DNA from: Escherichia coli
GTDB lineage: Bacteria > Pseudomonadota > Gammaproteobacteria > Enterobacterales > Enterobacteriaceae
Reading direction: 5' to 3' (one strand)
Assembly (NCBI RefSeq): GCF_044647545.1
Contig: NZ_CP172818.1
Length of the DNA: 64,000 bases
In this document: in pieces, positions 1 through 64,000 of the stretch
How positions within the stretch are numbered: position 1 is the first letter of the stretch
Layout: each line of letters begins with the position of its first letter
The notes under the pieces: model-generated
Database searches by the model: none
Told to the model about the DNA's origin: nothing
The model's input: the letters and a program-made list of their open reading frames with translations, nothing else
Position numbers and translations under genes: made by a program

Positions 1-1182
1 TTTACCGCCATCGTGCTGTTTACCCTCGGTTCGCTGTTTTGCGCACTTTCCGCCACGTTAAACGAACTGTTGCTTGCTCGCGCGTTACAGGGCGTTGGCG
101 GCGCGATGATGGTGCCGGTCGGCAGGTTAACAGTGATGAAAATTGTTCCGCGTGAGCAATATATGGCGGCGATGACCTTTGTTACGCTGCCCGGTCAGGT
201 CGGCCCACTATTGGGTCCGGCGCTCGGCGGCCTGCTGGTGGAATACGCGTCCTGGCACTGGATCTTTTTGATCAACATACCGGTAGGGATTATCGGTGCG
301 ATTGCCACGCTGATGTTAATGCCAAACTACACCATGCAGACGCGGCGTTTCGATCTCTCCGGTTTTTTGTTGCTGGCGGTCGGCATGGCGGTATTAACGC
401 TGGCGCTGGATGGCAGTAAAGGCACGGGACTTTCACCGCTGGCGATTGCCGGACTGGCAGCGATTGGCGTGGTGGCACTGGTGCTTTATCTGCTGCACGC
501 CAGAAATAACAACCGCGCCCTGTTCAGCCTGAAACTGTTCCGCACCCGTACCTTTTCGCTGGGCCTGGCGGGGAGCTTTGCCGGACGTATCGGCAGTGGC
601 ATGTTGCCCTTTATGACACCGGTTTTCTTACAGATTGGCCTCGGTTTCTCGCCGTTCCATGCCGGACTGATGATGATCCCGATGGTGCTCGGCAGCATGG
701 GAATGAAGCGAATTGTAGTGCAGGTGGTGAATCGCTTTGGCTACCGTCGGGTACTGGTGGCGACCACGCTGGGCCTGTCGCTGGTCACCCTGCTGTTTAT
801 GACTACCGCGCTGCTGGGCTGGTACTATGTTTTGCCGTTCGTCCTGTTTTTACAAGGGATGGTCAACTCGACGCGTTTCTCCTCCATGAACACCCTGACG
901 CTGAAAGATCTCCCGGACAATCTGGCGAGCAGCGGCAACAGCCTGCTATCGATGATTATGCAATTGTCGATGAGTATCGGCGTCACTATCGCCGGGCTGT
1001 TGCTGGGACTTTTTGGTTCACAGCATGTCAGCGTCGACAGCGGCACCACACAAACCGTCTTTATGTACACCTGGCTTAGCATGGCGTTTATCATCGCCCT
1101 TCCGGCGTTCATCTTTGCCAGAGTGTCGAACGATACGCATCAAAATGTCGCTATTTCGCGGCGAAAAAGGAGCGCGCAATGA
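1..1182 (+). CDS. mdtD: MFS efflux transporter MdtD (YegB), 3' portion; 5' end lies outside the window
   Basis: ORF 13..1182 is hydrophobic with multiple TM segments; recognised as MdtD; immediately upstream of baeSR as in the mdtABCD-baeSR operon; stop overlaps baeS start. Confidence 0.85.
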
Positions 1183-2582
1183 AGTTCTGGCGACCCGGTA
1201 TTACCGGCAAACTGTTTCTGGCGATTTTCGCCACCTGCATTGTCTTGCTGATCAGTATGCACTGGGCGGTGCGTATCAGTTTTGAGCGTGGCTTTATTGA
1301 TTACATCAAGCATGGTAATGAACAACGGCTGCAAATGCTCGGCGATGCGCTTGGTGAGCAGTACGCCCAGCACGGGAACTGGCGCTTCCTGCGTAATAAC
1401 GATCGCTTTGTATTTCAGATCCTACGTTCGCTGGAGCATGATAACAACGAAGATAAGCCCGGCCCCGGTATGCCGCCACACGGCTGGCGCACGCAATTCT
1501 GGGTGGTTGATCAAAACAACAAAGTGCTGGTTGGCCCGCGAGCACCGATTCCACCAGACGGCACACGGCGGCCCATTATGGTCAATGGGGCGGAAGTGGG
1601 TGCGGTGATCGCCTCCCCTGTTGAACGACTGACCCGCAATACCGATATCAATTTTGACAGACAACAGAGGCAAACCAGTTGGCTGATTGTCGCTTTATCT
1701 ACCTTGTTAGCGGCGCTGGCGACATTCCCACTGGCGCGCGGTTTGCTGGCTCCGGTCAAACGACTGGTGGACGGTACACACAAACTGGCAGCGGGCGATT
1801 TCACTACTCGCGTGACGCCCACCAGTGAAGATGAATTGGGCAAACTGGCGCAAGACTTCAACCAGCTCGCCAGCACCCTGGAGAAAAACCAACAGATGCG
1901 CCGCGATTTTATGGCCGATATCTCCCACGAGCTGCGCACGCCTTTAGCGGTACTGCGCGGCGAACTGGAAGCTATTCAGGATGGCGTGCGTAAATTCACG
2001 CCGGAGACGGTGGCGTCTTTACAGGCGGAAGTCGGTACACTGACCAAACTGGTTGACGATCTCCATCAGTTGTCGATGTCTGATGAAGGCGCTCTCGCCT
2101 ATCAAAAAGCACCGGTAGATTTGATCCCACTGCTGGAAGTGGCGGGCGGCGCATTTCGCGAACGATTCGCCAGCCGTGGCCTGAAACTGCAATTTTCCCT
2201 GCCAGACAGTATTACCGTATTTGGCGATCGCGACCGTTTAATGCAGTTATTCAATAACTTACTGGAAAACAGCCTGCGCTACACTGACAGCGGCGGTAGC
2301 CTGAAAATCTCTGCCGAGCAGCACGACAAAACGGTGCGCCTGACCTTTGCCGACAGCGCGCCGGGCGTCAGTGACGATCAGCTACAAAAATTGTTTGAAC
2401 GTTTTTATCGCACCGAAGGCTCCCGCAACCGAGCCAGCGGCGGTTCCGGGCTGGGGCTGGCGATTTGCCTGAACATTGTTGAAGCACATAATGGTCGCAT
2501 TATTGCTGCCCATTCGCCTTTTGGCGGGGTAAGCATTACAGTAGAGTTACCGCTGGAACGGGATTTACAGAGAGAAGTATGA
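1179..2582 (+). CDS. baeS: Envelope-stress sensor histidine kinase BaeS
   Basis: 467 aa; N-terminal TM/periplasmic region, HAMP, H-box ([11 protein letters not shown]), HATPase G-boxes (GGSGLGLAI); start overlaps mdtD stop. Confidence 0.93.
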
Positions 2583-3301
2583 CCGAGTTACCAATCGACG
2601 AAAACACGCCACGTATTTTGATCGTGGAAGATGAACCGAAGCTGGGGCAGTTACTCATTGATTATCTGCGTGCTGCGAGCTATGCGCCGACGCTTATCAG
2701 CCACGGCGATCAGGTACTGCCATATGTGCGCCAGACACCACCGGATCTGATCCTGTTGGATCTGATGCTCCCTGGCACCGATGGCCTGACGTTGTGTCGG
2801 GAGATTCGTCGTTTTTCTGACATTCCGATCGTGATGGTGACAGCAAAAATCGAAGAGATCGACCGCCTGCTCGGGCTGGAGATTGGCGCAGATGACTACA
2901 TCTGCAAACCGTACAGCCCACGGGAAGTGGTAGCGCGCGTCAAAACCATTTTGCGCCGTTGCAAACCGCAGCGTGAGTTGCAGCAACAGGATGCTGAAAG
3001 CCCGTTGATTATCGACGAAGGTCGTTTTCAGGCTTCATGGCGCGGAAAAATGCTTGACCTGACGCCTGCGGAATTTCGTCTGCTGAAAACGCTCTCTCAT
3101 GAACCAGGAAAAGTGTTCTCCCGCGAGCAGTTGCTGAACCATCTTTATGACGACTACCGCGTAGTAACCGACCGCACCATCGACAGCCACATTAAAAACC
3201 TGCGCCGCAAGCTGGAATCTCTCGACGCCGAACAGTCATTTATCCGCGCCGTTTACGGCGTCGGTTACCGCTGGGAAGCCGACGCCTGCCGCATCGTTTA
3301 A
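2579..3301 (+). CDS. baeR: OmpR-family response regulator BaeR
   Basis: 240 aa; receiver domain (ILIVEDEP ... [11 protein letters not shown]) plus winged-helix C-terminus; start overlaps baeS stop. Confidence 0.93.
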
Positions 3302-3480
3302 CATTTTTACCTGCCGGAGAAGGCATTCACGCCACATCCGGCAGCATTATCCCGCGCATTGTCGGCTATCTGACATTATCTCTCCGCCCTGGCAAGCACC
3401 TGAAAATCGCTCATACTTTAATCGGCAAACAGTCCTTTTAGATGCTGTTTTCGATACGCAATTTCAATCAAGGAGTCATT

Positions 3481-3813
3481 ATGGCTGGTTGGTTTGAACT
3501 CAGTAAGAGCAGTGATAATCAATTCCGGTTTGTGCTAAAAGCGGGCAATGGTGAGACTATCCTCACCAGCGAGCTGTATACCTCAAAAGCCTCTGCGGAA
3601 AAGGGCATCGCGTCGGTACGTAGCAACAGCCCGCAAGAAGAACGCTATGAGAAAAAAACGGCAAGCAACGGCAAATTCTATTTCAATCTGAAAGCCGCCA
3701 ATCATCAAATTATCGGCTCCAGCCAGATGTACGCCACCGCGCAATCTCGTGAAACCGGAATTGCCTCCGTTAAAGCCAATGGCACAAGCCAGACGGTAAA
3801 AGATAATACGTAA
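3481..3813 (+). CDS. yegP: DUF1508/UPF0339 family protein YegP
   Basis: 110 aa from ATG at 3481, preceded by AGGAG RBS; internally duplicated ~50-aa module; the longer ORF start at 3442 lacks an RBS. Confidence 0.8.
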   Translation: MAGWFELSKSSDNQFRFVLKAGNGETILTSELYTSKASAEKGIASVRSNSPQEERYEKKTASNGKFYFNLKAANHQIIGSSQMYATAQSRETGIASVKANGTSQTVKDNT

Positions 3814-3855
3814 TGACGATGCCGGGCGTGGGTTGTTGGCGTCCGGCTTTATATC

Positions 3856-4550
<695 letters not shown>

Positions 4551-4653
4551 AACCCGCCGATTGCGCTACAATGCCCGCCCTTAAAGTGGGGGCACTCCCC
4601 TAACCGCTTCATCAGGTGAAGCGGATCTGACCTGTCATCAGAACGAGAGAATT

Positions 4654-6015
4654 ATGTTTAAACCGGAACTCCTTTCCCCGGCGGGAACGCTGAAAAATAT
4701 GCGTTACGCTTTCGCTTATGGCGCAGATGCTGTTTATGCGGGCCAGCCGCGTTACTCCCTGCGTGTGCGCAACAACGAATTCAACCACGAAAATCTTCAG
4801 CTCGGCATCAATGAAGCCCACGCGCTGGGGAAAAAGTTTTATGTCGTGGTCAACATTGCACCGCACAACGCCAAGCTGAAAACCTTTATCCGTGACCTGA
4901 AACCGGTGGTGGAGATGGGGCCGGATGCGCTGATTATGTCCGATCCAGGGCTGATTATGCTGGTGCGCGAGCACTTCCCTGAAATGCCGATCCACCTCTC
5001 GGTGCAGGCTAACGCCGTGAACTGGGCGACGGTGAAATTCTGGCAGCAAATGGGACTGACCCGCGTGATCCTCTCTCGCGAGCTGTCGCTGGAAGAGATT
5101 GAAGAGATCCGTAATCAGGTGCCGGATATGGAGATCGAGATCTTCGTTCACGGTGCGCTGTGCATGGCCTACTCCGGTCGCTGCCTGCTCTCTGGCTATA
5201 TCAACAAGCGCGACCCGAACCAGGGCACCTGCACCAACGCCTGCCGCTGGGAGTACAACGTCCAGGAAGGGAAAGAAGATGACGTTGGCAACATCGTGCA
5301 CAAGTACGAGCCGATTCCGGTGCAAAATGTTGAGCCGACGCTGGGCATCGGCGCGCCAACCGACAAAGTGTTTATGATCGAAGAAGCTCAGCGTCCGGGC
5401 GAGTATATGACTGCGTTTGAAGATGAGCACGGCACTTACATCATGAACTCGAAAGATCTGCGCGCTATCGCCCACGTTGAACGCCTGACCAAAATGGGCG
5501 TGCATTCGCTGAAAATCGAAGGTCGTACAAAATCTTTCTACTATTGCGCACGCACCGCGCAGGTTTACCGTAAAGCTATCGATGACGCAGCTGCGGGAAA
5601 ACCATTCGATACCAGCCTGCTGGAAACTCTGGAAGGTCTGGCGCATCGTGGCTATACCGAAGGTTTCCTGCGTCGTCATACTCACGACGATTATCAGAAC
5701 TACGAATACGGTTATTCAGTTTCTGACCGCCAGCAGTTTGTTGGTGAGTTTACCGGTGAGCGCAAGGGCGACCTCGCGGCGGTAGCGGTGAAAAATAAAT
5801 TCTCCGTTGGCGACAGCCTTGAGCTGATGACGCCGCAAGGGAACATTAACTTTACCCTTGAGCATATGGAAAACGCCAAAGGCGAAGCAATGCCGGTCGC
5901 ACCGGGCGATGGTTATACTGTGTGGATCCCGGTCCCGCAGGATCTTGAGCTAAATTACGCGCTGCTGATGCGTAATTTCTCCGGGGAAACCACGCGTAAC
6001 CCCCACGGTAAGTGA
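4654..6015 (+). CDS. yegQ: Peptidase U32-family protein YegQ (TrhP, tRNA ho5U34 hydroxylation)
   Basis: 453 aa; U32 family features including conserved Cys cluster (CMAYSGRCLLSGY ... CTNACRW); recognised as YegQ. Confidence 0.9.
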   Translation: MFKPELLSPAGTLKNMRYAFAYGADAVYAGQPRYSLRVRNNEFNHENLQLGINEAHALGKKFYVVVNIAPHNAKLKTFIRDLKPVVEMGPDALIMSDPGLIMLVREHFPEMPIHLSVQANAVNWATVKFWQQMGLTRVILSRELSLEEIEEIRNQVPDMEIEIFVHGALCMAYSGRCLLSGYINKRDPNQGTCTNACRWEYNVQEGKEDDVGNIVHKYEPIPVQNVEPTLGIGAPTDKVFMIEEAQRPGEYMTAFEDEHGTYIMNSKDLRAIAHVERLTKMGVHSLKIEGRTKSFYYCARTAQVYRKAIDDAAAGKPFDTSLLETLEGLAHRGYTEGFLRRHTHDDYQNYEYGYSVSDRQQFVGEFTGERKGDLAAVAVKNKFSVGDSLELMTPQGNINFTLEHMENAKGEAMPVAPGDGYTVWIPVPQDLELNYALLMRNFSGETTRNPHGK

Positions 6016-6099
6016 TTAATTTCGATTATTTTTCCCGGATGGAAAATTCTTAGAAACCGATCACATACAGCTGCATTTATTAAGGTTATCATCCGTTTC

Positions 6100-6190
6100 G
6101 CTGAAAAACATAACCCATAAAATGCTAGCTGTACCAGGAACCACCTCCTTAGCCTGTGTAATCTCCCTTACACACACGGGCTTATTTTTT
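6100..6190 (+). ncRNA. cyaR: Hfq-dependent, CRP-activated small RNA CyaR (RyeE)
   Basis: Near-exact match to remembered CyaR sequence (GCTGAAAAACATAACCCATAAAATGCTAGCTGTACCAGGAACCACCTCCTTAGCCTGTGTAATCTCCCTTACAC...GGGCTTATTTTTT) ending in hairpin plus U-tract; located just after yegQ as expected. Confidence 0.85.
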
Positions 6191-6348
6191 ATGCATAAGC
6201 CCTATCTCTGGTAACCGTCTTCCATTGACCACATCGATAGAATCCTCCTTCATAGCACGATGCCTTTCACTTATCGGCATCGTGCTCCCACAGGTTCCGG
6301 CTACGCACAGCCAGAACGCGCATGTTTGACGCTTACCAAAAAATATTC

Positions 6349-6666
6349 TCACTCTCCACATTTGAATGTCAGACGAGCGACGCCATGTAATCCTGCACCT
6401 TCTGTCTTCAGGTCAACTATCTGCATTTTTTTTCCCTGAGTAACACAGAAATGAGCTGCATCATTTTTTACTATATTTTCTGCACCAGAAATTCTGCCCC
6501 TGGCTAAAGAAGCTTCGGCTTCGGTGTAGTATTGGTTATCGAGTTTACGCTGAATATTACTTTTATATGCAAGGCCAAATTTACCGATACTTGTCTCATC
6601 ATTATGCACAGCACAACCAGACATAAGAAAAACACTAATTAATGATATAGCAGCTATCTTTTTCAT
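6349..6666 (-). CDS. yegR: Small lipoprotein YegR
   Basis: 105 aa from internal Met (MKKIAAISLISVFLMSGC: signal peptide plus lipobox); ORF-track start at 6726 is a likely over-extension. Confidence 0.75.
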   Translation of the reverse strand: MKKIAAISLISVFLMSGCAVHNDETSIGKFGLAYKSNIQRKLDNQYYTEAEASLARGRISGAENIVKNDAAHFCVTQGKKMQIVDLKTEGAGLHGVARLTFKCGE

Positions 6667-7080
6667 CTTACCTTCCCCCATTAAATACCAACGACACGCT
6701 CTGGTGTTTAAATATAATAATGGCATGATTATTATATTTGAATAGGATTATAATAAATGTTCTGTACAACATTTCCTACATAAGTAGGAATTACAGACAC
6801 GGATGCCCTTCCGGGTAACCCCATGGGGGGGTTAATATATTTTTAATAGTATATTGAAGATGCCACTGTTTAGTTGAATATTAGGTATATGCTCTTTTTT
6901 GAAATTTATCGGTGGCTGCCGTTAGTATTCGCTGTCCCCATTGCAAGCTCCTGGTGGTAACCACTGAATCTTCCATACTTGAACTGACTTTTTATCCTCC
7001 GACTTTCATCCTGTTCTGACTCTACCTTTTCTTTTCTGCTCTACACTATCTACAGACCAATCATAAAGGCACATACGATC

Positions 7081-7980
7081 ATGGCAGAATTTCCCGCCAG
7101 CTTACTGATTCTTAATGGCAAAAGTACTGACAATCTACCCCTGCGCGAAGCAATTATGCTGTTGCGTGAGGAAGGAATGACGATCCATGTGCGGGTCACC
7201 TGGGAGAAAGGCGATGCCGCACGATATGTAGAGGAGGCCCGGAAGTTGGGCGTCGCAACGGTGATTGCCGGTGGTGGCGATGGCACCATTAATGAAGTTT
7301 CTACGGCGTTGATTCAGTGTGAGGGGGATGACATACCCGTGCTGGGAATTTTGCCATTAGGAACCGCCAATGATTTTGCCACCAGTGTAGGGATTCCTGA
7401 GGCACTGGATAAGGCGCTGAAACTGGCAATTGCCGGTAACGCCATTGCGATAGATATAGCGCAGGTCAACAAACAAACCTGTTTTATTAATATGGCGACA
7501 GGCGGATTTGGGACGCGTATTACCACAGAAACGCCGGAAAAATTAAAAGCCGCGCTGGGTGGCGTCTCTTACATCATTCATGGCTTAATGCGCATGGATA
7601 CTCTGCAACCGGACCGTTGTGAAATCCGCGGTGAAAACTTTCACTGGCAAGGTGACGCCCTGGTCATTGGTATTGGTAACGGGCGTCAGGCCGGTGGCGG
7701 TCAACAATTGTGCCCGAACGCGTTAATTAACGATGGCTTGCTGCAACTGCGCATTTTTACCGGCGATGAAATTCTTCCGGCTCTCGTATCAACCTTAAAA
7801 TCTGACGAAGATAACCCGAATATTATCGAAGGCGCTTCGTCGTGGTTTGATATACAAGCCCCACACGAAATCACTTTTAATCTTGATGGCGAACCGTTGA
7901 GCGGACAAAACTTTCATATTGAAATACTTCCGGCGGCGTTGCGTTGTCGATTACCACCGGATTGTCCATTATTGCGTTAA
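7081..7980 (+). CDS. yegS: Lipid kinase YegS (DAG-kinase catalytic-domain family)
   Basis: 299 aa; diacylglycerol-kinase-like motif ([13 protein letters not shown]); recognised as YegS. Confidence 0.9.
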
Positions 7981-8014
7981 TCAAACTATTCTCTCTTGAA
8001 CCAGGGAAAATCCG

Positions 8015-8051
8015 TAATGCCGGATGCGGTGTAAACAACTTATCCGGCATA
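8015..8051. repeat. REP (repetitive extragenic palindromic) element
   Basis: Palindromic GCCGGATGCGGTGTAAACAACTTATCCGGCATAC motif between the convergent yegS and gatR. Confidence 0.6.
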
Positions 8052-8061
8052 CAGAACAATA

Positions 8062-8841
8062 CTACACCGTAATTAATTTCACTCGTGTCTTCTGCAATGC
8101 CAGTTTATCCACCTCTGACACAGCATCGTCGGTAATAATAATGTCAATTTTTTCGATTGGCAGTACCTGATTAAAACCGCGACGATTAAATTTCGATGAA
8201 TCGAGAACGGCAATCACTTTATTTGCGGCTGTGACCATCGCCCCGCTAATCGAATAGCCTTCATTAAAGGTCGTAATACCATTAACCGCATCAATACCAT
8301 CAGCACCGACAAACATTAAATCGGCATTAATATCCTGCAATGAACGCTCAGCAATGGAGCCATGCATCGAGCGCGTTTTATGGCGGACCGTGCCACCGCA
8401 GACGACCAGAGTAATGTCTTTATTTTCGGAAAGGGCAAATGCTGCCGGGAGACTGTTGGTAATCACCGTGATATTTTTGGCGGTCATTAATCCTTCGGCG
8501 ATAAGCATTGTCGTACTTCCGCTGTCGAGAATAACGGTCATCCCTTCGTGGATCATTTTGACTGCCGCCTGCGCTATTCTGTTTTTTGGCGCGCTGGCGA
8601 GCTGAAATCGCTCTTTAAACCCGACTTCCTGGGTCTCGGTTTCACTATTACCGGACATTATTTTCGCCGCACCGCCATGAAAGCGCGTAACCACGCCTTT
8701 TTGTTCGAGAAAGCGCAAATCGGCACGGATTGTCGCTTCCGAGGCAGCAAATACTCCCGCCAGATCCTGAACAAGCACGGTTCCCTGTTCATTCACTAAT
8801 TGGATGATCTTATTCCTTCGCTCGAATGAATTCATCGTCAT
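8062..8841 (-). CDS. gatR: DeoR-family repressor GatR of the galactitol operon, intact
   Basis: 259 aa uninterrupted; N-terminal HTH, C-terminal DeoR sugar-binding domain; directly upstream of gatD on the same strand. Confidence 0.88.
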   Translation of the reverse strand: MTMNSFERRNKIIQLVNEQGTVLVQDLAGVFAASEATIRADLRFLEQKGVVTRFHGGAAKIMSGNSETETQEVGFKERFQLASAPKNRIAQAAVKMIHEGMTVILDSGSTTMLIAEGLMTAKNITVITNSLPAAFALSENKDITLVVCGGTVRHKTRSMHGSIAERSLQDINADLMFVGADGIDAVNGITTFNEGYSISGAMVTAANKVIAVLDSSKFNRRGFNQVLPIEKIDIIITDDAVSEVDKLALQKTRVKLITV

Positions 8842-8940
8842 TTACCCATATTCAATTGTGGCTAGTGTAAACGAAGGGGGACCATTGGTGAATGATCTGT
8901 TTTGCACAATACCGGGCCAGCATCACGCTGGCCCGCGGTT

Positions 8941-9981
8941 TCAGGGAATGAGCAACACTTTGCCCGGCATAGCATTACGAGCGATGTCACGCACCGCCTG
9001 GGCGAAGCTTTCAAAGCTTCCACGGTGAGCGATTAATGGCTCCAGGCTTAACTTACGTTCTGTCAGCAACCGGCTCGCCGTTTCCCACTCCTGCCCCGGC
9101 CAAGGGCTGGAGTAGTTCATCCAACTGCCGATAACCGTCAGCTCTTTACGCAATATTTTGCCAAACGTTGCCGATGTTAAATGCAGATCCTGATGCAACG
9201 TGCCCACCAGCGCCAGCTGGGCATGAGGCCCGGCAATCTCTACCGCCAGTTCGACGGTTTGCGGGACGCCAGCCGTCTCGAGGATAAGCTGATTAAAGCG
9301 CAGCTCGCGTAAAACGCCCTGCATTTGCGGCGCGCTCATTTCAAGGCTGTTAAATGTTTGCATCGCACCGAAAGATTTTGCCAGTGCCAGTTTTTCTGAG
9401 CTAATGTCGATAGCCGTCACACTCTTTGCTCCCAGCGCGACAGCGCACTGAATGGCCAGCAGGCCAATGGTTCCGGCACCAATAATAATAACGTTTTTAT
9501 TCTCACAACCTTGCGCTAAATGAAAAGCATGCAGGCCAACGGTAATCGGTTCAATAAAAGCCCCTTCCTCAATAGGCATATCCGCAGGTAGAGCAAAGAC
9601 ATTTTTCCGCTTAACGACAATATATTCGGCAACCCCACCATCACGCCGTGAGCCAATAAAATCATATTTTGCGCACTGGGAATAAAACCCTTTCAGACAC
9701 TCTGGACAAGTAAAACAGGGTAATAACGGCACACAGGCAACCGCATCGCCAGGATGTAAATCATCAACACCGGATCCCACCGCATCAATATAGCCGCTAA
9801 ATTCATGGCCTAACGTTATTGGATAATAATGTGCACCATTTTTAAATATCCTGGGTAAATCGGAACCACATACGCCCGAGCTGGCAATTTTTACCCGCAC
9901 CTCATCCTGATGATTAATTTCAGGAATGACTCGTTCTTCAACGCGCACGATACCATCAGTATCATTCACCACTGATTTCAT
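8941..9981 (-). CDS. gatD: Galactitol-1-phosphate 5-dehydrogenase (Zn-dependent)
   Basis: 346 aa; MDR/Zn-ADH motifs (GHEFSG, Cys cluster CFTCPEC, Rossmann GAGTIG). Confidence 0.92.
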   Translation of the reverse strand: MKSVVNDTDGIVRVEERVIPEINHQDEVRVKIASSGVCGSDLPRIFKNGAHYYPITLGHEFSGYIDAVGSGVDDLHPGDAVACVPLLPCFTCPECLKGFYSQCAKYDFIGSRRDGGVAEYIVVKRKNVFALPADMPIEEGAFIEPITVGLHAFHLAQGCENKNVIIIGAGTIGLLAIQCAVALGAKSVTAIDISSEKLALAKSFGAMQTFNSLEMSAPQMQGVLRELRFNQLILETAGVPQTVELAVEIAGPHAQLALVGTLHQDLHLTSATFGKILRKELTVIGSWMNYSSPWPGQEWETASRLLTERKLSLEPLIAHRGSFESFAQAVRDIARNAMPGKVLLIP

Positions 9982-10029
9982 AAAAACTCCTGATTGGTTA
10001 AGGGGGATATTCTCCCCCTCAGGTAAAAA

Positions 10030-11385
10030 TTATTCTGCGAGAACGGCTTTCTCTTGTTTGGTAAAGCCGCGCGCTCTACGCCAGGTCATGAAAATACCGG
10101 TGAGATAAATGACGCCGATAATAATGAAACCGGGAATATTTTGCGGGGAGAAAACCTGAATCAGTAACCAGGTAATAGGAGAACCGCCCTGATCCATTGA
10201 AGCCACCATACCCCCGGCTTTTAACGCCCCAGCATTAGCCGCCAGTTGGGTGTGCAAACCAATAGTTTGCGTCGCGATCCACAGGGTGATGCTCATAATG
10301 ATGACACCCGAGATTAAGGTGCGGAACAGATTTCCACGATGCACCGCGACCGCCATCGCCACGAAGAAGCCGATAGTTGCAAGATCGCCAAACGGCAGCA
10401 CCTGATTACCCGGAACACAAACAGCAATTAAAATGGTGAGAGGGATAAAAATCAGGCTTGCCGATACCACCGCCGTATGCCCCAGCAACAACGCCGGATC
10501 AAGGCCAATCAGGAACTCCTGACCGCCGAACTTCGCCTGTAAACGACTACGGGCCTGCTTAGCGATGGGCGTTAAACCATCCATGATAGGTTTAATCACC
10601 CGTGGCATCAGCAGCATAACTGCCGCCGTTTTTACCGCCAGCTGCAATACACCTTTGACATCGTAACCCGCAAGGATGCCGATAATCAGCCCCATCACAA
10701 AACCCACGGTGACCGGTTCGCCAAAAGGGCCAAATTTGCGCTGAATATCATCGGCGCTAAATTTAATTCGGTTAACGCCTGGGATTTTCTCGATGATAGC
10801 ATCGACCAGCACCGCAATCGGCCCCATATACGCCGACGTACCGTGCGGAATAGCAATGCCTTCCAGCTCAAAGAAATTTCGGGTATCGCGGGCAAACCAG
10901 TCGCCGAGCTTATAAACAAACGCCGCGTGAATTACCACACCCGCCATCCCTATCATCCATGAACCGGTTGCCAGATGCAGCAACGCGCCGGTGAAGGTCA
11001 TATGCCAGATATTCCAGATATCAACATTTACCACCCGCGTCATACGGGTCAGTAACATCGCCACGTTAACCAGAATCGCAATCGGAATCGCCACCAGCGC
11101 AATTTGCGACGCCCAGGTCATGGGTGAAGAGCCCGGCCAGCCGACATCGACCACATGCAGATTCAGGTCGAAATTTTCCGCCATCGCTTTCGCCGCCGGA
11201 CCAATGGAATCCAGCATTAAGCCAATCACAAGGCCAATGCCAACAAAGCCAATCCCGATATGCAGACCCGCTTTAAAGCAATCGCCTGCCTTCATGCCTA
11301 ATATTTTAGAAAAAATAATGATGACAATCGGCAGCATCACCGTAGGGCCGAGGTCGAGAATATAACGCATGACTTCTGAAAACAT
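10030..11385 (-). CDS. gatC: PTS galactitol-specific EIIC
   Basis: 451 aa polytopic membrane protein within gat operon order. Confidence 0.92.
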   Translation of the reverse strand: MFSEVMRYILDLGPTVMLPIVIIIFSKILGMKAGDCFKAGLHIGIGFVGIGLVIGLMLDSIGPAAKAMAENFDLNLHVVDVGWPGSSPMTWASQIALVAIPIAILVNVAMLLTRMTRVVNVDIWNIWHMTFTGALLHLATGSWMIGMAGVVIHAAFVYKLGDWFARDTRNFFELEGIAIPHGTSAYMGPIAVLVDAIIEKIPGVNRIKFSADDIQRKFGPFGEPVTVGFVMGLIIGILAGYDVKGVLQLAVKTAAVMLLMPRVIKPIMDGLTPIAKQARSRLQAKFGGQEFLIGLDPALLLGHTAVVSASLIFIPLTILIAVCVPGNQVLPFGDLATIGFFVAMAVAVHRGNLFRTLISGVIIMSITLWIATQTIGLHTQLAANAGALKAGGMVASMDQGGSPITWLLIQVFSPQNIPGFIIIGVIYLTGIFMTWRRARGFTKQEKAVLAE

Positions 11386-11388
11386 AGG

Positions 11389-11673
11389 TCACCCCTGTAA
11401 GATAGTCAGAATTTTATTTTGTAATGCTTCGATACCGACACCAGAAACAAAAGGCATGCCGTGAACTAACGGAATATTGCCAAAACTACGATCCACCCTG
11501 GCAGTGGTGCATATCAAATGCACGCCATCCATATAGGTTTCTATTTCATTAACCCGACACTGGATTAATTCAACCGGAATATTATGACTCTGACACAACT
11601 CTTTAATTTCTTCCGCCGCCATCGTAGAGGTCGCAACCGCACCTCCGCAAGCGACAATAATTTTGCGTTTCAT
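11389..11673 (-). CDS. gatB: PTS galactitol-specific EIIB
   Basis: 94 aa; active-site Cys near N-terminus ([12 protein letters not shown]). Confidence 0.92.
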
Positions 11674-11703
11674 AAATAGTCCTTTTCATTGTTACAGAGG
11701 GAT

Positions 11704-12156
11704 TTATTCGTCTGAATCTAAAACATACTTTGTGAAGTATTCCTTTAACTGGGTTTCAGGAAGAGTGATTAGTGTCTCGACGATATAGGGCTGTTGTAAC
11801 TTGCCAAATAAACAGCGTAAAAGTTTCAATTGCTGCTGCGGATTTTCCACAATCAACGCAATAACCAACGATACCGCCACGTCGTTATCATCATCCGCTT
11901 GCTGAAAATGAACTTTATTTGTTGGCCTTAACAGATAAATGGCTGACGACTTAGCATGAATCGCCTCACAATGCGGTATTGCAATGGCGTGCTGCTCAAG
12001 CATTATCCCGGTAGGGAATTCTGCTTCTCTGGCAATTAATGCCTGTGGCCAGGTATCATGAACCACACCTTTCGCGAGCATCTCATTACCGATATGGGTT
12101 AAAACTTCGCTACGATCGACAAAAGAAATTCCGCTACGAACAAACAGGTTAGTCAT
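11704..12156 (-). CDS. gatA: PTS galactitol-specific EIIA
   Basis: 150 aa; EIIA mannitol/fructose-type fold, operon position. Confidence 0.92.
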   Translation of the reverse strand: MTNLFVRSGISFVDRSEVLTHIGNEMLAKGVVHDTWPQALIAREAEFPTGIMLEQHAIAIPHCEAIHAKSSAIYLLRPTNKVHFQQADDDNDVAVSLVIALIVENPQQQLKLLRCLFGKLQQPYIVETLITLPETQLKEYFTKYVLDSDE

Positions 12157-12165
12157 ATATCGTCC

Positions 12166-14365
<2,200 letters not shown>

Positions 14366-14420
14366 TCAAATGTCGAGATAACGATCACAAAAACGACAAT
14401 GTGAAAATTAATCAGAATGA

Positions 14421-14452
14421 CAGGCAAAAAAAACGGCCTCCCGGGGAAGCCG
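14421..14452 (-). terminator. Rho-independent terminator downstream of fbaB
   Basis: On minus strand: CGGCTTCC-CCGG-GGAGGCCG hairpin followed by T8. Confidence 0.6.
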
Positions 14453-14536
14453 TAACGAAGTGCGCGTGTTTTTATGCCGGATGCAACGTAAACGCCTTTT
14501 CTGTCCTACGGGGTGGTGCTGTTCATATGAGGCGCA

Positions 14537-15589
14537 TCAGGCGATAGTAATTTTGCTATCGAGATAAACGTCCTGTACGGCGTTAATCAGTTTCACGCCG
14601 TCAGCCATCGATTTCTTGAAGGCCTTACGTCCAAGAATCAGCCCCATTCCGCCTGCGCGTTTGTTGATAACCGCAGTACGCACTGCATCGCTGAGGTCAG
14701 TTTCACCGCCTGCAGCACCGCCGGAGTTTATCAACCCGGCCCGGCCCATATAGCAGTTAGCTAACTGATAACGCACCAGGTCAATCGGGTTTTCACTGGT
14801 CAGTTTGCTGTAGACTCGATCGTCGGTATAACCGTAATTAATCGCTTTATAGCCGCCGTTATTTTCCGCCATTTTTTGTTTGACGATATCTGCACCTATG
14901 GTTGCCGCCAGATGGTTCGCCTGACCAGTCAGGTCGGCGGAAACATGGTAATCAACGCCATCTTTCTTAAAGGCGGAGTTACGCAAATAGGCCCACAGCA
15001 CTGTCACCATGCCCAGCTCGTGCGCACGTTCAAAAGCCGCAGAAATTTCTTCAATCTGGCGACGTGACTCTTCCGAGCCAAAATAGATAGTCGCCCCAAC
15101 CGCCACCGCGCCCATATTGAACGCCTGCTCCACGCTGGCATACAGCGTTTGATCGTAGGTATTCGGGTAACTTAGCGTCTCGTTGTGATTAAGTTTGACG
15201 AGGAATGGAATGCGATGCGCGTAACGCCGCGATACCGATGCCAGCACGCCGTAAGTTGACGCCACACAGTTACAGCCCGCTTCGATCGCCAGTTCAACAA
15301 TGTTTTTCGGGTCAAAGTAGAGCGGGTTAGCGGCAAATGAAGCTCCGGCAGAATGCTCAACGCCCTGGTCAACCGGCAGAATAGAAAGATATCCTGTGCC
15401 AGCCAGACGCCCGGTGTTGTACAACGTCTGCATATTACGTAACACCGCTGGCGGGCGATTATTGTCAATCATCACGCGGTCTACGTAGTCATGTCCGGGG
15501 AGATAAAGCTGGTCAGAAGGAATAGTCATACAACGGTGCTGTAAAAGGTTGTCGGCGTCTTTGCCAAGCAACTGCGCAATATCTGTCAT
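14537..15589 (-). CDS. fbaB: Fructose-bisphosphate aldolase class I (FbaB)
   Basis: 350 aa from [16 protein letters not shown]; DhnA-type class I aldolase; ORF-track start (15661) over-extended by 24 codons. Confidence 0.9.
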
Positions 15590-15845
15590 TACTATGCTCC
15601 CGTAAATTCCGATTGGATATCGGCTATGGATTGTCCTGGCCCGCCTTTTGCGGGCAATCATAATCCTGGTCGTTACGGGCGAGTTTTTCCATCTTTTGGA
15701 TGTTTTTTCAGCGTTTTCTGTTGGCTCGATTCATCAGAAAAAATGTTACCGCGGTCAAGTTTTCACCGCAAAGGTATTTGAAAGGTATTATTAAGTGGTA
15801 TTGTCATCGCGTACCTTACATTACCTGTCATGAAGGAATTAAAAG

Positions 15846-17123
15846 ATGAAAACAACAGCAAAGCTGTCGTTCATGATGTTTGTTGAATGGTTTATCTGGG
15901 GCGCGTGGTTTGTGCCATTGTGGTTGTGGTTAAGTAAAAGCGGTTTTAGTGCCGGAGAAATTGGCTGGTCGTATGCCTGTACCGCCATTGCGGCGATCCT
16001 GTCGCCGATTCTGGTTGGCTCCATCACTGACCGCTTTTTCTCGGCACAGAAAGTGCTGGCGGTATTGATGTTCGCTGGTGCGGTGCTGATGTATTTCGCC
16101 GCGCAACAGACCACTTTTGCCGGGTTCTTCCCGTTACTGCTGGCCTACTCGCTAACCTATATGCCGACCATTGCGCTGACTAACAGTATCGCTTTTGCCA
16201 ACGTGCCGGATGTGGAGCGTGATTTCCCACGCATTCGTGTGATGGGGACTATCGGCTGGATTGCCTCTGGTCTGGCATGTGGATTCTTGCCGCAAATGCT
16301 GGGTTATGCCGATATCTCACCGACGAACATCCCGCTGCTGATTACTGCCGGAAGTTCTGCTCTGCTTGGTGTGTTTGCGTTTTTTCTGCCCGACACGCCA
16401 CCAAAAAGCACCGGCAAAATGGATATTAAAGTCATGCTCGGCCTGGATGCGCTGATCCTGCTGCGCGATAAGAACTTCCTCGTATTTTTCTTCTGTTCAT
16501 TCCTGTTTGCGATGCCACTGGCGTTCTATTACATCTTTGCCAACGGTTATCTGACCGAAGTTGGCATGAAAAACGCCACTGGCTGGATGACGCTCGGCCA
16601 GTTCTCTGAAATCTTCTTTATGCTGGCATTGCCGTTTTTCACTAAACGCTTTGGTATCAAAAAGGTATTGTTGCTTGGTCTAGTCACCGCTGCGATCCGC
16701 TATGGCTTCTTTATTTACGGTAGTGCGGATGAATATTTCACCTACGCGTTACTGTTCCTCGGTATTTTGCTGCACGGCGTAAGTTACGATTTTTACTACG
16801 TTACCGCTTACATCTATGTCGATAAAAAAGCTCCCGTGCATATGCGTACCGCCGCGCAGGGGCTGATCACGCTCTGCTGCCAGGGCTTCGGCAGTTTGCT
16901 CGGCTATCGTCTTGGCGGTGTGATGATGGAAAAGATGTTCGCTTATCAGGAACCGGTAAACGGACTGACTTTCAACTGGGCCGGGATGTGGACTTTCGGC
17001 GCGGTGATGATTGCCATTATCGCCGTGCTGTTCATGATTTTTTTCCGCGAATCCGACAACGAAATTACGGCTATCAAGGTCGATGATCGCGATATTGCGT
17101 TGACACAAGGGGAAGTTAAATGA
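15846..17123 (+). CDS. yegT: Nucleoside:H+ symporter-family MFS transporter YegT
   Basis: 425 aa, 12 predicted TM helices, NupG/XapB-like. Confidence 0.88.
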   Translation: MKTTAKLSFMMFVEWFIWGAWFVPLWLWLSKSGFSAGEIGWSYACTAIAAILSPILVGSITDRFFSAQKVLAVLMFAGAVLMYFAAQQTTFAGFFPLLLAYSLTYMPTIALTNSIAFANVPDVERDFPRIRVMGTIGWIASGLACGFLPQMLGYADISPTNIPLLITAGSSALLGVFAFFLPDTPPKSTGKMDIKVMLGLDALILLRDKNFLVFFFCSFLFAMPLAFYYIFANGYLTEVGMKNATGWMTLGQFSEIFFMLALPFFTKRFGIKKVLLLGLVTAAIRYGFFIYGSADEYFTYALLFLGILLHGVSYDFYYVTAYIYVDKKAPVHMRTAAQGLITLCCQGFGSLLGYRLGGVMMEKMFAYQEPVNGLTFNWAGMWTFGAVMIAIIAVLFMIFFRESDNEITAIKVDDRDIALTQGEVK

Positions 17124-18124
17124 AAACAGAACGTATTCTCGGTGCTCTTTATGGGCAGGCGTTAGGGGATGCGATGGGGATGCCCTCCGAGCTTTGGCCA
17201 CGCAGCCGCGTTAAAGCACACTTTGGCTGGATTGATCATTTTCTGCCTGGACCAAAGGAGAATAACGCGGCCTGTTATTTTAACCGCGCCGAATTCACCG
17301 ACGATACCTCGATGGCGCTGTGTCTGGCGGATGCGTTACTGGAACGTAAAGGCAAGATCGATCCGGATCTGATTGGGCGTAATATTCTCGACTGGGCGCT
17401 GCGTTTCGACGCCTTTAACAAAAACGTACTAGGTCCGACCTCGAAGATTGCGCTTAACGCCATTCGCGACGGTAAACCCGTTGCTGAACTGGAAAATAAC
17501 GGCGTGACCAACGGCGCAGCGATGCGCGTCTCGCCATTAGGTTGTTTGCTTCCGGCGCACGATATTGACTCTTTTATTGATGATGTGGCGCTGGCCTCCA
17601 GCCCGACACATAAATCCGATCTGGCGGTTGCGGGGGCGGTAGTCATCGCATGGGCGATTTCTCGTGCCATTGACGGAGAAAGCTGGTCAGCGATTGTTGA
17701 TTCACTGCCTTCAATTGCGCGACATGCTCAACAAAAACGCATCACTACCTTCAGCGCCTCACTGGCAGCACGTCTGGAGATTGCGCTGAAAATTGTGCGC
17801 AATGCCGATGGCACCGAATCCGCCAGCGAACAGCTTTACCAGGTCGTTGGCGCAGGTACCAGCACTATTGAGTCCGTTCCGTGCGCCATTGCGCTGGTTG
17901 AACTGGCACAAACCGACCCGAACCGTTGCGCCGTCCTGTGCGCTAACCTTGGCGGCGACACAGACACCATCGGTGCTATGGCGACGGCAATTTGTGGCGC
18001 GTTGCATGGCGTTAACGCTATCGATCCTGCGTTAAAGGCGGAACTGGATGCAGTAAATCAGCTTGATTTCAACCGCTATGCCACGGCGCTGGCGAAGTAT
18101 CGCCAACAACGGGAGGCGATATGA
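17120..18124 (+). CDS. yegU: ADP-ribosylglycohydrolase-family protein YegU
   Basis: 334 aa; ARH family N-terminal signature (GALYGQALGDAMGMP ... DDTSMAL); start overlaps yegT stop (ATGA). Confidence 0.88.
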   Translation: MKTERILGALYGQALGDAMGMPSELWPRSRVKAHFGWIDHFLPGPKENNAACYFNRAEFTDDTSMALCLADALLERKGKIDPDLIGRNILDWALRFDAFNKNVLGPTSKIALNAIRDGKPVAELENNGVTNGAAMRVSPLGCLLPAHDIDSFIDDVALASSPTHKSDLAVAGAVVIAWAISRAIDGESWSAIVDSLPSIARHAQQKRITTFSASLAARLEIALKIVRNADGTESASEQLYQVVGAGTSTIESVPCAIALVELAQTDPNRCAVLCANLGGDTDTIGAMATAICGALHGVNAIDPALKAELDAVNQLDFNRYATALAKYRQQREAI

Positions 18125-19086
18125 GCGGCGCTCGATTACACACGCTGCTGCCTGAATTAGCCACGCGTCAGCCGGTGATGGTCGTCGGCGCGGCGGTCAT
18201 TGATGTGATCGCCGACGCTTATGCCCTCCCCTGGCGTGGGTGCGATATCGAACTGAAACAGCAGAGCGTTAACGTTGGCGGCTGTGCACTGAATATTGCC
18301 GTGGCATTAAAGCGCCTCGGCATCGAAGCGGGTAATGCCTTGCCGCTCGGTCAGGGGGTGTGGGCGGAGATTATTCGCAACCGGATGGCAAAAGAGGACT
18401 TAATCAGCCTGATCGATAACGCCGAAGGTGATAACGGCTGGTGTCTGGCGCTGGTTGAGCCGGATGGCGAACGCACTTTTATGTCATTCAGCGGTGTGGA
18501 AAATCAGTGGAATCGCCAGTGGCTGGCGCGATTAACCGTTGCGCCTGGCAGCCTGCTCTATTTTTCCGGTTATCAACTGGCCTCGCCCTGCGGCGAATTG
18601 TTAGTGGAATGGCTGGAAGAGCTGCAAGACGTGACGCCATTTATCGATTTTGGCCCACGTATTGGCGATATCCCGGATGCATTACTGGCGCGGATCATGG
18701 CCTGTCGACCTTTAGTGTCACTCAATCGTCAGGAGGCTGAGATTGCCGCCGAACGTTTTGCTTTATCCGCAGAGATAACAACACTAGGCAAGCAATGGCA
18801 GGAGAAATTTGCTGCGCCGTTGATCGTTCGTCTCGATAAAGAGGGCGCATGGTATTTCAGCAACGACGCTTCTGGCTGCATTCCGGCATTTCCAACGCAA
18901 GTTGTAGACACCATTGGGGCGGGCGACAGTCATGCCGGCGGCGTACTTGCCGGGCTGGCCTCTGGTCTGCCACTGGCGGATGCCGTATTACTGGGCAATG
19001 CAGTGGCGTCGTGGGTTGTCGGGCATCGGGGCGGTGATTGTGCGCCAACGCGCGAGGAACTACTCCTCGCACACAAAAACGTATAG
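18121..19086 (+). CDS. yegV: PfkB/ribokinase-family sugar or nucleoside kinase YegV
   Basis: 321 aa; PfkB C-terminal motif (DTIGAGDSHAGG); start overlaps yegU stop (ATGA). Confidence 0.88.
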   Translation: MSGARLHTLLPELATRQPVMVVGAAVIDVIADAYALPWRGCDIELKQQSVNVGGCALNIAVALKRLGIEAGNALPLGQGVWAEIIRNRMAKEDLISLIDNAEGDNGWCLALVEPDGERTFMSFSGVENQWNRQWLARLTVAPGSLLYFSGYQLASPCGELLVEWLEELQDVTPFIDFGPRIGDIPDALLARIMACRPLVSLNRQEAEIAAERFALSAEITTLGKQWQEKFAAPLIVRLDKEGAWYFSNDASGCIPAFPTQVVDTIGAGDSHAGGVLAGLASGLPLADAVLLGNAVASWVVGHRGGDCAPTREELLLAHKNV

Positions 19087-19806
19087 ATCGCTGCGACAGT
19101 GGCTGATGCTGTACTCAATAGGCCGTTGCTGTTGGTCAAGCGCCACTTGCTTGATCACCAGCACCGGTACTTTGCTATCTAACTGAATATGTGACTGAAA
19201 CTCGGCATCCGGCATCCGGGCGCTAACGCGGGAACGCGTACGTTGTGGGTAAATGTGCTGGCTGCGGAAGTAGTCATAAAGAGAAATTCCGATGGCATCA
19301 ACATCATGAATTAAATGCGCCGGAACCCACGATTCCTCAATCGATACCGCTTCTTCATCGACATAGCGAATACGCTTAAGCAAAAAGACATCACTTCCCG
19401 CTTCGACCGCCAGCTGCTGCGCAACTTCTTCGGGACATTTCACGACACGCTTGTTAACCCATAGCGTATCGGGCTTTTTCCCGCGCAATACCACCTGCTG
19501 AGAAAAACCTCGCGCTTCTTTCAACGAGTATTCGAAGATGTTGTTGATCTGCGTACCGTAACCACGCGAACGCGTCACCACGCCCTCTTCTTCCAGCGCC
19601 TGCATCGCCTTGCGCACCGTAATGCGCGAAACGCCGGTTAACTGACTTAAATCACGCTCACCGGGCAAAATATTGCCATGCTCCAGCACCCCGCTGCGCA
19701 CGGCATTTTTTACCGTTTCGGCAAACTTAATATAAAGCGGCGTGTTATCCGCCGCTAAAATACGTTCGTTCAGTTGGGCAATCAGCTGGGTATGCGCTTG
19801 TTCCAT
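19060..19806 (-). CDS. yegW: GntR/HutC-family transcriptional regulator YegW
   Basis: 248 aa; N-terminal GntR wHTH (PGERDLSQLTGVSRITVRKAM), C-terminal UTRA domain; convergent with, and overlapping, yegV 3' end. Confidence 0.88.
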   Translation of the reverse strand: MEQAHTQLIAQLNERILAADNTPLYIKFAETVKNAVRSGVLEHGNILPGERDLSQLTGVSRITVRKAMQALEEEGVVTRSRGYGTQINNIFEYSLKEARGFSQQVVLRGKKPDTLWVNKRVVKCPEEVAQQLAVEAGSDVFLLKRIRYVDEEAVSIEESWVPAHLIHDVDAIGISLYDYFRSQHIYPQRTRSRVSARMPDAEFQSHIQLDSKVPVLVIKQVALDQQQRPIEYSISHCRSDLYVFVCEE

Positions 19807-19857
19807 TTGTCTTTTTCCTGCCGGGGAGTCTGGTGGGAGTATATCACTGCTTCTTAT

Positions 19858-20685
19858 TTAAGGCGTTTCTTTAATCCCATCAACGAATCCCTGCAACTCC
19901 TCCTCTGTGCCATTAAACACATTAAAATCCACCGGACCATTAATGCCATCTACCTGCCCACGGTCGGAATGCTGCCAGAAGCGCCAGGCCATGCCGTCAT
20001 TGTCCGGACGACGTTGATAGTAGTGAGCCACCCACCACGGATATTCATTGAAATAGCCCGCCAGATTCGTGTGATAAAAAACGGCTCCTGAGTAAATAAT
20101 CGGCTTTTTCCCCGTACTTTTTTCGACCATTTTTAGCCACTGACTTACCCGCTTGCGTAATTCTTTTGCCGATAATTTTCCCCGTTCTTCTACGTCCAGC
20201 ACGGCAGGGAAATCGCCTTGTGAGAAATCCACCGTTTGCAGAAATAATCTCGCCTGAACTGAAGCGGATACCGACGGGGAAAAATAATGATACGCCCCGC
20301 GCAGCAGGCCATTTTCGCGGCTTAGTTGCCAGTTACGCGAAAAATAGGGGTCCACCAGCTTTTCGCCTTCCGTCGCCTTAATAAAAGCAAACTGTAAGCG
20401 GATACCGTTGTCGCGCATTTTTGCCACCCGCTGCCAGTCGATCCGCTCCTGCCAGCGCGAAACATCTATTCCGTGAATGGTGTAACTGGCAGGAATGCGA
20501 ATAGCAAAAGATTTGACTGGACGATAACCGTAGAAGTGGATGTAGTCTTTAATCTGAATTGCTGTCGAGTAGAAAAAATTCACCGTCTGACGCGGATAAA
20601 TTGCAACGATGGAAATTAGCCCAAGAGCGCATAATAAAGCGGTGAATTTTTTTCGACTGGTGATTCTCAGCTGCATTGGTTTCAT
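19858..20685 (-). CDS. yegX: Glycoside hydrolase family 25 (lysozyme-like) protein YegX with N-terminal membrane anchor/signal
   Basis: 275 aa; hydrophobic N-terminus (FTALLCALGLISIVAIY) then GH25 catalytic region (GIDVSRWQ ... FAFIKATEG). Confidence 0.85.
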   Translation of the reverse strand: MKPMQLRITSRKKFTALLCALGLISIVAIYPRQTVNFFYSTAIQIKDYIHFYGYRPVKSFAIRIPASYTIHGIDVSRWQERIDWQRVAKMRDNGIRLQFAFIKATEGEKLVDPYFSRNWQLSRENGLLRGAYHYFSPSVSASVQARLFLQTVDFSQGDFPAVLDVEERGKLSAKELRKRVSQWLKMVEKSTGKKPIIYSGAVFYHTNLAGYFNEYPWWVAHYYQRRPDNDGMAWRFWQHSDRGQVDGINGPVDFNVFNGTEEELQGFVDGIKETP

Positions 20686-20740
20686 CCCTGAATGTCAGCG
20701 CCAAAGGCTGACAATAACCAAAGCAGCTATAGTACGGTGC

Positions 20741-21541
20741 TCACCACCAGGCGTGGAAGTGGTGAACCGGACCAATACCGTGACCAACTTCCAGCGTGTC
20801 GGCCTGGGCTAACGCCGATGAAAGCCAGCTTTTTGCCTCCTGTACGGTGTCAGCCCAGTTTGTATGGCGCGGGCGCAGTGCAGCCAACGCCGCAGAGAGC
20901 GTACAACCAGTGCCGTGAGTGTTTTTGGTCATAATGCGCGGTGCGGTAAACCGTTGTTCCCCCTCACGAGTAAACAGCCAGTCCGGGCTTTGCCCATCAT
21001 CCAGATGACCACCTTTCATTAGCACTGCGCCACAGCCCATCGCCAACAGCGATCGCCCTTGTTCCAGCATTTCCTGTTCGGTGCGCGCGTGTGGCGCGTC
21101 GAGCAAGGCGGCTGCTTCGGGCAAGTTTGGCGTTATTAATGAAACCTGTGGCAATAATCGACTGCGCAGCGTAGCAACCGCCGAAGGTGAAAGCAGCGGG
21201 TCGCCGCTTTTTGCCAGCATAACGGTGTCGAGTACCACGTTTTGGATCTGATAACGTTGCAACCGTTCTGCCACCGCTTCAACAATATCGGTTTCCGCCA
21301 ACATACCGATTTTAGTGGTGTCGATTCGCACATCACTGAACACCGAATCGAGCTGGGCGGCGACAAAATCAGGCTCAATGCGATACACCGACTGTACGCC
21401 ACGGGTATTTTGCGCCACCAGTGCAGTAATAACTGAGCAACCATAAGCGCCAAGTGCCGAGAAGGTTTTAAGATCGGCCTGAATCCCCGCACCACCACTC
21501 GGATCAGTACCGGCAATCGTCAGAGCGTTAATTCGTTTCAT
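20741..21541 (-). CDS. thiD: Hydroxymethylpyrimidine/phosphomethylpyrimidine kinase ThiD
   Basis: 266 aa; recognised ThiD; start overlaps thiM stop. Confidence 0.93.
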
Positions 21542-22326
21542 GCCTGCACCTCCTGCGTCAATTGCCAGAGCGCATCAAGGAAATGTGGAACAAAACTGCC
21601 TGGCCCCTCGCTTCTGGCAACTGCGCGTTCTCCGGCTTGTTTCATCCAGTGACAGGCAGATGCGATATTTTCCAACGTATCGCCTGGTAGCGCACAACAG
21701 GCAGCGACAACCGCCGATAATGCACAGCCAGTTCCTACCACTTTGGTCATTAGCGGATCGCCACCGTGAATGCCAACGATACGATGTCCATCGGTAACAT
21801 AATCCACCTCGCCAGTGACCACGACGATTGCGCCAGTTTCCCGTGCCAGTGTTTGTGCAGCAGGTATCGCGTTAGCTGCGGCATCAGTGGTATCCACTCC
21901 CCGTCCGCCATTAGCAACGCCAGCTAATGCCATGATTTCCGAAGCATTACCACGTATGGCGGTTGGCTTATGAGACAGAAGTTCCAGACAAAAACGGCGG
22001 CGATAATCGAGTGCACCCACCGCTACTGGATCAAGCGTCCAGGGTGTTTGAGAGCGTTTTGCCTGTTCAACGGCGGCACGCATCGCCTGTGCGCGTGGCT
22101 GCGTCAGCGTGCCAACGTTAATCAGCAACGCACTGGCGATTGCCGCAAACTGACTGGCCTCTTCGGTTTCGATGACCATCGCTGGCGATGCACCGAGCGC
22201 CAGTAAGGTATTGGCAGTAAAGGTTTGCACCACATCATTGGTCATACAGTGCACAAGGGGGGAATGTTTGTGAAAAAGATGTAACGCGTGCGCAGATTGC
22301 GCGGAACTCAGCAGGTCGACTTGCAT
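21538..22326 (-). CDS. thiM: Hydroxyethylthiazole kinase ThiM
   Basis: 262 aa; recognised ThiM; preceded by TPP riboswitch. Confidence 0.93.
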
Positions 22327-22334
22327 AGTTTGCT

Positions 22335-22455
22335 CCTGCCATAACGTGAAGAAGCAATGACCTGGTGGTCCGTGACTTCCCTACGCTGGCATTATCCAGA
22401 TCAGGTGATACGGGTATTTCTCAGCCTTCACGCAGAAGGGCACCCCGAGTCGTTT
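22335..22455 (-). promoter_or_regulatory. TPP (THI-box) riboswitch in thiMD 5' UTR
   Basis: Minus-strand sequence GGGGTGCCCTTCTGCGTGAAGGCTGAGAAATACCCGTATCACCTGATCTGGATAATGCCAGCGTAGGGAAGTCACGG matches the remembered E. coli thiM aptamer, including the CUGAGA motif. Confidence 0.85.
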
Positions 22456-22548
22456 GGTTGCGATAATAAATCGCAGAGGAGGATGGTAATGTCCAGCGCA
22501 CGCGTTGTAAACGGGGAAAAACGGCGGTATTACAATAACGTTGTGAAA

Positions 22549-22821
22549 TTATTTGATATAAGAATCCAGCACCTTCAGAACGACATCCAGATCTTCTTCA
22601 CGTTTTAGCTCATCCCCCTGGTGAACGATGTGTTCCGTCAGATGGCCTTTAATCACTTCCCGCATCAGACCGTTTACCGCGCCACGGATAGCAGCAATCT
22701 GTTGTAAAACTGCAGCGCATTCGTGCGGCTCGTCGAGCATTTTCTTGAGCGCCACGACCTGGCCCTGAATCTTACTGGCACGCGCTTTCAGTTTCTGTTT
22801 ATCACGGATGGTATGAGACAT
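22549..22821 (-). CDS. rcnR: Ni/Co-responsive repressor RcnR (CsoR/RcnR family)
   Basis: 90 aa; divergent from rcnA; recognised RcnR. Confidence 0.92.
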
Positions 22822-22869
22822 GGCAACACCTGGTTAACAAGAATATGAAAAATCATAGCACTATTAATC

Positions 22870-22904
22870 TACTGGGGGGTAGTATCAGGTACTGGGGGGG
22901 AGTA
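22870..22904. promoter_or_regulatory. Two RcnR operator sites (TACT-G6/7-N-AGTA) in rcnR-rcnA divergent promoter region
   Basis: Direct reading: TACTGGGGGGTAGTA (22870-22884) and TACTGGGGGGGAGTA (22890-22904), matching the remembered RcnR G-tract operator pattern. Confidence 0.8.
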
Positions 22905-22941
22905 GAATCAGATTGCCGAATTAATACTAAGAATTATTATC

Positions 22942-23745
22942 ATGACCGAATTTACCACTCTTCTTCAGCAAGGAAATGCCTGGTTCTTCATCCCCAGCGC
23001 CATCTTACTTGGTGCGCTTCATGGCCTGGAACCAGGGCACTCAAAAACGATGATGGCGGCGTTTATCATCGCCATCAAAGGCACCATTAAACAGGCGGTG
23101 ATGCTCGGACTGGCAGCAACCATTTCGCATACCGCGGTGGTCTGGTTGATTGCCTTTGGCGGGATGGTAATCAGCAAACGTTTTACTGCTCAATCTGCAG
23201 AACCGTGGCTCCAGTTGATTTCCGCGGTGATCATTATTGGCACCGCGTTCTGGATGTTCTGGCGTACCTGGCGCGGCGAACGCAACTGGCTGGAGAATAT
23301 GCACGAGCACGAGCACGAGCACGAGCATGATCATGAGCATCATCACCATCACGAACATGGCGAGTATCAGGATGCCCATGCACGAGCCCATTCCAATGAC
23401 ATTAAAAGACGATTTGATGGTAGAGAGGTCACCAACTGGCAAATTTTGTTATTTGGCTTAACCGGTGGCCTTATCCCCTGCCCGGCAGCAATTACCGTGC
23501 TGTTGATTTGCATTCAGTTGAAAGCCCTGACACTGGGCGCAACACTGGTCGTCAGTTTTAGCATTGGCCTGGCGTTAACGCTTGTCACCGTAGGCGTTGG
23601 CGCAGCAATCAGCGTTCAGCAGGTCGCAAAACGCTGGAGCGGATTTAACACTCTCGCTAAACGCGCCCCCTATTTTTCCAGTCTGTTGATTGGCTTAGTT
23701 GGTGTGTATATGGGCGTACATGGCTTCATGGGCATAATGCGATAA
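22942..23745 (+). CDS. rcnA: Nickel/cobalt efflux protein RcnA with His-rich cytoplasmic loop
   Basis: 267 aa; TM helices plus HEHEHEHEHDHEHHHHHEH loop encoded by hexanucleotide repeat. Confidence 0.92.
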   Translation: MTEFTTLLQQGNAWFFIPSAILLGALHGLEPGHSKTMMAAFIIAIKGTIKQAVMLGLAATISHTAVVWLIAFGGMVISKRFTAQSAEPWLQLISAVIIIGTAFWMFWRTWRGERNWLENMHEHEHEHEHDHEHHHHHEHGEYQDAHARAHSNDIKRRFDGREVTNWQILLFGLTGGLIPCPAAITVLLICIQLKALTLGATLVVSFSIGLALTLVTVGVGAAISVQQVAKRWSGFNTLAKRAPYFSSLLIGLVGVYMGVHGFMGIMR

Positions 23746-23963
23746 CTCAATCCTTTAGGCTTGCATGTTATCTTCAGCCCAGGATGATTCTTAAATCAGC
23801 TATTTCCGCTGACTCTCTGCTCGCTAAGGATGCTTTTAGAGCATCCTTTCATTTACACTTTTTACGAAATCATGGGATCACTAACAAAATATCGCTTGTC
23901 AGTTATATTGTATGGCAGGAAAGATATGCGACTGATATTACAGATCCCCAAAGTGGAGAGTTT

Positions 23964-24302
23964 ATGACCATTAAAAATAAGATGTTGCTGGGTGCGCTTT
24001 TGCTGGTTACCAGTGCCGCCTGGGCCGCACCAGCCACCGCGGGTTCGACCAATACCTCGGGAATTTCTAAGTATGAGTTAAGCAGTTTCATTGCTGACTT
24101 TAAGCATTTCAAACCAGGCGATACCGTCCCAGAGATGTACCGCACCGATGAGTACAACATTAAGCAGTGGCAGTTACGTAACCTGCCCGCGCCTGATGCC
24201 GGGACGCACTGGACCTATATGGGTGGCGCGTACGTGTTGATCAGCGACACCGACGGTAAAATCATTAAAGCCTACGACGGTGAGATTTTTTATCATCGCT
24301 AA
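23964..24302 (+). CDS. rcnB: Periplasmic Ni/Co homeostasis protein RcnB (YohN)
   Basis: 112 aa from MTIKNKMLLGALLLVTSAAWA (signal peptide); ORF-track start at 23784 over-extended. Confidence 0.85.
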   Translation: MTIKNKMLLGALLLVTSAAWAAPATAGSTNTSGISKYELSSFIADFKHFKPGDTVPEMYRTDEYNIKQWQLRNLPAPDAGTHWTYMGGAYVLISDTDGKIIKAYDGEIFYHR

Positions 24303-24335
24303 AAAAAAGCCCCCTCGAAGAGAGGGGGGAATGCA
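24303..24335. terminator. Hairpin terminator between convergent rcnB and yehA
   Basis: AAAAAAAAGCCCCCTCGAAGAGAGGGGGGAA: GC stem flanked by A-run upstream and T-rich sequence downstream; could function in both directions. Confidence 0.6.
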
Positions 24336-24383
24336 GACACCTTAATATTTTTATTATTAGCCACTTGCTCGTCTTGCTTGTTA

Positions 24384-25418
24384 TTAGTCGTATTTCACGT
24401 TGATTAATGCGGTTGCCTCCAGTGCGCCAGATTTAACTTTGTTTGTATCGTAGACGTAGTAACTGGCTGTTATCGGAATTGAAACCGTTGTATCTGTAAG
24501 TTTTGACTTCGCCGCAACTTCCTTTAAATTTGTATATCCTTTACTGCTGTTAGTGATATTTAAAAGTGTGACTGGCGAACCATTACTTTCAAGAATAAAT
24601 CCTACGCCATTATCTTCCGCACCTTTCAGTATTGTGTTGCTGTTGGTTAACAAGTCAGAACTTGATAAATACACCTGCATTTTCCGTGATGTTTGATTTT
24701 GTTGACCTAATAAATTTTTACAACGCAGAATAATATCCCCTTGTTTACTATTTATTGTTGCTTTGTTACCTGTGGCTGGTAATTGTGAAACGGGAATACT
24801 GTCTAAAGTAATTAATAAATCGTCCGGTTTGCAGGTTGTGGTTATCGGGTTGTATGACAATGTCAGATTAAAGGAATAGACACCTGCATTTTGTGCCAAT
24901 GCATTTCTGTAGCTATTTACACATGCATCCCATGACTTGCCACCTAATAAACACAGTAGAAATTGTACTGCGGCACTCCCGCGTGTCGATGATGAAGCAC
25001 TGGATAATGTCGCAACACCATTAATCATCACTGAACCGCCGCCCCCCGCAGAAACATTCACTTTTGCATTACTGGCCGCAGGTGTCACCGTAACTGAATA
25101 ACCACTGGTGAAACTGGTCTGATTATTTGACAACGTGATGTTGTTTTTATTGGTCCATTCAAAATGTAAATTTAATTTTATGGTATCGTTATAAAGTCCA
25201 ACAATAATATCCGACGGGCTCATAGGGGTGATAGTATTTGTACTTACGCATGACGAATCATTAAAATTATGCTCATATGTCGCCATTTGTGTTTGAGTAA
25301 GTGCAAAATCCCCCTGAACAACCAAGTTGTGCTGAACAGATAACTCACTATAACATGCCGCATAGCTCACAGGCATAACCATCATCATTAATATAAATAG
25401 CATTATGCGAATTTCCAT
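24384..25418 (-). CDS. yehA: Fimbrial adhesin-like protein YehA (chaperone-usher pathway)
   Basis: 344 aa; signal peptide; last gene of yehDCBA. Confidence 0.85.
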   Translation of the reverse strand: MEIRIMLFILMMMVMPVSYAACYSELSVQHNLVVQGDFALTQTQMATYEHNFNDSSCVSTNTITPMSPSDIIVGLYNDTIKLNLHFEWTNKNNITLSNNQTSFTSGYSVTVTPAASNAKVNVSAGGGGSVMINGVATLSSASSSTRGSAAVQFLLCLLGGKSWDACVNSYRNALAQNAGVYSFNLTLSYNPITTTCKPDDLLITLDSIPVSQLPATGNKATINSKQGDIILRCKNLLGQQNQTSRKMQVYLSSSDLLTNSNTILKGAEDNGVGFILESNGSPVTLLNITNSSKGYTNLKEVAAKSKLTDTTVSIPITASYYVYDTNKVKSGALEATALINVKYD

Positions 25419-25433
25419 AGAACCACCTGACTA

Positions 25434-27928
25434 TTACTGGCAAATATAATTTCTACTTTCATCAATCTCTTTACCGAAGGTGATTGTGCATGAAAGTCCT
25501 TGTTGCTTATCAATTGCTACATTAACCGATGGCGGTACTTCATTGGTGCGAATAAATAACTGGCTTCCCTGGCCGACAACACCAATATTATGACCATGGA
25601 TATCATTGACTTCATAACCAAACGTTAATGGTTGCCCATCCGCTCTTAACGCTTTTATAAACCATGGCTTGCGCTGATCGGTATCAAAATTAACCAGTAC
25701 AACCGCGCCGCGATAAGGGGCGGCAATTTTCCGGTTGCCACGTAATTCTGCTTCGCTATCGCTTTGCGACACATCCAGCATCAGGTGATTTTCCCGATAA
25801 GGTGTCATTCCGTCGTATACCACCACTCCATTACGGTTTGTTGTGCGATATTTTTGCCCATTGACATAAGCATCTTTAATTCCTGGCGCATTCATTACAG
25901 CAAACGTTTCGGAAAGACGGTTCGCCAGATTAACGCCACCCGACCAGGCGACAATGCCCCCTGAAACACTGGCTCCAGCCTGTCGATAAGTACTCGACTG
26001 ACTATAACTGCCATTCACCGTTGCCACCGGCGCGTTCCAGGTTAAATTAGCTCCAGCTGTCGTTTCATTTCCCTGATGCTGATGACTCAGGTTGACCCCA
26101 TAGTTAAATTGATCCCGGCTTCCAACGGTTCCCGATAATCCCGTATTATTTGAGGCAAAACCCTGATCATCAAACGTCGTTGAGTTAGACATATATATTT
26201 GCCGACGAGGCGTCGTAGCGTCATCACCCCAATCAAAGGGAATCGATATAAAAATATTAAAACGTTTCTCTTCATGATGATTCTCGTCATAAGCCTGGCT
26301 TGCCGCGAGGGTATAGCTTATCCGTCGCAGGTTGTTGGAATAACTCAACTGATAATCCTTACTGCTGCCGCTACGCCCCCAGTAATCTCGCCATAACGTA
26401 CTTAAGGACACAGAACCCCAGCCTTCTGGCAATGACTGGCTCATATTGGCAGAAAAGCTATTTTTACGGCCAAAATCGTTCTGGTAATAATCGGCAATGT
26501 CATAGATATCGTTTTCATCACGGCGATATTTATCTTTATTGTTTGCCCAAACGTGATCGTTAAATGTCCGGTAATCACGCGACGAATAACGCCAGGCCGC
26601 CAGACCAAAACGCGTCGACGTTTGGCTCACAAATTTGTTGTAGGCAATTTGATAACTTTGCCCGTCAAACACATCGCCGTTGTCTTGTTTACTATGCGAC
26701 TTCGTGGCATCGACGGAAATGGCACCAATGCGTGTATTCCAGCCAGTCCCCAAAGTGAACGCGTAATAATTATTCGCGACCATCGATCCGCCATACAGCG
26801 TCAATAAGTTATTAAAACCATACTGATAACCCGCCTGAACAAAATCACTTTGTTTGCTCGCCCCTTCAATATGGCTACGACCTGCCGCAAAATCATATTT
26901 CGACACGCCGGGTTGCAGCATATTCGGCACCGCTGCATAAGGCACCAGATAGGTGGTTACCGAACCGTCCGCCTCTTTCACGCTGACATCAAGATCTGCT
27001 CCACCACCGGCCAACTGCAAATCTGTAATCGCAAACGGGCCAGGAGGAACCTCTTTCTGATAAACCACAAAACCGTTCTGTTCAATAGTTACCAGCGCGT
27101 TACTCTGAGCAATCCCCTGCACCCGTGGAGTAAAATTTTGTTTCGAGTTAGGCAACATCTGCATATCACGAAACAACCGCACACCGCTGAAGCGAACAGA
27201 ATCAAAAATATCGCTTGATGTGTACATATCACCCACGCGAAGCGTGCCGAGAAGTTGGGCAAATCCACGTTCCAGATACAGGGTATTGCTTTTCCACACC
27301 CCTGGATTGCTATTTGTTTTACTGAAACTGGCATCAGAATGCAGTTGCCACCCCAGTAAGTTTAACCCGCTGTTAAAACGTACATATGTACTCTTGCTAT
27401 TACCCGACGCTTTATAGTCGCTGTAATACTGACTCACATAATAAGAGGTATAAAACGCATTAATACCCCGCTCCCAGTTTTCCGGTGGAACATAGCCACT
27501 TTCCAGTTCTTCCACCCACGCCTGCGGGACACTGAAATCGAGACGAAAAACTCCGATATCCCAGGTATAGCTCCCCCCTGAACAAGTTGCTCAAATGTTA
27601 AACATTGCTTACCGCTGGCAAAGTTATCGGTATTAATGCCTAACCGCTTGATAATTTCCCTTGATATACATGTTTCTTGCAGGTTGTCTTTAACAATAAT
27701 CTCATATTTCCCGCGCCATTGCTTATTGACATAAATATCGATGTCATACTGCCCCGGCAAGGGTTGATTATCATCAAGACGAATATTTGCAACCTGCTGG
27801 TCTTTCATTCCACCTATCATAAAATGGGTATCAAAGGTTTCTTCAGCTGCATAAGCTTCAATGCCGAGCAATAACGCTACGATTGCTGATGCAAGTGGGG
27901 TCATTCTCAACATAGGCAGCTCCTGCAA
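25434..27928 (-). pseudogene. yehB: Outer-membrane fimbrial usher YehB, disrupted by a single-base frameshift in a homopolymer (or sequencing error)
   Basis: Two ORFs in different frames (27434..27928 N-terminal fragment, 25434..27515 remainder); frame switches at C6 run 27573-27578 (minus-strand G6); restoring one G gives continuous ...FEQLVQGG-SYTWDIGVFRLDFSVPQAWVEELESGY... Confidence 0.8.
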
Positions 27929-28603
27929 TTAAATTTTGTCACTAATATAGTTGCCATGGTCATCGATAATGGTCAGATGCCAGTTATTCGCATTATTACT
28001 TTTGACATTAATACTCTGACTTTCTAAGGGGGCAATCATAATAGTTTCATAATTGACTTTGACATTATTAGCTTTGACATCCGAAATCGTCACCCAATTT
28101 GCTGAGTCATTTTTTATCACCAATCCATTGCCACTGCGATTTACCAGTAACTTTTTAAATGTCGCTTTATTTACCGGTGCAATACCCGCAGGCCGGTAAA
28201 ACAATTTGATTCTGTTTTGCATTGCAAATTTCAGTGCATTCTTGCCCTCTTGCTCTGGACTATTTGGTGGAATATCCAGAACATTCAGATAAAAAATGCT
28301 CTCTTTATTAGTGGGCAGTTTATTCGGCATAATTTTGATTTTTACTTGCTGCCCGGAATTTGCCCCTATTTTTGCCACTGGTGGCGTTAACATGAAAGGA
28401 ACCTGAATTTTTTCTGGTGGTAACGACGTATCGCCATCATCAATCCACGCCTGCAGCAGCGAAGAACGGTTTCCCTGGTTCATCAACTGCACCATCACTT
28501 CTTTATTTTCTGCCGGGTAAATAATGCGCGTCCCATAGATAACAATTCCGGCATGCGCAGGAAGGACCATAGAAGAAATGAGTAAAGCTAATAATCCTTT
28601 CAT
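27929..28603 (-). CDS. yehC: Periplasmic fimbrial chaperone YehC (PapD-like)
   Basis: 224 aa; signal peptide; PapD-like chaperone. Confidence 0.88.
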   Translation of the reverse strand: MKGLLALLISSMVLPAHAGIVIYGTRIIYPAENKEVMVQLMNQGNRSSLLQAWIDDGDTSLPPEKIQVPFMLTPPVAKIGANSGQQVKIKIMPNKLPTNKESIFYLNVLDIPPNSPEQEGKNALKFAMQNRIKLFYRPAGIAPVNKATFKKLLVNRSGNGLVIKNDSANWVTISDVKANNVKVNYETIMIAPLESQSINVKSNNANNWHLTIIDDHGNYISDKI

Positions 28604-28683
28604 CTTAATGCCTCTTAAATTAAAAGGCCGCCATGGGGATAGCGGCCATGTTTATTACCTGGAGAAACTTGAAATTTTATTTA

Positions 28684-29226
28684 TTAATCCTGCGCCACAC
28701 GCATAACCAGAGAAGATAACACATCACCTGATTGCACTGAATTATCTGTCAGCTTCAGGTATTTTGCTTTAAACGGAATAGCATATTGACCTTCCGCTGT
28801 TTTATAACTCTCAATGTTAAAAGGTGCAGAAACATCCAGGACATCGCTGTTATCACCTAAATAGAGATAGTACCCCACGGTATCGTTGCTACTGGCTATC
28901 GCCTTATCGTTTCCGGTTATTTTCTCGTTGGTAATCAACGAGAGTTTTACACCAGCAACTTCTTTCGGACAGCTAATTTTTAACATGCTGCTGGTTACAC
29001 CGACTGCATCATCATAGGTCGAGTATTTAGCTTTACCTTCAAAGACAGTGGTTGGTACAGTTGGCATATTAATACTTACTGAATCGCCACCCGCTTCGAA
29101 TTTACACGGAGATTCTGCAATATTCCCTTTAATGGTTAATGTTCCGGTATCAACGTCTGCGGCAAATACCCCAGCGCTCATAAAAAAAGAAGAAAAGACA
29201 GCGGCAGCAATAATTGAACGTTTCAT
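28684..29226 (-). CDS. yehD: Fimbrial major subunit-like protein YehD
   Basis: 180 aa; signal peptide (MKRSIIAAAVFSSFFMSAGVFA), pilin fold with conserved Cys pair. Confidence 0.88.
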   Translation of the reverse strand: MKRSIIAAAVFSSFFMSAGVFAADVDTGTLTIKGNIAESPCKFEAGGDSVSINMPTVPTTVFEGKAKYSTYDDAVGVTSSMLKISCPKEVAGVKLSLITNEKITGNDKAIASSNDTVGYYLYLGDNSDVLDVSAPFNIESYKTAEGQYAIPFKAKYLKLTDNSVQSGDVLSSLVMRVAQD

Positions 29227-29521
29227 AATATGTTCCTTAATAAAATTTATTTTTTGGTTGTTAAGAGTCTGTATCTCTTGGAAACAAATTTCTCACATCA
29301 AAAAAGTTGCCGCAATGTAAACATATTGTTTTATTGATTTAAAACAAATTAACTATTGCAATATAAATACAACAAATACTTAAGCATATTAAATATTTAT
29401 CACATCTATTAATTAATGCAGATTTTTGTAAATGATATTATTGATATCAATAAAAAAGCTGAAATCATTCACACGAATGATTTCAGCTTTCTAAATCCGA
29501 TTAAAAAACCAGGGTGGCAAA

Positions 29522-29803
29522 TTAATCGTAGCGATTTAACACGATTCGACGTTTGCTATCGCTACCTGCAACAACCACTTCTGTCGTTACACCTTTGACT
29601 GGCGAAGAAACCTGATGACGGGTATCAACATCATACGTTAACTGACCACAATGCTGTTGAGGTTGTCCATTAACCATAGCCATACTGCATGTTGGGGGAC
29701 TGATCCTGCCATTAATCGTTAATGTGGCAGTCTGTGAAGAGAACGCGGGAGAAGCCATTCCATAGGCAAGAAAAATAATTCCTGACAGCCAGTACTTATT
29801 CAT
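29522..29803 (-). CDS. yehE: Small secreted protein YehE (DUF2574)
   Basis: 93 aa; signal peptide; upstream of yehD in AT-rich region; hairpin terminator at ~29458-29490. Confidence 0.75.
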   Translation of the reverse strand: MNKYWLSGIIFLAYGMASPAFSSQTATLTINGRISPPTCSMAMVNGQPQQHCGQLTYDVDTRHQVSSPVKGVTTEVVVAGSDSKRRIVLNRYD

Positions 29804-30065
29804 TGAACGTTATCCCTGTAGTAAAGGTTATGCCTGGATAGAATGAGTGCATAACAAACTATAGCTGTACATCCACTACACAGCCACGAAGGATGATAAT
29901 GAAGCATTGCCTGTACGATCAATCGACTTTATAGAGTTTCGGACGAAGGTCCGCAGAATATTTGCAGCATTAAATAAGTGTTCATTAATGCGGCAAAAAC
30001 AAATACACCGCATCAATGTAACATCTCTGCGGTGTATGAAAAGCAACCAAAAAGGTTAATACGCG

Positions 30066-31175
30066 TTAGACCGCGCGGAAGGAAATCTCGCCAGGAATGA
30101 CTTCTCCCTGCCAATAAAGCTGGGCTGCAACGCGGTCAGCCAGCTGGCGGTAGATAGCGGTAAATTCGCTCTCCGGACGGCTGATAACCGTTGGCGTGCC
30201 TTTATCGAGATCTTCACGTAAGGAGATGTGTAACGGCATCTGCCCCAGCAACTGCGTGTGGTATTTCTCGGCCAGTTTCTCTGCACCACCGGTACCGAAA
30301 ATCGGTTCATGGTGACCACAGTTACTGCAAATATGCACACTCATGTTCTCGACAATACCGAGCACCGGAACCTCGACTTTCTCGAACATCACAATGCCTT
30401 TTTTCGCATCGATCAACGCAATGTCCTGCGGGGTGGTGACCACTACCGCGCCAGTTACTGGAATGTTTTGTGCCAGTGTCAATTGAATGTCACCAGTGCC
30501 TGGCGGCATATCAAGCACCAGATAGTCGAGATCCGGCCACAAGGTTTCCTGCAACATTTGCATTAACGCCTTGCTCGCCATCGGACCACGCCACACCATC
30601 GCATTGTCGTCAGTGACCAGATAACCAATTGAATTGGTTGCAAGGCCATGAGACATAATCGGTGCCATGTGGGTACCGTCCGGCGAAGTTGGACGCTGAT
30701 TTTCTGCACCCAGCATGGTGGGTATTGATGGGCCGTAGATATCGGCGTCCAGAATGCCGACTTTCGCCCCTTCCGCCGCGAGTGCCAACGCCAGGTTTAC
30801 CGCCGTGGAAGATTTACCCACGCCGCCTTTACCGGAACTGACCGCAATGATGTTCTTCACGCCATTAATACCCGGCTGATTCTTCACGCGTTTTAAGGTG
30901 GCGATATTGTGCGACAGTTTCCAGTCGATAGCTTTCGCCCCGGTGATACGAAGCAGTTCGGCGCTACATTGCTCTTTTAACTCTTCGAACGCGCTATGCC
31001 AGACGAATGGCATAACCAGTTCCACATGCAACGTGTCGTCCATCCAGGCGACATGGTGCAACGCTTTCAGCGTGGTGAGGTTATGCTTCAGGGTTGGGTG
31101 CTGAAAATTGGCCAGTGTCCCGGCGACCATTGCGCGCAAGGCTTCTGGTGATTTGGCCTGGGATTGTTCGTTCAT
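30066..31175 (-). CDS. mrp: Fe-S cluster carrier ATPase Mrp/ApbC
   Basis: 369 aa from MNEQSQAKSPEALRAM; deviant Walker A (SGKGGVGKSS), C-terminal CxxC; divergent from metG. Confidence 0.92.
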   Translation of the reverse strand: MNEQSQAKSPEALRAMVAGTLANFQHPTLKHNLTTLKALHHVAWMDDTLHVELVMPFVWHSAFEELKEQCSAELLRITGAKAIDWKLSHNIATLKRVKNQPGINGVKNIIAVSSGKGGVGKSSTAVNLALALAAEGAKVGILDADIYGPSIPTMLGAENQRPTSPDGTHMAPIMSHGLATNSIGYLVTDDNAMVWRGPMASKALMQMLQETLWPDLDYLVLDMPPGTGDIQLTLAQNIPVTGAVVVTTPQDIALIDAKKGIVMFEKVEVPVLGIVENMSVHICSNCGHHEPIFGTGGAEKLAEKYHTQLLGQMPLHISLREDLDKGTPTVISRPESEFTAIYRQLADRVAAQLYWQGEVIPGEISFRAV

Positions 31176-31306
31176 CCCGACTCCTTTTTTGTATAGATAA
31201 ACCATCAGCTGATAGTTTACCTGAAGAATATAGAGAAGTACTTACTTAACATTTTCCCATTTGGTACTATCTAACCCCTTTTCACTATTAAGAAGTAATG
31301 CCTACT

Positions 31307-33340
31307 ATGACTCAAGTCGCGAAGAAAATTCTGGTGACGTGCGCACTGCCGTACGCTAACGGCTCAATCCACCTCGGCCATATGCTGGAGCACATCCAGG
31401 CTGATGTCTGGGTCCGTTACCAGCGAATGCGCGGCCACGAGGTCAACTTCATCTGCGCCGACGATGCCCACGGTACACCGATCATGCTGAAAGCTCAGCA
31501 GCTCGGTATCACCCCGGAGCAGATGATTGGCGAAATGAGTCAGGAGCATCAGACTGATTTCGCAGGCTTTAACATCAGCTATGACAACTATCACTCGACG
31601 CACAGTGAAGAGAACCGCCAGTTGTCAGAACTTATCTACTCTCGCCTGAAAGAAAACGGTTTTATTAAAAACCGCACTATTTCTCAGCTGTACGATCCGG
31701 AAAAAGGCATGTTCCTGCCGGACCGTTTTGTGAAAGGCACCTGCCCGAAATGTAAATCCCCGGATCAATACGGCGATAACTGCGAAGTCTGCGGCGCGAC
31801 CTACAGCCCGACTGAATTGATCGAGCCGAAATCGGTGGTTTCTGGCGCTACGCCGGTAATGCGTGATTCTGAACACTTCTTCTTTGATCTGCCCTCTTTC
31901 AGCGAAATGTTGCAGGCATGGACCCGCAGCGGTGCGTTGCAGGAGCAGGTGGCAAATAAAATGCAGGAGTGGTTTGAATCCGGCCTGCAACAGTGGGATA
32001 TCTCCCGCGACGCGCCGTACTTCGGTTTTGAAATTCCGAACGCGCCGGGTAAATATTTCTACGTCTGGCTGGATGCGCCGATTGGCTATATGGGTTCTTT
32101 CAAGAATCTGTGCGACAAGCGCGGCGACAGCGTAAGCTTCGATGAATACTGGAAGAAAGACTCCACCGCCGAGCTGTACCACTTCATCGGTAAAGATATT
32201 GTTTACTTCCACAGCCTGTTCTGGCCAGCAATGCTGGAAGGCAGCAACTTCCGCAAGCCGACCAACCTGTTTGTTCATGGCTATGTGACGGTGAACGGCG
32301 CGAAGATGTCTAAGTCTCGCGGTACCTTTATTAAGGCCAGCACCTGGCTGAATCATTTTGACGCCGACAGCCTGCGTTACTACTACACTGCGAAACTCTC
32401 TTCGCGCATTGATGATATCGATCTCAACCTGGAAGATTTCGTTCAGCGCGTGAATGCCGATATCGTTAACAAAGTGGTTAACCTGGCCTCTCGTAATGCG
32501 GGCTTTATCAACAAGCGTTTTGACGGCGTGCTGGCAAGCGAACTGGCTGACCCGCAGTTGTACAAAACCTTCACTGATGCCGCTGAAGTGATTGGTGAAG
32601 CGTGGGAAAGCCGCGAATTTGGTAAAGCAGTACGCGAAATCATGGCGCTGGCTGATCTGGCTAACCGCTATGTCGATGAACAGGCTCCGTGGGTGGTGGC
32701 AAAACAGGAAGGCCGCGATGCCGACCTGCAGGCAATTTGCTCAATGGGCATAAACCTGTTCCGCGTGCTGATGACTTACCTGAAGCCGGTACTGCCGAAA
32801 CTGACCGAGCGCGCAGAAGCATTCCTCAATACAGAACTGACCTGGGATGGTATCCAGCAACCGCTGCTGGGCCACAAAGTGAATCCGTTCAAAGCGCTGT
32901 ATAACCGCATCGATATGAAGCAGGTTGAAGCACTGGTGGAAGCGTCTAAAGAAGAAGTGAAAGCAGCTGCCGCGCCAATTACTGGCCCACTGGCAGATGA
33001 TCCGATTCAGGAAACCATCACCTTTGACGACTTCGCCAAAGTTGACCTGCGCGTGGCGCTGATCGAAAACGCAGAGTTTGTTGAAGGTTCTGACAAACTG
33101 CTGCGCCTGACGCTGGATCTCGGCGGTGAAAAACGCAATGTCTTCTCCGGCATTCGTTCTGCTTACCCGGATCCGCAGGCACTGATTGGTCGTCACACCA
33201 TTATGGTGGCTAACCTGGCACCACGTAAAATGCGCTTCGGTATCTCCGAAGGCATGGTGATGGCTGCCGGTCCTGGCGGGAAAGATATCTTCCTGCTAAG
33301 CCCGGATGCTGGTGCTAAACCGGGTCATCAGGTGAAATAA
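31307..33340 (+). CDS. metG: Methionyl-tRNA synthetase
   Basis: 677 aa from [28 protein letters not shown] (HIGH motif), KMSKS present, Zn knuckle CPKC...CEVC, C-terminal tRNA-binding domain. Confidence 0.95.
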
Positions 33341-33348
33341 TCCCCCTT

Positions 33349-33380
33349 CAAGGCGCTGCATCGACAGCGCCTTTTCTTTA
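33349..33380 (+). terminator. Rho-independent terminator of metG
   Basis: AAGGCGCTG-CATCGAC-AGCGCCTT hairpin followed by TTCTTTA. Confidence 0.7.
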
Positions 33381-33480
33381 TAAATTCCTAAAGTTGTTTT
33401 CTTGCGATTTTGTCTCTCTCTAACCCGCATAAATACTGGTAGCATCAGCATTCAACTGGATAAAATTACAGGGATGCAGA

Positions 33481-36400
33481 ATGAAACACTTTATCTATCA
33501 GGACGAAAAATCACATAAATTCTGGGCGGTGGAGCAGCAGGGAAACGAGTTGCATATCTGTTGGGGAAAAGTTGGCACCAAAGGGCAAAACCAGGTAAAA
33601 AGTTTTGCGGATGCTGCGGCGGCGGAAAAAGCGGAGCTGAAGCTGATTGCGGAGAAGGTGAAGAAGGGATATGTGGAGCAAGCGAAGGATAATTCTTTGC
33701 AACCTTCCCAAACGGTAACGGACTCTCTCAAGGTAGCGGACTTATCCACCATTATTCAGGAACAACCCTCTTTCGTAGCAGAAACCCGTGCGGCTGACAA
33801 AAATACAGACGTTATTTTACCGTGGCTGGCAAAAGATATTGCTGTCGTTTTTCCGCTTGAAGTCGTACCCACCACCTTAAGCCATCGCCGCTTTCCCGGA
33901 GATCCTGTTACACCTGTAGATAAATTAACCCAGTTACGTCGCTTAGCCTGTGGCGTGTCGCAACGGGATAACAAAACAGCTACATTTGACTTCAGCGCCT
34001 GTACTTTAGAGTGGCAAAACTTCATCGCTCAGGCGATCGATCTGATTAACAGCCCGAAAACGACAAAATTACCATCACCGGTAATGGCTGTACTCGCGGC
34101 ACTTGAACTGCACTGTACGAGATATAAAGAGCGTGAGGATGTTATGGATCAGATTATTCAGGAAGGCGGTCTGGAATATGCTACTGATGTAATAATACAT
34201 CTTCAACAAATATCTATTGAATGGGATTATGTCAACAATAATATTGTTTTCCTGTCGTCTGGCATTTCACCTGATTACTTGCAGCAATATTCCAGCTTTG
34301 AATTACGCCTACGTAAACATTTATCACTGGCGGAAGAGTCTCTCTGGCAAAAATGTGCACAAAAACTTATTGCCGCAGTTCCACATATTCCAGAATGGCG
34401 GCAACCATTAATTGCTTTGTTATTACCCGAAAAACCAGAAATTGCACATGAAATTGCCCAGCGTCTACTGGGGCAAAAGAAATTACCCTCGCTTGAGTGG
34501 CTAAAAATAGTGGCGACTGATGAGCACATTCTTGCCTCATTAGAAAAATATCACGAGCCATATGCCATTTTTGATGATTACTATTGTGGTGCGATATGGT
34601 CAGCCACCGTATTACAGGAGCAAGGTGTTGCAGCCCTGCCCCGATTTGCACCCTATGTCGCAAGTGACTACTGCGCCGATGTGTTGAGTCATATCAATCA
34701 TCCGTTCGCATTAACACTGCTTATACGTGTAGCCGGGCATACTAAACGCTGTCACGATCGAATGACGAAAGCCTGCGCTGCGTTCCCACACGCAGCACTG
34801 GCAGCACTGGCGGAACTTCTAGTGCAAAAAGAAGAGAATAGTTGGCGCATTATGCTAATGACGATGCTTATCTCGCAACCTACACTAGCAGAACAGGTCA
34901 TTCCCTGGCTTTCGACACCCGCAGTTGCAGTGCTGAAATCATGCCAGCAACAACTGAAACAGCCCTCAAACCATGCCAGTGCCGATCTACTGCCGGCCAT
35001 AGTAGTCTCCCCACCATGGCTTTCGAAAAAGAAAAAATCGCCGATTCCGGTGCTTGATTTAGCACCGCTCAACCTCGAATCCATATGCACAATAACCGAC
35101 ACAGAAGCTAAAGAGTTTCAAACTCATTGGGACTGGGAACCGCATAAGCCAGGTGAAGGTGCTAAAGATTTCCTTTACTCGCTGGGGTATCGCCGCTGGG
35201 ATTTTGACACATATAAATATATCGGCGCTTCTGACTCGGCAATTGACGCATGGGAACGTGAGGACTTCGCTACACTCATCCAAATGTTTAAAGCCCACCA
35301 TGCACCGTATCAGGGGGAGTGGCATCTCAACTCACTTCCCTTTTTACCTATGCAAAAAGCGATTAAACTATGGGAATTTCTCAGCAAAGAGCCGCATACC
35401 GCGGTAAAACCTGTCATGCTTTATTTGCGACTGGCAGGTATGAGTGGTTTTCTACACTCGTTTTCACGCTACCCTCAAGAAGGTTTTGCGGTTGCTAATT
35501 ATTTTGCCGCAACGGAACTGGCTCCTGCCGTCGCCCGCGCCTTTAACAAACTCAAAACTCTACGACAAGACGCCCGCACCTGGCTGCTGAAATATCCGGA
35601 ACATGCCATTACCGGCCTGTTGCCTGCGGCACTCGGCAAAGCCGGTGAATCCCAGGATAACGCCCGTGCCGCTTTACGTATGTTGATTGAAAATGGTTAT
35701 CCGTCATTACTGCAAGAAATCGCCCAGCGTTATAACCAGCCGGAAGTAACCGATGCGGTGAACGCTCTACTTGCGCTCGATCCCTTAGATAATCACCCGA
35801 CTAAAATCCCGACACTTCCGGCCTTTTATCAGCCATCGCTCTGGACGCGCCCGGTATTAAAAGCAAACGCCCAATCACTGCCAGATAGCGCCCTCTTCCA
35901 CCTCGGTGAAATGCTCCGCTTCCCTCAGGAAGATACGCTGTATCCGGGGTTATTACAGGTGAAAGACGCCTGTACTGCCGACTCACTGGCTGAGTTTGCC
36001 TGGGATCTGTTTACCGCCTGGCAGACCGCTGGCGTGCCGTCGAAAGAGAGCTGGGCGTTCACTGCATTAGGTGTTCTTGGCAACGGTGACACCGCCCGCA
36101 AACTGACGCCATTAATCCGCGCCTGGCCTGGCGAATCTCAGCATAAACGTGCCACCGTTGGGTTGGATATTCTCGCTGCTATCGGCAGCGATATCGCCCT
36201 GATGCAGCTTAACGGCATCGCCCAGAAACTGAAATTCAAAGCCTTACAGGAGCGGGCGAAAGAAAAAATTGCCGACATTGCCGAAAGTCGCGAACTCACA
36301 GTGGCAGAACTTGAAGATCGGTTAGCACCGGATCTCGGTCTGGATGATAACGGTTCGCTGCTGCTGGATTTCGGGCCACGGCAGTTCACCGTCAGCTTTG

Positions 36401-37269
36401 ATGAAACCTTAAAACCGTTTGTGCGTGATGCTTCCGGCAGCCGCCTGAAAGACTTGCCTAAACCGAACAAAAGCGATGATGAAACCCAAGCGAACGATGC
36501 AGTTAACCGCTACAAACTGTTGAAAAAAGATGCGCGTACCGTTGCCGCCCAGCAGGTAGCAAGGCTGGAATCCGCCATGTGCCTACGCCGCCACTGGTCG
36601 CCGGAAAACTTCCAGCTATTCCTGGTTGAGCATCCGCTGGTTCGCCACTTAACCCGCCGTCTGATTTGGGGCGTTTATAGCACCGAAAACGAGCTACTGG
36701 CCTGTTTCCGGGTGGCAGAAGATAACAGCTACAGCACCGCTGACGATGATCTTTTCACCCTGCCGGAAGGCGATATCTCTATTGGTATTCCTCACGTTCT
36801 GGAAATATCACCGACGGATGCCGCCGCCTTTGGTCAGCTTTTTGCCGACTACGAACTTTTACCGCCGTTCCGTCAGCTCGACCGCAACAGTTATGCCCTG
36901 ACTGAAGTCGAACGCAACGCCAGCGAACTAACCCGCTGGGCAGGCAGAAAATGCCCGAGCGGTCGGGTTATGGGGCTGTCGAATAAAGGCTGGGTGCGTG
37001 GTGAACCGCAGGACGGTGGCTGGATCGGCTGGATGATCAAACCTCTGGGCCGCTGGTCATTAATCATGGAAATCGATGAAGGATTTGCAGTTGGTATGTC
37101 GCCAGCCGAACTCAGTGCCGAGCAACTCTTAAGCAAGCTGTGGCTATGGGAAGGCAAAGCAGAAAGCTATGGCTGGGGGAGTCATTCAACACAGGAAGCG
37201 CAGTTCTCCGCACTCGATGACATCACCGCCAGCGAGTTGATTAACGATATTGAAGCCCTGTTTGAATAA
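33481..37269 (+). CDS. molR: Giant WGR-domain + DUF4132 protein MolR (intact form of the K-12 molR/yehG-yehH pseudogene)
   Basis: 1262 aa single ORF; N-terminal WGR-like segment (HKFWAVEQQGNELHICWGKVGTKGQ); remainder collinear with yehI. Confidence 0.85.
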   Translation: MKHFIYQDEKSHKFWAVEQQGNELHICWGKVGTKGQNQVKSFADAAAAEKAELKLIAEKVKKGYVEQAKDNSLQPSQTVTDSLKVADLSTIIQEQPSFVAETRAADKNTDVILPWLAKDIAVVFPLEVVPTTLSHRRFPGDPVTPVDKLTQLRRLACGVSQRDNKTATFDFSACTLEWQNFIAQAIDLINSPKTTKLPSPVMAVLAALELHCTRYKEREDVMDQIIQEGGLEYATDVIIHLQQISIEWDYVNNNIVFLSSGISPDYLQQYSSFELRLRKHLSLAEESLWQKCAQKLIAAVPHIPEWRQPLIALLLPEKPEIAHEIAQRLLGQKKLPSLEWLKIVATDEHILASLEKYHEPYAIFDDYYCGAIWSATVLQEQGVAALPRFAPYVASDYCADVLSHINHPFALTLLIRVAGHTKRCHDRMTKACAAFPHAALAALAELLVQKEENSWRIMLMTMLISQPTLAEQVIPWLSTPAVAVLKSCQQQLKQPSNHASADLLPAIVVSPPWLSKKKKSPIPVLDLAPLNLESICTITDTEAKEFQTHWDWEPHKPGEGAKDFLYSLGYRRWDFDTYKYIGASDSAIDAWEREDFATLIQMFKAHHAPYQGEWHLNSLPFLPMQKAIKLWEFLSKEPHTAVKPVMLYLRLAGMSGFLHSFSRYPQEGFAVANYFAATELAPAVARAFNKLKTLRQDARTWLLKYPEHAITGLLPAALGKAGESQDNARAALRMLIENGYPSLLQEIAQRYNQPEVTDAVNALLALDPLDNHPTKIPTLPAFYQPSLWTRPVLKANAQSLPDSALFHLGEMLRFPQEDTLYPGLLQVKDACTADSLAEFAWDLFTAWQTAGVPSKESWAFTALGVLGNGDTARKLTPLIRAWPGESQHKRATVGLDILAAIGSDIALMQLNGIAQKLKFKALQERAKEKIADIAESRELTVAELEDRLAPDLGLDDNGSLLLDFGPRQFTVSFDETLKPFVRDASGSRLKDLPKPNKSDDETQANDAVNRYKLLKKDARTVAAQQVARLESAMCLRRHWSPENFQLFLVEHPLVRHLTRRLIWGVYSTENELLACFRVAEDNSYSTADDDLFTLPEGDISIGIPHVLEISPTDAAAFGQLFADYELLPPFRQLDRNSYALTEVERNASELTRWAGRKCPSGRVMGLSNKGWVRGEPQDGGWIGWMIKPLGRWSLIMEIDEGFAVGMSPAELSAEQLLSKLWLWEGKAESYGWGSHSTQEAQFSALDDITASELINDIEALFE

Positions 37270-37278
37270 GGAAAGAAC

Positions 37279-40200
37279 ATGGACAAGGAATTACCGTGGC
37301 TGGCGGATAACGCCCAACTGGAACTGAAATATAAAAAAGGCAAAACACCACTCAGCCATCGCAATTGGCCGGGCGAACCGGTGCCTGTTATCACTGAAAA
37401 CCTCATCCAGACACTGGGTGATAAATTGCTACACATTGCTGAGAAGAAAAAAAACATTGTCTGGCGTTATGAAAATTTTTCACTGGAATGGCAGTCCGCC
37501 ATCACGCAGGCCATCAACTTGATCGGCGAGCACAAACCCTCAATTCCGGCCCGGACAATGGCGGCGCTAGCCTGTATCGCGCAAAATGATAGCCAACAGT
37601 TACTCGACGAAATCGTCCAACAAGAGGGACTGGAATATGCGACTGAAGTGGTGATTGCACGCCAGTTTATTGTACGGTGTTATGAGAGTGATCCTCTGGT
37701 AGTAACATTGCAGTATCAGAAGGAGGACTATGGCTATGGCTATGGCTATGGTTATCGCTCAGAAACCTATAACGAATTCGATCTCCGACTGCGTAAGCAT
37801 CTCTCTCTGGCAGAGGAAAGCTGCTGGCAGCGTTGCGCCGACAAACTCATTGCCGCACTGCCAGGACTACCCCAAGTTCGCCGTCCTTTTATTGCACTCA
37901 TCCTCCCGGAAAAACCAGAAATCGCCAATGAGTTGGTAGGCCTTGAATGCCCGTGGACTCATTTTCATTCTAAGGAGTGGTTAAAAGTTGTTGCTACTGA
38001 CCACAGGGCAGTGGGAAAACTCGAACGCTACTGGAGCCAGGATATATTTAGCGATCGCGAAGCCAGCTACATGTCGCATGAAAACCACTTCGGCTACGCG
38101 GCCTGCGCCGCCCTTTTGCGCGAACAAGGAATTGCAGCCGTTCCACGCCTCGCGATGTATGCCCATAAAGAAGATTGCGGTAGCCTGCTGGTAAAAATTA
38201 ACCATCCGCAGGTCATCCGCACCCTGCTGTTAGTTGCTGATAAAAACAAACCCAGCCTGCAACGTGTGGCTAAATACAGTAAAAACTTCCCCCATGCGAC
38301 GCTTGCCGCACTGGCAGAGCTTCTGGCGTTAAAAGAACCGCCTGCACGCCCTGGTTATCCAATCATCGAAGACAAAAAGCTGCCTGCACAGCAAAAAGCT
38401 CGAGATGAATACTGGCGTACGCTGTTACAAACGCTGATGGCATCGCAGCCACAACTGGCAGAAGAGGTGATGCCGTGGTTAAGTACTCAAGCCCAGGCAG
38501 TGCTGGATAGTTATTTATCGGCACCGCCCAAAACGGTTATTGATAGCACCGATAACATCCAAATGCCTGAAATCCTCGTTTCACCACCGTGGCGTAGTAA
38601 GAAAAAAATGACAGTTCCACGTCTTGATTTGGCACCGTTCGAATTAACGCCGCAAGTTTACTGGCAACCAGGCGAACGAGAGAGGCTTGCCGCCACTGAG
38701 TCTGCCCGTTATTTCAGCACGGAATCTCTTGCGGAACGCATGGAACAAAAAAGTGGACGAGTTGTATTACAGGAGCTGGGTTTTGGAGATGATGTATGGC
38801 TGTTTTTGAATTATATACTCCCCGGAAAACTGGATGCTGCACGCAATTCACTCATTGTTCAGTGGCATTACTACCCAGGGCGGGTTGAAGAGATCATGAA
38901 TGGCTGGAGCTCCCCGGAAGCTCAATTAGCAGAACAGGCGCTTCGCAACGGTCACGTAGAAGTGTTAATTAACATATGGGAAAATGACAGCTACTCACGC
39001 TATCGTCGGGAAAAGAGTATCTGGAACCTGTATTTATTGGCGCAGTTGCCGCGTGAGATGGCTTTGACTTTCTGGCTACGTATCAATGAGAAAAAGCATC
39101 TGTCTGCGGGAGAGGACTATTTTCTCAGTATCTTCGGATTGGATGCTCTACCAGGTCTGCTGTTGGCTTTTTCACATCGTCCAAAAGAAACATTTCCATT
39201 AATTTTAAATTTCGGCGCAACAGAACTGGCCCTGCCCGTTGCCCGCGTCTGGCGACGTTTCGCGGCGCAGCGTGATCTGGCTCGCCAGTGGATTTTACAT
39301 TGGTCGGAACATACAGCTACTGCACTTATCCCTCTTGTCTTCACCAAATCCAGCGATAATAGCGAAGCTGCATTACTTGCCCTGCGTTTACTTTACGAAC
39401 AGGGACATGGCGAGTTACTGCAAACCGTGGCAAACCGCTGGCAGCGTACAGATGTATGGCCTGCCCTGGAGCAATTACTTAAACAGAGTCCAATAGAGAT
39501 TTACCCGACACGCATTCCAAAAGCCCCTGATTTCTGGCAGCCGGCAATGTGGTCCAGACCGAGACTTATCACGAATAATCAACCTGTTACTGATGATGCT
39601 CTGGAAATTATCGGCGAAATGCTGCGCTTTACCCAGGGCGGACGTTTTTATTGTGGGCTGGAACAACTGAAAACGTTCTGCCAGCCACAAACGCTGGCCG
39701 CTTTTGCCTGGGATCTCTTTACCGCGTGGCAACAAGTTGGCGCCCCCGCAAAAGACAACTGGGCATTTCTGGCGTTAAGTCTCTTCGGTGACGAAAGCAC
39801 GGCTCGGGATCTGACAACACAGATCCTCGCCTGGCCACAGGAAGGCAAATCTGCCCGTGCCGTCAGTGGCCTGAACATACTTACCCTGATGAATAATGAT
39901 ATGGCGCTGATACAGCTGCATCATATATCGCAACGGGCGAAATCCCGTCCCTTACGTGATAACGCGGCGGAATTTCTTCAGGTGGTCGCAGAAAATCGTG
40001 GACTAAGCCAGGAAGAGTTAGCGGACAGATTAGTCCCAACACTGGGCCTGGATGATCCGCAGGCGTTGATATTTGATTTTGGTCCCCGGCAGTTTACCGT
40101 TCGCTTCGATGAAAACCTCAACCCGGTTATCTTTGATCAGCAAAACGTTCGCCAGAAAAGCATTCCCCGGTTGCGCGCCGATGACGATCAGCTGAAAGCG

Positions 40201-40923
40201 CCCGAGGCTCTGGCCCGACTTAAAGGGCTAAAAAAAGATGCCACTCAGGTGAGCAAAAACCTGCTCCCGCGTCTTGAAACAGCCCTACGCACCACCCGAC
40301 GCTGGTCGCTGGCAGATTTTCATTCTCTGTTTGTTAATCATCCCTTTACCCGTCTGGTTACCCAGCGATTAATATGGGCGGTTTATCCAGCAAATGAACC
40401 GCGTCGTTTACTCAACGCCTTTCGTGTGGCCGCAGAGGGGGAATTCTGCAACGCACAAGATGAGCCAATTGACCTGCCTGCCGATGCCCTGATTGGCATT
40501 GCCCACCCGTTAGAAATGACAGCAGAAATGCGCAGTGAATTTGCACAGCTTTTTGCCGATTACGAAATTATGCCGCCTTTTCGCCAGTTGACGCGGCGCA
40601 CAGTGCTGCTCACGCCTGACGAGTCAGCCAGTAATAGTTTGAATCGCTGGGAAGGTAAATCTGCTACCGTTGGGCAACTTATGGGAATGCGATACAAAGG
40701 CTGGGAGTCAGGCTATGAGAACGCATTTGTCTATGACCTGGGCGAGTACCGGCTGGTCCTTAAGTTTTCATCCGGTTTTAACCACTACAATGTTGATAGC
40801 AAAGCGCTAATGAGCTTCCGTTCTCTTCATGTATACCGTGACAATAAATCTGTCACTTTTGCCGAACTTGATGTGTTTGATTTGAGTGAAGCGTTAAGCG
40901 CACCCGACGTCATTTTCCATTAA
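37279..40923 (+). CDS. yehI: Giant DUF4132 protein YehI, tandem paralog of MolR lacking the WGR domain
   Basis: 1214 aa; long collinear similarity to MolR (DLRLRKHLSLAEES.WQ.CA.KLIAA.P ... FPHA.LAALAELL ... FGPRQFTV.FDE); internal GYGYGYGY repeat. Confidence 0.85.
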   Translation: MDKELPWLADNAQLELKYKKGKTPLSHRNWPGEPVPVITENLIQTLGDKLLHIAEKKKNIVWRYENFSLEWQSAITQAINLIGEHKPSIPARTMAALACIAQNDSQQLLDEIVQQEGLEYATEVVIARQFIVRCYESDPLVVTLQYQKEDYGYGYGYGYRSETYNEFDLRLRKHLSLAEESCWQRCADKLIAALPGLPQVRRPFIALILPEKPEIANELVGLECPWTHFHSKEWLKVVATDHRAVGKLERYWSQDIFSDREASYMSHENHFGYAACAALLREQGIAAVPRLAMYAHKEDCGSLLVKINHPQVIRTLLLVADKNKPSLQRVAKYSKNFPHATLAALAELLALKEPPARPGYPIIEDKKLPAQQKARDEYWRTLLQTLMASQPQLAEEVMPWLSTQAQAVLDSYLSAPPKTVIDSTDNIQMPEILVSPPWRSKKKMTVPRLDLAPFELTPQVYWQPGERERLAATESARYFSTESLAERMEQKSGRVVLQELGFGDDVWLFLNYILPGKLDAARNSLIVQWHYYPGRVEEIMNGWSSPEAQLAEQALRNGHVEVLINIWENDSYSRYRREKSIWNLYLLAQLPREMALTFWLRINEKKHLSAGEDYFLSIFGLDALPGLLLAFSHRPKETFPLILNFGATELALPVARVWRRFAAQRDLARQWILHWSEHTATALIPLVFTKSSDNSEAALLALRLLYEQGHGELLQTVANRWQRTDVWPALEQLLKQSPIEIYPTRIPKAPDFWQPAMWSRPRLITNNQPVTDDALEIIGEMLRFTQGGRFYCGLEQLKTFCQPQTLAAFAWDLFTAWQQVGAPAKDNWAFLALSLFGDESTARDLTTQILAWPQEGKSARAVSGLNILTLMNNDMALIQLHHISQRAKSRPLRDNAAEFLQVVAENRGLSQEELADRLVPTLGLDDPQALIFDFGPRQFTVRFDENLNPVIFDQQNVRQKSIPRLRADDDQLKAPEALARLKGLKKDATQVSKNLLPRLETALRTTRRWSLADFHSLFVNHPFTRLVTQRLIWAVYPANEPRRLLNAFRVAAEGEFCNAQDEPIDLPADALIGIAHPLEMTAEMRSEFAQLFADYEIMPPFRQLTRRTVLLTPDESASNSLNRWEGKSATVGQLMGMRYKGWESGYENAFVYDLGEYRLVLKFSSGFNHYNVDSKALMSFRSLHVYRDNKSVTFAELDVFDLSEALSAPDVIFH

Positions 40924-40983
40924 AACACAGCGGGCAGTGATGCGACTGCCCGTTATTAACACGACCTGCCACCGGGGGAAGCG

Positions 40984-41304
40984 ATGATCGTGCAAAAAGA
41001 GCTGGTCACTATTTACGATTATGAGGCCCCTGTACCTGAAGAGCCGTTTTCCTTCAGACTTGAGATCCATAAATGCTCTGAATTATTTACAGGTTCCATC
41101 TACCGGCTGGAGCGATTCCGGCTACATCCAACATTTCATCAACGTGATCGAGAGGATATCGACCCGCTAATAAATGATGCGTTGATTTATATAAGAGATG
41201 AGTTTATTGATGAGCGAAAATTACGGGGCGAATCACCAGAAACGGTAATAGCCATTTTTAATCGTGAACTACAGAATATATTCAACCAAGAAATAGAAAA
41301 ATAG
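40984..41304 (+). CDS. yehK: Small uncharacterized protein YehK
   Basis: 106 aa; no recognisable domain; AT-rich codon usage unlike neighbours; hairpin terminator immediately downstream (~41309-41336). Confidence 0.7.
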   Translation: MIVQKELVTIYDYEAPVPEEPFSFRLEIHKCSELFTGSIYRLERFRLHPTFHQRDREDIDPLINDALIYIRDEFIDERKLRGESPETVIAIFNRELQNIFNQEIEK

Positions 41305-41469
41305 CTTTATTAAAGGGGGAAACGGTATTCCCCTTTAGATGTGTTTTATTTTCCCGTTACTCAAAAAAATAAATAAACCGAAAAAAAGCCACTAATAGCT
41401 CCAGTACGGAAATAAGCAGGGTTAATTTTTTGTCAGTGTGTCCATCCCTTCTCTTTATAAAGGAGGGCA

Positions 41470-41560
41470 ACACCACTTTTTACCTACCCCCCCCTTTATT
41501 TTTTTTATTCGAACCATTTCCCCCCCGAAGGCCCCCCCCCCCCCCCCCCAACCCTTGAAA
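41470..41560. other. Anomalous low-complexity stretch with poly-C (17 nt), poly-T and C-rich runs; probable sequencing/assembly artefact
   Basis: Direct reading: ...tacctacccccccctttattttttttattcgaaccatttcccccccgaaggcccccccccccccccccaaccc...; same character as the 3856-4550 anomaly. Confidence 0.55.
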
Positions 41561-41704
41561 TGGGTTCGATCCGGCGCAACGTCCCAACAGTCAGGATTAT
41601 AAATCTCATTATCTTAATTGCAACGGGGTCCACCGATGGTTATAATTCGTTCGTTGGAACACGATGTTGCACAGGCCGTGGTGTTAGGCCTGAAAGTAGT
41701 AAAT

Positions 41705-41738
41705 AAAAGAACCTGCCTCACCAGCAGGTTTTTTTATT
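41705..41738 (+). terminator. Rho-independent terminator-like hairpin upstream of yehL
   Basis: AACCTGC-CTCACCA-GCAGGTT followed by T7; ~110 bp upstream of yehL start. Confidence 0.55.
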
Positions 41739-41846
41739 TACTGTGATCTGTTTCCCAGATATTTTCCGCTCAAACAACTAATGCGCCAAACATTTATTGC
41801 GCGTAAAATATCGTTTATTTCATTAATACATTTCAGGGATGAATAT

Positions 41847-42935
41847 ATGTCACCGCAGAATAATCATCTGCAGCGTCCGCCTGTCGCTGTGTTATACGCC
41901 GATGAACTGGCAAAATTAAAACAAAATGATCACGCACCTTGCCCGCCCGGTTGGCAGTTAAGTTTGCCTGCGGCCCGTGCTTTTATCCTTGGCGATAGCG
42001 CGCAAAATATTAGCCGTAAAGTGGTGATTAGTCCCTCCGCTGTCGAACGCATGTTAGTCACTCTTGCCACCGGGCGCGGTTTGATGTTGGTGGGGGAACC
42101 TGGCACCGCAAAATCTCTCCTGTCTGAATTACTGGCAACCGCTATTAGCGGCGATGCCGGGTTAACCATCCAGGGCGGCGCATCTACCACTGAAGATCAA
42201 ATCAAGTACGGCTGGAACTACGCTCTGCTTATCAACCATGGTCCGTCAACGGAAGCACTGGTCCCTGCCCCGCTTTACCAGGGAATGCGCGACGGCAAAA
42301 TCGTCCGTTTTGAAGAGATAACGCGTACACCGCTGGAAGTACAAGACTGTCTGTTAGGTATGCTTTCTGACAGGGTAATGACGGTGCCGGAACTCACTGG
42401 TGAAGCCAGTCAGCTCTATGCGCGAGAAGGCTTTAATATTATTGCCACTGCCAATACCCGCGATCGCGGCGTCAATGAAATGAGCGCTGCGCTAAAGCGT
42501 CGATTCGATTTTGAAACGGTCTTTCCGATTATGGATTTCGCCCAGGAACTGGAACTGGTCGCCAGTGCTTCGGCGCGTTTATTGGCCCATAGTGGCATTC
42601 CGCATAAAGTGCCTGACGCGGTACTGGAGTTACTGGTACGCACCTTCCGCGATCTGCGTGCCAACGGCGAAAAGAAAACGTCAATGGATACACTGACAGC
42701 GATTATGTCCACCGCTGAAGCCGTGAACGTAGCCCACGCTGTGGGTGTCCGCGCCTGGTTTTTAGCGAATCGCGCAGGTGAGCCAGCCGATCTGGTGGAC
42801 TGTATTGCCGGAACCATCGTTAAAGATAACGAAGAAGATCGCGCTCGTCTGCGCCGTTACTTCGAACAGCGTGTCGCCACACATAAAGAAGCTCACTGGC
42901 AGGCTTATTATCAAGCCCGCCACCGCCTGCCGTGA
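41847..42935 (+). CDS. yehL: MoxR-family AAA+ ATPase YehL
   Basis: 362 aa from MSPQNNHLQRPP; Walker A LVGEPGTAKS; Walker B region IVRFEEITRTPLEVQDCLLGML; MoxR-like C-terminal helical region. Confidence 0.88.
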   Translation: MSPQNNHLQRPPVAVLYADELAKLKQNDHAPCPPGWQLSLPAARAFILGDSAQNISRKVVISPSAVERMLVTLATGRGLMLVGEPGTAKSLLSELLATAISGDAGLTIQGGASTTEDQIKYGWNYALLINHGPSTEALVPAPLYQGMRDGKIVRFEEITRTPLEVQDCLLGMLSDRVMTVPELTGEASQLYAREGFNIIATANTRDRGVNEMSAALKRRFDFETVFPIMDFAQELELVASASARLLAHSGIPHKVPDAVLELLVRTFRDLRANGEKKTSMDTLTAIMSTAEAVNVAHAVGVRAWFLANRAGEPADLVDCIAGTIVKDNEEDRARLRRYFEQRVATHKEAHWQAYYQARHRLP

Positions 42936-42945
42936 GGAAAGATGC

Positions 42946-45225
42946 ATGAGCGAGCCGTTAATTGTCGGCATCCGGCATCATAGCCCGGCCTGCGCCCGGC
43001 TGGTGAAATCGTTAATCGAAAGCCAGCGGCCACGATACGTGTTGATTGAAGGCCCGGCTGATTATAATGACCGGGTAGACGAACTGTTTTTAGCCCACCA
43101 GCTTCCGGTAGCTATTTACAGTTATTGCCAGTATCAGGACGGTGCAGCCCCCGGGCGTGGTGCCTGGACGCCATTTGCTGAATTTTCGCCGGAGTGGCAG
43201 GCGCTACAAGCCGCTCGTCGTATTCAGGCACAAACTTACTTCATCGATTTGCCTTGCTGGGCGCAGAGTGAAGAAGAGGACGATTCGCCTGATACGCATG
43301 AGGAAAGCCAGACCTTGCTGCTGCATGCCACCCGCATGGATAACAGCGACACCCTGTGGGATCACTTGTTCGAAGATGAAAGCCAGCAAACTGCATTACC
43401 CTCTGCACTGGCGCACTATTTTGCCCAACTGCGGGGCGACTCCCCCGGAGATGCTCTCAATCGTCAGCGCGAAGCCTTTATGGCCCGCTGGATTGCATGG
43501 GCGATGCAGCAAAATAATGGCGACGTGTTAGTTGTCTGCGGTGGCTGGCACGCTCCGGCACTGGCAAAAATGTGGCGCGAATGCCCGCAAGAAATTAACA
43601 AGCCAGAATTGCCGTCGCTGGCAGATGCCGTTACAGGTTGCTATCTCACGCCATACAGTGAAAAGCGCCTTGATGTGCTGTCAGGATACCTTTCAGGAAT
43701 GCCTGCCCCGGTCTGGCAAAACTGGTGCTGGCGGTGGGGCTTGCAGCAGGCAGGTGAACAACTACTGAAAACGGTTCTTACCCGTTTGCGCCAGCACCAC
43801 TTGCCTGCTTCAACAGCGGATATGGCTGCCGCTCATCTGCATGCGATGGCACTGGCACAGTTGCGCGGTCATACACTACCGTTACGCACTGACTGGCTGG
43901 ATGCTATAGCCGGCTCGCTGATCAAAGAAGCCCTGAACGCGCCGTTGCCGTGGAGCTATCGCGGCGTTATTCATCCCGATACCGATCCGATTCTGCTAAC
44001 GTTGATAGACACATTAGCGGGTGACGGATTCGGTAAACTTGCCCCCTCGACGCCACAGCCACCTCTGCCAAAAGATGTCACCTGCGAACTGGAACGTACC
44101 GGAATCTCTTTTCCGGCGGAGCTTACCTTAAATCGCTTTACCCCCGATGGACTGGCGCAAAGTCAGGTGTTACATCGGCTGGTAATACTGGAGATCCCAG
44201 GGGTTGTGCGCCAGCAGGGAAGTACACTGACACTTGCAGGCAACGGTGAAGAACGCTGGAAATTAACCCGCCCGCTTAGCCAACATGCGGCATTAATTGA
44301 GGCCGCCTGCTTTGGTGCCACACTCCAGGAAGCCGCACGCCATAAATTAGAAGCCGATATGCTGGACGCGGGTGGAATCGGCAGTATCACCACATGTCTT
44401 AGCCAGGCGGCGTTAGCGGGTCTGGCGTCCTTCAGTCAACAATTACTGGAGCAACTTACATTATTAATCGCCCAGGAAAATCAGTTTGCCGAAATGGGCC
44501 AGGCGCTGGAAGTGCTATACGCCTTATGGCGGCTGGATGAAATTAGCGGTATGCAAGGCGCGCAGATATTACAGACGACGTTATGCGCAGCTATCGATCG
44601 CACACTCTGGCTGTGTGAATCCAACGGCAGACCGGATGAAAAGGAGTTTCACGCTCACCTGCATAGCTGGCAAGCGCTTTGCCATATCCTGCGCGATCTA
44701 CATAGCGGCGTTAATTTACCCGGCGTTTCGCTTTCTGCGGCGGTAGCCTTACTGGAGCGCCGCAGTCAGGCGATTCATGCCCCGGCGCTGGATCGCGGCG
44801 CGGCTCTTGGCGCACTAATGCGTCTGGAACATCCCAACGCCAGTGCCGAAGCGGCGCTGACGATGCTGGCGCAGTTATCCCCGGCACAATCCGGCGAGGC
44901 GCTGCACGGTTTGCTGGCATTAGCCCGTCATCAACTGGCCTGTCAGCCGGCATTTATCGCCGGTTTCAGTAGTCATTTAAATCAACTGAGTGACGACGAT
45001 TTTATTAACGCCCTGCCCGATTTACGCGCGGCGATGGCCTGGCTACCACCACGAGAACGCGGGACGCTGGCGCATCAGGTGCTTGAGCATTACCAGCTCG
45101 CACAGCTTCCCATTTCAGCGCTGCAAATGCCGTTGCATTGTCCACCGCAAGCCATTGCACATCATCAACAACTCGAACAGCAGGCACTGGCATCGCTGCA
45201 ACACTGGGGAGTTTTCCATGTCTGA
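42946..45225 (+). CDS. yehM: Large uncharacterized protein YehM
   Basis: 759 aa from MSEPLIVGIRHHSPA (ATG at 42946, 10 bp after yehL stop); no domain I can assign; stop overlaps yehP start. Confidence 0.8.
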   Translation: MSEPLIVGIRHHSPACARLVKSLIESQRPRYVLIEGPADYNDRVDELFLAHQLPVAIYSYCQYQDGAAPGRGAWTPFAEFSPEWQALQAARRIQAQTYFIDLPCWAQSEEEDDSPDTHEESQTLLLHATRMDNSDTLWDHLFEDESQQTALPSALAHYFAQLRGDSPGDALNRQREAFMARWIAWAMQQNNGDVLVVCGGWHAPALAKMWRECPQEINKPELPSLADAVTGCYLTPYSEKRLDVLSGYLSGMPAPVWQNWCWRWGLQQAGEQLLKTVLTRLRQHHLPASTADMAAAHLHAMALAQLRGHTLPLRTDWLDAIAGSLIKEALNAPLPWSYRGVIHPDTDPILLTLIDTLAGDGFGKLAPSTPQPPLPKDVTCELERTGISFPAELTLNRFTPDGLAQSQVLHRLVILEIPGVVRQQGSTLTLAGNGEERWKLTRPLSQHAALIEAACFGATLQEAARHKLEADMLDAGGIGSITTCLSQAALAGLASFSQQLLEQLTLLIAQENQFAEMGQALEVLYALWRLDEISGMQGAQILQTTLCAAIDRTLWLCESNGRPDEKEFHAHLHSWQALCHILRDLHSGVNLPGVSLSAAVALLERRSQAIHAPALDRGAALGALMRLEHPNASAEAALTMLAQLSPAQSGEALHGLLALARHQLACQPAFIAGFSSHLNQLSDDDFINALPDLRAAMAWLPPRERGTLAHQVLEHYQLAQLPISALQMPLHCPPQAIAHHQQLEQQALASLQHWGVFHV

Positions 45226-46354
45226 ACTGAACGATCTTCTGACCACCCGTGAGCTACAACGCTGGCGATTAATTCTTGGCGAAGCGGCAGAAACGACGCT
45301 TTGTGGGCTGGATGACAACGCCCGGCAGATAGACCACGCGCTGGAGTGGCTGTACGGGCGCGATCCTGAACGGCTCCAGCGTGGTGAACGCTCCGGTGGA
45401 TTAGGTGGCTCAAATCTCACCACCCCTGAGTGGATCAACAGTATTCACACGCTGTTTCCGCAACAGGTGATTGAACGGCTGGAAAGCGATGCCGTACTGC
45501 GCTACGGCATTGAAGATGTGGTGACAAATCTCGACGTGCTGGAACGTATGCAGCCTTCGGAAAGCCTGCTACGCGCCGTTTTGCACACCAAACATCTGAT
45601 GAATCCCGAAGTACTGGCTGCCGCCCGCCGGATAGTACGCCAGGTTGTGGAAGAAATTATGGCGCGACTGGCAAAGGAAGTTCGTCAGGCTTTTTCTGGT
45701 GTCCGCGATCGCCGTCGCCGCTCATTTATTCCACTGGCGCGAAACTTTGATTTCAAAAGTACTCTGCGCGCCAACCTGCAACACTGGCACCCGCAACACG
45801 GCAAGTTGTATATCGAATCCCCCCGCTTTAACAGCCGCATTAAACGCCAAAGCGAACAATGGCAACTGGTCTTACTGGTTGATCAAAGCGGATCAATGGT
45901 GGACTCGGTGATCCACTCAGCGGTGATGGCGGCCTGTTTATGGCAGTTACCCGGTATTCGTACCCATCTGGTGGCGTTTGACACCAGCGTGGTTGATCTC
46001 ACGGCAGACGTTGCCGATCCGGTAGAGTTATTAATGAAAGTGCAATTAGGCGGCGGAACCAATATCGCCAGTGCCATGGAATATGGTCGGCAACTTATTG
46101 AACAACCAGCGAAAAGCGTCATCATCCTCGTGAGCGATTTTTACGAAGGGGGTTCATCATCATTACTGACGCATCAGGTGAAAAAGTGTGTCCAGAGCGG
46201 CATCAAAGTGCTGGGACTGGCGGCGCTCGATAGCACCGCAACACCTTGCTATGACCACGATACGGCCCAGGCGCTAGTTAATGTCGGCGCACAAATAGCC
46301 GCCATGACACCGGGCGAGCTGGCGGCCTGGCTTGCGGAGAATCTTCAGTCATGA
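45218..46354 (+). CDS. yehP: von Willebrand factor A (VWA) domain protein YehP
   Basis: 378 aa; C-terminal VWA with MIDAS DxSxS (LVLLVDQSGSM), further ...GGGTN... and ILVSDFYEGG; start ATG overlaps yehM stop (ATGTCTGA). Confidence 0.88.
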   Translation: MSELNDLLTTRELQRWRLILGEAAETTLCGLDDNARQIDHALEWLYGRDPERLQRGERSGGLGGSNLTTPEWINSIHTLFPQQVIERLESDAVLRYGIEDVVTNLDVLERMQPSESLLRAVLHTKHLMNPEVLAAARRIVRQVVEEIMARLAKEVRQAFSGVRDRRRRSFIPLARNFDFKSTLRANLQHWHPQHGKLYIESPRFNSRIKRQSEQWQLVLLVDQSGSMVDSVIHSAVMAACLWQLPGIRTHLVAFDTSVVDLTADVADPVELLMKVQLGGGTNIASAMEYGRQLIEQPAKSVIILVSDFYEGGSSSLLTHQVKKCVQSGIKVLGLAALDSTATPCYDHDTAQALVNVGAQIAAMTPGELAAWLAENLQS

Positions 46355-48351
46355 ATTCACTACGTCCGGAATTATTAGAACTGACGCCGCAGGCCCTGAC
46401 GGCGTTAAGCAATGCCGGTTTTGTTAAACGCAGTCTTAAGGAACTGGAAAATGGCAACGTCCCGGAAATCAGCCATAAGAACGGCGCTTTAATCGCCACC
46501 TTCAGTGACGGTGTCCGTACCCAGCTGGCGAACGGTCAGGCACTGAAAGAGGCTCAATGCAGCTGCGGGGCCAGCGGCATGTGCCGCCATCGCGTGATGC
46601 TGGTTTTAAGTTATCAGCGACTTTGCGCCACCACCCAGCCTACGGAAAAAGAAGAAGAGTGGGATCCGGCAATCTGGCTAGAAGAACTGGCTACCCTTCC
46701 CGATGCCACCCGCAAACGCGCGCAGGCGCTGGTCGCTAAAGGCATCACCATTGAGTTGTTCTGTACGCCGGGCGAAATTCCCTCTGCCCGCTTACCGATG
46801 AGCGATGTACGTTTTTATTCCCGCAGCAGCATTCGTTTCGCACGCTGTGATTGTATTGAAGGAACACTTTGCGAACATGTTGTGCTGGCAGTACAGGCCT
46901 TTGTCCAGGCCAAAGCGCAGCAAGCAGAATTTAACCATTTAATCTGGCAGATGCGCAGCGAACACGTCACATCATCTGACGATCCGTTTGCCAGCGAAGA
47001 GGGCAACGCGTGTCGTCAATATGTTCAGCAACTAAGCCAGGCATTATGGCTGAGCGGCATCAGCCAGCCGCTTATTCATTACGAGGCCGCTTTCAGCCGC
47101 GCGCAGCAAGCGGCGGAACGCTGCAACTGGCGCTGGGTAAGTGAATCACTACGACAGCTACGGGCAAGCGTTGATGCCTTCCACGCCCGCGCCAGTCACT
47201 ATCATGCCGGAGAATGCTTACGTCAGCTTGCGGCATTAAACAGTCGATTAAATTGCGCACAAGAGATGGCGCGGCGCGACAGTGTTGGTGAAGTTCCTCC
47301 TGTGCCGTGGCGCACGGTCGTTGGCGCTGGCATTGCCGGAGAAGCAAAGCTTGATCATCTGCGGCTGGTGTCTTTAGGTATGCGTTGCTGGCAGGATATT
47401 GAGCAGTATGGTTTACGCATCTGGTTCACCGATCCCGACACCGGCAGTATTTTGCATCTTTCGCGTAGTTGGCCGAGAAGCGAACAGGAAAATTCACCGG
47501 CAGCGACGCGTCGGCTGTTTAGTTTTCTGGCTGGCGCACTGGCAGGTGGGCAAATTGTTTCACAAGCAGCAAAACGCAGTGCCGATGGCGAACTGCTATT
47601 AGCTACCCGCAACCGCTTGAGTAGTGTTGTGCCGCTGTCGCCAGACGCCTGGCAAATGTTGAGCGCGCCATTGCGCCAGCCGGGCATTGTGGCTTTGCGG
47701 GAATATTTACGCCAGCGTCCCCCCGCCTGCATACGGCCTCTTAATCAGGTGGATAACTTATTTATTCTGCCAGTCGCTGAGTGTATTTCACTCGGTTGGG
47801 ATAGCAGCCGCCAGACACTGGATGCGCAGGTAATCAGCGGCGAAGGTGAAGATAACGTGCTGACATTATCCCTACCAGCCTCTGCCTGTTCGCCCTTTGC
47901 TGTTGAACGCATGGCGGCGCTTTTGCAACAAACAGACGACCCCGTGAGTCTGGTTTCTGGCTTTGTCAGCTTTGTAGAGGGGCAATTGACACTGGAACCA
48001 CGGGTGATGATGACAAAAAACCGCGCCTGGGCGCTGGACGCAGAAACTGCGCCTGTGGCACCGCTACCTTCTGCCAGCGTTTTGCCTGTGCCGTCTACCG
48101 CTCATCAGTTGCTGATGCGCTGCCAGGCGTTACTTATTCAACTGCTCCATAACGGCTGGCGCTATCAGGAACAGAGTGCTATTGGTCAGGCAGAGTTGCT
48201 GGCGAATGACCTCACCGCGGTGGGTTTTTATCGGCTGGCACATGTGTTGGCACAATTTCGTAATACAGAAAGCGAGGCACGGGTAGAAGCAATGAATAAC
48301 GGTGTTTTGATTTGCGAACAATTATTCCCCATGCTTCAGCAACAAGGATGA
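46351..48351 (+). CDS. yehQ: SWIM zinc-finger domain protein YehQ
   Basis: 666 aa as ORF; two CxC...CxH SWIM-like motifs (CSCGASGMCRHRVM and CDCIEGTLCEHVVLAV); start overlaps yehP stop (ATGA). Confidence 0.85.
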   Translation: MNSLRPELLELTPQALTALSNAGFVKRSLKELENGNVPEISHKNGALIATFSDGVRTQLANGQALKEAQCSCGASGMCRHRVMLVLSYQRLCATTQPTEKEEEWDPAIWLEELATLPDATRKRAQALVAKGITIELFCTPGEIPSARLPMSDVRFYSRSSIRFARCDCIEGTLCEHVVLAVQAFVQAKAQQAEFNHLIWQMRSEHVTSSDDPFASEEGNACRQYVQQLSQALWLSGISQPLIHYEAAFSRAQQAAERCNWRWVSESLRQLRASVDAFHARASHYHAGECLRQLAALNSRLNCAQEMARRDSVGEVPPVPWRTVVGAGIAGEAKLDHLRLVSLGMRCWQDIEQYGLRIWFTDPDTGSILHLSRSWPRSEQENSPAATRRLFSFLAGALAGGQIVSQAAKRSADGELLLATRNRLSSVVPLSPDAWQMLSAPLRQPGIVALREYLRQRPPACIRPLNQVDNLFILPVAECISLGWDSSRQTLDAQVISGEGEDNVLTLSLPASACSPFAVERMAALLQQTDDPVSLVSGFVSFVEGQLTLEPRVMMTKNRAWALDAETAPVAPLPSASVLPVPSTAHQLLMRCQALLIQLLHNGWRYQEQSAIGQAELLANDLTAVGFYRLAHVLAQFRNTESEARVEAMNNGVLICEQLFPMLQQQG

Positions 48352-48475
48352 AATAGTGCTTTTTACTAAGAGTTCTACTCCAGTTCCGGACTGCTCACGC
48401 CACAGTATTAGGCATATCCTATATAGCCCCTGGTGAGAGTCACCAGTTCCTTGATTAAATAAAATGGAGTTTTAC

Positions 48476-48937
48476 ATGAAGGCTTTCAATAAGCTGTTTT
48501 CCCTTGTTGTTGCATCTGTTCTGGTTTTCTCTCTTGCTGGCTGCGGTGACAAAGAAGAATCAAAGAAATTCAGCGCCAATCTGAACGGCACTGAAATTGC
48601 CATTACCTATGTCTACAAAGGTGACAAGGTGCTTAAGCAATCTTCTGAAACCAAAATTCAATTTGCCTCCATTGGTGCAACCACCAAAGAAGATGCCGCC
48701 AGGACACTTGAGCCGTTAAGCGCCAAATACAAAAACATCGCGGGTGTTGAAGAAAAATTAACCTATACCGATACCTACGCGCAGGAAAACGTGACTATTG
48801 ATATGGAAAAAGTGGATTTTAAAGCCCTGCAGGGTATTTCAGGAATCAACGTTTCTGCTGAAGATGCCAAAAAAGGTATCACTATGGCGCAAATGGAACT
48901 GGTGATGAAAGCCGCTGGTTTTAAAGAAGTGAAATAA
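48476..48937 (+). CDS. yehR: Lipoprotein YehR (DUF1307)
   Basis: 153 aa from MKAFNKLFSLVVASVLVFSLAGC (lipobox LAGC). Confidence 0.85.
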   Translation: MKAFNKLFSLVVASVLVFSLAGCGDKEESKKFSANLNGTEIAITYVYKGDKVLKQSSETKIQFASIGATTKEDAARTLEPLSAKYKNIAGVEEKLTYTDTYAQENVTIDMEKVDFKALQGISGINVSAEDAKKGITMAQMELVMKAAGFKEVK

Positions 48938-48941
48938 TCTG

Positions 48942-48972
48942 TCGGCGGCCATGTTTCGCATGGCCGCCATAC
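48942..48972. terminator. Bidirectional hairpin terminator between convergent yehR and yehS
   Basis: GGCGGCCATG-TTTCG-CATGGCCGCC perfect 10-bp stem. Confidence 0.65.
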
Positions 48973-48977
48973 CCGTC

Positions 48978-49448
48978 TTAGCTTTTCTTCACATGCTGGC
49001 GCGCTGCCAGTCCACGCAGAAAATAACGTAAAAATTGATCGCCGCATTCGCGGAAGTTTTTATGATCCGGTGCACGCATCATCGCCGTAATTTCCGGCAT
49101 CGAAACGCGGAACTGCTGTTCGGTGAGGATTGCCAGAATGTCATCGGTTTTAAGCGAAAACGCGATGCGTAATTTTTTCAGCACGATGTTGTTATTAATG
49201 CGACGTTCCGGCTCCAGTGCCGGAGCAGACTCATCCTTGCCGCGTTTTTCATAAATCAGGCCATTGAGGAATGACGACAAAACAATGTCCGGACAACGCT
49301 GAAAACCCTCTTCGTCTTCTTTACGTAGCCAGACGGCGATCTGTTCCGCGGTGGCTTCGACATTACCCAGCGCCAGAATACGCACCAGGTCATTATTATT
49401 GGCTTTCAAAATGTAGCGCACGCTGCGCAGAATATCGTTACTTAGCAT
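48978..49448 (-). CDS. yehS: DUF1456 protein YehS
   Basis: 156 aa from MLSNDILRSVRYIL; duplicated DUF1456 module. Confidence 0.82.
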   Translation of the reverse strand: MLSNDILRSVRYILKANNNDLVRILALGNVEATAEQIAVWLRKEDEEGFQRCPDIVLSSFLNGLIYEKRGKDESAPALEPERRINNNIVLKKLRIAFSLKTDDILAILTEQQFRVSMPEITAMMRAPDHKNFRECGDQFLRYFLRGLAARQHVKKS

Positions 49449-49494
49449 GAGGCCTTCAGGTGTTGATGAGGCAAAAAGCCATTTTAGCAGTCTT

Positions 49495-50214
49495 TTACAG
49501 GCCAATCGCCTCTTTTAAGCTTTTCAGATAACGGCGGCTGACCGGCACGGTTAAGCCATTACGCAAAATCAACTCGGCCTGGCCGTTATCTTCCAGACGA
49601 ATCTCCTGTAAATGCGCGAGGTTAACCAGATACTGACGATGGCAGCGCAGTAATGGTGTACGACTTTCCAGGGTACGTAATGTCAGTTCGGTAAAGCCCT
49701 CTTTCCCTTCGTGACTGGTAACGTAGACACCGCTCATCCGACTGCTGACAAATGCCACATCTTTCATTTGCAGCAAATAAATCCGACTATGCCCCGTACA
49801 AGGGATAAATTTCAGCGCCTGTTGATTTTCCGGTAACAGCGAAACATCCTGCTTGCTGCGCTCCTGACGCAATCGCGCCAGCGTTTTCTCCAGTCGCACT
49901 TCATCAATTGGCTTCAGCAGATAATCAAAGGCATGTTCTTCAAAGGCTTTAATGGCGTATTCGTCAAACGCGGTGAGAAAAACAATATACGGGCGATGTT
50001 CCGGGTCGAGCATCCCCACCATTTCCAGACCACTGATGCGCGGCATCTGGATATCGAGAAACAGCACATCCGGGCGCAGTTTATGCACCGCGCCGATCCC
50101 TTCTACGGCGTTTGAACACTCTCCAACGATTTCAATATCGCTCTGCTCCTGCAAAAATACGCGCAGGTTCTCCCGTGCTAACGGTTCATCATCGACAATT
50201 AAGACTTTAATCAT
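49495..50214 (-). CDS. btsR: LytTR-family response regulator BtsR (YehT)
   Basis: 239 aa from [16 protein letters not shown]; receiver plus LytTR DNA-binding domain; start overlaps btsS stop. Confidence 0.92.
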
Positions 50215-51896
50215 GCCTCGTCCCTCCATGGTAGTCGTAACGTTATTCGGGTGTAACTATCAGGCTCACAGGCGACGCTTATCCCATAGTCATCGCCAAA
50301 CCGTTCACGTAAACGCTTATCCACCAGATTCATCCCCAGCCCACTGGCATTGGTTACCGGTTGATACAAACCGGCATTGTCTTCGATCTCCAGCATCAAA
50401 TGTTGCCCCTCACGTCGGGCGCTGATTGCCACTCGCCCTGTATCCAGCAGTTGTGATGTCCCATGTTTAATGGCGTTTTCCACTATCGGTTGCAGGGTAA
50501 ACGCGGGCAATTGCTGCTGGGATAATTCTTGCGGAATAGCAATGTTGACCTGCAACCGCGACTGGAAGCGCGCCTTTTCAATTTGCAGATAAGCGTTCAC
50601 ATGTTCAATTTCGTCGGCGAGAGTAACAAACTCCGAAGGCCGCTTTAAGTTTTTGCGGAAAAAAGTGGAAAGATACTGCACCAGCTGGCTGGCCTGTTCG
50701 CTGTCGCGGCGGATCACCGCTTTAATGGTGTTAAGCGCATTAAACAAAAAATGGGGATTCACCTGGGCGTGAAGCAGTTTGATCTCTGACTGGGTGAGCA
50801 TCGCTTTTTGCCGCTCATATTGCCCGGCGAGGATCTGCGCCGAAAGCAGTTGCGCAATCCCCTCGCCCAGCGTGCGGTTGATTGAACTGAATAAACGGTT
50901 TTTGGCTTCATACAATTTGATGGTACCCATCACTCGCTGATTTTCACCACGCAACGGAATGACCAGCGTCGACCCCAGTTTGCATTGCGGATGCAAAGAG
51001 CAACGGTAAGGCACTTCGTTGCCATCAGCGTAGACCACTTCACCGGTTTCAATCGCTTTTAAGGTATAAGTTGAAGAAATCGGTTTGCCGGGTAAATGGT
51101 GGTCGTCACCAATTCCGGTAAAGGCCAGCAATTTCTCTCGATCGGTAATCGCGACTGCACCAATATCCAGCTCCTGATACAGCACCTGTGCCACTTTCAT
51201 GCTGTTCTCTTCGTTAAACCCCTGGCGCAAAATGCCTTCCGTCGAGGCCGCCACTTTCAGCGCAGTGGCAGAAAAAGCCGAAGTGTATTTTTCAAACATC
51301 GCGCGTTTATCGAGCAATATACGCATAAACAGTGCCGCGCCGACGGTATTGGTGACCATCATTGGCGCAGCAATATTACTCACCAGACGCACCGCATCTT
51401 CATAAGGTCGGGCGATCGCCAGGATGATCAACATTTGCACCATTTCAGCGACGAACGTGACGGCACCGGCGGTAATGGGGTTAAAGACTTTATCAGTGCG
51501 CCCGCGACGGATCAGGATGCTGTGTACCAGGCCGCCGAGCAATCCTTCAACGATGGTCGAGATCATGCAACTTAGCGCGGTCATGCCCCCCATCGAATAT
51601 CGATGTAACCCGCCGGTCAGACCAACCAGCCCACCGACGACCGGACCGCCGAGTAAGCCGCCCATTACCGCGCCTATCGCACGGGTATTGGCAATAGAAT
51701 CGTCAATGTGCAACCCAAACCAGGTGCCCATGATGCAGAAGATGGAAAAGACGATGTAGCAGAGAAATTTATGCGGCAGACGAACCGTGACCTGCATTAG
51801 CGGTATGAATAATGGCGTTTTACTCATTAACCACGCAATGACTAAAAAAACGCACATCTGCTGAAGCAGCAGCAACACCAGATTAAAATCGTACAT
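50211..51896 (-). CDS. btsS: LytS-type sensor histidine kinase BtsS (YehU), pyruvate sensing
   Basis: 561 aa; 5TM-LytS N-terminus, GAF, His kinase core. Confidence 0.92.
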
Positions 51897-52117
51897 ACCC
51901 GCAAACCACACTTCCCTTTAAAACGCGTAACATACATTGCTTGCGTTTAACTTTCTTTGAACTCTTGCAGAAAAATGAGAATTCGTGAGTACGATCACTC
52001 AAAATCGCCTGGCAAAAATAAAATCACCCTATAGATGCACAAAAAACGGGCAAAACTACCTGGTTCGCAAAACTGCGTCTAAAGTTAAACCGGGACCTCG
52101 CGAGCAAGGGTGAGACG

Positions 52118-52849
52118 ATGGCGCTTTACACAATTGGTGAAGTGGCGTTGCTTTGTGATATTAACCCTGTCACGTTACGCGCGTGGCAGAGGCGTTACGG
52201 ATTGCTGAAACCGCAACGGACAGACGGCGGTCATCGGCTGTTCAATGATGCCGATATTGACCGTATCCGCGAGATCAAACGCTGGATCGACAACGGCGTG
52301 CAGGTCAGCAAAGTTAAAATGCTGCTCAGTAATGAAAATGTTGATGTGCAGAACGGCTGGCGCGATCAGCAAGAAACATTACTGACTTACCTGCAAAGCG
52401 GCAATCTGCATAGCCTGCGAACGTGGATCAAAGAGCGCGGTCAGGATTACCCCGCCCAGACACTCACCACGCACCTGTTTATTCCTCTGCGCCGACGACT
52501 TCAGTGCCAACAACCGACTCTCCAGGCGCTGCTGGCGATTCTCGACGGCGTACTGATCAACTACATCGCCATTTGCCTGGCTTCGGCACGTAAAAAACAG
52601 GGTAAAGATGCGCTGGTGGTTGGCTGGAATATTCACGATACCACCCGTCTGTGGCTGGAGGGCTGGATTGCCAGTCAACAAGGATGGCGCATTGATGTCC
52701 TCGCCCACTCGCTCAATCAACTACGCCCTGAACTGTTCGAAGGCCGTACATTGCTGGTGTGGTGCGGTGAAAATCGAACCTCTGCCCAACAGCAGCAACT
52801 CACCAGTTGGCAGGAACAAGGCCATGATATTTTCCCACTCGGCATTTAA
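52118..52849 (+). CDS. mlrA: MerR-family transcriptional regulator MlrA (YehV), curli/csgD activator
   Basis: 243 aa; N-terminal MerR HTH (YTIGEVALLCDINPVTLRAWQRRYGLL). Confidence 0.9.
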   Translation: MALYTIGEVALLCDINPVTLRAWQRRYGLLKPQRTDGGHRLFNDADIDRIREIKRWIDNGVQVSKVKMLLSNENVDVQNGWRDQQETLLTYLQSGNLHSLRTWIKERGQDYPAQTLTTHLFIPLRRRLQCQQPTLQALLAILDGVLINYIAICLASARKKQGKDALVVGWNIHDTTRLWLEGWIASQQGWRIDVLAHSLNQLRPELFEGRTLLVWCGENRTSAQQQQLTSWQEQGHDIFPLGI

Positions 52850-52908
52850 TGATTCGTTAACAAATGCGCTTTACTGTACAATCCTTTCGTTAACATAAGG
52901 AGTGCATT

Positions 52909-53016
52909 ATGCGCATAGCTAAAATTGGGGTCATCGCCCTGTTCCTGTTTATGGCGTTAGGTGGAATTGGTGGCGTCATGCTCGCAGGTTATACCTTTAT
53001 TTTGCGTGCTGGCTAA
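52909..53016 (+). CDS. yohO: Small membrane protein YohO (35 aa)
   Basis: ATG at 52909 with RBS TAAGGAG 8 nt upstream; encodes [35 protein letters not shown]; 3' end overlaps yehW 3' end on opposite strand by 20 bp; not in supplied ORF track (below length cutoff). Confidence 0.75.
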
Positions 53017-53728
53017 GTGCCTGCACCAGCCTTTCAAACAGGCGGTCTGCGATGATCGCCGCCAGTGCCACCAGTAACGCCCCCTGGATCACATACGCGG
53101 TATTAAATCCGCTAAGCCCGATGATGATCGGCGTACCCAGCGTGCTGGCCCCTACCGTTGAGGCGATCGTCGCCGTACCAATGTTGATAATCACCGAAGT
53201 TCGCACGCCCGCCAGAATCACCGGAGCCGCCAGCGGTAGCTCGACCTTACGCAGTCGCTGACCACGACTCATTCCCATACCTTTCGCAACTTCTGTCACG
53301 CTGGCATCAATCGCTCCCAGCCCGGCAAGTGTCGCCTGCAGGACGGGCAGCACGCCGTAAAGGATCAAGGCGATAATCGCGGGTTGCAGACCAAAGCCGA
53401 TCACCGGAACGGCAATCGCCAGCACTGCAACGGGCGGAAAAGTCTGCCCAACGGCGGCAATAGTTTCCACCAGTGGGCGAAATTCCGCGCCCCACGGGCG
53501 AGTGACCGCAATTCCGGCACCAGTACCAATGATCACCGCAAACAAACTCGAAATTCCCACCAGCCAGAAATGAGCCAGTGCCAGAGCTGCAAAACTCTCT
53601 TGCTGATAAACGGGTCGTGGCAGTTGTGGGAACAAGGCAGCAAACAGCGGCTGGCTGTAAGGTAGCCAGAAAATCAGCACCACAAACAGAGCAATCAGCC
53701 AGAACAGCGGATCGCGCAACATCTTCAT
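52997..53728 (-). CDS. yehW: Glycine betaine ABC transporter permease YehW
   Basis: 243 aa; ABC permease; operon osmF-yehYXW. Confidence 0.9.
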
Positions 53729-53732
53729 ACGC

Positions 53733-54659
53733 TTACGCCTCCTCCAGCAGATCCTGAAAATGCAGCGTGCCGCAAGGCTGGCCCTGCGTGTTCACCACCG
53801 GCAGCACCTCGCATCCCCGCGCGACAAACAGAGAAAGCGCATCGCGTAGCGTCATCTCTTCTGCCAGTGCCTCACCTTCTGCCCGTTCTTCGCGACGCAC
53901 GTAATCCGCCACACTACGTAACGAAAGCAGGCGCACACCCAGTTCACTACGTCCAAAAAACTGGCGGACAAAATCATTCACCGGACGAGTCAGCATCGTC
54001 AGCGGATTACCCTGCTGCACCACTTCACCGTGATCCATCAATACAAGATGTTCTGCCAGCCGTAGCGCCTCATCAATATCATGAGTGACCAGCACAATAG
54101 TACGCCCCAGCAAACGGTGAATGCGCGTCATCTCTTGTTGCAACGCACCGCGCGTTACCGGGTCCAGTGCGCCAAAAGGTTCATCCATCAGTAAGACTTG
54201 CGGATCGGCAGCCAGTGCGCGCGCCACTCCCACACGTTGCTGCTGACCACCGGAAAGCTGATGCGGATAACGCTCACGTAAATTTGACTCCAGCCCCAGT
54301 AGCGCCATTAATTCGTCGATACGATCGTCAATCCTCGCCCGCGACCATTTTTGTAATTGCGGCACGGTAGCGATGTTTTGCGCCACGCTCCAGTGGGGGA
54401 ACAGGCCAATAGATTGAATGGCATAGCCCATCCGGCGGCGCAACTCCAGTACTGGCAGCGAGCGAATTTCTTCTCCGGCAAAGCGGATCACGCCGCTGTC
54501 ATGCTCCACCAGGCGGTTAATCATTTTCAGGGTGGTGGATTTGCCGGAGCCAGATGTGCCAATCAGCACCGAAAAACTCCCTTCCTGAAAATTGAGATTG
54601 AGATCGTTAACGGCTTTTTGTGCGCCGAACAGTTTGCTGACATGGCTAAATTCAATCAT
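53733..54659 (-). CDS. yehX: Glycine betaine ABC transporter ATP-binding protein YehX
   Basis: 308 aa; Walker [13 protein letters not shown] signature LSGGQQQR, Walker B LLMDEP. Confidence 0.92.
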
Positions 54660-55809
54660 TACGTTTCACCTTCAGCAGTGCGATAAGCAAATCGAACAGC
54701 GCGTCGGTAAGCACCGCCAGAACAATTACCGGGATCACCCCCAGCAACACTAAATCAATGGCACTGCTTAGCAGCCCCTGGAAAACCAGCGCACCAAAAC
54801 CGCCTGCACCGATTAACGCCGCAATCACCGCCATACCTACAGTTTGCACCATCACCACCCGCAGGCTGCGCAGAAATACCGGTAACGCCAGCGGTAACTG
54901 AACATGCAGGAATCGCTGCGCCCCGCTCATCCCCATCGCTCTGGCGCTCTCCAGCACATCGCGCGGGATCTGGTTCAAGCCGACTACCACGCCGCGCACC
55001 AGCGGCAGCAAGGCATAGAGCACCAGCGCAATCAGTGCGGGTGTCATTCCGGTTCCTGCTATGCCCAGCTTACCCAGCCACGGAAAGGCCGTAACCAGCG
55101 CGGCAAGCGGCGCAATCAACAGGCCAAAGAGCGCCACCGAAGGCACGGTCTGAATGACATTGAGTAGCGAAAAAATCGCCCCCTGCCGCGCAGTGGAAAA
55201 GTAGCACCAGACGCCCAGCGGCACACCAATCACTAACGCAGGCAGCACCGCACCAAACAGCAACGTCAGATGTTGTGCCAGCGCGTCATCAAACACATCC
55301 TGACGGTTGGCGTATTCTTTCATTAGCGAGAGATCGTTAAGCGCGCCGGAATACAGCAACCACAGCGGAATGATGGCAATCTGCATATGCAACAACCAGC
55401 GCCACAGCGGATGCGTGGAGATTCGTCGGATGGCATCGCTACAGGCAAGCAATGCCAGCGCCGCAGCCAGCCAGAAACCACTGCCGAGGCTGGTACGCGC
55501 CAGCGCACTGCCATTTTGCGCCAGTTGGGTCGCCGCTTTTCCCGCTCCCCACACCAGCAATACGAAGACGAGTTGCGCCAGGATGAGTGCAAAAATGCTG
55601 CCTTTTTTAGCGGGAATAAAACAGGCTGTCAGCCAGGCGCAACATACGCCCACCAGCATCCAGATCGTTTGCGGCCACAGCTGCCAGAGATGACGCCCCT
55701 CACCCGAAACTAAACGATTAGGCGCGTAACTGATAAACGGCAGCGCCGCTGCGATTGCCGTCAGCAACAGCAGCAGCGCCAGAACAGGATTAATACGTAG
55801 ATAAGTCAC
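54652..55809 (-). CDS. yehY: Glycine betaine ABC transporter permease YehY
   Basis: 385 aa; polytopic permease; overlaps yehX start. Confidence 0.9.
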
Positions 55810-55815
55810 GGGAAA

Positions 55816-56733
55816 TTACTTCGTCCACCCTTTTTGTTTCAGGTAGTCGGCAGCCACTTTTTTGGCATCCAGTCCTTCAACTGCAATGCTGGCATTCAGT
55901 TGCTGCAATGTTTTTTCATCGAGGCTGGCGAAGACTGGCTGTAGCCACTGTGCCATTTGCGGATACTCCTTCAACACCGATTCACGAACCACTGGTGCAG
56001 GCGCGTAGATAGGTTGCACGCCTTGCGGATCGCTTAAGGTTTGCAACCCCAGTGCCGCGACCGGACCGTCAGTGCCGTAAGCCATTGCGGCATTAACGCC
56101 AGAAGTTTGCTGGGCAGCGGCTTTAATCGTCACCGCCGTGTCGCCACCAGCCAGTGACAGTAACTGATCCTGATCGAGTTTAAAGTCGTAGGCTTTTTCA
56201 AACGCGGGTAACGCATCGGCGCGTTCGATAAACTCTGCCGAGGCTGCCAGTTTGAAGGTGCCGCCCTCTTTCAGATAACGACTCAGGTCAGCAAGCGAAG
56301 TGAGTTTGTTTTTCTCTACCACATCCTGACGCACGGCGATGGTCCAGGTGTTATTTGCAGGCGCGGGCGTCAGCCAGATTAACTTGTTTTGCTCTGCATC
56401 GAGTTTTTTGACTTTCTCATAGCCTTGCTGCGCGTTTTTCCATGCCGTATCGTTTTCATCTTTAAAGAAAAACGCGCCATTGCCAGTATATTCCGGATAG
56501 ATATCCAGCTCACCAGAAGTGATCGCCCCGCGCACTACGGGAGTCGTTCCCAATTGCACTTTATTTACCGTAGGAACGCCGTGACTTTCCAGCACCTGCA
56601 AAATGATATTGCCGAGCAGCGCGCCTTCGGTATCGATTTTTGAACCGACTTTAACGGGGGAAGCCGCCTGTAGCGGCAGGCTCACGGCTGCCAACAAAAC
56701 CAGTGAACCTGCCCAGACCTTTGAGAGTGGCAT
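55816..56733 (-). CDS. osmF: Periplasmic glycine betaine-binding protein OsmF (YehZ)
   Basis: 305 aa; signal peptide; OpuAC-like substrate-binding protein. Confidence 0.9.
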   Translation of the reverse strand: MPLSKVWAGSLVLLAAVSLPLQAASPVKVGSKIDTEGALLGNIILQVLESHGVPTVNKVQLGTTPVVRGAITSGELDIYPEYTGNGAFFFKDENDTAWKNAQQGYEKVKKLDAEQNKLIWLTPAPANNTWTIAVRQDVVEKNKLTSLADLSRYLKEGGTFKLAASAEFIERADALPAFEKAYDFKLDQDQLLSLAGGDTAVTIKAAAQQTSGVNAAMAYGTDGPVAALGLQTLSDPQGVQPIYAPAPVVRESVLKEYPQMAQWLQPVFASLDEKTLQQLNASIAVEGLDAKKVAADYLKQKGWTK

Positions 56734-56869
56734 GATGCTTTCCTCATTCTTTTACTGTTGTTTTCAGCGAATTAAGAGAAAAGCATAGTTGATAATGGCG
56801 GGGTTAGCCTGAGCGGAAGGATTCAGTTGCAGAATCAGATAAATACTTAAAGGGCATATTTTGCCCGGC

Positions 56870-56980
<111 letters not shown>

Positions 56981-57005
56981 CAAACATCGCGCCCTGACTA
57001 AAGTA

Positions 57006-59303
57006 TTACAGCAATTCAAACTCGCCTTTCTTAACGCGTGCGGAATCAGTGCCGATAAAGACATTGAACTTGCCAGGCTCGGCGTCATATTTCATCTGTT
57101 GATTCCAGAACTTCAGCGCCTCGATATCAATCGGGAAGCTGACGGTCTGGGTTTCGCCCGGTTTCAGGGTGATTTTCTCAAAGCCTTTCAGCTGTTTTAC
57201 CGGGCGACTCATGGAAGCCGTCACATCCTGCAGGTACATCTGAACTACCGTCGCCCCTTCGCGCTTACCGGTGTTCGTCACCTGCACGCTGGCGGTCACT
57301 TTGCCGTCACGCTTCATGGTCGGCGCAGAAAGTTTCACATCAGAGACGGTGAAAGTGGTATAGCTCAGACCATAGCCGAACGGATAAAGCGCCCCGTTAG
57401 CTTCATCAAAATAACGCGAAGTGTATTTGTTCGGCTTGTCGGCATTATACGGGCGACCGGTATTCAGATGACTGTAGTACACCGGGATCTGCCCGACAGA
57501 ACGCGGGAAGGACATCGGCAGCTTGCCGGACGGGTTGTAATCGCCAAACAATACATCGGCAATTGCATTACCGCCTTCAGTCCCCGCAAACCAGGTTTCC
57601 AGAATCGCATCCGCCTGCTGATCTTCTTTCACCAGCGCCAGCGGACGCCCGTTCATCAGCACCAGCACCAGCGGTTTACCGGTGGCTTTCAGCGCCGCAA
57701 TCAAGTCACGTTGGCTTTGCGGAATAGTGATATCGGTACGGCTGGAGGCCTCGTGCGCCATCCCCTGAGCTTCACCGACCACAGCCACCACCACATCAGA
57801 TTGCTTCGCGGTTTGCACCGCTTCATCAATCATCTCTTGCGGCGAGCGCGGGTCGACTTTGACCGCCTCTTCATACTGATTCAGGAAATCGATAATGCCT
57901 TTGTCACTGGTGACGTTCGCCCCTTTGGCGTACAACACTTTACCGTTTTCACCGACGGCATTTTTAATCCCGGTCAGTACGGTCACGGATTGATCGGCAA
58001 CACCGGCTGCGGACCAGCTGCCCATCACGTCACGTTTGCTGTCCGCCAATGGCCCAACCACCGCAATGGTGGCTGATTTTTTCAGCGGTAACGTTTCGAG
58101 ACGGTTTTTCAGCAACACCAGGCTTTCGCGTGCCACTTCACGCGCTTCTTTGCGGTGCAGGCGGCTTTCGGCATTGGTATCCACCGGGGCAGACTCTTTC
58201 GGACCGAGATGGCTGTACGGGTCGTTAAACAACCCCATATCATATTTAACGTTCAGTACATGACGGGCAGCGTCATCCAGCTCTTCCATCGTCACTTTGC
58301 CGGATTTGATCAACCCAGGCAGATACTTCGAGTAATACTCGTCGCTCATACTCATGTTGATGCCGGATTTCAGCGCCACGCGCACCGCATCTTCCGGGTC
58401 TGCCGCTGTGCCATGTTTAATCAGCTCTTTGATTGCGCCGTGATCGGAAACGGTGATGCCTTTAAAGCCCCACTGGTCGCGCAGGACATCTTTCAGCAGC
58501 CAGGAATCGGAGGTGGCTGGCGTGCCGTTCAGCGAGTTCAGCGCCACCATCACCGCGCCGCTGCCTGCGTCCAGCCCCGCTTTGTACGGCGGCATATAAT
58601 CATTAAACAGGCGCTGCGGACTCATATCGACGGTGTTGTACTCTTTACCGCCTTCTACCGCGCCGTAAGCGGCAAAGTGTTTGACGCTGGTCATCACCGA
58701 GTAGCGATCTGCCGGACTTTTACCCTGCATCGCTTGCACCATGGTTTTACCCATTATTGAGGTGAGATACGTATCTTCGCCAAAACCTTCGGAAGCACGT
58801 CCCCAGCGCGGATCGCGCGAGACATCGACCATCGGTGCCCAGGTCATATTCAGGCCATCATCTGCCGCTTCATAAGCAGAGACACGCCCGACTGTTTTCA
58901 CTGCATCGAGGTTAAAAGACGAGGCCAGACCGAGACTAATCGGGAACACCGTGCGCTGACCGTGCAGCACGTCGTAAGCAAAGAAAAGAGGAATTTTCAG
59001 GCGGCTTAATTCCATCACCTGATCCTGCATGGCGCGGATATCCTGACGGGTTACGGTGTTGAAAATCGCCCCAACCTGACCGTCTTTGATCATCTCGCGG
59101 ATCGCCTCTTTCGGGTTATCCGGGCCGACGCTGATTAAGCGCAGCTGACCAATTTTCTCATCAACTGTCATTTTCTTAAGCAGTTCGGTGACGAACGCAT
59201 CCCGCGCTTCGGGCGTTAATGGATGGTTGCCGAATAAATCATCCGCCAGTGCTGGCTGCAGGGCCAGACTCACCGCGATTCCTACTGAACATAGCCATTT
59301 CAT
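57006..59303 (-). CDS. bglX: Periplasmic beta-glucosidase BglX (GH3)
   Basis: 765 aa from MKWLCSVGIAVSLALQPALA (signal peptide); GH3 N- and C-terminal domains. Confidence 0.93.
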   Translation of the reverse strand: MKWLCSVGIAVSLALQPALADDLFGNHPLTPEARDAFVTELLKKMTVDEKIGQLRLISVGPDNPKEAIREMIKDGQVGAIFNTVTRQDIRAMQDQVMELSRLKIPLFFAYDVLHGQRTVFPISLGLASSFNLDAVKTVGRVSAYEAADDGLNMTWAPMVDVSRDPRWGRASEGFGEDTYLTSIMGKTMVQAMQGKSPADRYSVMTSVKHFAAYGAVEGGKEYNTVDMSPQRLFNDYMPPYKAGLDAGSGAVMVALNSLNGTPATSDSWLLKDVLRDQWGFKGITVSDHGAIKELIKHGTAADPEDAVRVALKSGINMSMSDEYYSKYLPGLIKSGKVTMEELDDAARHVLNVKYDMGLFNDPYSHLGPKESAPVDTNAESRLHRKEAREVARESLVLLKNRLETLPLKKSATIAVVGPLADSKRDVMGSWSAAGVADQSVTVLTGIKNAVGENGKVLYAKGANVTSDKGIIDFLNQYEEAVKVDPRSPQEMIDEAVQTAKQSDVVVAVVGEAQGMAHEASSRTDITIPQSQRDLIAALKATGKPLVLVLMNGRPLALVKEDQQADAILETWFAGTEGGNAIADVLFGDYNPSGKLPMSFPRSVGQIPVYYSHLNTGRPYNADKPNKYTSRYFDEANGALYPFGYGLSYTTFTVSDVKLSAPTMKRDGKVTASVQVTNTGKREGATVVQMYLQDVTASMSRPVKQLKGFEKITLKPGETQTVSFPIDIEALKFWNQQMKYDAEPGKFNVFIGTDSARVKKGEFELL

Positions 59304-59498
59304 ATGGATTTTTCTTCCTTTGTTGCCCGACGTGGCAGCGAAAATGGTGCAAAAACCGTAGTTTGCCATAAGCATGATGGAGAGAGAAAAAGAATGCTCA
59401 GTTTATTGTCTGAATTTTCAAAATATTCACTCGCTGAATTGTCATACAAGGCGCTATTCTAGTTTGTGATATTTTTTCGCCACCACAAGGAGTGGAAA

Positions 59499-61214
59499 AT
59501 GTCTTCCATGACAACAACTGATAATAAAGCCTTTTTGAATGAACTTGCCCGTCTGGTCGGTCATTCACACCTGCTCACCGATCCCGCAAAAACGGCCCGC
59601 TATCGCAAGGGCTTCCGTTCTGGTCAGGGCGACGCGCTGGCTGTCGTTTTCCCTGGCTCACTACTGGAATTGTGGCGGGTGCTGAAAGCCTGCGTCACCG
59701 CCGACAAAATTATTCTGATGCAGGCCGCCAATACAGGTCTGACCGAAGGCTCGACGCCAAACGGTAACGACTATGATCGCGATATCGTGATCATCAGCAC
59801 CCTGCGTCTCGATAAGTTGCACGTTCTCGGCAAGGGCGAACAAGTGCTGGCCTATCCGGGCACCACGCTTTATTCGCTGGAAAAAGCACTCAAACCGCTG
59901 GGACGCGAACCGCACTCGGTGATTGGATCATCGTGTATAGGCGCATCGGTCATCGGCGGTATTTGTAACAACTCCGGCGGCTCGCTGGTGCAGCGTGGCC
60001 CGGCGTATACCGAAATGTCGTTATTCGCGCGTATAAATGAAGACGGCAAACTGACGCTGGTGAACCATCTCGGGATTGATCTGGGCGAAACGCCGGAGCA
60101 GATCCTTAGCAAGCTGGATGACGATCGCATCAAAGATGACGATGTGCGTCACGATGGCCGTCACGCCCACGATTATGACTATGTCCACCGCGTTCGTGAT
60201 ATTGAAGCCGACACGCCCGCACGTTATAACGCCGATCCGGATCGGTTATTTGAATCTTCTGGTTGCGCCGGGAAGCTGGCCGTCTTTGCGGTACGTCTTG
60301 ATACCTTCGAAGCGGAAAAAAATCAGCAGGTGTTTTATATCGGCACCAACCAGCCGGAAGTACTGACCGAAATCCGCCGTCATATTCTGGCTAATTTCGA
60401 AAATCTGCCGGTTGCCGGGGAATATATGCACCGGGATATCTACGATATTGCGGAAAAATACGGCAAAGACACCTTCCTGATGATTGATAAGTTAGGCACC
60501 GACAAGATGCCATTCTTCTTTAATCTCAAGGGGCGCACCGATGCGATGCTGGAGAAAGTGAAATTCTTCCGTCCCCATTTTACCGACCGTGCGATGCAAA
60601 AATTCGGTCACCTGTTCCCCAGCCATTTACCGCCGCGCATGAAAAACTGGCGCGATAAATACGAACATCATCTGCTGTTAAAAATGGCGGGCGATGGCGT
60701 CGGTGAAGCCAAATCGTGGCTGGTGGATTATTTCAAACAGGCCGAAGGCGATTTCTTTGTCTGTACGCCGGAGGAAGGTAGCAAAGCGTTTTTACACCGT
60801 TTCGCCGCTGCGGGCGCAGCAATTCGTTATCAGGCGGTGCATTCCGATGAAGTCGAAGACATTCTGGCACTGGATATCGCTCTGCGGCGTAACGACACCG
60901 AGTGGTATGAGCATTTACCGCCGGAGATCGACAACCAACTGGTGCACAAGCTCTATTACGGCCATTTTATGTGCTATGTCTTCCATCAGGATTACATCGT
61001 TAAAAAAGGCGTGGATGTGCATGCGTTGAAAGAACAGATGCTGGAACTGCTGCAGCAGCGTGGCGCGCAATACCCTGCCGAGCATAACGTCGGTCATTTG
61101 TATAAAGCACCGGAGACGTTGCAGAAGTTCTATCGCGAGAACGATCCGACCAACAGTATGAATCCGGGGATCGGTAAAACCAGTAAGCGGAAAAACTGGC
61201 AGGAAGTGGAGTAA
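59499..61214 (+). CDS. dld: FAD-dependent D-lactate dehydrogenase Dld
   Basis: 571 aa from MSSMTTTDNKAFLNEL; RBS AAGGAG upstream. Confidence 0.93.
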   Translation: MSSMTTTDNKAFLNELARLVGHSHLLTDPAKTARYRKGFRSGQGDALAVVFPGSLLELWRVLKACVTADKIILMQAANTGLTEGSTPNGNDYDRDIVIISTLRLDKLHVLGKGEQVLAYPGTTLYSLEKALKPLGREPHSVIGSSCIGASVIGGICNNSGGSLVQRGPAYTEMSLFARINEDGKLTLVNHLGIDLGETPEQILSKLDDDRIKDDDVRHDGRHAHDYDYVHRVRDIEADTPARYNADPDRLFESSGCAGKLAVFAVRLDTFEAEKNQQVFYIGTNQPEVLTEIRRHILANFENLPVAGEYMHRDIYDIAEKYGKDTFLMIDKLGTDKMPFFFNLKGRTDAMLEKVKFFRPHFTDRAMQKFGHLFPSHLPPRMKNWRDKYEHHLLLKMAGDGVGEAKSWLVDYFKQAEGDFFVCTPEEGSKAFLHRFAAAGAAIRYQAVHSDEVEDILALDIALRRNDTEWYEHLPPEIDNQLVHKLYYGHFMCYVFHQDYIVKKGVDVHALKEQMLELLQQRGAQYPAEHNVGHLYKAPETLQKFYRENDPTNSMNPGIGKTSKRKNWQEVE

Positions 61215-61252
61215 AAATTACGGATGGCAGAGTATCGCCATCCGTACTTCAC

Positions 61253-62185
61253 TTAATCGTTCTGCGCCGTCTGCCCCGCCGCCGCCATCTGGGCGGCTTT
61301 TTGTTTTTTATAGCTCAACGCTGCTGCCGGAACAGGCATCACTTTACCGGTCTCAATCCAGGTACGCAGGCGGCTGGCATCGGCAAAATGGGTATATTTG
61401 CCAAACGCGTCCATTACTACCAGCGCCACCGGTTTATTATTGATAACCGTACGCATCACCAGACAATGGCCCGCCGCATTGGTAAAGCCGGTTTTGGTTA
61501 ACTGAATATTCCAGTTATCGCGATACACCAGATGGTTAGTATTGCGGAACGGCAGCGTATACGTCGGGTTAGAGAAGGTTGCCATATCTTCCCGGGTGGT
61601 ACTTAACTGCCCGATCAACGGATATTGTTTGCTGGCAATGAGCAGTTTGGTTAAGTCACGGGCAGTTGAAACGTTATGCACCGACAATCCGGTAGGTTCA
61701 ACAAAGCGCGTGTTGTTCATTCCGAGCGATTTCGCTTTCGCATTCATTGCCTTAATAAAGGCTTTGTAACCACCGGGATAATGGTGCGCAAGGCTTGCCG
61801 CCGCGCGGTTTTCTGAAGACATCAGCGCCAGCAACAGCATATCTTTACGGCTGATTTCGCTGTTCAGTCGTACGCGCGAATAGACCCCTTTCATCTCCGG
61901 CGTCTGGCTGATATCCACTTTTAGTTTTTCATCCAGCGGCAGTCGTGCATCCAGCACAACCATCGCGGTCATTAATTTGCTGATAGACGCAATCGGACGC
62001 ACCAGATCCGGGTGGTTCGAATAGATCACTTTGTTGGTATTCAGATCAACAATCATCGCGCTACCGGAGGCAATTTCCGGCTGTGAAGCGGTGGTAGCGG
62101 CTGCCGTTTTCGCAACGGCCTGCGGTGCCAAAGGCACAGCCAGCATCAGGGCCAGGCTAAATAAAGAAACTCGAAATTTCGGCAT
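61253..62185 (-). CDS. pbpG: D-alanyl-D-alanine endopeptidase PBP7 (PbpG)
   Basis: 310 aa; signal peptide; SxxK motif ([10 protein letters not shown]), SxN and KTG motifs. Confidence 0.92.
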
Positions 62186-62358
62186 GATGAGCATTCAGAT
62201 AGTGGTTCACGCGCACGGGTTGCGCACCGCCGGAGTAAGGATTTACTGAGGCTAGCGACGCCATCATAACGAGCAAAAAGTGCGATCGTCAAAGGAGAAT
62301 CGTGAGGAAATGCTGCATTGCTGACATTTACGCCAGCAATGCAACTCAAAAGAACTTT

Positions 62359-62946
62359 CTAGAACAAACGATAACCGTAGCCCCATAGTATAACGGTAAG
62401 GGCGAGCAGCACTTCCAGCACCAGCACGCCTATCGCCAGCGTCGAACTGGAGAAGCTAAGTCCTTCCTCTTTGTTGATATTCAGGAAGCTCGGAATACCG
62501 AGATACAGCAGGTAGCCGGTGTAAAACAGCGCCACCGTGCCGACCAGCGCACACAACCAGACCAGCGGGTAAAGCGCCACCAGACCGCTTAAAAACAGCG
62601 GAGTTGCAACGTAGCCCGCGAAGACCATGCAGTGCGCAAGTGACGGACGCTGCGGGTAATTGCGCGCCATCCACCAGATGACCCGCCCCATCACCGCGAC
62701 CCCAGCCAGCATAACGCCATAAAACAAGACAGCCAGCGCCAGTCCGGTAAACCAGGATAACTTCAGGATAGTGCCATCGCCAAAATTCCAGCCAATCTGT
62801 GTAGTGCCAATGAAGGCGCAAATCACCGGAATCGCCGCCATCAGCAAAACGTGGTGGGTGTAGTGATGAGAAATCGTTTCGTTTTCGCGATTAATCACCT
62901 GCATTTCACGATCGGGATGGGAAAACAGTCCCCAGACATGGCTCAT
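62359..62946 (-). CDS. yohC: Inner-membrane protein YohC (Yip1 family)
   Basis: 195 aa from MSHVWGLFSHPD; five predicted TM helices. Confidence 0.85.
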   Translation of the reverse strand: MSHVWGLFSHPDREMQVINRENETISHHYTHHVLLMAAIPVICAFIGTTQIGWNFGDGTILKLSWFTGLALAVLFYGVMLAGVAVMGRVIWWMARNYPQRPSLAHCMVFAGYVATPLFLSGLVALYPLVWLCALVGTVALFYTGYLLYLGIPSFLNINKEEGLSFSSSTLAIGVLVLEVLLALTVILWGYGYRLF

Positions 62947-63115
62947 ACCGCCCCCTTGTTGTGAGTTCATGAACCTGACAGTTCAAGTATAAGTCAGCTT
63001 GTGATTATTTTTTGTTCGCTCATGTAATTTGCACCGTCTGATGTACGTCCTTTTTCAGCGTGAATGATTCACAGGGTGTATGCTTACAGGCAAGCAAAGG
63101 GAGACAGACTGTCCT

Positions 63116-63694
63116 ATGGATCTCAATACACTCATCTCACAATATGGTTATGCCGCGCTGGTTATCGGTAGCCTGGCGGAAGGTGAAACCGTGACTTTGC
63201 TGGGAGGCGTTGCGGCACATCAGGGGCTATTAAAGTTCCCGCTGGTGGTACTTTCTGTGGCGCTTGGCGGCATGATTGGCGACCAGGTGCTTTATCTGTG
63301 CGGGCGGCGGTTTGGCGGCAAGCTGTTACGCCGTTTCTCGAAACATCAGGATAAAATTGAGCGGGCGCAGAAACTTATCCAACGCCATCCGTATCTGTTT
63401 GTCATTGGTACGCGTTTTATGTATGGCTTTCGGGTCATTGGCCCGACGCTGATTGGTGCCAGCCAGCTGCCGCCGAAAATCTTTCTGCCGCTGAATATTC
63501 TCGGCGCATTTGCCTGGGCGCTGATTTTTACCACTATCGGTTACGCTGGTGGGCAGGTGATTGCGCCGTGGTTGCACAATCTCGACCAGCATTTGAAGCA
63601 CTGGGTCTGGTTGATTCTGGTCGTGGTTCTGGTGGTAGGCGTGCGCTGGTGGCTGAAACGGCGCGGGAAGAAAAAGCCGGATCATCAGGCGTAA
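63116..63694 (+). CDS. yohD: DedA-family inner-membrane protein YohD
   Basis: 192 aa from MDLNTLISQYGYAALVIGSLAEGE; DedA/SNARE-associated motif. Confidence 0.85.
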   Translation: MDLNTLISQYGYAALVIGSLAEGETVTLLGGVAAHQGLLKFPLVVLSVALGGMIGDQVLYLCGRRFGGKLLRRFSKHQDKIERAQKLIQRHPYLFVIGTRFMYGFRVIGPTLIGASQLPPKIFLPLNILGAFAWALIFTTIGYAGGQVIAPWLHNLDQHLKHWVWLILVVVLVVGVRWWLKRRGKKKPDHQA

Positions 63695-63745
63695 AGCAGT
63701 TGCCACAGATAAGCATTCACGCCACATCCGGCACCGGATGTTCCA

Positions 63746-63782
63746 TGCCTGATGCGACGCTGGCGTGTCTTATCTGGCCTAA
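63746..63782. repeat. REP element
   Basis: GCCTGATGCGACGCTGGCGTGTCTTATCTGGCCTAAC canonical REP palindrome. Confidence 0.7.
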
Positions 63783-63812
63783 CCCATTGAAATAACCACG
63801 CGCCTCACTGCG

Positions 63813-64000
63813 CTATTCTGGGTTGAACTGCGGATTCGCCAACATAAAGCCGCCATCCACTATCAACGACTGCCCGGTGGTGTAATTTGCGCCCTCCGAA
63901 CAAAGCCATACCACCAGGCTGGCAATCTCATGCGTTGTGCCAAAACGTCGCAAGGGAATCGAAGGCTCCGCGTCAGGCTTCACGTCGCCGCCATCCATGC
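63813..64000 (-). CDS. yohF: Short-chain dehydrogenase/reductase YohF, C-terminal end; rest lies beyond window
   Basis: C-terminal SDR sequence (...PLRRFGTTHEIASLVVWLCSEGANYTTGQSLIVDGGFMLANPQF); ORF open to window edge. Confidence 0.75.
   Translation of the reverse strand, partial: MDGGDVKPDAEPSIPLRRFGTTHEIASLVVWLCSEGANYTTGQSLIVDGGFMLANPQFNPE

What the first reader, a model, noticed from the sequence alone, without database searches (positions are those of the whole stretch)
41705..41738. Orphan terminator-like hairpin upstream of yehL; possible sRNA 3' end or insulation of yehLMPQ from molR-yehI-yehK
A strong intrinsic-terminator structure (7-bp GC-rich stem AACCTGC/GCAGGTT plus T7) lies ~110 bp upstream of yehL and ~400 bp after yehK, which has its own hairpin at ~41309-41336. 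Two terminators in one spacer suggest yehLMPQ is transcribed separately from molR-yehI-yehK, or that an unannotated small RNA ends here. Interpretation is limited by the adjacent anomalous sequence.
Basis: inference. Interest (0 to 1): 0.35.

Follow-up and report, generated by a model that had tools for sequence, protein, structure and literature searches.

The report
Terminator of the OrzP antitoxin sRNA
The hairpin is the transcription terminator of Orz, an already described ~85-nt small RNA that keeps the small membrane toxin ZorO of E. coli switched off, so it is real but ordinary; the odd sequence beside it is the garbled toxin gene.

Summary
The hairpin is real: stem 41710-41716/41724-41730, 7-nt loop, T-run to 41735, dG -13.8 kcal/mol, z = -5.9. 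It is not orphan. Rfam family RF02083 (OrzO-P antitoxin) matches 41660-41735 (+) end to end at 98.9 bits (gathering score 60), and the hairpin forms the 3' end of that match. A TTGCAA-17-TATAAT promoter at 41618-41646 predicts an ~83-nt sRNA starting at G41653. Positions +9 to +11 read ACG, the OrzP type. This is the antitoxin of the zor-orz type I toxin-antitoxin locus between yehK and yehL, described by Fozo 2010, Wen 2014 and an mSystems 2024 paper. It is present in 5228 of 5426 complete E. coli genomes but not annotated in RefSeq. The toxin gene zor lies divergently on the minus strand. The "adjacent anomalous sequence" (41334-41553) is that toxin ORF plus most of its 5' UTR. All 98 differences from an otherwise identical genome over 12 kb fall inside this patch, as homopolymer smears. 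In the window as given, the ORF is frameshifted and the Orz target site is lost. This is most likely a sequence artefact. A second garbled patch (3906-4544) covers the ParD/ParE locus. Insulation of yehL is at most a side effect. Already known; low interest.

The parts
41618..41646 (+). orz promoter: -35 TTGCAA (41618-41623), 17-nt spacer, -10 TATAAT (41641-41646)
   Evidence: 10 of 12 consensus matches. These are the hexamers reported as conserved in >99% of orz loci (PMC11264685, Table 3). They are invariant in 9 aligned copies.
41653..41735 (+). orz antitoxin sRNA gene of OrzP type (V1 at +9..+11 = ACG, 41661-41663), ~83 nt; the 5' ~20 nt form the toxin-mRNA pairing domain
   Evidence: Rfam RF02083 matches 41660-41735 at 98.9 bits, E 8.6e-17, full model 1-76. 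The TSS at G41653 is inferred from the -10 position and from the V1 numbering in PMC3919570. The length agrees with the ~85-nt northern bands (PMC2887945). Fold -30.9 kcal/mol, z = -3.86.
41710..41735 (+). The finding itself: the intrinsic terminator of orz (7-bp stem, 7-nt loop, U-tract)
   Evidence: It corresponds to the terminal helix of the Rfam model. It is invariant across orz variants.
41596..41623 (-). zor toxin promoter: -35 TTGCAA (41623-41618, the same palindromic hexamer as the orz -35), 16-nt spacer, -10 TATAAT (41601-41596)
   Evidence: Same hexamers as in PMC11264685, Table 3.
41446..41588 (-). zor 5' UTR. The TSS is inferred at 41588. Only the first 35 nt (41588-41554) are intact; the rest, including the Orz target site, is garbled and about 30 nt short.
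   Evidence: In the nearest genome (L004) a TSS at this base gives the published 174-nt UTR (PMC5397157). There the Orz target lies 73-92 nt upstream of the ATG, matching PMC2887945. The window version is shown.
41357..41445 (-). zor toxin ORF remnant. The ATG is at 41445-41443. As given it reads MDTLTKN* because one base is missing; the downstream frame still reads ...KKLTLLISVLELLVAFFRFIYFFE*.
   Evidence: Intact relatives encode MDTLTQKLTVLIAVLELLVALLRLIDLLK, which is ZorO.
41310..41338 (.). Hairpin between the convergent yehK and zor; it belongs to the zor unit and is the probable zor terminator
   Evidence: It is present once per zor copy and absent from orz-only K-12.
41334..41553 (.).
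   Evidence: All differences from FDAARGOS_497 across window 36000-48000 fall here. In 41334-41475, 20 of 22 substitutions copy a neighbouring base.

Best explanation
The hairpin is the Rho-independent terminator of orz, the small-RNA antitoxin of the zor-orz type I toxin-antitoxin locus that sits between yehK and yehL in most E. coli. A near-consensus sigma-70 promoter (41618-41646) starts transcription at about G41653. The hairpin and U-tract end it at about 41735, giving an ~83-nt RNA. The toxin gene zor (29-aa membrane peptide, 174-nt 5' UTR) is transcribed divergently from a promoter that uses the same palindromic -35 hexamer. [quoted passage not shown] According to the published work, this triggers RNase III-dependent cleavage and blocks the exposed region needed for translation, so the toxin is not made. 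The anatomy, the family membership and the pairing in intact relatives are shown here. The TSS and the 3' end are inferred. The mechanism is taken from the literature on EDL933. In the window as given the toxin half is unreadable, most probably because of a sequence artefact.
For: Rfam RF02083 OrzO-P matches 41660-41735 (+) at 98.9 bits against a gathering score of 60, E 8.6e-17, across the full model, and the hairpin is its terminal helix. It is the only copy in the window.

The promoter hexamers TTGCAA and TATAAT occur on both strands, exactly as published (PMC11264685, Table 3).

V1 = ACG at +9..+11 identifies the OrzP type (PMC3919570, section 19).

The location between yehI/yehK and yehL is as published (PMC2887945).

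The nearest genome is 100% identical over the whole orz gene and encodes an intact ZorO. Its Orz 5' end pairs with the zor UTR at 19 of 20 positions; the computed duplex, which extends to Orz 1-30, is -40.3 kcal/mol.

A TSS at the predicted base gives the published 174-nt UTR.

In nine orz copies the promoter and terminator are invariant, while the pairing domain varies, as expected for target discrimination.

ortherns show ~85-nt RNAs in EDL933 (PMC2887945) and in MG1655 (PMC11264685).
Against: There is no expression data for this strain, so the TSS and 3' end are inferred. The terminator stem never varies, so covariation gives no independent support for the helix. In the window as given the partner toxin is frameshifted, its RBS is altered (AAGGAG to AAAGAG) and the Orz target site is gone; the best duplex is only -16.7 kcal/mol. 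Taken literally, this orz would have nothing to repress at this locus.
Confidence: 0.95

Rival explanations
1. The hairpin is a stand-alone insulator. It exists to stop read-through from molR-yehI-yehK, so that yehLMPQ is a separate transcription unit and no RNA of its own ends there.
For: The hairpin lies between two co-oriented gene sets. In K-12, where the zor-side hairpin is absent, it is the only strong intrinsic terminator between yehK and yehL. Any + strand polymerase arriving from upstream would meet it.
Against: A 10/12 consensus promoter sits 64 nt upstream of the stem, and the stretch between them matches a curated sRNA family end to end. The RNA has been seen on northerns (PMC2887945, PMC11264685). 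The hairpin is duplicated together with orz in two-copy strains, where the first copy is followed by zorP rather than yehL. Insulation can be a by-product but does not explain the element.
Confidence: 0.03
2. In this strain orz is a true orphan antitoxin. The garbled toxin sequence is real, zor is dead, and Orz is kept for another role or is decaying.
For: Orz-only loci are common. About 30% of E. coli, including MG1655, keep an expressed orzP without zor (PMC11264685). In the window as given, zor is frameshifted and the target site is lost.
Against: Natural orz-only loci arise by a clean deletion that leaves 27-29 nt of the UTR (PMC11264685), not by 98 changes in 220 nt. The flanks are 100% identical to complete genomes over 5.3 kb upstream and 22.4 kb downstream. 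Of 22 substitutions, 20 copy a neighbouring base, and runs up to C18 appear. A second patch of the same kind covers the ParD/ParE locus. No complete E. coli genome carries this version; the best full-length match is 84% identical.
Confidence: 0.03
3. The hairpin is the terminator of a leader or attenuator that controls yehL, on the model of an amino-acid operon leader.
For: There are weak Rfam matches to the Thr, Trp and Phe leaders over 41595-41738 (25.1, 20.6 and 18.2 bits). The hairpin lies 110 nt upstream of yehL.
Against: All these matches fall far below the gathering scores (55, 41, 55) and rest on the generic terminator helix. The only + strand ORF running into the hairpin (41618-41746, TTG start) begins upstream of the predicted TSS at 41653. 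I did not check it for regulatory codon runs or look for an anti-terminator alternative. The same stretch scores 98.9 bits for OrzO-P.
Confidence: 0.01

Closest known systems
OrzO/OrzP antitoxin sRNAs of the zorO-orzO / zorP-orzP type I toxin-antitoxin locus of E. coli O157:H7 EDL933 (Rfam RF02083; Fozo 2010 PMC2887945; Wen 2014 PMC3919570; Wen 2017 PMC5397157)
   Same: The genomic site (yehK-yehL spacer) is the same. So are the promoter hexamers, the ~85-nt length, the terminator sequence and the divergent arrangement with a 29-aa toxin that has a 174-nt 5' UTR. The 5'-end pairing domain carries V1 = ACG, as in OrzP.
   Different: This locus is single-copy rather than tandem. The sRNA body differs from the OrzP-type copy examined here (second copy in STEC strain 2013C-3250, L001) at two positions, and from the OrzO-type copy at many more. 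In the nearest intact relative the OrzP-type sRNA is paired with a peptide of ZorO sequence (T3, not S3). The toxin half is garbled in the window.
OrzPmg, the orz-only locus of E. coli K-12 MG1655 (PMC11264685)
   Same: The same sRNA gene, promoter and terminator lie in the same spacer, 110 nt upstream of yehL.
   Different: K-12 lost zor and the zor-side hairpin by a clean deletion that left about 30 nt of the UTR. The window retains a full-length but corrupted zor region.
IstR-1/tisB and OhsC/shoB (divergently encoded type I antitoxins of E. coli)
   Same: In each case the antitoxin is encoded divergently from the toxin rather than antisense to it. A short stretch (18-21 nt) at the sRNA 5' end pairs far upstream in a long toxin 5' UTR (PMC3919570).
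   Different: The sequences are unrelated, and so are the toxins. tisB is under SOS control.
Canonical Rho-independent terminators
   Same: It has a GC-rich 7-bp stem, a 7-nt loop and a U-tract. An upstream A-tract makes it look bidirectional.
   Different: Nothing unusual. There is no known convergent transcript on the minus strand that would use the reverse orientation.

Membership tests
OrzO-P antitoxin sRNA (Rfam RF02083) / zor-orz type I TA | Sequence-plus-structure match to the curated covariance model above its gathering score | tested here: met
   98.9 bits against a gathering score of 60, E 8.6e-17, model positions 1-76 of 76, at 41660-41735 (+).
OrzO-P antitoxin sRNA (Rfam RF02083) / zor-orz type I TA | Own promoter with -35 TTGCAA and -10 TATAAT, and an intrinsic terminator giving an ~85-nt RNA | tested here: met
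   One search gives the promoter at 41618-41646. Searches give the terminator. The predicted RNA is 41653-41735, 83 nt. The hexamers match PMC11264685, Table 3; the size matches PMC2887945.
OrzO-P antitoxin sRNA (Rfam RF02083) / zor-orz type I TA | Chromosomal position in the yehI/yehK-yehL spacer | tested here: met
   The flanking ORFs are yehK (40984-41304) and yehL (from 41847). Position as published in PMC2887945.
OrzO-P antitoxin sRNA (Rfam RF02083) / zor-orz type I TA | Divergent gene for a 29-aa hydrophobic Zor toxin with a long (174-nt) 5' UTR | tested here: inconclusive
   The promoter, the TSS region and a recognisable ORF remnant are present. In the window as given the ORF is frameshifted (MDTLTKN*) and the UTR is garbled. 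Genomes identical in the flanks have an intact ZorO and a 174-nt UTR.
OrzO-P antitoxin sRNA (Rfam RF02083) / zor-orz type I TA | At least 15 continuous or 17 discontinuous nt of complementarity between the Orz 5' end and the zor 5' UTR | tested here: inconclusive
   This is not met in the window as given: the best duplex is -16.7 kcal/mol with no seed. It is met in the nearest relative with the identical Orz: 19 of 20 positions paired with one internal mismatch, 73-92 nt upstream of the ATG. The criterion comes from PMC3919570 and PMC11264685.
OrzO-P antitoxin sRNA (Rfam RF02083) / zor-orz type I TA | Orz expression neutralises Zor toxicity in an RNase III-dependent manner | not testable with these tools
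   This has been shown only for EDL933 zorO-orzO (PMC3919570).
Rho-independent terminator | A stable GC-rich stem-loop immediately followed by a U-tract, at the end of a transcription unit | tested here: met
   -13.8 kcal/mol, z = -5.9. Five T, then A, then TTT follow the stem. It lies at the 3' end of the Rfam match.
Amino-acid operon leaders (Thr RF00506, Trp RF00513, Phe RF01859) | Score at or above the gathering threshold, and a leader peptide with regulatory codons | tested here: not met
   The scores are 25.1, 20.6 and 18.2 bits against thresholds of 55, 41 and 55. The only + strand ORF running into the hairpin (41618-41746) starts upstream of the predicted Orz TSS; regulatory codons were not examined.

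The most novel reading that the evidence does not exclude
Orz may do more here than silence zor. Its promoter and terminator are invariant across strains. The gene persists, and is expressed, in the roughly 30% of E. coli that have lost zor. It always sits 110 nt upstream of yehL, in the same orientation. Orz could therefore act in trans on other mRNAs, or leakage through its terminator from the near-consensus orz promoter could set the expression level of yehLMPQ. A still more exotic reading is that the garbling of both toxin-antitoxin loci in this window is biological; I put that at about 0.02.
Probability: 0.15. Interest if true: 0.45.

Novelty: already known. Interest (0 to 1): 0.1.

Why it matters
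For the scan, this is a true positive that turns out to be a known element. It adds no new biology. Two practical points follow. First, the yehK-yehL spacer should be annotated as zor-orz. Second, the window contains non-natural, garbled stretches exactly at its two toxin-antitoxin loci. Any first-stage finding that rests on 3906-4544 or 41334-41553 should be distrusted.

Tried and rejected
Leader or attenuator reading: the permissive Rfam scan gave sub-threshold Thr, Trp and Phe leader hits and assorted miRNA and sRNA hits over the hairpin. All are generic terminator matches, so I rejected this.

Minus-strand reading: the reverse orientation also scores as terminator-like and gives a weak OrzO-P hit of 25 bits. 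No minus-strand gene runs into it, so I rejected this too.

Covariation support for the terminator: an alignment of nine orz copies, including the most divergent classes at 81-83% identity, shows an invariant stem. It says nothing either way.

Source of the garbled sequence: exact-sequence look-ups of two ORFs read from the patch found nothing in public assemblies. This is inconclusive.

Third non-matching stretch (24467-25441): I checked whether it was garbled as well. It is ordinary-looking sequence, a divergent yehA fimbrial allele rather than a smear.

Scan oddity: the consensus scan does not list the + strand terminator in MG1655. I infer that it extends the stem through the A/T tracts and then tests the wrong tail. 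This is a tool quirk, not biology.

Full report
**1. The observation**

The sequence at 41705-41738 reads AAAAG AACCTGC CTCACCA GCAGGTT TTTTTATT.
- The 7-bp stem is 41710-41716 / 41724-41730 and the loop is 7 nt.
- The T-run is 41729-41735; its first two T are part of the stem.
- As RNA it folds at -13.8 kcal/mol. Dinucleotide shuffles give -3.06 +/- 1.82, so z = -5.9, and none of 200 shuffles does as well.
- The consensus scan finds it on both strands.
- The 26-mer is unique in the window.
- The stated distances to yehK (stop at 41304) and yehL (ATG at 41847) are correct.

**2. What it is**

A permissive Rfam scan of 40800-42200 gave one strong hit. RF02083, the OrzO-P RNA antitoxin family, matches 41660-41735 on the + strand at 98.9 bits against a gathering score of 60. 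The E-value is 8.6e-17 and the match covers model positions 1-76 of 76. The finding's hairpin is the terminal helix of the model. It is the only such hit in the whole window at gathering thresholds.

Upstream, the scan reports a 10/12 sigma-70 promoter: TTGCAA, 17 nt, TATAAT at 41618-41646. That places the start at about G41653 and predicts an RNA of about 83 nt.

With that start, positions +9 to +11 (41661-41663) read ACG. Wen et al. define a V1 region at those positions, with GAA in OrzO and ACG in OrzP (PMC3919570, section 19). This is therefore an OrzP-type sRNA.

Fozo et al. found the locus "between yehI and yehL" in EDL933. They mapped the starts by primer extension and saw ~85-nt transcripts (PMC2887945). 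Size and position both agree with the prediction here.

**3. The rest of the locus**

On the minus strand the scan finds TTGCAA, 16 nt, TATAAT at 41623-41596. This is the zor toxin promoter. Its -35 is the same palindromic hexamer, 41618-41623, that serves orz.

The nearest complete genome is FDAARGOS_497 (locus L004).
- The minus strand encodes MDTLTQKLTVLIAVLELLVALLRLIDLLK, which is ZorO.
- A start at the base equivalent to window 41588 gives exactly the published 174-nt 5' UTR (PMC5397157).
- The first 20 nt of the identical Orz pair with that UTR at 19 positions, with one internal mismatch. The site lies 73-92 nt upstream of the ATG, as described in PMC2887945.
- This satisfies the criterion of 17 nt of discontinuous pairing from PMC3919570.

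It is missing from K-12, which has yehK but no zor. It belongs to the zor unit.

**4. The "adjacent anomalous sequence"**

Window 36000-48000 differs from FDAARGOS_497 at 98 aligned positions, and every one lies in 41334-41553. From 41554 to 64000 the two are 100% identical over 22,447 nt.
- The patch covers the zor ORF and its UTR from +36 onward.
- Identity falls along the + strand from about 85% to 0-40% in 25-nt bins, then returns abruptly to 100%.
- In the alignable part, 20 of 22 substitutions copy a neighbouring base.
- Runs of C18, C8 and T8 appear, and 33 nt are lost in net.

As given, zor reads MDTLTKN*. The RBS AAGGAG has become AAAGAG, and the Orz target is gone; the best duplex is -16.7 against -40.3 kcal/mol. 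None of the 5426 complete genomes has this version.

This is not how natural orz-only loci look. Those arise from a clean deletion that leaves 27-29 nt of the UTR (PMC11264685). I conclude that the patch is a sequence artefact. The finding itself lies in clean sequence.

**5. Mechanism**

Three things are shown here: the anatomy, family membership, and pairing in intact relatives. The TSS and the 3' end are inferred.

The following comes from the literature. Orz pairs through its 5' end with the zor 5' UTR. Repression needs RNase III but not Hfq (PMC3919570). The target region is exposed after processing and is needed for efficient translation (PMC5397157).

The hairpin has two jobs: to end the sRNA, and probably to stabilise it. 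Wen et al. could not detect 3'-truncated OrzO (PMC3919570, section 17).

**6. Distribution and annotation**

The 128-nt orz region is found in 5228 of 5426 complete E. coli genomes, at 7062 places and up to four per genome. No annotated feature lies under the match in any listed record.

MG1655 has the orz-only form. This was published as OrzPmg, with a northern blot (PMC11264685).

In nine aligned copies the promoter hexamers and the terminator are invariant, while the pairing domain varies: GGAACACGA, GGTACGAAA, GAGATGCCA, GGGGCGCCA. That fits target discrimination between paralogous loci.

**7. Rivals**

- Pure insulator. This fails because a promoter and a curated sRNA body precede the hairpin, and because the hairpin is duplicated with orz ahead of zorP in tandem loci. 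Insulation of yehL, or controlled read-through into it, remains a possible side function that I could not test.
- yehL leader. This rests only on sub-threshold hits.
- True orphan antitoxin in this strain. This requires the garbled patch to be real, which the error pattern and a second garbled patch argue against.

**8. Verdict**

The feature is real and was correctly sensed as an sRNA 3' end, but it is already known. It is the OrzP-type antitoxin of zor-orz. Interest is low.

Noticed in passing
window 41334-41553: A garbled patch covers the zor toxin ORF and most of its 5' UTR. It holds 98 differences from a genome that is otherwise identical over 12 kb. The errors smear toward neighbouring bases, with runs of C18, C8 and T8 and a net loss of 33 nt. 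Identity decays along the + strand and then returns abruptly to 100% at 41554.
   Followed up: yes
window 3906-4544: A second garbled patch of the same kind has runs of G27, A28, A18 and A14. It covers the upstream region, the ParD antitoxin and the ParE/RelE toxin of a type II toxin-antitoxin locus, annotated in FDAARGOS_497 at L005 4714-5308. It ends just before the ParE stop codon. Both garbled patches in the window sit on toxin-antitoxin loci. I cannot explain this; it suggests a technical or deliberate cause rather than biology.
   Followed up: partly
window 41618-41623: The divergent zor and orz promoters use the same palindromic -35 hexamer, TTGCAA, read on opposite strands. RNA polymerase binding at the two promoters should therefore be mutually exclusive. 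A term search of the 2024 paper found no discussion of this.
   Followed up: partly
L003 1500-1690; L009 (NC_000913.3) 3846-3985: K-12 MG1655 carries an intact orz gene with promoter and terminator but no zor. Neither orz nor zor is annotated in the RefSeq records inspected. Earlier papers described MG1655 as lacking the locus; the 2024 mSystems paper corrected this and named the RNA OrzPmg.
   Followed up: yes
window 24467-25441: The yehA-like fimbrial subunit gene is a strongly divergent allele compared with FDAARGOS_497, while the flanks are identical. The sequence looks natural rather than garbled, consistent with allelic replacement of a fimbrial protein.
   Followed up: partly
window 6098-6187 (+): The CyaR/RyeE sRNA is present (Rfam RF00112, 86.8 bits). 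A 4-nt difference from FDAARGOS_497 lies at 6170-6173, inside the match.
   Followed up: no
window 62190-62270 (-) and 22361-22457 (-): The Peptidase-S11 RNA motif (RF03039, 72.8 bits) lies near pbpG. The TPP riboswitch (RF00059, 71.2 bits) lies upstream of thiM. Both are expected, known elements.
   Followed up: no
L001 1500-2700; L007: Two-copy strains carry a tandem zor-orz unit of about 610 nt. Each unit has its own zor-side hairpin, toxin ORF, shared -35, orz and orz terminator. The copies differ mainly in the Orz pairing domain and in the matching UTR site.
   Followed up: partly

What the first reader, a model, noticed from the sequence alone, without database searches (positions are those of the whole stretch)
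41847..48351. yehL-yehM-yehP-yehQ are translationally coupled (overlapping stop/start codons)
yehM stop overlaps yehP start (ATGTCTGA at 45218-45225) and yehP stop overlaps yehQ start (ATGA at 46351-46354); yehM begins 10 bp after yehL stop. Tight coupling implies co-expression and argues that ATPase, VWA and SWIM proteins form one complex with YehM. The YehL Walker B region reads FEEI rather than the DEI I expect for MoxR ATPases; whether this is family-typical needs alignment.
Basis: seen in the sequence. Interest (0 to 1): 0.6.

Follow-up and report, generated by a model that had tools for sequence, protein, structure and literature searches.

The report
Overlapping genes of the yehLMPQ operon
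The four E. coli genes yehL, yehM, yehP and yehQ really do abut or overlap as described, which is ordinary for an operon, but comparison with about 80 other species shows they are a conserved, still uncharacterised ATP-driven protein machine that usually includes a fifth partner gene.

Summary
yehL is 41847-42935. yehM (42946-45225) starts 10 nt after the yehL stop. yehP (45218-46354) overlaps yehM by 8 nt (ATGTCTGA). yehQ (46351-48351) overlaps yehP by 4 nt (ATGA). RefSeq annotates the same starts.

Overlaps alone are commonplace in operons. The comparative evidence is much stronger:
- The order AAA+ (YehL), DUF5682 (YehM), CoxE-type VWA (YehP), SWIM (YehQ) is complete in 76 of 80 species from Proteobacteria, Myxococcota and Actinobacteria.
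- Stop/start overlap motifs occur at 92% of M/P and 84% of P/Q junctions, against 7% of flanking gene pairs.
- YehM and YehP are fused into one protein in at least five divergent lineages.

One to several WGR/DUF4132 genes (here molR and yehI) sit directly upstream in 67 of 73 loci.

The "FEEI" Walker B is not a defect. VRFEEITR is invariant in 86 of 86 orthologues, alongside an intact Walker A.

The YehM model has a TraB/ChaN-like N-terminal domain. The biochemical function remains unknown.

This is a known, annotated operon and the namesake of the YehL subfamily of MoxR ATPases, so it is of modest interest.

The parts
33481..37269 (+). molR-like gene (1262 aa): N-terminal WGR domain plus C-terminal DUF4132. 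First of two upstream DUF4132 paralogues.
   Evidence: ORF. Pfam WGR 5e-17 and DUF4132 5e-50. A homologous gene lies directly upstream of the yehL homologue in 67/73 loci.
37279..40923 (+). yehI (1214 aa), the second DUF4132 paralogue, starting 9 nt after molR.
   Evidence: Pfam DUF4132 6e-47. RefSeq name.
40984..41304 (+). yehK (106 aa), a lineage-specific insert between yehI and yehL. Not part of the conserved cassette.
   Evidence: Homologues were found only in the two E. coli sequences among 85 loci.
41660..41735 (+). OrzO/OrzP antitoxin sRNA with its terminator (hairpin 41697-41743), 104 nt upstream of the yehL ATG. It bounds the region where a yehL promoter can lie.
   Evidence: Rfam RF02083, 98.9 bits, E 5e-16. 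Promoter-like site at 41618-41646 and terminator.
41847..42935 (+). yehL, a MoxR-class AAA+ ATPase (AAA_5), 362 aa.
   Evidence: Pfam AAA_5 2.6e-34. The closest solved relatives by sequence are midasin AAA domains. 53-85% identical across four phyla.
42093..42116 (+). YehL Walker A, GEPGTAKS (residues 83-90).
   Evidence: G83, P85, G86, T87, K89 and S90 are invariant in 86 orthologues.
42303..42326 (+). YehL variant Walker B, VRFEEITR (residues 153-160), with E156-E157 in place of the usual D-E.
   Evidence: R154, F155, E156, E157, T159 and R160 are 86/86. Aligns to LLDEI / VLDEL of midasin.
42933..42948 (+). yehL/yehM junction: TGA, a 10-nt spacer with GAGGA, then ATG.
   Evidence: In other species this junction is an overlap (40/82) or a 0-15 nt spacer (31/82).
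42946..45225 (+). yehM, a DUF5682 protein of 759 aa. It has an N-terminal TraB/ChaN/EreA-like alpha/beta domain (about residues 1-240, nt 42946-43665), a middle region and a C-terminal alpha-solenoid.
45218..45225 (+). yehM/yehP junction: ATGTCTGA, an 8-nt overlap. GGAG Shine-Dalgarno at 45208-45211.
   Evidence: Overlap in 71/80 species, of which 56 are 4-nt and 5 are 8-nt.
45218..46354 (+). yehP, a CoxE-type VWA protein of 378 aa with an intact MIDAS motif (D222-x-S224-x-S226 at nt 45881-45895, plus T281 and D307).
   Evidence: Pfam VWA_CoxE 1e-71 over the full model. MIDAS residues are at least 95% conserved in 82 orthologues. Fused to DUF5682 in P0173, P0261, P0230, P0265 and P0273.
46351..46354 (+). 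yehP/yehQ junction: ATGA, a 4-nt overlap.
   Evidence: A 4-nt overlap in 60/80 species.
46351..48351 (+). yehQ, 666 aa, with two SWIM zinc fingers. SWIM-1 is C70, C72, C78, H80 (nt 46558-46590). SWIM-2 is about residues 160-183. These are followed by helical bundles and beta-rich (OB-like) domains.

Best explanation
yehLMPQ is one operon encoding the subunits of a single MoxR-type AAA+/VWA remodelling machine. The overlapping or abutting stop and start codons are the usual operon device that keeps the subunits co-translated.

Shown:
- The junction geometry.
- Its conservation, and that of the gene order, across four phyla.
- Fusion of YehM with YehP in several lineages.
- An intact MIDAS motif in YehP.
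- An intact Walker A, sensor-1 Asn and KRRF box in YehL, together with a family-invariant E-E Walker B.
- A conserved first SWIM finger in YehQ.

Inferred:
- YehL forms an active hexameric ATPase.
- YehP is the MIDAS-bearing adaptor that couples YehL to YehM, as ViaA, NorD and CobT/ChlD do for their ATPases.
- YehM is the large scaffold or working subunit. Its N-terminal TraB/TIKI/ChaN-like domain carries invariant His and Glu residues, suggesting a metal-dependent hydrolase or ligand-binding site.
- YehQ is a recognition subunit.
- The WGR/DUF4132 proteins encoded directly upstream (MolR, YehI) are the clients or sensors.

The biochemical output is unknown.
For: - Junctions verified, with the same starts in RefSeq.
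- No sigma-70-like promoter and no strong terminator inside 41847-48351.
- yehL and yehM are co-derepressed in an hns/stpA mutant, with H-NS bound upstream (PMC3686432).
- L-M-P-Q is complete in 76/80 species-level loci, and two of the other four are cut by contig ends.
- Overlap motifs at 92% (M/P), 84% (P/Q) and 62% (L/M) of junctions, against 7% in flanks.
- DUF5682::VWA_CoxE fusions of about 1170-1180 aa fall in five clusters that are 33-45% identical to each other. Each of three clusters was seen in two assemblies. They sit between AAA_5 and SWIM genes.
- Walker A, E156/E157, N203 and R218/R219 are 86/86 conserved.
- MIDAS residues are at least 95% conserved.
- DUF4132 lies upstream on the same strand in 67/73 loci, often overlapping yehL (19/71).
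Against: - No transcript, interaction or activity data exist for any of the four proteins in the searched literature.
- Overlaps are common in any operon and do not prove a complex.
- Junction RNAs have no unusual structure that would enforce coupling.
- The yehL promoter was not located.
- D-to-E in Walker B could alter or slow hydrolysis.
- A reported +1 frameshift site inside yehP (PMC2790909) would, when used, uncouple yehQ translation.
Confidence: 0.7

Rival explanations
1. The cassette is a MoxR-vWA-based conflict or surveillance (for example anti-phage) system rather than a housekeeping maturation machine. WGR/DUF4132 and SWIM modules would sense an invader or a nucleic-acid signal. The ATPase-VWA pair would act as a threshold switch. 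The TraB/TIKI-like domain of YehM would be the effector.
For: - Variable copy number of upstream DUF4132 paralogues, 1 to 5 ORF hits per locus.
- WGR and SWIM are nucleic-acid or protein recognition domains in other contexts (own knowledge).
- The 80 best-scoring loci returned come mainly from Actinobacteria and Proteobacteria, with some Myxococcota, and the family was detected in at least 581 of about 100,000 species genomes.
- H-NS silencing in E. coli.
- Kaur et al. 2020 derive MoxR-vWA conflict systems from CoxD-CoxE-type pairs.
- A weak bpMoxR Pfam hit, E 0.002.
Against: - No PADLOC family matches any of the six proteins.
- The locus is near-universal in E. coli (5403 of 5426 genomes), unlike typical accessory defence islands.
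- YehP is only 378 aa, with the VWA_CoxE match running to residue 372, so there is no room for the variable C-terminal effector domains that define the Kaur et al. systems.
- That paper does not mention SWIM, DUF4132 or DUF5682.
Confidence: 0.2
2. The four genes are merely co-transcribed neighbours. The overlaps are a by-product of genome compaction, and the proteins act separately or sequentially without forming a stable complex.
For: - 4-nt and 1-nt overlaps are the modal spacings in bacterial operons (established knowledge), and btsS/btsR nearby also overlap by 4 nt.
- No interaction data exist.
Against: - Order and overlaps are maintained across phyla, far above the flank background.
- YehM and YehP are covalently fused in five divergent lineages.
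- MoxR ATPases characteristically bind their VWA partners (PMC3893208, PMC9976466; titles and abstracts).
Confidence: 0.15
3. YehL is a catalytically dead pseudo-ATPase because its Walker B aspartate is replaced by glutamate (FEEI).
For: The canonical hhhhDE motif is not met. E156 aligns with the Walker B Asp of midasin AAA domains.
Against: - E156 and E157 are invariant in 86/86 orthologues.
- So are Walker A K89/S90, sensor-1 N203 and the KRRF box.
- Dead sites normally drift. Glu keeps the carboxylate needed for Mg2+ and water coordination (inference).
Confidence: 0.1

Closest known systems
YehL subfamily of MoxR AAA+ ATPases (Snider & Houry classification, as cited in PMC3893208 and PMC11432383)
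   Same: This is the namesake protein: an AAA_5 ATPase encoded next to a VWA gene.
   Different: Nothing differs, because it is this family. The subfamily has no characterised member. I could not read the original description because the paper is not held.
CoxD-CoxE(-CoxF) maturation system of CO dehydrogenase
   Same: A MoxR-class ATPase paired with a CoxE-type VWA protein. YehP matches Pfam VWA_CoxE end to end at E 1e-71.
   Different: There is no CO dehydrogenase or CoxF context. The extra conserved partners (DUF5682, SWIM, WGR/DUF4132) are absent from cox clusters (own knowledge). YehL has an E-E Walker B.
RavA-ViaA and NorQ-NorD (MoxR ATPase plus VWA adaptor)
   Same: A two-gene ATPase/VWA core in one operon. 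The VWA protein uses its MIDAS motif to bridge the ATPase and the client (PMC3893208, PMC9976466, PMC13036017).
   Different: Those are two-component systems with identified clients (respiratory complexes, cNOR). Here the core is split by a 759-aa DUF5682 gene and followed by a SWIM protein, and the client is unknown.
Three-subunit ATP-driven chelatases (ChlI/ChlD/ChlH; CobS/CobT/CobN)
   Different: YehM has no sequence similarity to ChlH or CobN. There is no tetrapyrrole pathway context.
Ternary MoxR-vWA conflict systems (Kaur, Burroughs, Iyer, Aravind 2020, PMC7159879)
   Same: A MoxR plus CoxE-like vWA pair joined by additional conserved components. The distribution is rich in Actinobacteria, with some Myxococcota.
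   Different: The third components differ: VMAP, iSTAND or beta-propeller there, against DUF5682, SWIM and DUF4132 here. YehP has no effector domains fused to its VWA. The cassette is not described in that paper.
TraB/PrgY/TIKI/ChaN/EreA-like fold superfamily
   Different: There is no sequence-profile match. The equivalence of the His and Glu residues to the catalytic sites of that superfamily was not checked by superposition.

Membership tests
MoxR / AAA_5 AAA+ ATPases | Pfam AAA_5 domain with a Walker A motif GxxGxGK[ST] | tested here: met
   AAA_5 2.6e-34 over 138 of 139 model positions. GEPGTAKS is invariant in 86 orthologues.
MoxR / AAA_5 AAA+ ATPases | Canonical Walker B, hhhhDE | tested here: not met
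   The motif reads I-V-R-F-E-E. E156 occupies the Asp position (midasin alignment). E-E is 86/86 conserved, so this is a family-specific variant and not decay.
MoxR / AAA_5 AAA+ ATPases | Sensor-1 Asn and a conserved Arg box after it | tested here: met
   ATAN203 and K217-R218-R219-F220 are invariant. KRRF aligns to the RNRF of midasin. Which Arg is the arginine finger was not determined.
MoxR / AAA_5 AAA+ ATPases | Genomic association with a VWA-domain gene | tested here: met
   yehP lies two genes downstream. This is conserved in 77 of 80 loci (76 with the full L-M-P-Q set plus L044, which keeps L-M-P).
MoxR / AAA_5 AAA+ ATPases | Hexameric ring with ATPase activity stimulated by the VWA partner | not testable with these tools
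   This needs biochemistry or a multimer structure prediction.
VWA domain, CoxE type | MIDAS motif: DxSxS, then T, then D | tested here: met
   D222, S224, S226, T281 and D307 are each at least 95% conserved in 82 orthologues. VWA_CoxE 1e-71.
SWIM zinc finger | CxCx(n)CxH signature | tested here: met
   C70, C72, C78 and H80 are invariant. A second copy (C-D-C...C-E-H around residues 165-180) is present in E. coli but falls short of 95% conservation. Pfam E-values are weak (1e-3 and 0.2).
TraB/TIKI/ChaN/EreA-like superfamily (YehM N-terminal domain) | Shared alpha/beta fold | tested here: met
TraB/TIKI/ChaN/EreA-like superfamily (YehM N-terminal domain) | Paired GxxH and Glu active-site motifs at equivalent positions | tested here: inconclusive
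   Invariant G8-x-R10-H11-H12, E35, H51 and G199-G200-x-H202 exist. No residue-level superposition was available. There is no sequence-profile hit.
Translationally coupled genes | Downstream start codon overlaps or abuts the upstream stop, with the Shine-Dalgarno inside the upstream gene | tested here: met
   GAGGA, GGAG and GGAG lie 7, 6 and 11 nt upstream of the yehM, yehP and yehQ starts.
Translationally coupled genes | Translation of the downstream gene depends on translation of the upstream gene | not testable with these tools
   This needs reporter fusions with upstream nonsense mutations. Junction RNA folding is unremarkable.
Known anti-phage defence systems (PADLOC-DB 2.0) | Match to a defence-protein HMM | tested here: not met
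   No families at E <= 0.01 for YehL, YehM, YehP, YehQ, YehI or YehK.
Ternary MoxR-vWA conflict systems (Kaur et al. 2020) | The vWA protein carries variable C-terminal effector domains, and the third component is VMAP, iSTAND or a beta-propeller | tested here: not met
   YehP is 378 aa and ends with the VWA domain. The partners are DUF5682, SWIM and DUF4132, none of which is mentioned in the paper.

The most novel reading that the evidence does not exclude
The conserved cassette [WGR/DUF4132]n - YehL - YehM - YehP - YehQ is a previously undescribed class of five-component MoxR-VWA machine. Its working subunit would be a TraB/TIKI-like metal-dependent hydrolase (YehM), gated by an ATPase with a unique E-E Walker B. 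Specificity would come from expandable WGR/DUF4132 and SWIM recognition proteins. That would make it either a new surveillance or defence system present in nearly every E. coli, or a new type of ATP-driven protein-processing or cofactor-insertion machine.
Probability: 0.25. Interest if true: 0.65.

Novelty: already known. Interest (0 to 1): 0.3.

Why it matters
As written, the finding matters little. Overlapping stop and start codons in an annotated E. coli operon are routine, and YehL already names a MoxR subfamily.

What is worth keeping is the comparative picture. It shows a tightly conserved four-to-five-gene module found in at least 581 species, with natural fusions that predict a YehM-YehP interaction, a family-invariant E-E Walker B, and a putative hydrolase-like domain in the DUF5682 protein.

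E. coli has only two MoxR ATPases, and the other one (RavA) has been studied intensively. These results give concrete, testable handles on the uncharacterised one: point mutants, binding partners, and the H-NS-silenced condition in which to look.

Tried and rejected
- PADLOC scan of all six proteins: no hit.
- NCBIfam: only far-sub-threshold GvpN, MadB and McrB hits for YehL and cobaltochelatase for YehP.
- PDB sequence searches for YehM, YehP and YehQ, and a YehM profile search: nothing meaningful.
- Foldseek of full-length YehM against PDB: no significant hit, dominated by alpha-solenoids.
- RNA folding of the three junctions and the yehL start, looking for a structure that sequesters the ribosome-binding site: z-scores from -1.1 to +0.95, so rejected.
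- Literature searches for DUF5682, DUF4132 and yehLMPQ: no functional study. One search was swamped by unrelated 'yehi' words, and many 'yehL' hits are the author name Yehl.
- The Snider & Houry 2006 paper is not held.
- P0077 is not on record for a context look-up.
- E. coli 'fusion' singletons (P0001, P0004, P0009, P0010, P0013) were not used as evidence. They are single sequences more than 90% identical to the normal genes and are most simply frameshift or assembly errors at the overlapping junctions.
- Reading the D-to-E Walker B as a dead ATPase: rejected as the leading view because of complete conservation.


Full report
**1. What is in the sequence**

The window is E. coli chromosome. 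Bases 40900-48500 are 99.6% identical to strain FDAARGOS_497 and others, and the locus is present in 5403 of 5426 complete E. coli genomes.

Four large ORFs lie head to tail on the + strand:
- yehL, 41847-42935
- yehM, 42946-45225
- yehP, 45218-46354
- yehQ, 46351-48351

- The yehL stop is TGA at 42933-35 and the yehM start is ATG at 42946. The 10-nt spacer is preceded by a GAGGA Shine-Dalgarno that overlaps the stop.
- ATGTCTGA at 45218-45225 is an 8-nt overlap of yehM and yehP.
- ATGA at 46351-46354 is a 4-nt overlap of yehP and yehQ.

RefSeq annotates the same four starts in the near-identical genome. Homologues begin at the same N-terminal positions.

**2. Domains**

- YehL is an AAA_5 (MoxR/dynein-related) ATPase (Pfam 2.6e-34).
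- YehM is DUF5682 (6e-99).
- YehP is a CoxE-type VWA protein that matches the whole model (1e-71).
- YehQ has two weak SWIM hits.

The literature names YehL as one of the MoxR subfamilies and as one of only two MoxR ATPases in E. coli K-12 (PMC3893208; PMC11432383). I found no functional study of DUF5682, DUF4132 or the operon.

**3. Are the overlaps meaningful?**

Inside one genome they are not remarkable. Such overlaps are the modal spacing in operons (established knowledge), and btsS/btsR next door do the same.

I therefore looked elsewhere. A profile of YehM homologues (A2) found relatives in at least 581 of about 100,000 species-representative genomes. Eighty loci were fetched, from Gamma- and Betaproteobacteria, Myxococcota/Deltaproteobacteria and many Actinobacteria.

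Searching all ORFs of these loci with the E. coli proteins gave the following:
- The order L-M-P-Q is complete in 76 of 80 loci.
- Two of the other four are cut by contig ends.

With start codons chosen by homology rather than by proximity:
- M/P overlaps in 71/80 (56 by 4 nt, 5 by 8 nt as in E. coli).
- P/Q overlaps in 64/80 (60 by 4 nt).
- L/M overlaps in 40/82, and another 31 have a 0-15 nt spacer.

A start-independent test for a canonical -4/-1/-8 motif gives 92%, 84% and 62% for the three junctions. The figure is 7% (37/533) for co-directional ORF pairs in the flanks of the same loci. That control is crude because spurious ORFs dilute it.

So tight junctions are a conserved property of this cassette and not an accident of E. 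coli.

**4. Evidence for physical association**

Among the 50%-identity cluster representatives that match YehM (2270 with E <= 0.001), several are about 1170-1180 aa long.

BLASTP shows that P0173, P0261 (and P0269), P0230 (and P0270), P0265 and P0273 (and P0205) are DUF5682 followed by a full-length YehP-like VWA_CoxE domain.
- These fusions are only 33-45% identical to each other over their full length.
- Three of them were seen in two independent assemblies.
- In loci L004 and L005 they sit exactly between an AAA_5 gene and a SWIM or YehQ-like gene.

This is a classical Rosetta-stone argument that YehM and YehP work as one unit.

Nothing comparable was found for YehL or YehQ, apart from a single unverified DUF5682 + YehQ-like sequence (P0225). 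I discounted the E. coli "fusions" as probable frameshift artefacts.

**5.

In 67 of 73 loci with enough upstream sequence, one or more DUF4132 genes lie directly upstream of the yehL homologue on the same strand. Many of them carry an N-terminal WGR domain. The I/L junction overlaps in 19 of 71 cases and has a spacer of at most 15 nt in 13 more.

In a betaproteobacterial-type locus (L002) the five genes are packed with 8-nt and 10-nt spacers and two 4-nt overlaps.

The window has two such genes:
- a molR-like gene, 33481-37269 (WGR + DUF4132);
- yehI, 37279-40923 (DUF4132).

In E. coli they are separated from yehL by two inserts:
- yehK, which is lineage-specific;
- a zorO-orzO type I toxin-antitoxin locus. 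OrzO sRNA is at 41660-41735 (Rfam, 98.9 bits), with divergent promoter-like sites at 41596-41646 and a terminator at 41697-41743.

**6. Walker B**

YehL reads I-V-R-F-E-E-I-T-R. HMMER alignments to midasin AAA domains put F-E-E-I opposite L-D-E-I, so the Walker B Asp is replaced by Glu.

In 86 orthologues from four phyla the following are all invariant:
- R154, F155, E156, E157, T159 and R160;
- Walker A (GEPGTAKS);
- sensor-1 N203;
- the K-R-R-F box.

E-E is therefore a hallmark of the YehL family. It departs from the AAA_5 norm, but it is not a sign of inactivation.

**7. The other proteins**

YehP keeps a complete MIDAS motif (D222-x-S-x-S226, T281, D307; at least 95% conserved).

The first SWIM finger of YehQ (C70, C72, C78, H80) is invariant.

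An AlphaFold2 model of YehM (pLDDT 90, pTM 0.85) has three regions:
- A middle region that picks up BchI, dynein and MCM fragments.
- A C-terminal alpha-solenoid resembling Vps35 and PP2A-A.

The N-terminal domain carries the family's invariant residues: G8-x-R10-H11-H12-S-P, E35, H51, D101 and G199-G200-x-H202. This pattern is reminiscent of the paired GxxH/Glu motifs of the TIKI/TraB superfamily (own knowledge). It was not verified by superposition, Foldseek with the full chain was not significant, and no sequence-profile link exists.

The YehQ model (pLDDT 90.4) gave only generic helical-bundle, OB-fold and ZSWIM8 similarities.

**8. Expression**

The consensus scan finds no sigma-70-like promoter and no convincing terminator between 41847 and 48351. 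The only two promoter-like sites in 40900-48600 belong to zorO/orzO.

In K-12, H-NS binds the intergenic region upstream, and yehL and yehM are both de-repressed in an hns/stpA mutant (PMC3686432).

The whole molR-yohC block is deleted in the genome-reduced strain DGF-298, so the operon is dispensable in the laboratory.

RNA folding around the three internal starts is unremarkable. If coupling exists, it works by ribosome proximity and re-initiation rather than by unmasking a structured ribosome-binding site.

**9. Interpretation**

The best-supported view is that yehLMPQ encodes one MoxR-VWA remodelling machine. YehP (VWA/MIDAS) is attached to YehM. YehL is an active ATPase with a family-specific Walker B. 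YehQ and the upstream WGR/DUF4132 proteins are recognition or client components.

The architecture of AAA+ motor, VWA bridge and large working subunit parallels RavA-ViaA, NorQ-NorD, CoxD-CoxE and the three-subunit chelatases (for the literature).

Whether the output is maturation of a client protein or a conflict or surveillance function cannot be decided here. PADLOC is negative, and the locus is core rather than accessory in E. coli. On the other side, the expandable DUF4132 paralogues, H-NS silencing and the patchy distribution (at least 581 of about 100,000 species genomes, many of the sampled loci actinobacterial) keep the second reading alive.

**10. Verdict**

Co-function is strongly supported, a YehM-YehP association is supported, and a four-protein complex and true translational coupling remain untested.
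- The Walker B question is answered.

The operon is annotated and its ATPase already names a subfamily, so the finding itself is ordinary. The uncharacterised conserved cassette behind it is moderately interesting.

Noticed in passing
window 41596-41743 (+ and - strands): A zorO-orzO type I toxin-antitoxin locus sits between yehK and yehL. OrzO sRNA is at 41660-41735 (Rfam RF02083, 98.9 bits), with divergent promoter-like sites (TTGCAA-N17-TATAAT on +, TTGCAA-N16-TATAAT on -) and its terminator 104 nt upstream of the yehL start.
   Followed up: partly
window 41335-41575: A homopolymer-rich stretch (an 18-C run, plus poly-T and poly-A) with a 31-bp gap relative to FDAARGOS_497. It is only 77% identical to the best of 5,426 complete E. 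coli genomes, while the flanks are 99.6% identical. It covers the zorO toxin ORF and its 5' UTR. The 29-aa ZorO ORF of the reference (L001 6459-6548) has lost its start codon here. It looks like a low-quality or assembly artefact in the source record, but real decay is not excluded.
   Followed up: partly
window 33481-37269: An intact 1262-aa molR-like gene (WGR + DUF4132), 9 nt upstream of yehI. In K-12 derivatives molR is listed as split fragments (molR'; 'molR in PMC10652928)..
   Followed up: partly
window 46077-46092 (inside yehP): [quoted passage not shown] This changes positions 1 and 6 and removes the GGAG stimulator. Frameshifting there would end translation about 225 nt before yehQ and uncouple it.
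   Followed up: partly
L005 14598-21543: A second, unfused copy of the system (AAA_5, DUF5682, VWA_CoxE) lies just downstream of the fused copy. It is preceded by a HEAT_2 repeat protein instead of a DUF4132 protein.
   Followed up: no
proteins P0169, P0175, P0223 (Yinghuangia, Streptomyces, Kitasatospora): Actinobacterial DUF5682 proteins of 1060-1178 aa. They carry an insertion of several hundred residues in the middle of the YehM-like sequence, not a VWA fusion.
   Followed up: no
protein P0225 (ENA, 1185 aa): A single sequence that joins a DUF5682 region (residues 4-632) to a YehQ-like region (757-1117; 29% identity to YehQ 123-500). It may be a YehM::YehQ fusion or an assembly artefact.
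   Followed up: no
L032 and L044: Two loci lack a detectable part of the cassette despite about 10 kb of downstream sequence. L032 (Betaproteobacteria) lacks P and Q, and L044 (Deltaproteobacteria MAG) lacks Q. These may be degenerate or rearranged versions.
   Followed up: no
window 48352-48477: No terminator-like hairpin was found between the yehQ stop (48351) and the yehR start (about 48477). Whether yehR is read through from yehQ is open.
   Followed up: no

What the first reader, a model, noticed from the sequence alone, without database searches (positions are those of the whole stretch)
46351..48351. YehQ carries two SWIM-type zinc-finger motifs
CxC-(x)n-CxH signatures occur twice: CSCGASGMCRHRVM (~aa 70-83) and CDCIEGTLCEHVVLAV (~aa 168-183). 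SWIM domains in bacteria are associated with nucleic-acid or protein interaction, often alongside ATPases. A tandem pair is unusual and may mark YehQ as the target-recognition subunit of the YehLMPQ module.
Basis: seen in the sequence. Interest (0 to 1): 0.45.

Follow-up and report, generated by a model that had tools for sequence, protein, structure and literature searches.

The report
YehQ: double zinc finger, OB-fold adaptor
The E. coli protein YehQ really does carry two conserved zinc-finger (SWIM) modules, and behind them sits a previously unannotated pair of DNA-binding-type OB folds, which makes it the likely ligand-reading subunit of a widespread but uncharacterised five-protein ATPase machine; the SWIM label itself is already in the databases.

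Summary
Observation confirmed. The ORF at 46351-48351 (+) is E. coli yehQ (666 aa). Chance is excluded: two such motifs arose in 25 of 200,000 shuffles. Pfam SWIM scores 32.3 bits for the protein; alone, motif 1 passes the cut-off and motif 2 does not (15.8 vs 19.6). Both ligand sets are conserved across about 20 genera, and the two ~95-aa modules are homologous (HHalign E 4.6e-9), so this is a duplicated SWIM module. A subclade including Streptomyces has lost the second ligand set.

RefSeq already names YehQ 'SWIM zinc finger family protein', so that part is not new. New here:
- A high-confidence model (pLDDT 93.6) shows 2xSWIM, helical bundle, tandem OB fold (RPA70/HIN-like), helical bundle.
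- yehQ is the last gene of a five-gene cassette found in Proteobacteria, Myxococcota and Actinobacteria: WGR-DUF4132 (MolR/YehI), MoxR AAA+ (YehL), DUF5682 (YehM), CoxE-type vWA (YehP), YehQ.

Best reading: YehQ is the ligand-binding adaptor. The OB pair is the probable nucleic-acid reader and the SWIM modules are zinc-stabilised docking surfaces. Function remains untested.

The parts
46351..48351 (+). yehQ coding sequence (666 aa plus stop). Its ATG overlaps the yehP stop codon by 4 nt (ATGA).
   Evidence: 100% identical to E. coli FDAARGOS_497 yehQ. dN/dS against K-12 is 0.018/0.209.
46351..46644 (+). SWIM module 1 (aa 1-98): N-terminal helices, three beta strands, then CxC and a CxH helix. 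Ligands are C70, C72, C78 and H80 (nt 46558-46590).
   Evidence: Pfam SWIM 23.3 bits alone. The four ligands are invariant in alignment A1 of 111 sequences. AF2 secondary structure with pLDDT 95-98.
46645..46935 (+). SWIM module 2 (aa 99-195), a duplicate of module 1. Ligands are C166, C168, C174 and H176 (nt 46846-46878).
   Evidence: Pfam SWIM 15.8 bits alone, sub-threshold. HHalign of module 1 against module 2 gives probability 96%, E 4.6e-9, 87 columns. Ligands kept in about 89% of representatives.
46984..47286 (+). Helical bundle 1 (aa 212-312), with invariant G236 and R299.
47323..48045 (+). Tandem OB-fold core (aa ~325-565): OB1 at about 330-445 and OB2 at about 470-561. It carries the conserved R409 ('RRAN' motif), Q488 and G537.
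48082..48348 (+). C-terminal helical bundle (aa 578-666). K-12 truncates it at E615*.
   Evidence: AF2 helices 583-665. K-12 comparison.
45218..46354 (+). yehP: CoxE-type vWA protein, always immediately upstream of yehQ.
   Evidence: Pfam VWA_CoxE 241 bits. The YehP match ends within 120 nt of the YehQ match start in 77 of 79 loci. One vWA-YehQ fusion protein, P0062.
42946..45225 (+). yehM: DUF5682 protein.
   Evidence: Pfam DUF5682 332.7 bits. Fused to the vWA protein in L005/L006.
41847..42935 (+). yehL: MoxR-type AAA+ ATPase and name-giving member of the YehL subfamily.
   Evidence: Pfam AAA_5 119 bits. Subfamily named in PMC3893208.
37279..40923 (+). yehI: DUF4132 protein, a paralogue of MolR without a WGR hit.
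   Evidence: Pfam DUF4132 161.5 bits.
33481..37269 (+). molR, intact here (1262 aa): WGR (aa 7-69) plus DUF4132. It is the version of the fifth component found in other phyla.
   Evidence: Pfam WGR 62.4 bits and DUF4132 171.2 bits. MolR-like proteins in 47 loci align from residue 1. Frameshifted in K-12.
33456..33471 (+). LexA (SOS) box-like site CTGGATAAAATTACAG, ending 10 nt upstream of the molR ATG.
   Evidence: molR is listed among genes with a known SOS box in review PMC6590174.

Best explanation
YehQ is the zinc-containing, ligand-binding adaptor subunit of a conserved five-protein MoxR-AAA+/vWA machine made of MolR/YehI, YehL, YehM, YehP and YehQ.

Shown:
- Its N-terminus is a tandem duplication of a ~95-residue SWIM module. 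Each copy carries a CxC-x5-CxH set, predicted to hold one structural zinc.
- Behind the modules lie a helical bundle, a tandem OB-fold pair and a second helical bundle.
- The gene is translationally coupled to the vWA gene yehP and co-inherited with all four partners across phyla.

Inferred mechanism:
- The OB pair binds the system's ligand, most likely single- or double-stranded nucleic acid.
- The two SWIM modules are rigid, zinc-stabilised docking surfaces that tie YehQ to its partners. The vWA/MIDAS protein YehP is the prime candidate.
- The YehL hexamer would then apply ATP-driven remodelling to whatever YehQ, and the WGR domain of MolR, have bound.
- The SOS box on molR and the DNA-damage induction of DUF4132 and WGR proteins in Deinococcus point to a DNA-damage-related substrate. 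This last step is the least secure.
For: SWIM identity and conservation:
- The motifs exist and are non-random.
- Pfam SWIM scores above the cut-off. 21 of 25 diverse members hit SWIM and no other Pfam family is shared.
- C70, C72, C78 and H80 are invariant. C166, C168, C174 and H176 are at least 90% conserved in alignment A1 (about 89% across all 125 rows). 77 of 80 genome loci keep both sets.
- The two modules are homologous to each other.

Structure:
- The AF2 model has pLDDT 93.6 and pTM 0.91. It places CxC at the end of a beta strand and CxH at a helix N-terminus in both modules.

Genomic context:
- All five genes are present in 69 of 80 loci, spanning Gamma-, Beta-, Alpha- and Deltaproteobacteria, Myxococcota and Actinobacteria.
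- yehP and yehQ are adjacent or overlapping.
- Fusions vWA-YehQ and DUF5682-vWA exist.
- yehQ is under purifying selection, dN/dS 0.09.

Precedents and DNA-damage link:
- In the Shu complex, the SWIM domain of Shu2 is a zinc-dependent protein interface with an ATPase-fold partner (PMC5727457).
- MoxR ATPases work with vWA cofactors as remodelers (PMC3893208).
- molR is in the LexA regulon (PMC6590174) and its box is present here.
- The Deinococcus DUF4132 and WGR proteins are induced by mitomycin C through DdrO/IrrE.
Against: - No experiment bears on YehQ. Zinc binding, DNA binding and any contact with YehP are all untested.
- The second SWIM ligand set is lost in a subclade including Streptomyces, Kibdelosporangium and a deltaproteobacterial MAG, so that zinc site is not universally required.
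- The LexA-like box is found only in Escherichia and Intestinirhabdus, not in 45 other loci scanned for the gamma/beta-type box.
- yehLMPQ is separated from molR-yehI-yehK by a toxin-antitoxin locus and an H-NS-bound region, so co-regulation with molR is unproven.
- The one vWA-YehQ fusion could be a gene-calling artefact of the 4-nt overlap.
Confidence: 0.45

Rival explanations
1. One reading: the two SWIM fingers themselves are the nucleic-acid-recognising elements of YehQ, and the rest of the protein is scaffold.
For: SWIM was originally predicted to have DNA-binding as well as protein-binding roles (as cited in PMC5727457). Module 1 carries nearly invariant basic residues next to the ligands: R5, K26, R27, K30, R79 and R81.
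Confidence: 0.2
2. YehLMPQ is a metal-cofactor or metalloenzyme maturation chaperone like CoxD/CoxE, NorQ/NorD or CbbQ/CbbO. On this view the Cys/His sites of YehQ handle or deliver a metal rather than being structural.
For: YehP is a strong match to the CoxE-type vWA family, 241 bits. YehL is a MoxR AAA+, and that family's characterised members mature metalloenzyme complexes (PMC3893208). The neighbour molR is historically named 'molybdate metabolism regulator'. One metagenomic locus has a xanthine-dehydrogenase-type gene directly downstream.
Against: No molybdoenzyme or other candidate client is syntenic in 80 genome loci: tblastn with the xanthine-dehydrogenase-type (XDH-like) protein found one weak ferredoxin-domain hit. 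No sixth conserved neighbour exists. CxCx5CxH in a beta-beta-alpha unit matching the SWIM profile is the signature of a structural zinc site. OB and WGR domains are not features of the known maturation systems.
Confidence: 0.12
3. The cassette is an anti-phage or conflict system of the NTP-dependent vWA-MoxR type, with YehQ sensing invader nucleic acid.
For: vWA-MoxR ternary systems are recognised conflict systems (mentioned in PMC10910872). The yehL promoter region is H-NS-silenced. The cluster is unusually divergent between E. coli strains, 90-97% against 98-99% in the flanks. K-12 carries inactivating mutations in molR and yehQ. A type I toxin-antitoxin locus is embedded in the cluster.
Against: No PADLOC model matches any of the six proteins. 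The bpMoxR hit is far below threshold, 18.4 against 27 bits. The locus is at a fixed position in 5,361 of 5,426 complete E. coli genomes. It is rare on plasmids and absent from phages. Flanks in other taxa are housekeeping genes. No recognisable effector domain is present. dN/dS is low.
Confidence: 0.15
4. The motifs are chance Cys/His patterns with no zinc site.
For: The second motif alone is below the Pfam gathering score.
Against: See the shuffle test. The ligands are invariant or nearly so over sequences that are only 27-48% identical. The two modules show profile-profile homology. The AF2 model is confident in both regions.
Confidence: 0.02

Closest known systems
SWIM zinc-finger domain (Pfam PF04434), as in Shu2/SWS1, ZSWIM8, MEKK1, FAR1/MuDR transposases and bacterial SNF2-associated proteins
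   Same: It has the CxC-xn-CxH signature and a profile match above the cut-off. The topology is beta strands followed by a helix that carries CxH. It occurs in a protein that works beside an ATPase.
   Different: There are two modules in tandem, arising from a ~95-aa duplication. The spacer is n = 5, against a typical 6-16 (PMC5727457). The partner is a MoxR AAA+/vWA pair rather than SNF2, Rad51 paralogues or a cullin. The second site is degenerate in some lineages.
Tandem OB-fold DNA binders: RPA70 DBD-A/B, HIN-200 domains (AIM2, p202, p204), baculovirus LEF-3, Teb1/POT1
   Different: Sequence identity is 7-13% and no sequence-level relationship is detectable. Nucleic-acid binding is not shown. 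The pair is flanked by helical bundles and SWIM modules, an architecture not seen in those proteins.
MoxR AAA+ / vWA chaperone pairs: RavA-ViaA, CoxD-CoxE, NorQ-NorD, CbbQ-CbbO (YehL is one of the seven MoxR subfamilies)
   Same: An AAA_5 ATPase is encoded next to a MIDAS-type vWA protein. YehP belongs to the CoxE vWA family.
   Different: There are three extra obligatory partners (DUF5682, WGR-DUF4132, SWIM/OB YehQ). No client enzyme is syntenic. The function is unknown.
vWA-MoxR-VMAP ternary conflict systems
   Same: It is a three-or-more-component NTPase system built around MoxR and vWA.
   Different: There is no VMAP or effector-associated domain, no PADLOC hit, and only a sub-threshold bpMoxR match. 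The locus is chromosomally fixed.
WGR-domain DNA-break sensors (PARP1-3) and DNA-damage-induced WGR/DUF4132 proteins of Deinococcus (DR2173, DRA0166)
   Same: The partner protein MolR has an N-terminal WGR domain plus DUF4132. molR has an SOS box. The Deinococcus proteins are induced by DNA damage.
   Different: There is no catalytic PARP domain. It is not known whether Deinococcus has the YehLMPQ part. The SOS box is confined to enterobacteria.

Membership tests
SWIM zinc finger (PF04434) | CxC-xn-CxH ligand signature | tested here: met
   Present twice, at aa 70-80 and aa 166-176, both with n = 5.
SWIM zinc finger (PF04434) | Profile HMM score at or above the gathering cut-off (19.6 bits) | tested here: met
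   Whole protein 32.3 bits and module 1 alone 23.3 bits. Module 2 alone scores 15.8 bits, which is below the cut-off. Module 2 is instead linked to module 1 by HHalign at E 4.6e-9.
SWIM zinc finger (PF04434) | Ligands conserved in orthologues | tested here: met
   Motif 1 is conserved in 123 of 125 rows and motif 2 in 111 of 125. Both are present in 77 of 80 genome loci. A subclade lacks set 2.
SWIM zinc finger (PF04434) | Beta strands followed by an alpha helix, with CxH at the helix N-terminus | tested here: met
SWIM zinc finger (PF04434) | Binds zinc | not testable with these tools
   This needs metal analysis of purified protein.
OB fold (nucleic-acid-binding type, tandem pair) | Five-stranded beta-barrel fold superposable on known OB domains | tested here: met
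OB fold (nucleic-acid-binding type, tandem pair) | Binds ssDNA, dsDNA or RNA | not testable with these tools
   This is only inferred from the nature of the structural neighbours.
MoxR AAA+ / vWA system, YehL subfamily | MoxR-type AAA_5 ATPase encoded beside a vWA protein | tested here: met
   YehL scores 119 bits for AAA_5 and YehP 241 bits for VWA_CoxE. The arrangement is conserved in 69 of 80 loci. The subfamily is named in PMC3893208.
vWA-MoxR-VMAP conflict systems / known defence systems | Match to bpMoxR/VMAP or to any PADLOC defence model | tested here: not met
   bpMoxR scores 18.4 bits against a cut-off of 27. PADLOC gives no hit for any of the six proteins.
CoxD/CoxE-type metalloenzyme maturation system | Synteny with a client metalloenzyme such as a molybdo-hydroxylase | tested here: not met
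   A tblastn search with an XDH-type protein against 80 loci found one weak ferredoxin-domain hit. No further conserved neighbour was found.

The most novel reading that the evidence does not exclude
MolR/YehI-YehLMPQ is a previously unrecognised, phylum-spanning DNA-lesion or DNA-structure-responsive AAA+ remodelling machine. YehQ would read DNA through an RPA/HIN-like tandem OB pair and MolR through its PARP-like WGR domain. The zinc-stabilised double-SWIM platform would hand the bound substrate, via the YehP MIDAS, to the YehL motor. This would be a bacterial counterpart of eukaryotic AAA+/vWA extraction systems acting on DNA-bound proteins. It would have been missed because E. coli K-12 carries broken molR and yehQ alleles.
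Probability: 0.2. Interest if true: 0.75.

Novelty: new variant of a known kind. Interest (0 to 1): 0.4.

Why it matters
- YehL is one of only two MoxR ATPases in E. coli (PMC3893208), and its system has no known function.
- YehQ combines a duplicated zinc-finger platform with an RPA/HIN-like OB pair. It always travels with a WGR-DUF4132 protein, one copy of which is SOS-regulated. Together these turn a 'y-gene' operon into a testable hypothesis: a DNA-linked AAA+ remodeler.
- E. coli K-12 has a frameshifted molR and a truncated yehQ. Negative results from K-12 knockout collections therefore say little, and experiments should use strains like this one with intact genes.
- The bare statement 'YehQ has SWIM fingers' is already in public annotation and is of low novelty on its own.

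Tried and rejected
- **NCBIfam:** no model matches YehQ.
- **PADLOC:** no defence model matches any cluster protein.
- **PDB sequence searches:** single-sequence and profile searches found no solved relative for YehQ, YehM or YehP. MolR matches only through its WGR domain.
- **Literature:** searches for yehQ, yehL/M/P, DUF5682, DUF4132 and SWIM+MoxR+vWA found no functional study.
- **Genome scan:** the 111-sequence alignment was too diverse. A 25-sequence alignment worked but used a single peptide pattern, so the 80 loci are a biased sample.
- **N-terminal 200 aa search:** searching the 5.8-billion-protein database returned only fragments of enterobacterial YehQ. It said nothing about other tandem-SWIM families.
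- **SOS regulation as a family-wide feature:** rejected. A CTGT-N8-ACAG-like box upstream of the MolR-like gene occurs only in Intestinirhabdus (the window's own box at 33456-33471 came from the window scan); two others are distant and probably chance, and 44 of the 47 scanned loci have none. Lineage-specific LexA motifs were not tried.
- **Molybdoenzyme client:** not supported by synteny.
- **Sixth conserved gene or effector:** none found. The only recurrent downstream gene is a sigma factor confined to Xanthomonadales-type loci.
- **Remote Pfam relatives of DUF5682:** none.
- **OB1 versus OB2 sequence similarity:** none, HHalign probability 1%.
- **Zinc-site geometry in the model:** could not be measured because coordinates are not exposed.
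Full report
**1. The observation**

The ORF at window 46351-48351 (+) encodes a 666-aa protein. Its DNA is 100% identical to yehQ of E. coli FDAARGOS_497. Matches occur in 5,361 of 5,426 complete E. coli genomes, where RefSeq already names it 'SWIM zinc finger family protein'.

A regex scan finds exactly two CxC-x5-CxH signatures:
- CSCGASGMCRH at aa 70-80 (nt 46558-46590).
- CDCIEGTLCEH at aa 166-176 (nt 46846-46878).

Chance does not explain this. Among 200,000 shuffles of the protein, at least two such motifs arose 25 times, and two with the same x5 spacing never arose. No other ORF of 100 aa or more in the window has two.

Pfam SWIM (PF04434) scores 32.3 bits for the protein against a cut-off of 19.6, in two stretches. 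Scanned separately, the first module passes at 23.3 bits. The second does not, at 15.8 bits and E 0.0099. No NCBIfam model matches.

**2. Conservation and origin of the pair**

An exhaustive HMMER search of 1.84 billion cluster representatives found 860 relatives at E <= 1e-3 and 274 at E <= 1e-30. Most are full-length and 27-48% identical.

- In 124 full-length representatives, the first ligand set is CCCH in 123 of 125 rows and the second in 111 of 125.
- In the 111-sequence alignment A1, C70, C72, C78 and H80 are among only nine invariant columns. C166, C168, C174 and H176 are at least 90% conserved.
- 21 of 25 diverse members hit Pfam SWIM, and no other Pfam family is shared.
- In 80 genome loci from about 40 taxa, both motifs with identical x5 spacing are present in 77.
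- A subclade has replaced the second ligand set while keeping the surrounding sequence pattern. It includes Streptomyces, Kibdelosporangium and a deltaproteobacterial MAG.
- Profile-profile comparison of aa 1-98 with aa 99-195 gives probability 96% and E 4.6e-9 over 87 columns.

The pair is therefore a tandem duplication of a whole ~95-residue module: helices, three strands, CxC, then a CxH helix. It is not two independent short motifs. The first site looks indispensable. The second is dispensable in some lineages.

**3. The rest of the protein**

An AlphaFold2 model built on A1 is confident throughout, with mean pLDDT 93.6 and pTM 0.91. It gives this architecture:
- SWIM module 1 (aa 1-98).
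- SWIM module 2 (aa 99-195).
- Helical bundle (aa 212-312).
- A beta-rich core of two barrels (aa ~325-565).
- C-terminal helical bundle (aa 578-666).

Foldseek against the PDB ranks tandem-OB DNA binders first. RPA70 DBD-A/B (1jmc) is at E 8.9e-4, followed by the HIN domains of p202, AIM2 and MNDA, baculovirus LEF-3, POT1 and CST.

**4. Genomic context**

In the window the order is:
- metG
- molR (33481-37269; intact, 1262 aa, WGR plus DUF4132)
- yehI (DUF4132)
- yehK
- an intergenic region
- yehL (AAA_5, MoxR type)
- yehM (DUF5682)
- yehP (VWA_CoxE)
- yehQ

. The yehP stop and the yehQ start overlap as ATGA.

A scan of one genome per species returned 80 loci. They come from Escherichia, Klebsiella, Serratia, Thorsellia, Iodobacter, Massilia, Variovorax, Acidovorax, Burkholderia, Lysobacter, Stenotrophomonas, Trichlorobacter, the myxobacterium Citreicoccus, Methylobacterium, Mycobacterium and Kibdelosporangium.

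- tblastn with the window's proteins finds all five components on one strand in 69 of 80 loci: MolR-like DUF4132, YehL, YehM, YehP and YehQ. The shortfalls are explained by contig ends or by genes beyond the flank, apart from one locus.
- The YehP match ends within 120 nt of the YehQ match start in 77 of 79 loci.
- Gene order varies for the DUF4132 gene. It is downstream in Burkholderia and between yehM and yehP in Alphaproteobacteria.
- The MolR-like protein aligns from residue 1, so it carries WGR, in all 47 loci examined.
- yehK and the second DUF4132 paralogue are enterobacterial additions.
- Metagenomic examples add a DUF5682-vWA fusion, an ankyrin-containing DUF4132 protein and an adjacent ligase-WGR gene. 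There is also one vWA-YehQ fusion.
- No sixth conserved gene or recognisable effector exists.
- The system is rare on plasmids and absent from phages. The one phage record with a full-length match (VT1-Sakai) also annotates yehP and yehV, which I take to be host flanking sequence; a second record has only a 12% fragment.
- No PADLOC defence model matches.

**5. What is known**

YehL gives its name to one of seven MoxR AAA+ subfamilies. MoxR proteins act with vWA cofactors as chaperone-like remodelers (PMC3893208).

yehL and yehM are derepressed in hns/stpA mutants (PMC3686432).

molR is listed among E. coli genes with a known SOS box (PMC6590174). The box-like site CTGGATAAAATTACAG ends 10 nt upstream of the intact molR start here.

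In Deinococcus, a DUF4132 protein (DRA0166) and a WGR protein (DR2173) are induced by mitomycin C through DdrO/IrrE.

The solved Shu complex shows a SWIM domain acting as a zinc-dependent protein-protein interface with an ATPase-fold partner. That paper gives n = 6-16 as the typical spacer (PMC5727457), whereas YehQ has n = 5.

I found no paper on YehQ function.

**6. Interpretation**

*Shown:* a conserved, duplicated SWIM module; a tandem OB-fold core; strict co-inheritance with a MoxR ATPase, a CoxE-type vWA protein, DUF5682 and WGR-DUF4132; and purifying selection, with dN/dS 0.09 against K-12.

*Inferred:* YehQ is the ligand-binding adaptor of the machine. The OB pair is the probable nucleic-acid reader. 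The SWIM modules are zinc-stabilised docking surfaces, most likely toward YehP and its MIDAS site. YehL supplies ATP-driven remodelling. The WGR domain, the SOS box and the Deinococcus data suggest a DNA-damage-related substrate.

The claim that the SWIM pair is the recognition element is weaker.

*Rivals:*
- SWIM as the direct nucleic-acid reader (0.2).
- A conflict or defence system (0.15). The elevated inter-strain divergence, H-NS silencing and K-12 decay hint at it. The fixed locus, the absent PADLOC hits and the lack of an effector argue against it.
- A CoxD/E-like metal-cofactor maturation system (0.12). There is no syntenic client.
- Chance (0.02).

**7. Caveats**

- SOS-box conservation is limited to enterobacteria.
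- yehLMPQ is separated from molR-yehI-yehK by a type I toxin-antitoxin locus and is probably a separate transcription unit.
- The 80 loci were recovered with one peptide pattern from motif 1, so motif-1 conservation in that set is partly circular. The independent HMMER set does not have this bias.
- Zinc geometry could not be measured in the model.
- Whether tandem SWIM is unusual among all SWIM proteins was not tested.

**8. Verdict**

The added value is threefold: the second, sub-threshold module is a true duplicate; the tandem OB core is unannotated; and the unit is a five-gene cassette.

K-12 carries a frameshifted molR and yehQ E615*, which removes most of the C-terminal bundle. K-12-based phenotyping is therefore likely uninformative.

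I rate this as a new variant of a known kind, namely a MoxR-vWA system with an unusual accessory set. Interest is 0.4.

Noticed in passing
window 41596-41743 (yehK-yehL intergenic): An OrzO/OrzP antitoxin sRNA (Rfam RF02083, 98.9 bits against a cut-off of 60) lies at 41660-41735 (+). It has its own sigma-70-like promoter (41618-41646) and a terminator (41697-41743). A divergent promoter sits on the minus strand. This is a zor-orz type I toxin-antitoxin locus embedded between yehK and yehL. In strain FDAARGOS_497 the 29-aa toxin ORF MDTLTQKLTVLIAVLELLVALLRLIDLLK is intact on the minus strand.
   Followed up: partly
window 41336-41555: This ~220-bp stretch is a degraded copy of the sequence in FDAARGOS_497, a strain whose yehQ and adjacent intergenic sequence are otherwise identical to the window. 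It shows many substitutions toward A, T and C homopolymers and a run of about 22 C. The Zor toxin ORF is corrupted here. It looks like a sequence-quality artefact in the source assembly rather than biology. K-12 lacks the ~240 bp altogether.
   Followed up: partly
window ~34000-48000 versus 49000-55000: The molR-yehQ cluster is only 90-97% identical in nucleotides to K-12. The middle of yehQ is about 92.6% identical. The adjacent yehS-btsSR-mlrA genes are 98-99% identical. For yehQ, dS is 0.21 with dN/dS 0.09. Only 63 of 5,363 E. coli records are 99% or more identical to this yehQ allele. The locus is a local hot-spot of old allelic divergence or recombination.
   Followed up: partly
L001 (E. 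coli K-12 BW25113) 1-3170 and 12001-14001; window 33481-37269 and 46351-48351: K-12 carries a frameshifted molR with an internal stop, and a yehQ nonsense codon (E615*) that removes the last 52 residues. Both genes are intact in the window strain. K-12 knockout phenotypes for this system are therefore suspect.
   Followed up: yes
window 33456-33471: A LexA-box-like site, CTGGATAAAATTACAG, has one mismatch to CTGT-N8-ACAG and ends 10 nt upstream of the molR start. An equivalent site lies at -24 in Intestinirhabdus (L014). Nothing comparable was found upstream of the MolR-like gene in 45 other loci.
   Followed up: yes
L005 1-1401 and L005/L006 6678-10001: In a metagenomic relative the cassette is preceded by a NAD-ligase-like gene ending in a WGR domain. 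DUF5682 and the CoxE-type vWA domain are fused into one 1107-aa protein, and the DUF4132 protein carries ankyrin repeats.
   Followed up: no
plasmid hit H21 (NZ_CP114132.1, E. coli, pig gut): In this record yehQ is interrupted by an IS3-like IS1203 element. Many short YehQ N-terminal fragments (about 110-300 aa) exist in E. coli and Shigella assemblies, which suggests recurrent inactivation in some lineages.
   Followed up: no

Follow-up and report, generated by a model that had tools for sequence, protein, structure and literature searches.

Across the enterobacterial genera sampled, the small gene yohO runs tail to tail into the coding sequence of the transporter gene yehW, and intrinsic terminators are almost always absent from the junction. 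The best explanation of the evidence as a whole, in which we have considerable confidence, is that yohO is a real and translated gene whose product has a single transmembrane helix and that its overlap with yehW lacks a terminator; as the inferred parts of this explanation, the two genes would dampen each other's expression and the YohO helix would pack against another membrane protein. What this adds to the literature covered is modest, namely that the overlap is conserved, that it almost never carries a terminator, and that it evolves under the reading frame of yohO.

yohO and its product in the E. coli chromosome

The window, the whole stretch of 64,000 nucleotides that was analyzed, is a segment of the E. 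coli chromosome with an ordinary yohO allele. Several complete E. coli chromosomes match the 701 bases around yohO at 100% identity, and the region is present in 5423 of the 5426 complete genomes of the species. A preliminary description of the window had drawn attention to a hydrophobic ORF of 35 aa at 52909-53016, preceded by a strong ribosome-binding site, positioned after mlrA and overlapping the convergent yehW by its last 20 bp, and all of these observations held. The ORF listing places the yohO CDS at 52909..53016 on the + strand with an ATG start, and its hydrophobicity agrees with a Kyte-Doolittle score that peaks at 2.41 across 19 residues. The Shine-Dalgarno sequence AAGGAG can be read at 52897..52902 on the same strand, 6 nt 5' of the ATG. 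Upstream, and separated from yohO by a spacer of 59 nt, lies mlrA (52118..52849, + strand), a 243-aa ORF identified by both RefSeq and NCBIfam (NF011617, 551 bits). Facing yohO on the - strand is yehW (52997..53728), likewise a 243-aa ORF, which matches Pfam BPD_transp_1 at 3.7e-27 and whose product RefSeq names 'glycine betaine ABC transporter permease YehW'. Immediately upstream of yehW on its own strand are yehX, yehY and osmF, yehW being the last gene of the osmF-yehY-yehX-yehW operon in RefSeq.

The overlap of the two genes is exactly 52997-53016 by ORF coordinates, and the RefSeq annotation of identical DNA has the same geometry. There, 'protein YohO' (WP_001216963.1) is encoded at 3310-3417 on the + strand and yehW at 3398-4129 on the - strand, in the gene order mlrA (+), yohO (+), yehW, yehX, yehY, osmF (all -), with the same overlap of 20 bp. 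The gene names proposed in the preliminary description (yohO, mlrA, yehW and osmF-yehYXW) are correct according to RefSeq, and YohO also according to NCBIfam: the peptide's residues 1-35 align with positions 1-35 of equivalog NF010225 at 80.1 bits (E 8.8e-23), above the curated cutoff of 57 bits. Homologs of YohO carry precomputed Pfam matches to PF27791, UPF0387_membrane. The gene is the same as yohO of E. coli K-12 (UPF0387; NF010225 / PRK13681; PF27791), with identical DNA and no difference in length, hydrophobic helix or position convergent to yehW. It is, in short, an ordinary gene that has already been annotated and published.

Its absence from the ORF track is likely due to a length threshold, since the ORF appears at a minimum of 20 aa and falls below the default minimum of 60 aa; a track with such a cutoff hides genuine small-protein genes. 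In the same listing, the btsS ORF (50211-51911, - strand) is given 566 aa from an upstream GTG as against 1686 nt, or 561 codons, in RefSeq, a trivial matter of start-codon choice.

On the evidence of the literature, YohO is translated. Tagged YohO is reportedly treated in papers of 2008 and 2010 by Hemm et al., whose evidence is second-hand here. A published Ribo-seq study describes coverage of yohO in the correct frame and counts YohO among the membrane-bound small proteins already known, citing Hemm et al. 2008. Top-down mass spectrometry in a 2025 study also picked up YohO, at a sequence coverage below 50%. The preliminary description had made its claim for the small ORF depend on a translation signal, and the published Ribo-seq and mass spectrometry data supply one. 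As it stands the gene itself matters little: almost all complete E. coli genomes carry its annotation, evidence that it is translated is in print, and the transcriptional overlap stands in a published catalogue.

The protein is a single hydrophobic helix with a short basic N-terminus (R2, K5). An AF2 model has one helix over residues 3-33, broken at G19 into 3-18 and 20-33, with a mean pLDDT of 88.5, and a PDB search with YohO returned no matching chain. The residues M1, G19, G22, V23, M24, L25, G27, Y28 and I31 are invariant, so that within the aligned homologs a glycine-rich helix face (G19, G22-V23-M24-L25, G27-Y28) is unchanged throughout.

Conservation of the coding sequence

As many as 48 ORFs of at least 20 aa overlap the 3-kb stretch around yohO, so an ORF of 35 codons is not significant by itself, and the reality of yohO rests on conservation. 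We compared the yehW loci of 80 enterobacterial species representatives, from Escherichia, Citrobacter, Salmonella, Enterobacter, Klebsiella, Kosakonia, Leclercia, Lelliottia, Buttiauxella, Cedecea, Trabulsiella, Phytobacter, Pseudocitrobacter and other genera. A YohO homolog convergent to yehW was found at 79 of the 80 loci, and an intact ORF of 34-37 aa starting with ATG at 78 of them. All 78 intact loci have an AGGAG, GGAG or AGGA core within 20 nt 5' of the ATG, and AAGGAG is kept at 90% or more in the anchored consensus. The nucleotide sequences, 77 of them distinct, have entropies of 0.57, 0.20 and 1.25 at the first, second and third codon positions, and pN/pS is 0.27; the other two forward frames are broken by stops. 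Judged by these patterns, yohO is under purifying selection.

It could be supposed that the ORF is merely a frame left open by chance in the spacer between mlrA and yehW, from which no protein is made. Short ORFs are plentiful in these 3 kb, as the count above illustrates, and a Pfam search of the YohO peptide found no model for it in the copy used. Against this stand the conserved ATG and Shine-Dalgarno-like sequence at 78 of 80 species loci, variation dominated by wobble positions together with the low pN/pS and the stops in other frames, a match above the NCBIfam equivalog cutoff, and the published Ribo-seq and mass spectrometry evidence. We consider this supposition effectively refuted and give it almost no credence.

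YohO belongs to a narrow family: when 1.84 billion representative proteins were searched exhaustively, 17 clusters came up at E <=0.001, most of which are truncated, frameshifted or chimeric forms of the same enterobacterial peptide. Individual loci merit brief mention. Enterobacterales bacterium CwR94 (L080) has a yehW locus without yohO, the sole such locus of the 80. In Citrobacter amalonaticus AUH_CA_2023_1 (L007, 3213-3320), an extra T in a T-run, by comparison with strain ku-bf3 (L061), shifts the frame of yohO; this may be a homopolymer error of sequencing or assembly, or a recent pseudogene. A record titled 'Chryseobacterium sp. 18061' (L078) contains a typical enterobacterial yehW/yohO/mlrA arrangement, with YehW and MlrA having 74% and 76% identity to their E. 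coli counterparts, and the assembly is probably contaminated or mislabelled.

The overlap of yohO and yehW

In the window, the 20 bp shared by the two strands (52997..53016) comprise yohO codons 30-35 with the stop codon and, in the other direction, the last five sense codons of yehW, part of a sixth, and its stop. Every one of the 78 intact loci has an overlap with yehW and none has a gap; the overlap measures 26 bp in 43 loci, 20 bp in 33 and 17 bp in 2. The pairing extends to the most divergent members of the family (P0014 and P0015), where the upstream neighbor of yohO is not mlrA: it is a metG-side cluster in one and a TonB-dependent receptor gene in the other, and in both yohO overlaps a yehW-type permease gene by 20 bp. 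Because the pairing with yehW is kept where the other flank changes, yohO travels with the transporter operon and not with mlrA.

Within the shared bases the usual variation of yehW is turned around. Upstream of the overlap the entropy of its three codon positions is about 0.5, 0.25 and 1.1. Inside the overlap this pattern is inverted, the values being 0.24, 0.81 and 0.48 in the 20-bp class and 0.06, 0.75 and 0.10 in the 26-bp class. Position 2 of yehW there faces position 3 of yohO, and it follows from the inversion and this register that the variation in the shared bases sits at the wobble positions of yohO. It is the tail of YehW that takes the amino-acid changes, ending variously in ..SQHAK, ..TRHVK or ..RHRREQ. 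By this measure of substitution, yohO is the more constrained of the two genes in the bases they share.

A consensus scan found no intrinsic terminator between yohO and yehW in the window; the sole candidate on the + strand is inside yohO and weak, with 6 pairs of which 3 are G-C. Scanned by the same criteria, none of the 78 loci has a terminator-like site within 250 nt 3' of yohO, and 5 of the 78 have a weak one 3' of yehW, four of these more than 200 nt away. The yehW locus of CwR94, which is without yohO, has a canonical terminator (3226-3290), ACGGGGCCGTAGCCCCGT followed by a T-run, directly after yehW, with a stem of 7 bp that includes 6 G-C pairs. Beyond this terminator lies a large convergent ORF. 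The locus may resemble the state before yohO arose, or the state after its loss.

With overlapping coding sequences and hardly ever a terminator at the junction, yohO and yehW must give full-length mRNAs whose 3' ends are complementary. The idea of transcriptional overlap between these convergent genes, also put forward in the preliminary description, is sound but already published. The ExcludonFinder paper (PMC12288877) includes yohO-yehW in its list for E. coli MG1655, which has 165 convergent excludons, each called in at least 50% of 58 RNA-seq samples; such a call is near-automatic for overlapping coding sequences if both genes are expressed, and it shows overlapping transcripts, not an effect on expression. 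An excludon is defined in the same paper as an arrangement in which one gene, when activated, represses its neighbor, whether by interference or by RNase III cutting the RNA duplex (PMC12288877). The yohO-yehW junction is like the members of this class in being a convergent pair with overlapping transcripts, with almost no intrinsic terminator in any species compared. It differs in that the coding sequences themselves overlap, beyond the untranslated regions, and, whereas the class is named for mutually exclusive expression and RNase III processing, yohO-yehW is known from overlapping transcripts alone. As to the conditions of expression, the transporter operon falls within the RpoS regulon, osmF having been listed among the core RpoS-dependent genes with a citation of Checroun and Gutierrez 2004, and OsmF-YehYXW has been described as a putative osmoprotectant importer.

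Each RNA polymerase, too, must run on into the opposite gene unless stopped by Rho or by collision. On the analogy of the convergent excludon, yohO and osmF-yehYXW would dampen each other, either because the polymerases collide or because the RNA duplex is degraded. Such reciprocal dampening is a reasonable inference, but compaction could just as well have left the overlap frozen in place; in the literature we found no experiment that measured whether transcription of either gene affects the other.

The overlap might, then, have been conserved with no regulatory role at all. An unconstrained YehW tail would simply run on to the first stop codon that occurs antisense to yohO, and the architecture would then freeze the pairing, because once the coding sequences overlap any rearrangement that separated them would damage one of the genes. 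A variable YehW tail and substitutions that follow the yohO frame are what would be expected of such a passive tail. The length of the overlap depends on the clade (17, 20 or 26 bp), so that its exact geometry is not preserved; convergent overlaps are common in this genome, as the number of convergent excludons listed for MG1655 illustrates; and we found no published phenotype that connects yohO with yehW. The regularity of the arrangement speaks for something more, with all 78 intact loci overlapped and lacking a terminator across many genera and three upstream neighborhoods, and with the only yehW locus that lacks yohO having a canonical terminator. This would fit selection on the arrangement, though lock-in can produce it too. 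We regard a purely frozen overlap as a real possibility, one to which we lend somewhat less than even weight.

What may deserve follow-up is this junction: a tail-to-tail overlap, almost always terminator-less, in every enterobacterial genus sampled, also where the upstream neighbor differs, with the yohO frame governing how the shared bases evolve. If the coupling is functional, YohO gains a function and the low-profile OsmF-YehYXW transporter gains a regulator. The pair would also offer a clean test case of whether conserved coding overlaps at convergent genes act as regulatory devices.

Several other leads at the junction were set aside. The + strand of the window from 52850 to 53130 folds far better than shuffled controls (z -4.09 and -3.77), through pairing of the core of yohO with a stretch antisense to yehW. 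This did not extend to a conserved long-range structure of the yohO mRNA: 15 other species gave z values from +1.08 to -2.67, the close relative Escherichia sp. E1V33 had -1.97, and the strong fold of this strain is probably incidental. The idea that yohO arose by inverted duplication of the end of yehW was rejected, the inverted repeats being at most 20 nt long and 70% complementary, as was homology between YohO and YehW, for which BLASTP gave E = 2.6 over 7 residues. A search of the zone for known RNA families in Rfam at E <=1 gave only a meaningless match of 15.6 bits elsewhere in yehW.

Possible roles of YohO and signals upstream of its gene

KdpF, CydX, AcrZ and MgtS are small membrane proteins of one helix each, which bind to larger complexes of transport or respiration. 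YohO resembles them in its size, theirs being roughly 30-50 aa, its one transmembrane helix, its conserved small-residue face and its linkage to membrane transport genes. The genes for KdpF and CydX lie in the operon of the partner, on the same strand, which is not so for all such small proteins; yohO, unlike them, lies on the strand opposite osmF-yehYXW. The likeness is one of resemblance only, and by this analogy YohO would pack its glycine face against a larger membrane protein, as other single-helix small proteins do.

The conserved pairing of yohO with yehW suggests, from gene order, that YohO and the OsmF-YehYXW transporter are functionally connected, although the overlap itself could enforce a linkage seen at all 78 intact loci. 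Taken further, YohO might be a dedicated accessory or regulatory subunit of the transporter that binds YehW or YehY through its glycine-rich face, the pairing of the genes then reflecting shared function. This is compatible with the explanation that we favor. In its support, yohO stays beside yehW where the mlrA flank has been replaced by the metG-side cluster or the TonB-dependent receptor gene, no YohO homolog turned up other than beside a yehW-type gene, and the invariant small-residue motif is of the kind that could serve helix-helix packing. The arrangement of the genes, however, argues the other way: yohO lies opposite the transporter genes and is not cotranscribed with them, an excludon predicts opposite rather than joint expression, and the overlap lock alone can explain the linkage. 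The literature yielded no interaction, uptake or phenotype data, and no solved structure contains YohO. We consider a dedicated subunit unlikely.

The two ideas can also be combined. YohO would then be a lineage-restricted, dedicated partner of OsmF-YehYXW, and the terminator-less overlap, conserved across Enterobacteriaceae, a switch that makes synthesis of YohO and of the transporter reciprocal. Were this true, the gene of a small-protein modulator would lie antisense to the last part of the operon that encodes its target, but we think the combination improbable.

In the literature covered we found neither a function nor a partner for YohO or UPF0387. The gene was a match in the first round only of an overexpression screen for D-alanine export, and it has a value of -2.96 in an RNA-seq table on anaerobiosis and FNR in Shigella; neither result assigns a function.

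Returning to how yohO might be expressed, we found conserved sequences ahead of it. At all 78 loci, including those where mlrA is not the neighbor (L082-L089), a hexamer that agrees with TATAAT in at least 5 of its 6 positions lies upstream of yohO; at 74 of the 78 its distance to the ATG, counted from its start, is 31-33 nt. In the window, conservation points to TACAAT at 52877..52882 on the + strand as the candidate -10 element. This conserved -10 came to light only through the comparison across species: the consensus scan had offered no standard sigma-70 promoter for yohO on the + strand, with no -35 match at 16-18 nt, and on the - strand it returned one sigma-70-like site inside yohO, which is at chance level (1 found, 0.5 expected).

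The direct repeat TTCGTTAACA occurs twice on the + strand, once at 52853..52862, where its TTAACA stands 14 nt upstream of the -10, and again at 52886..52895, immediately 5' of the Shine-Dalgarno sequence. TTAACA upstream of the -10 (at least 5 of 6 matches) is present at all 78 loci, with the 14-nt spacer in 61 of the 78. The 'ttaaca' of the second copy, just 5' of AAGGAG, is at least 70% conserved in the anchored consensus and is seen in L082-L089 too. A distance of 14 nt from TTAACA to the -10 is too short for a normal -35, and the motif could be an oddly spaced -35 or a site for a regulator. These conserved motifs suggest that yohO is served by a promoter of its own, perhaps together with a site for a regulator.

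Transcription from mlrA may contribute as well. On the + strand the consensus scan gave nothing terminator-like from mlrA to yohO (52849 to 52909), so read-through from mlrA into yohO is possible. A predicted fold of the + strand at 52864-52916 pairs UCCUU (52882-52886) with AAGGA of the Shine-Dalgarno sequence (52897-52901), in a hairpin closed by AUGCGC/GCGCAU. Because the anti-Shine-Dalgarno arm lies at or upstream of the likely transcription start of yohO, the hairpin would form only in read-through transcripts from mlrA, and, if the modeled structure is right, it could keep those transcripts from serving yohO translation.
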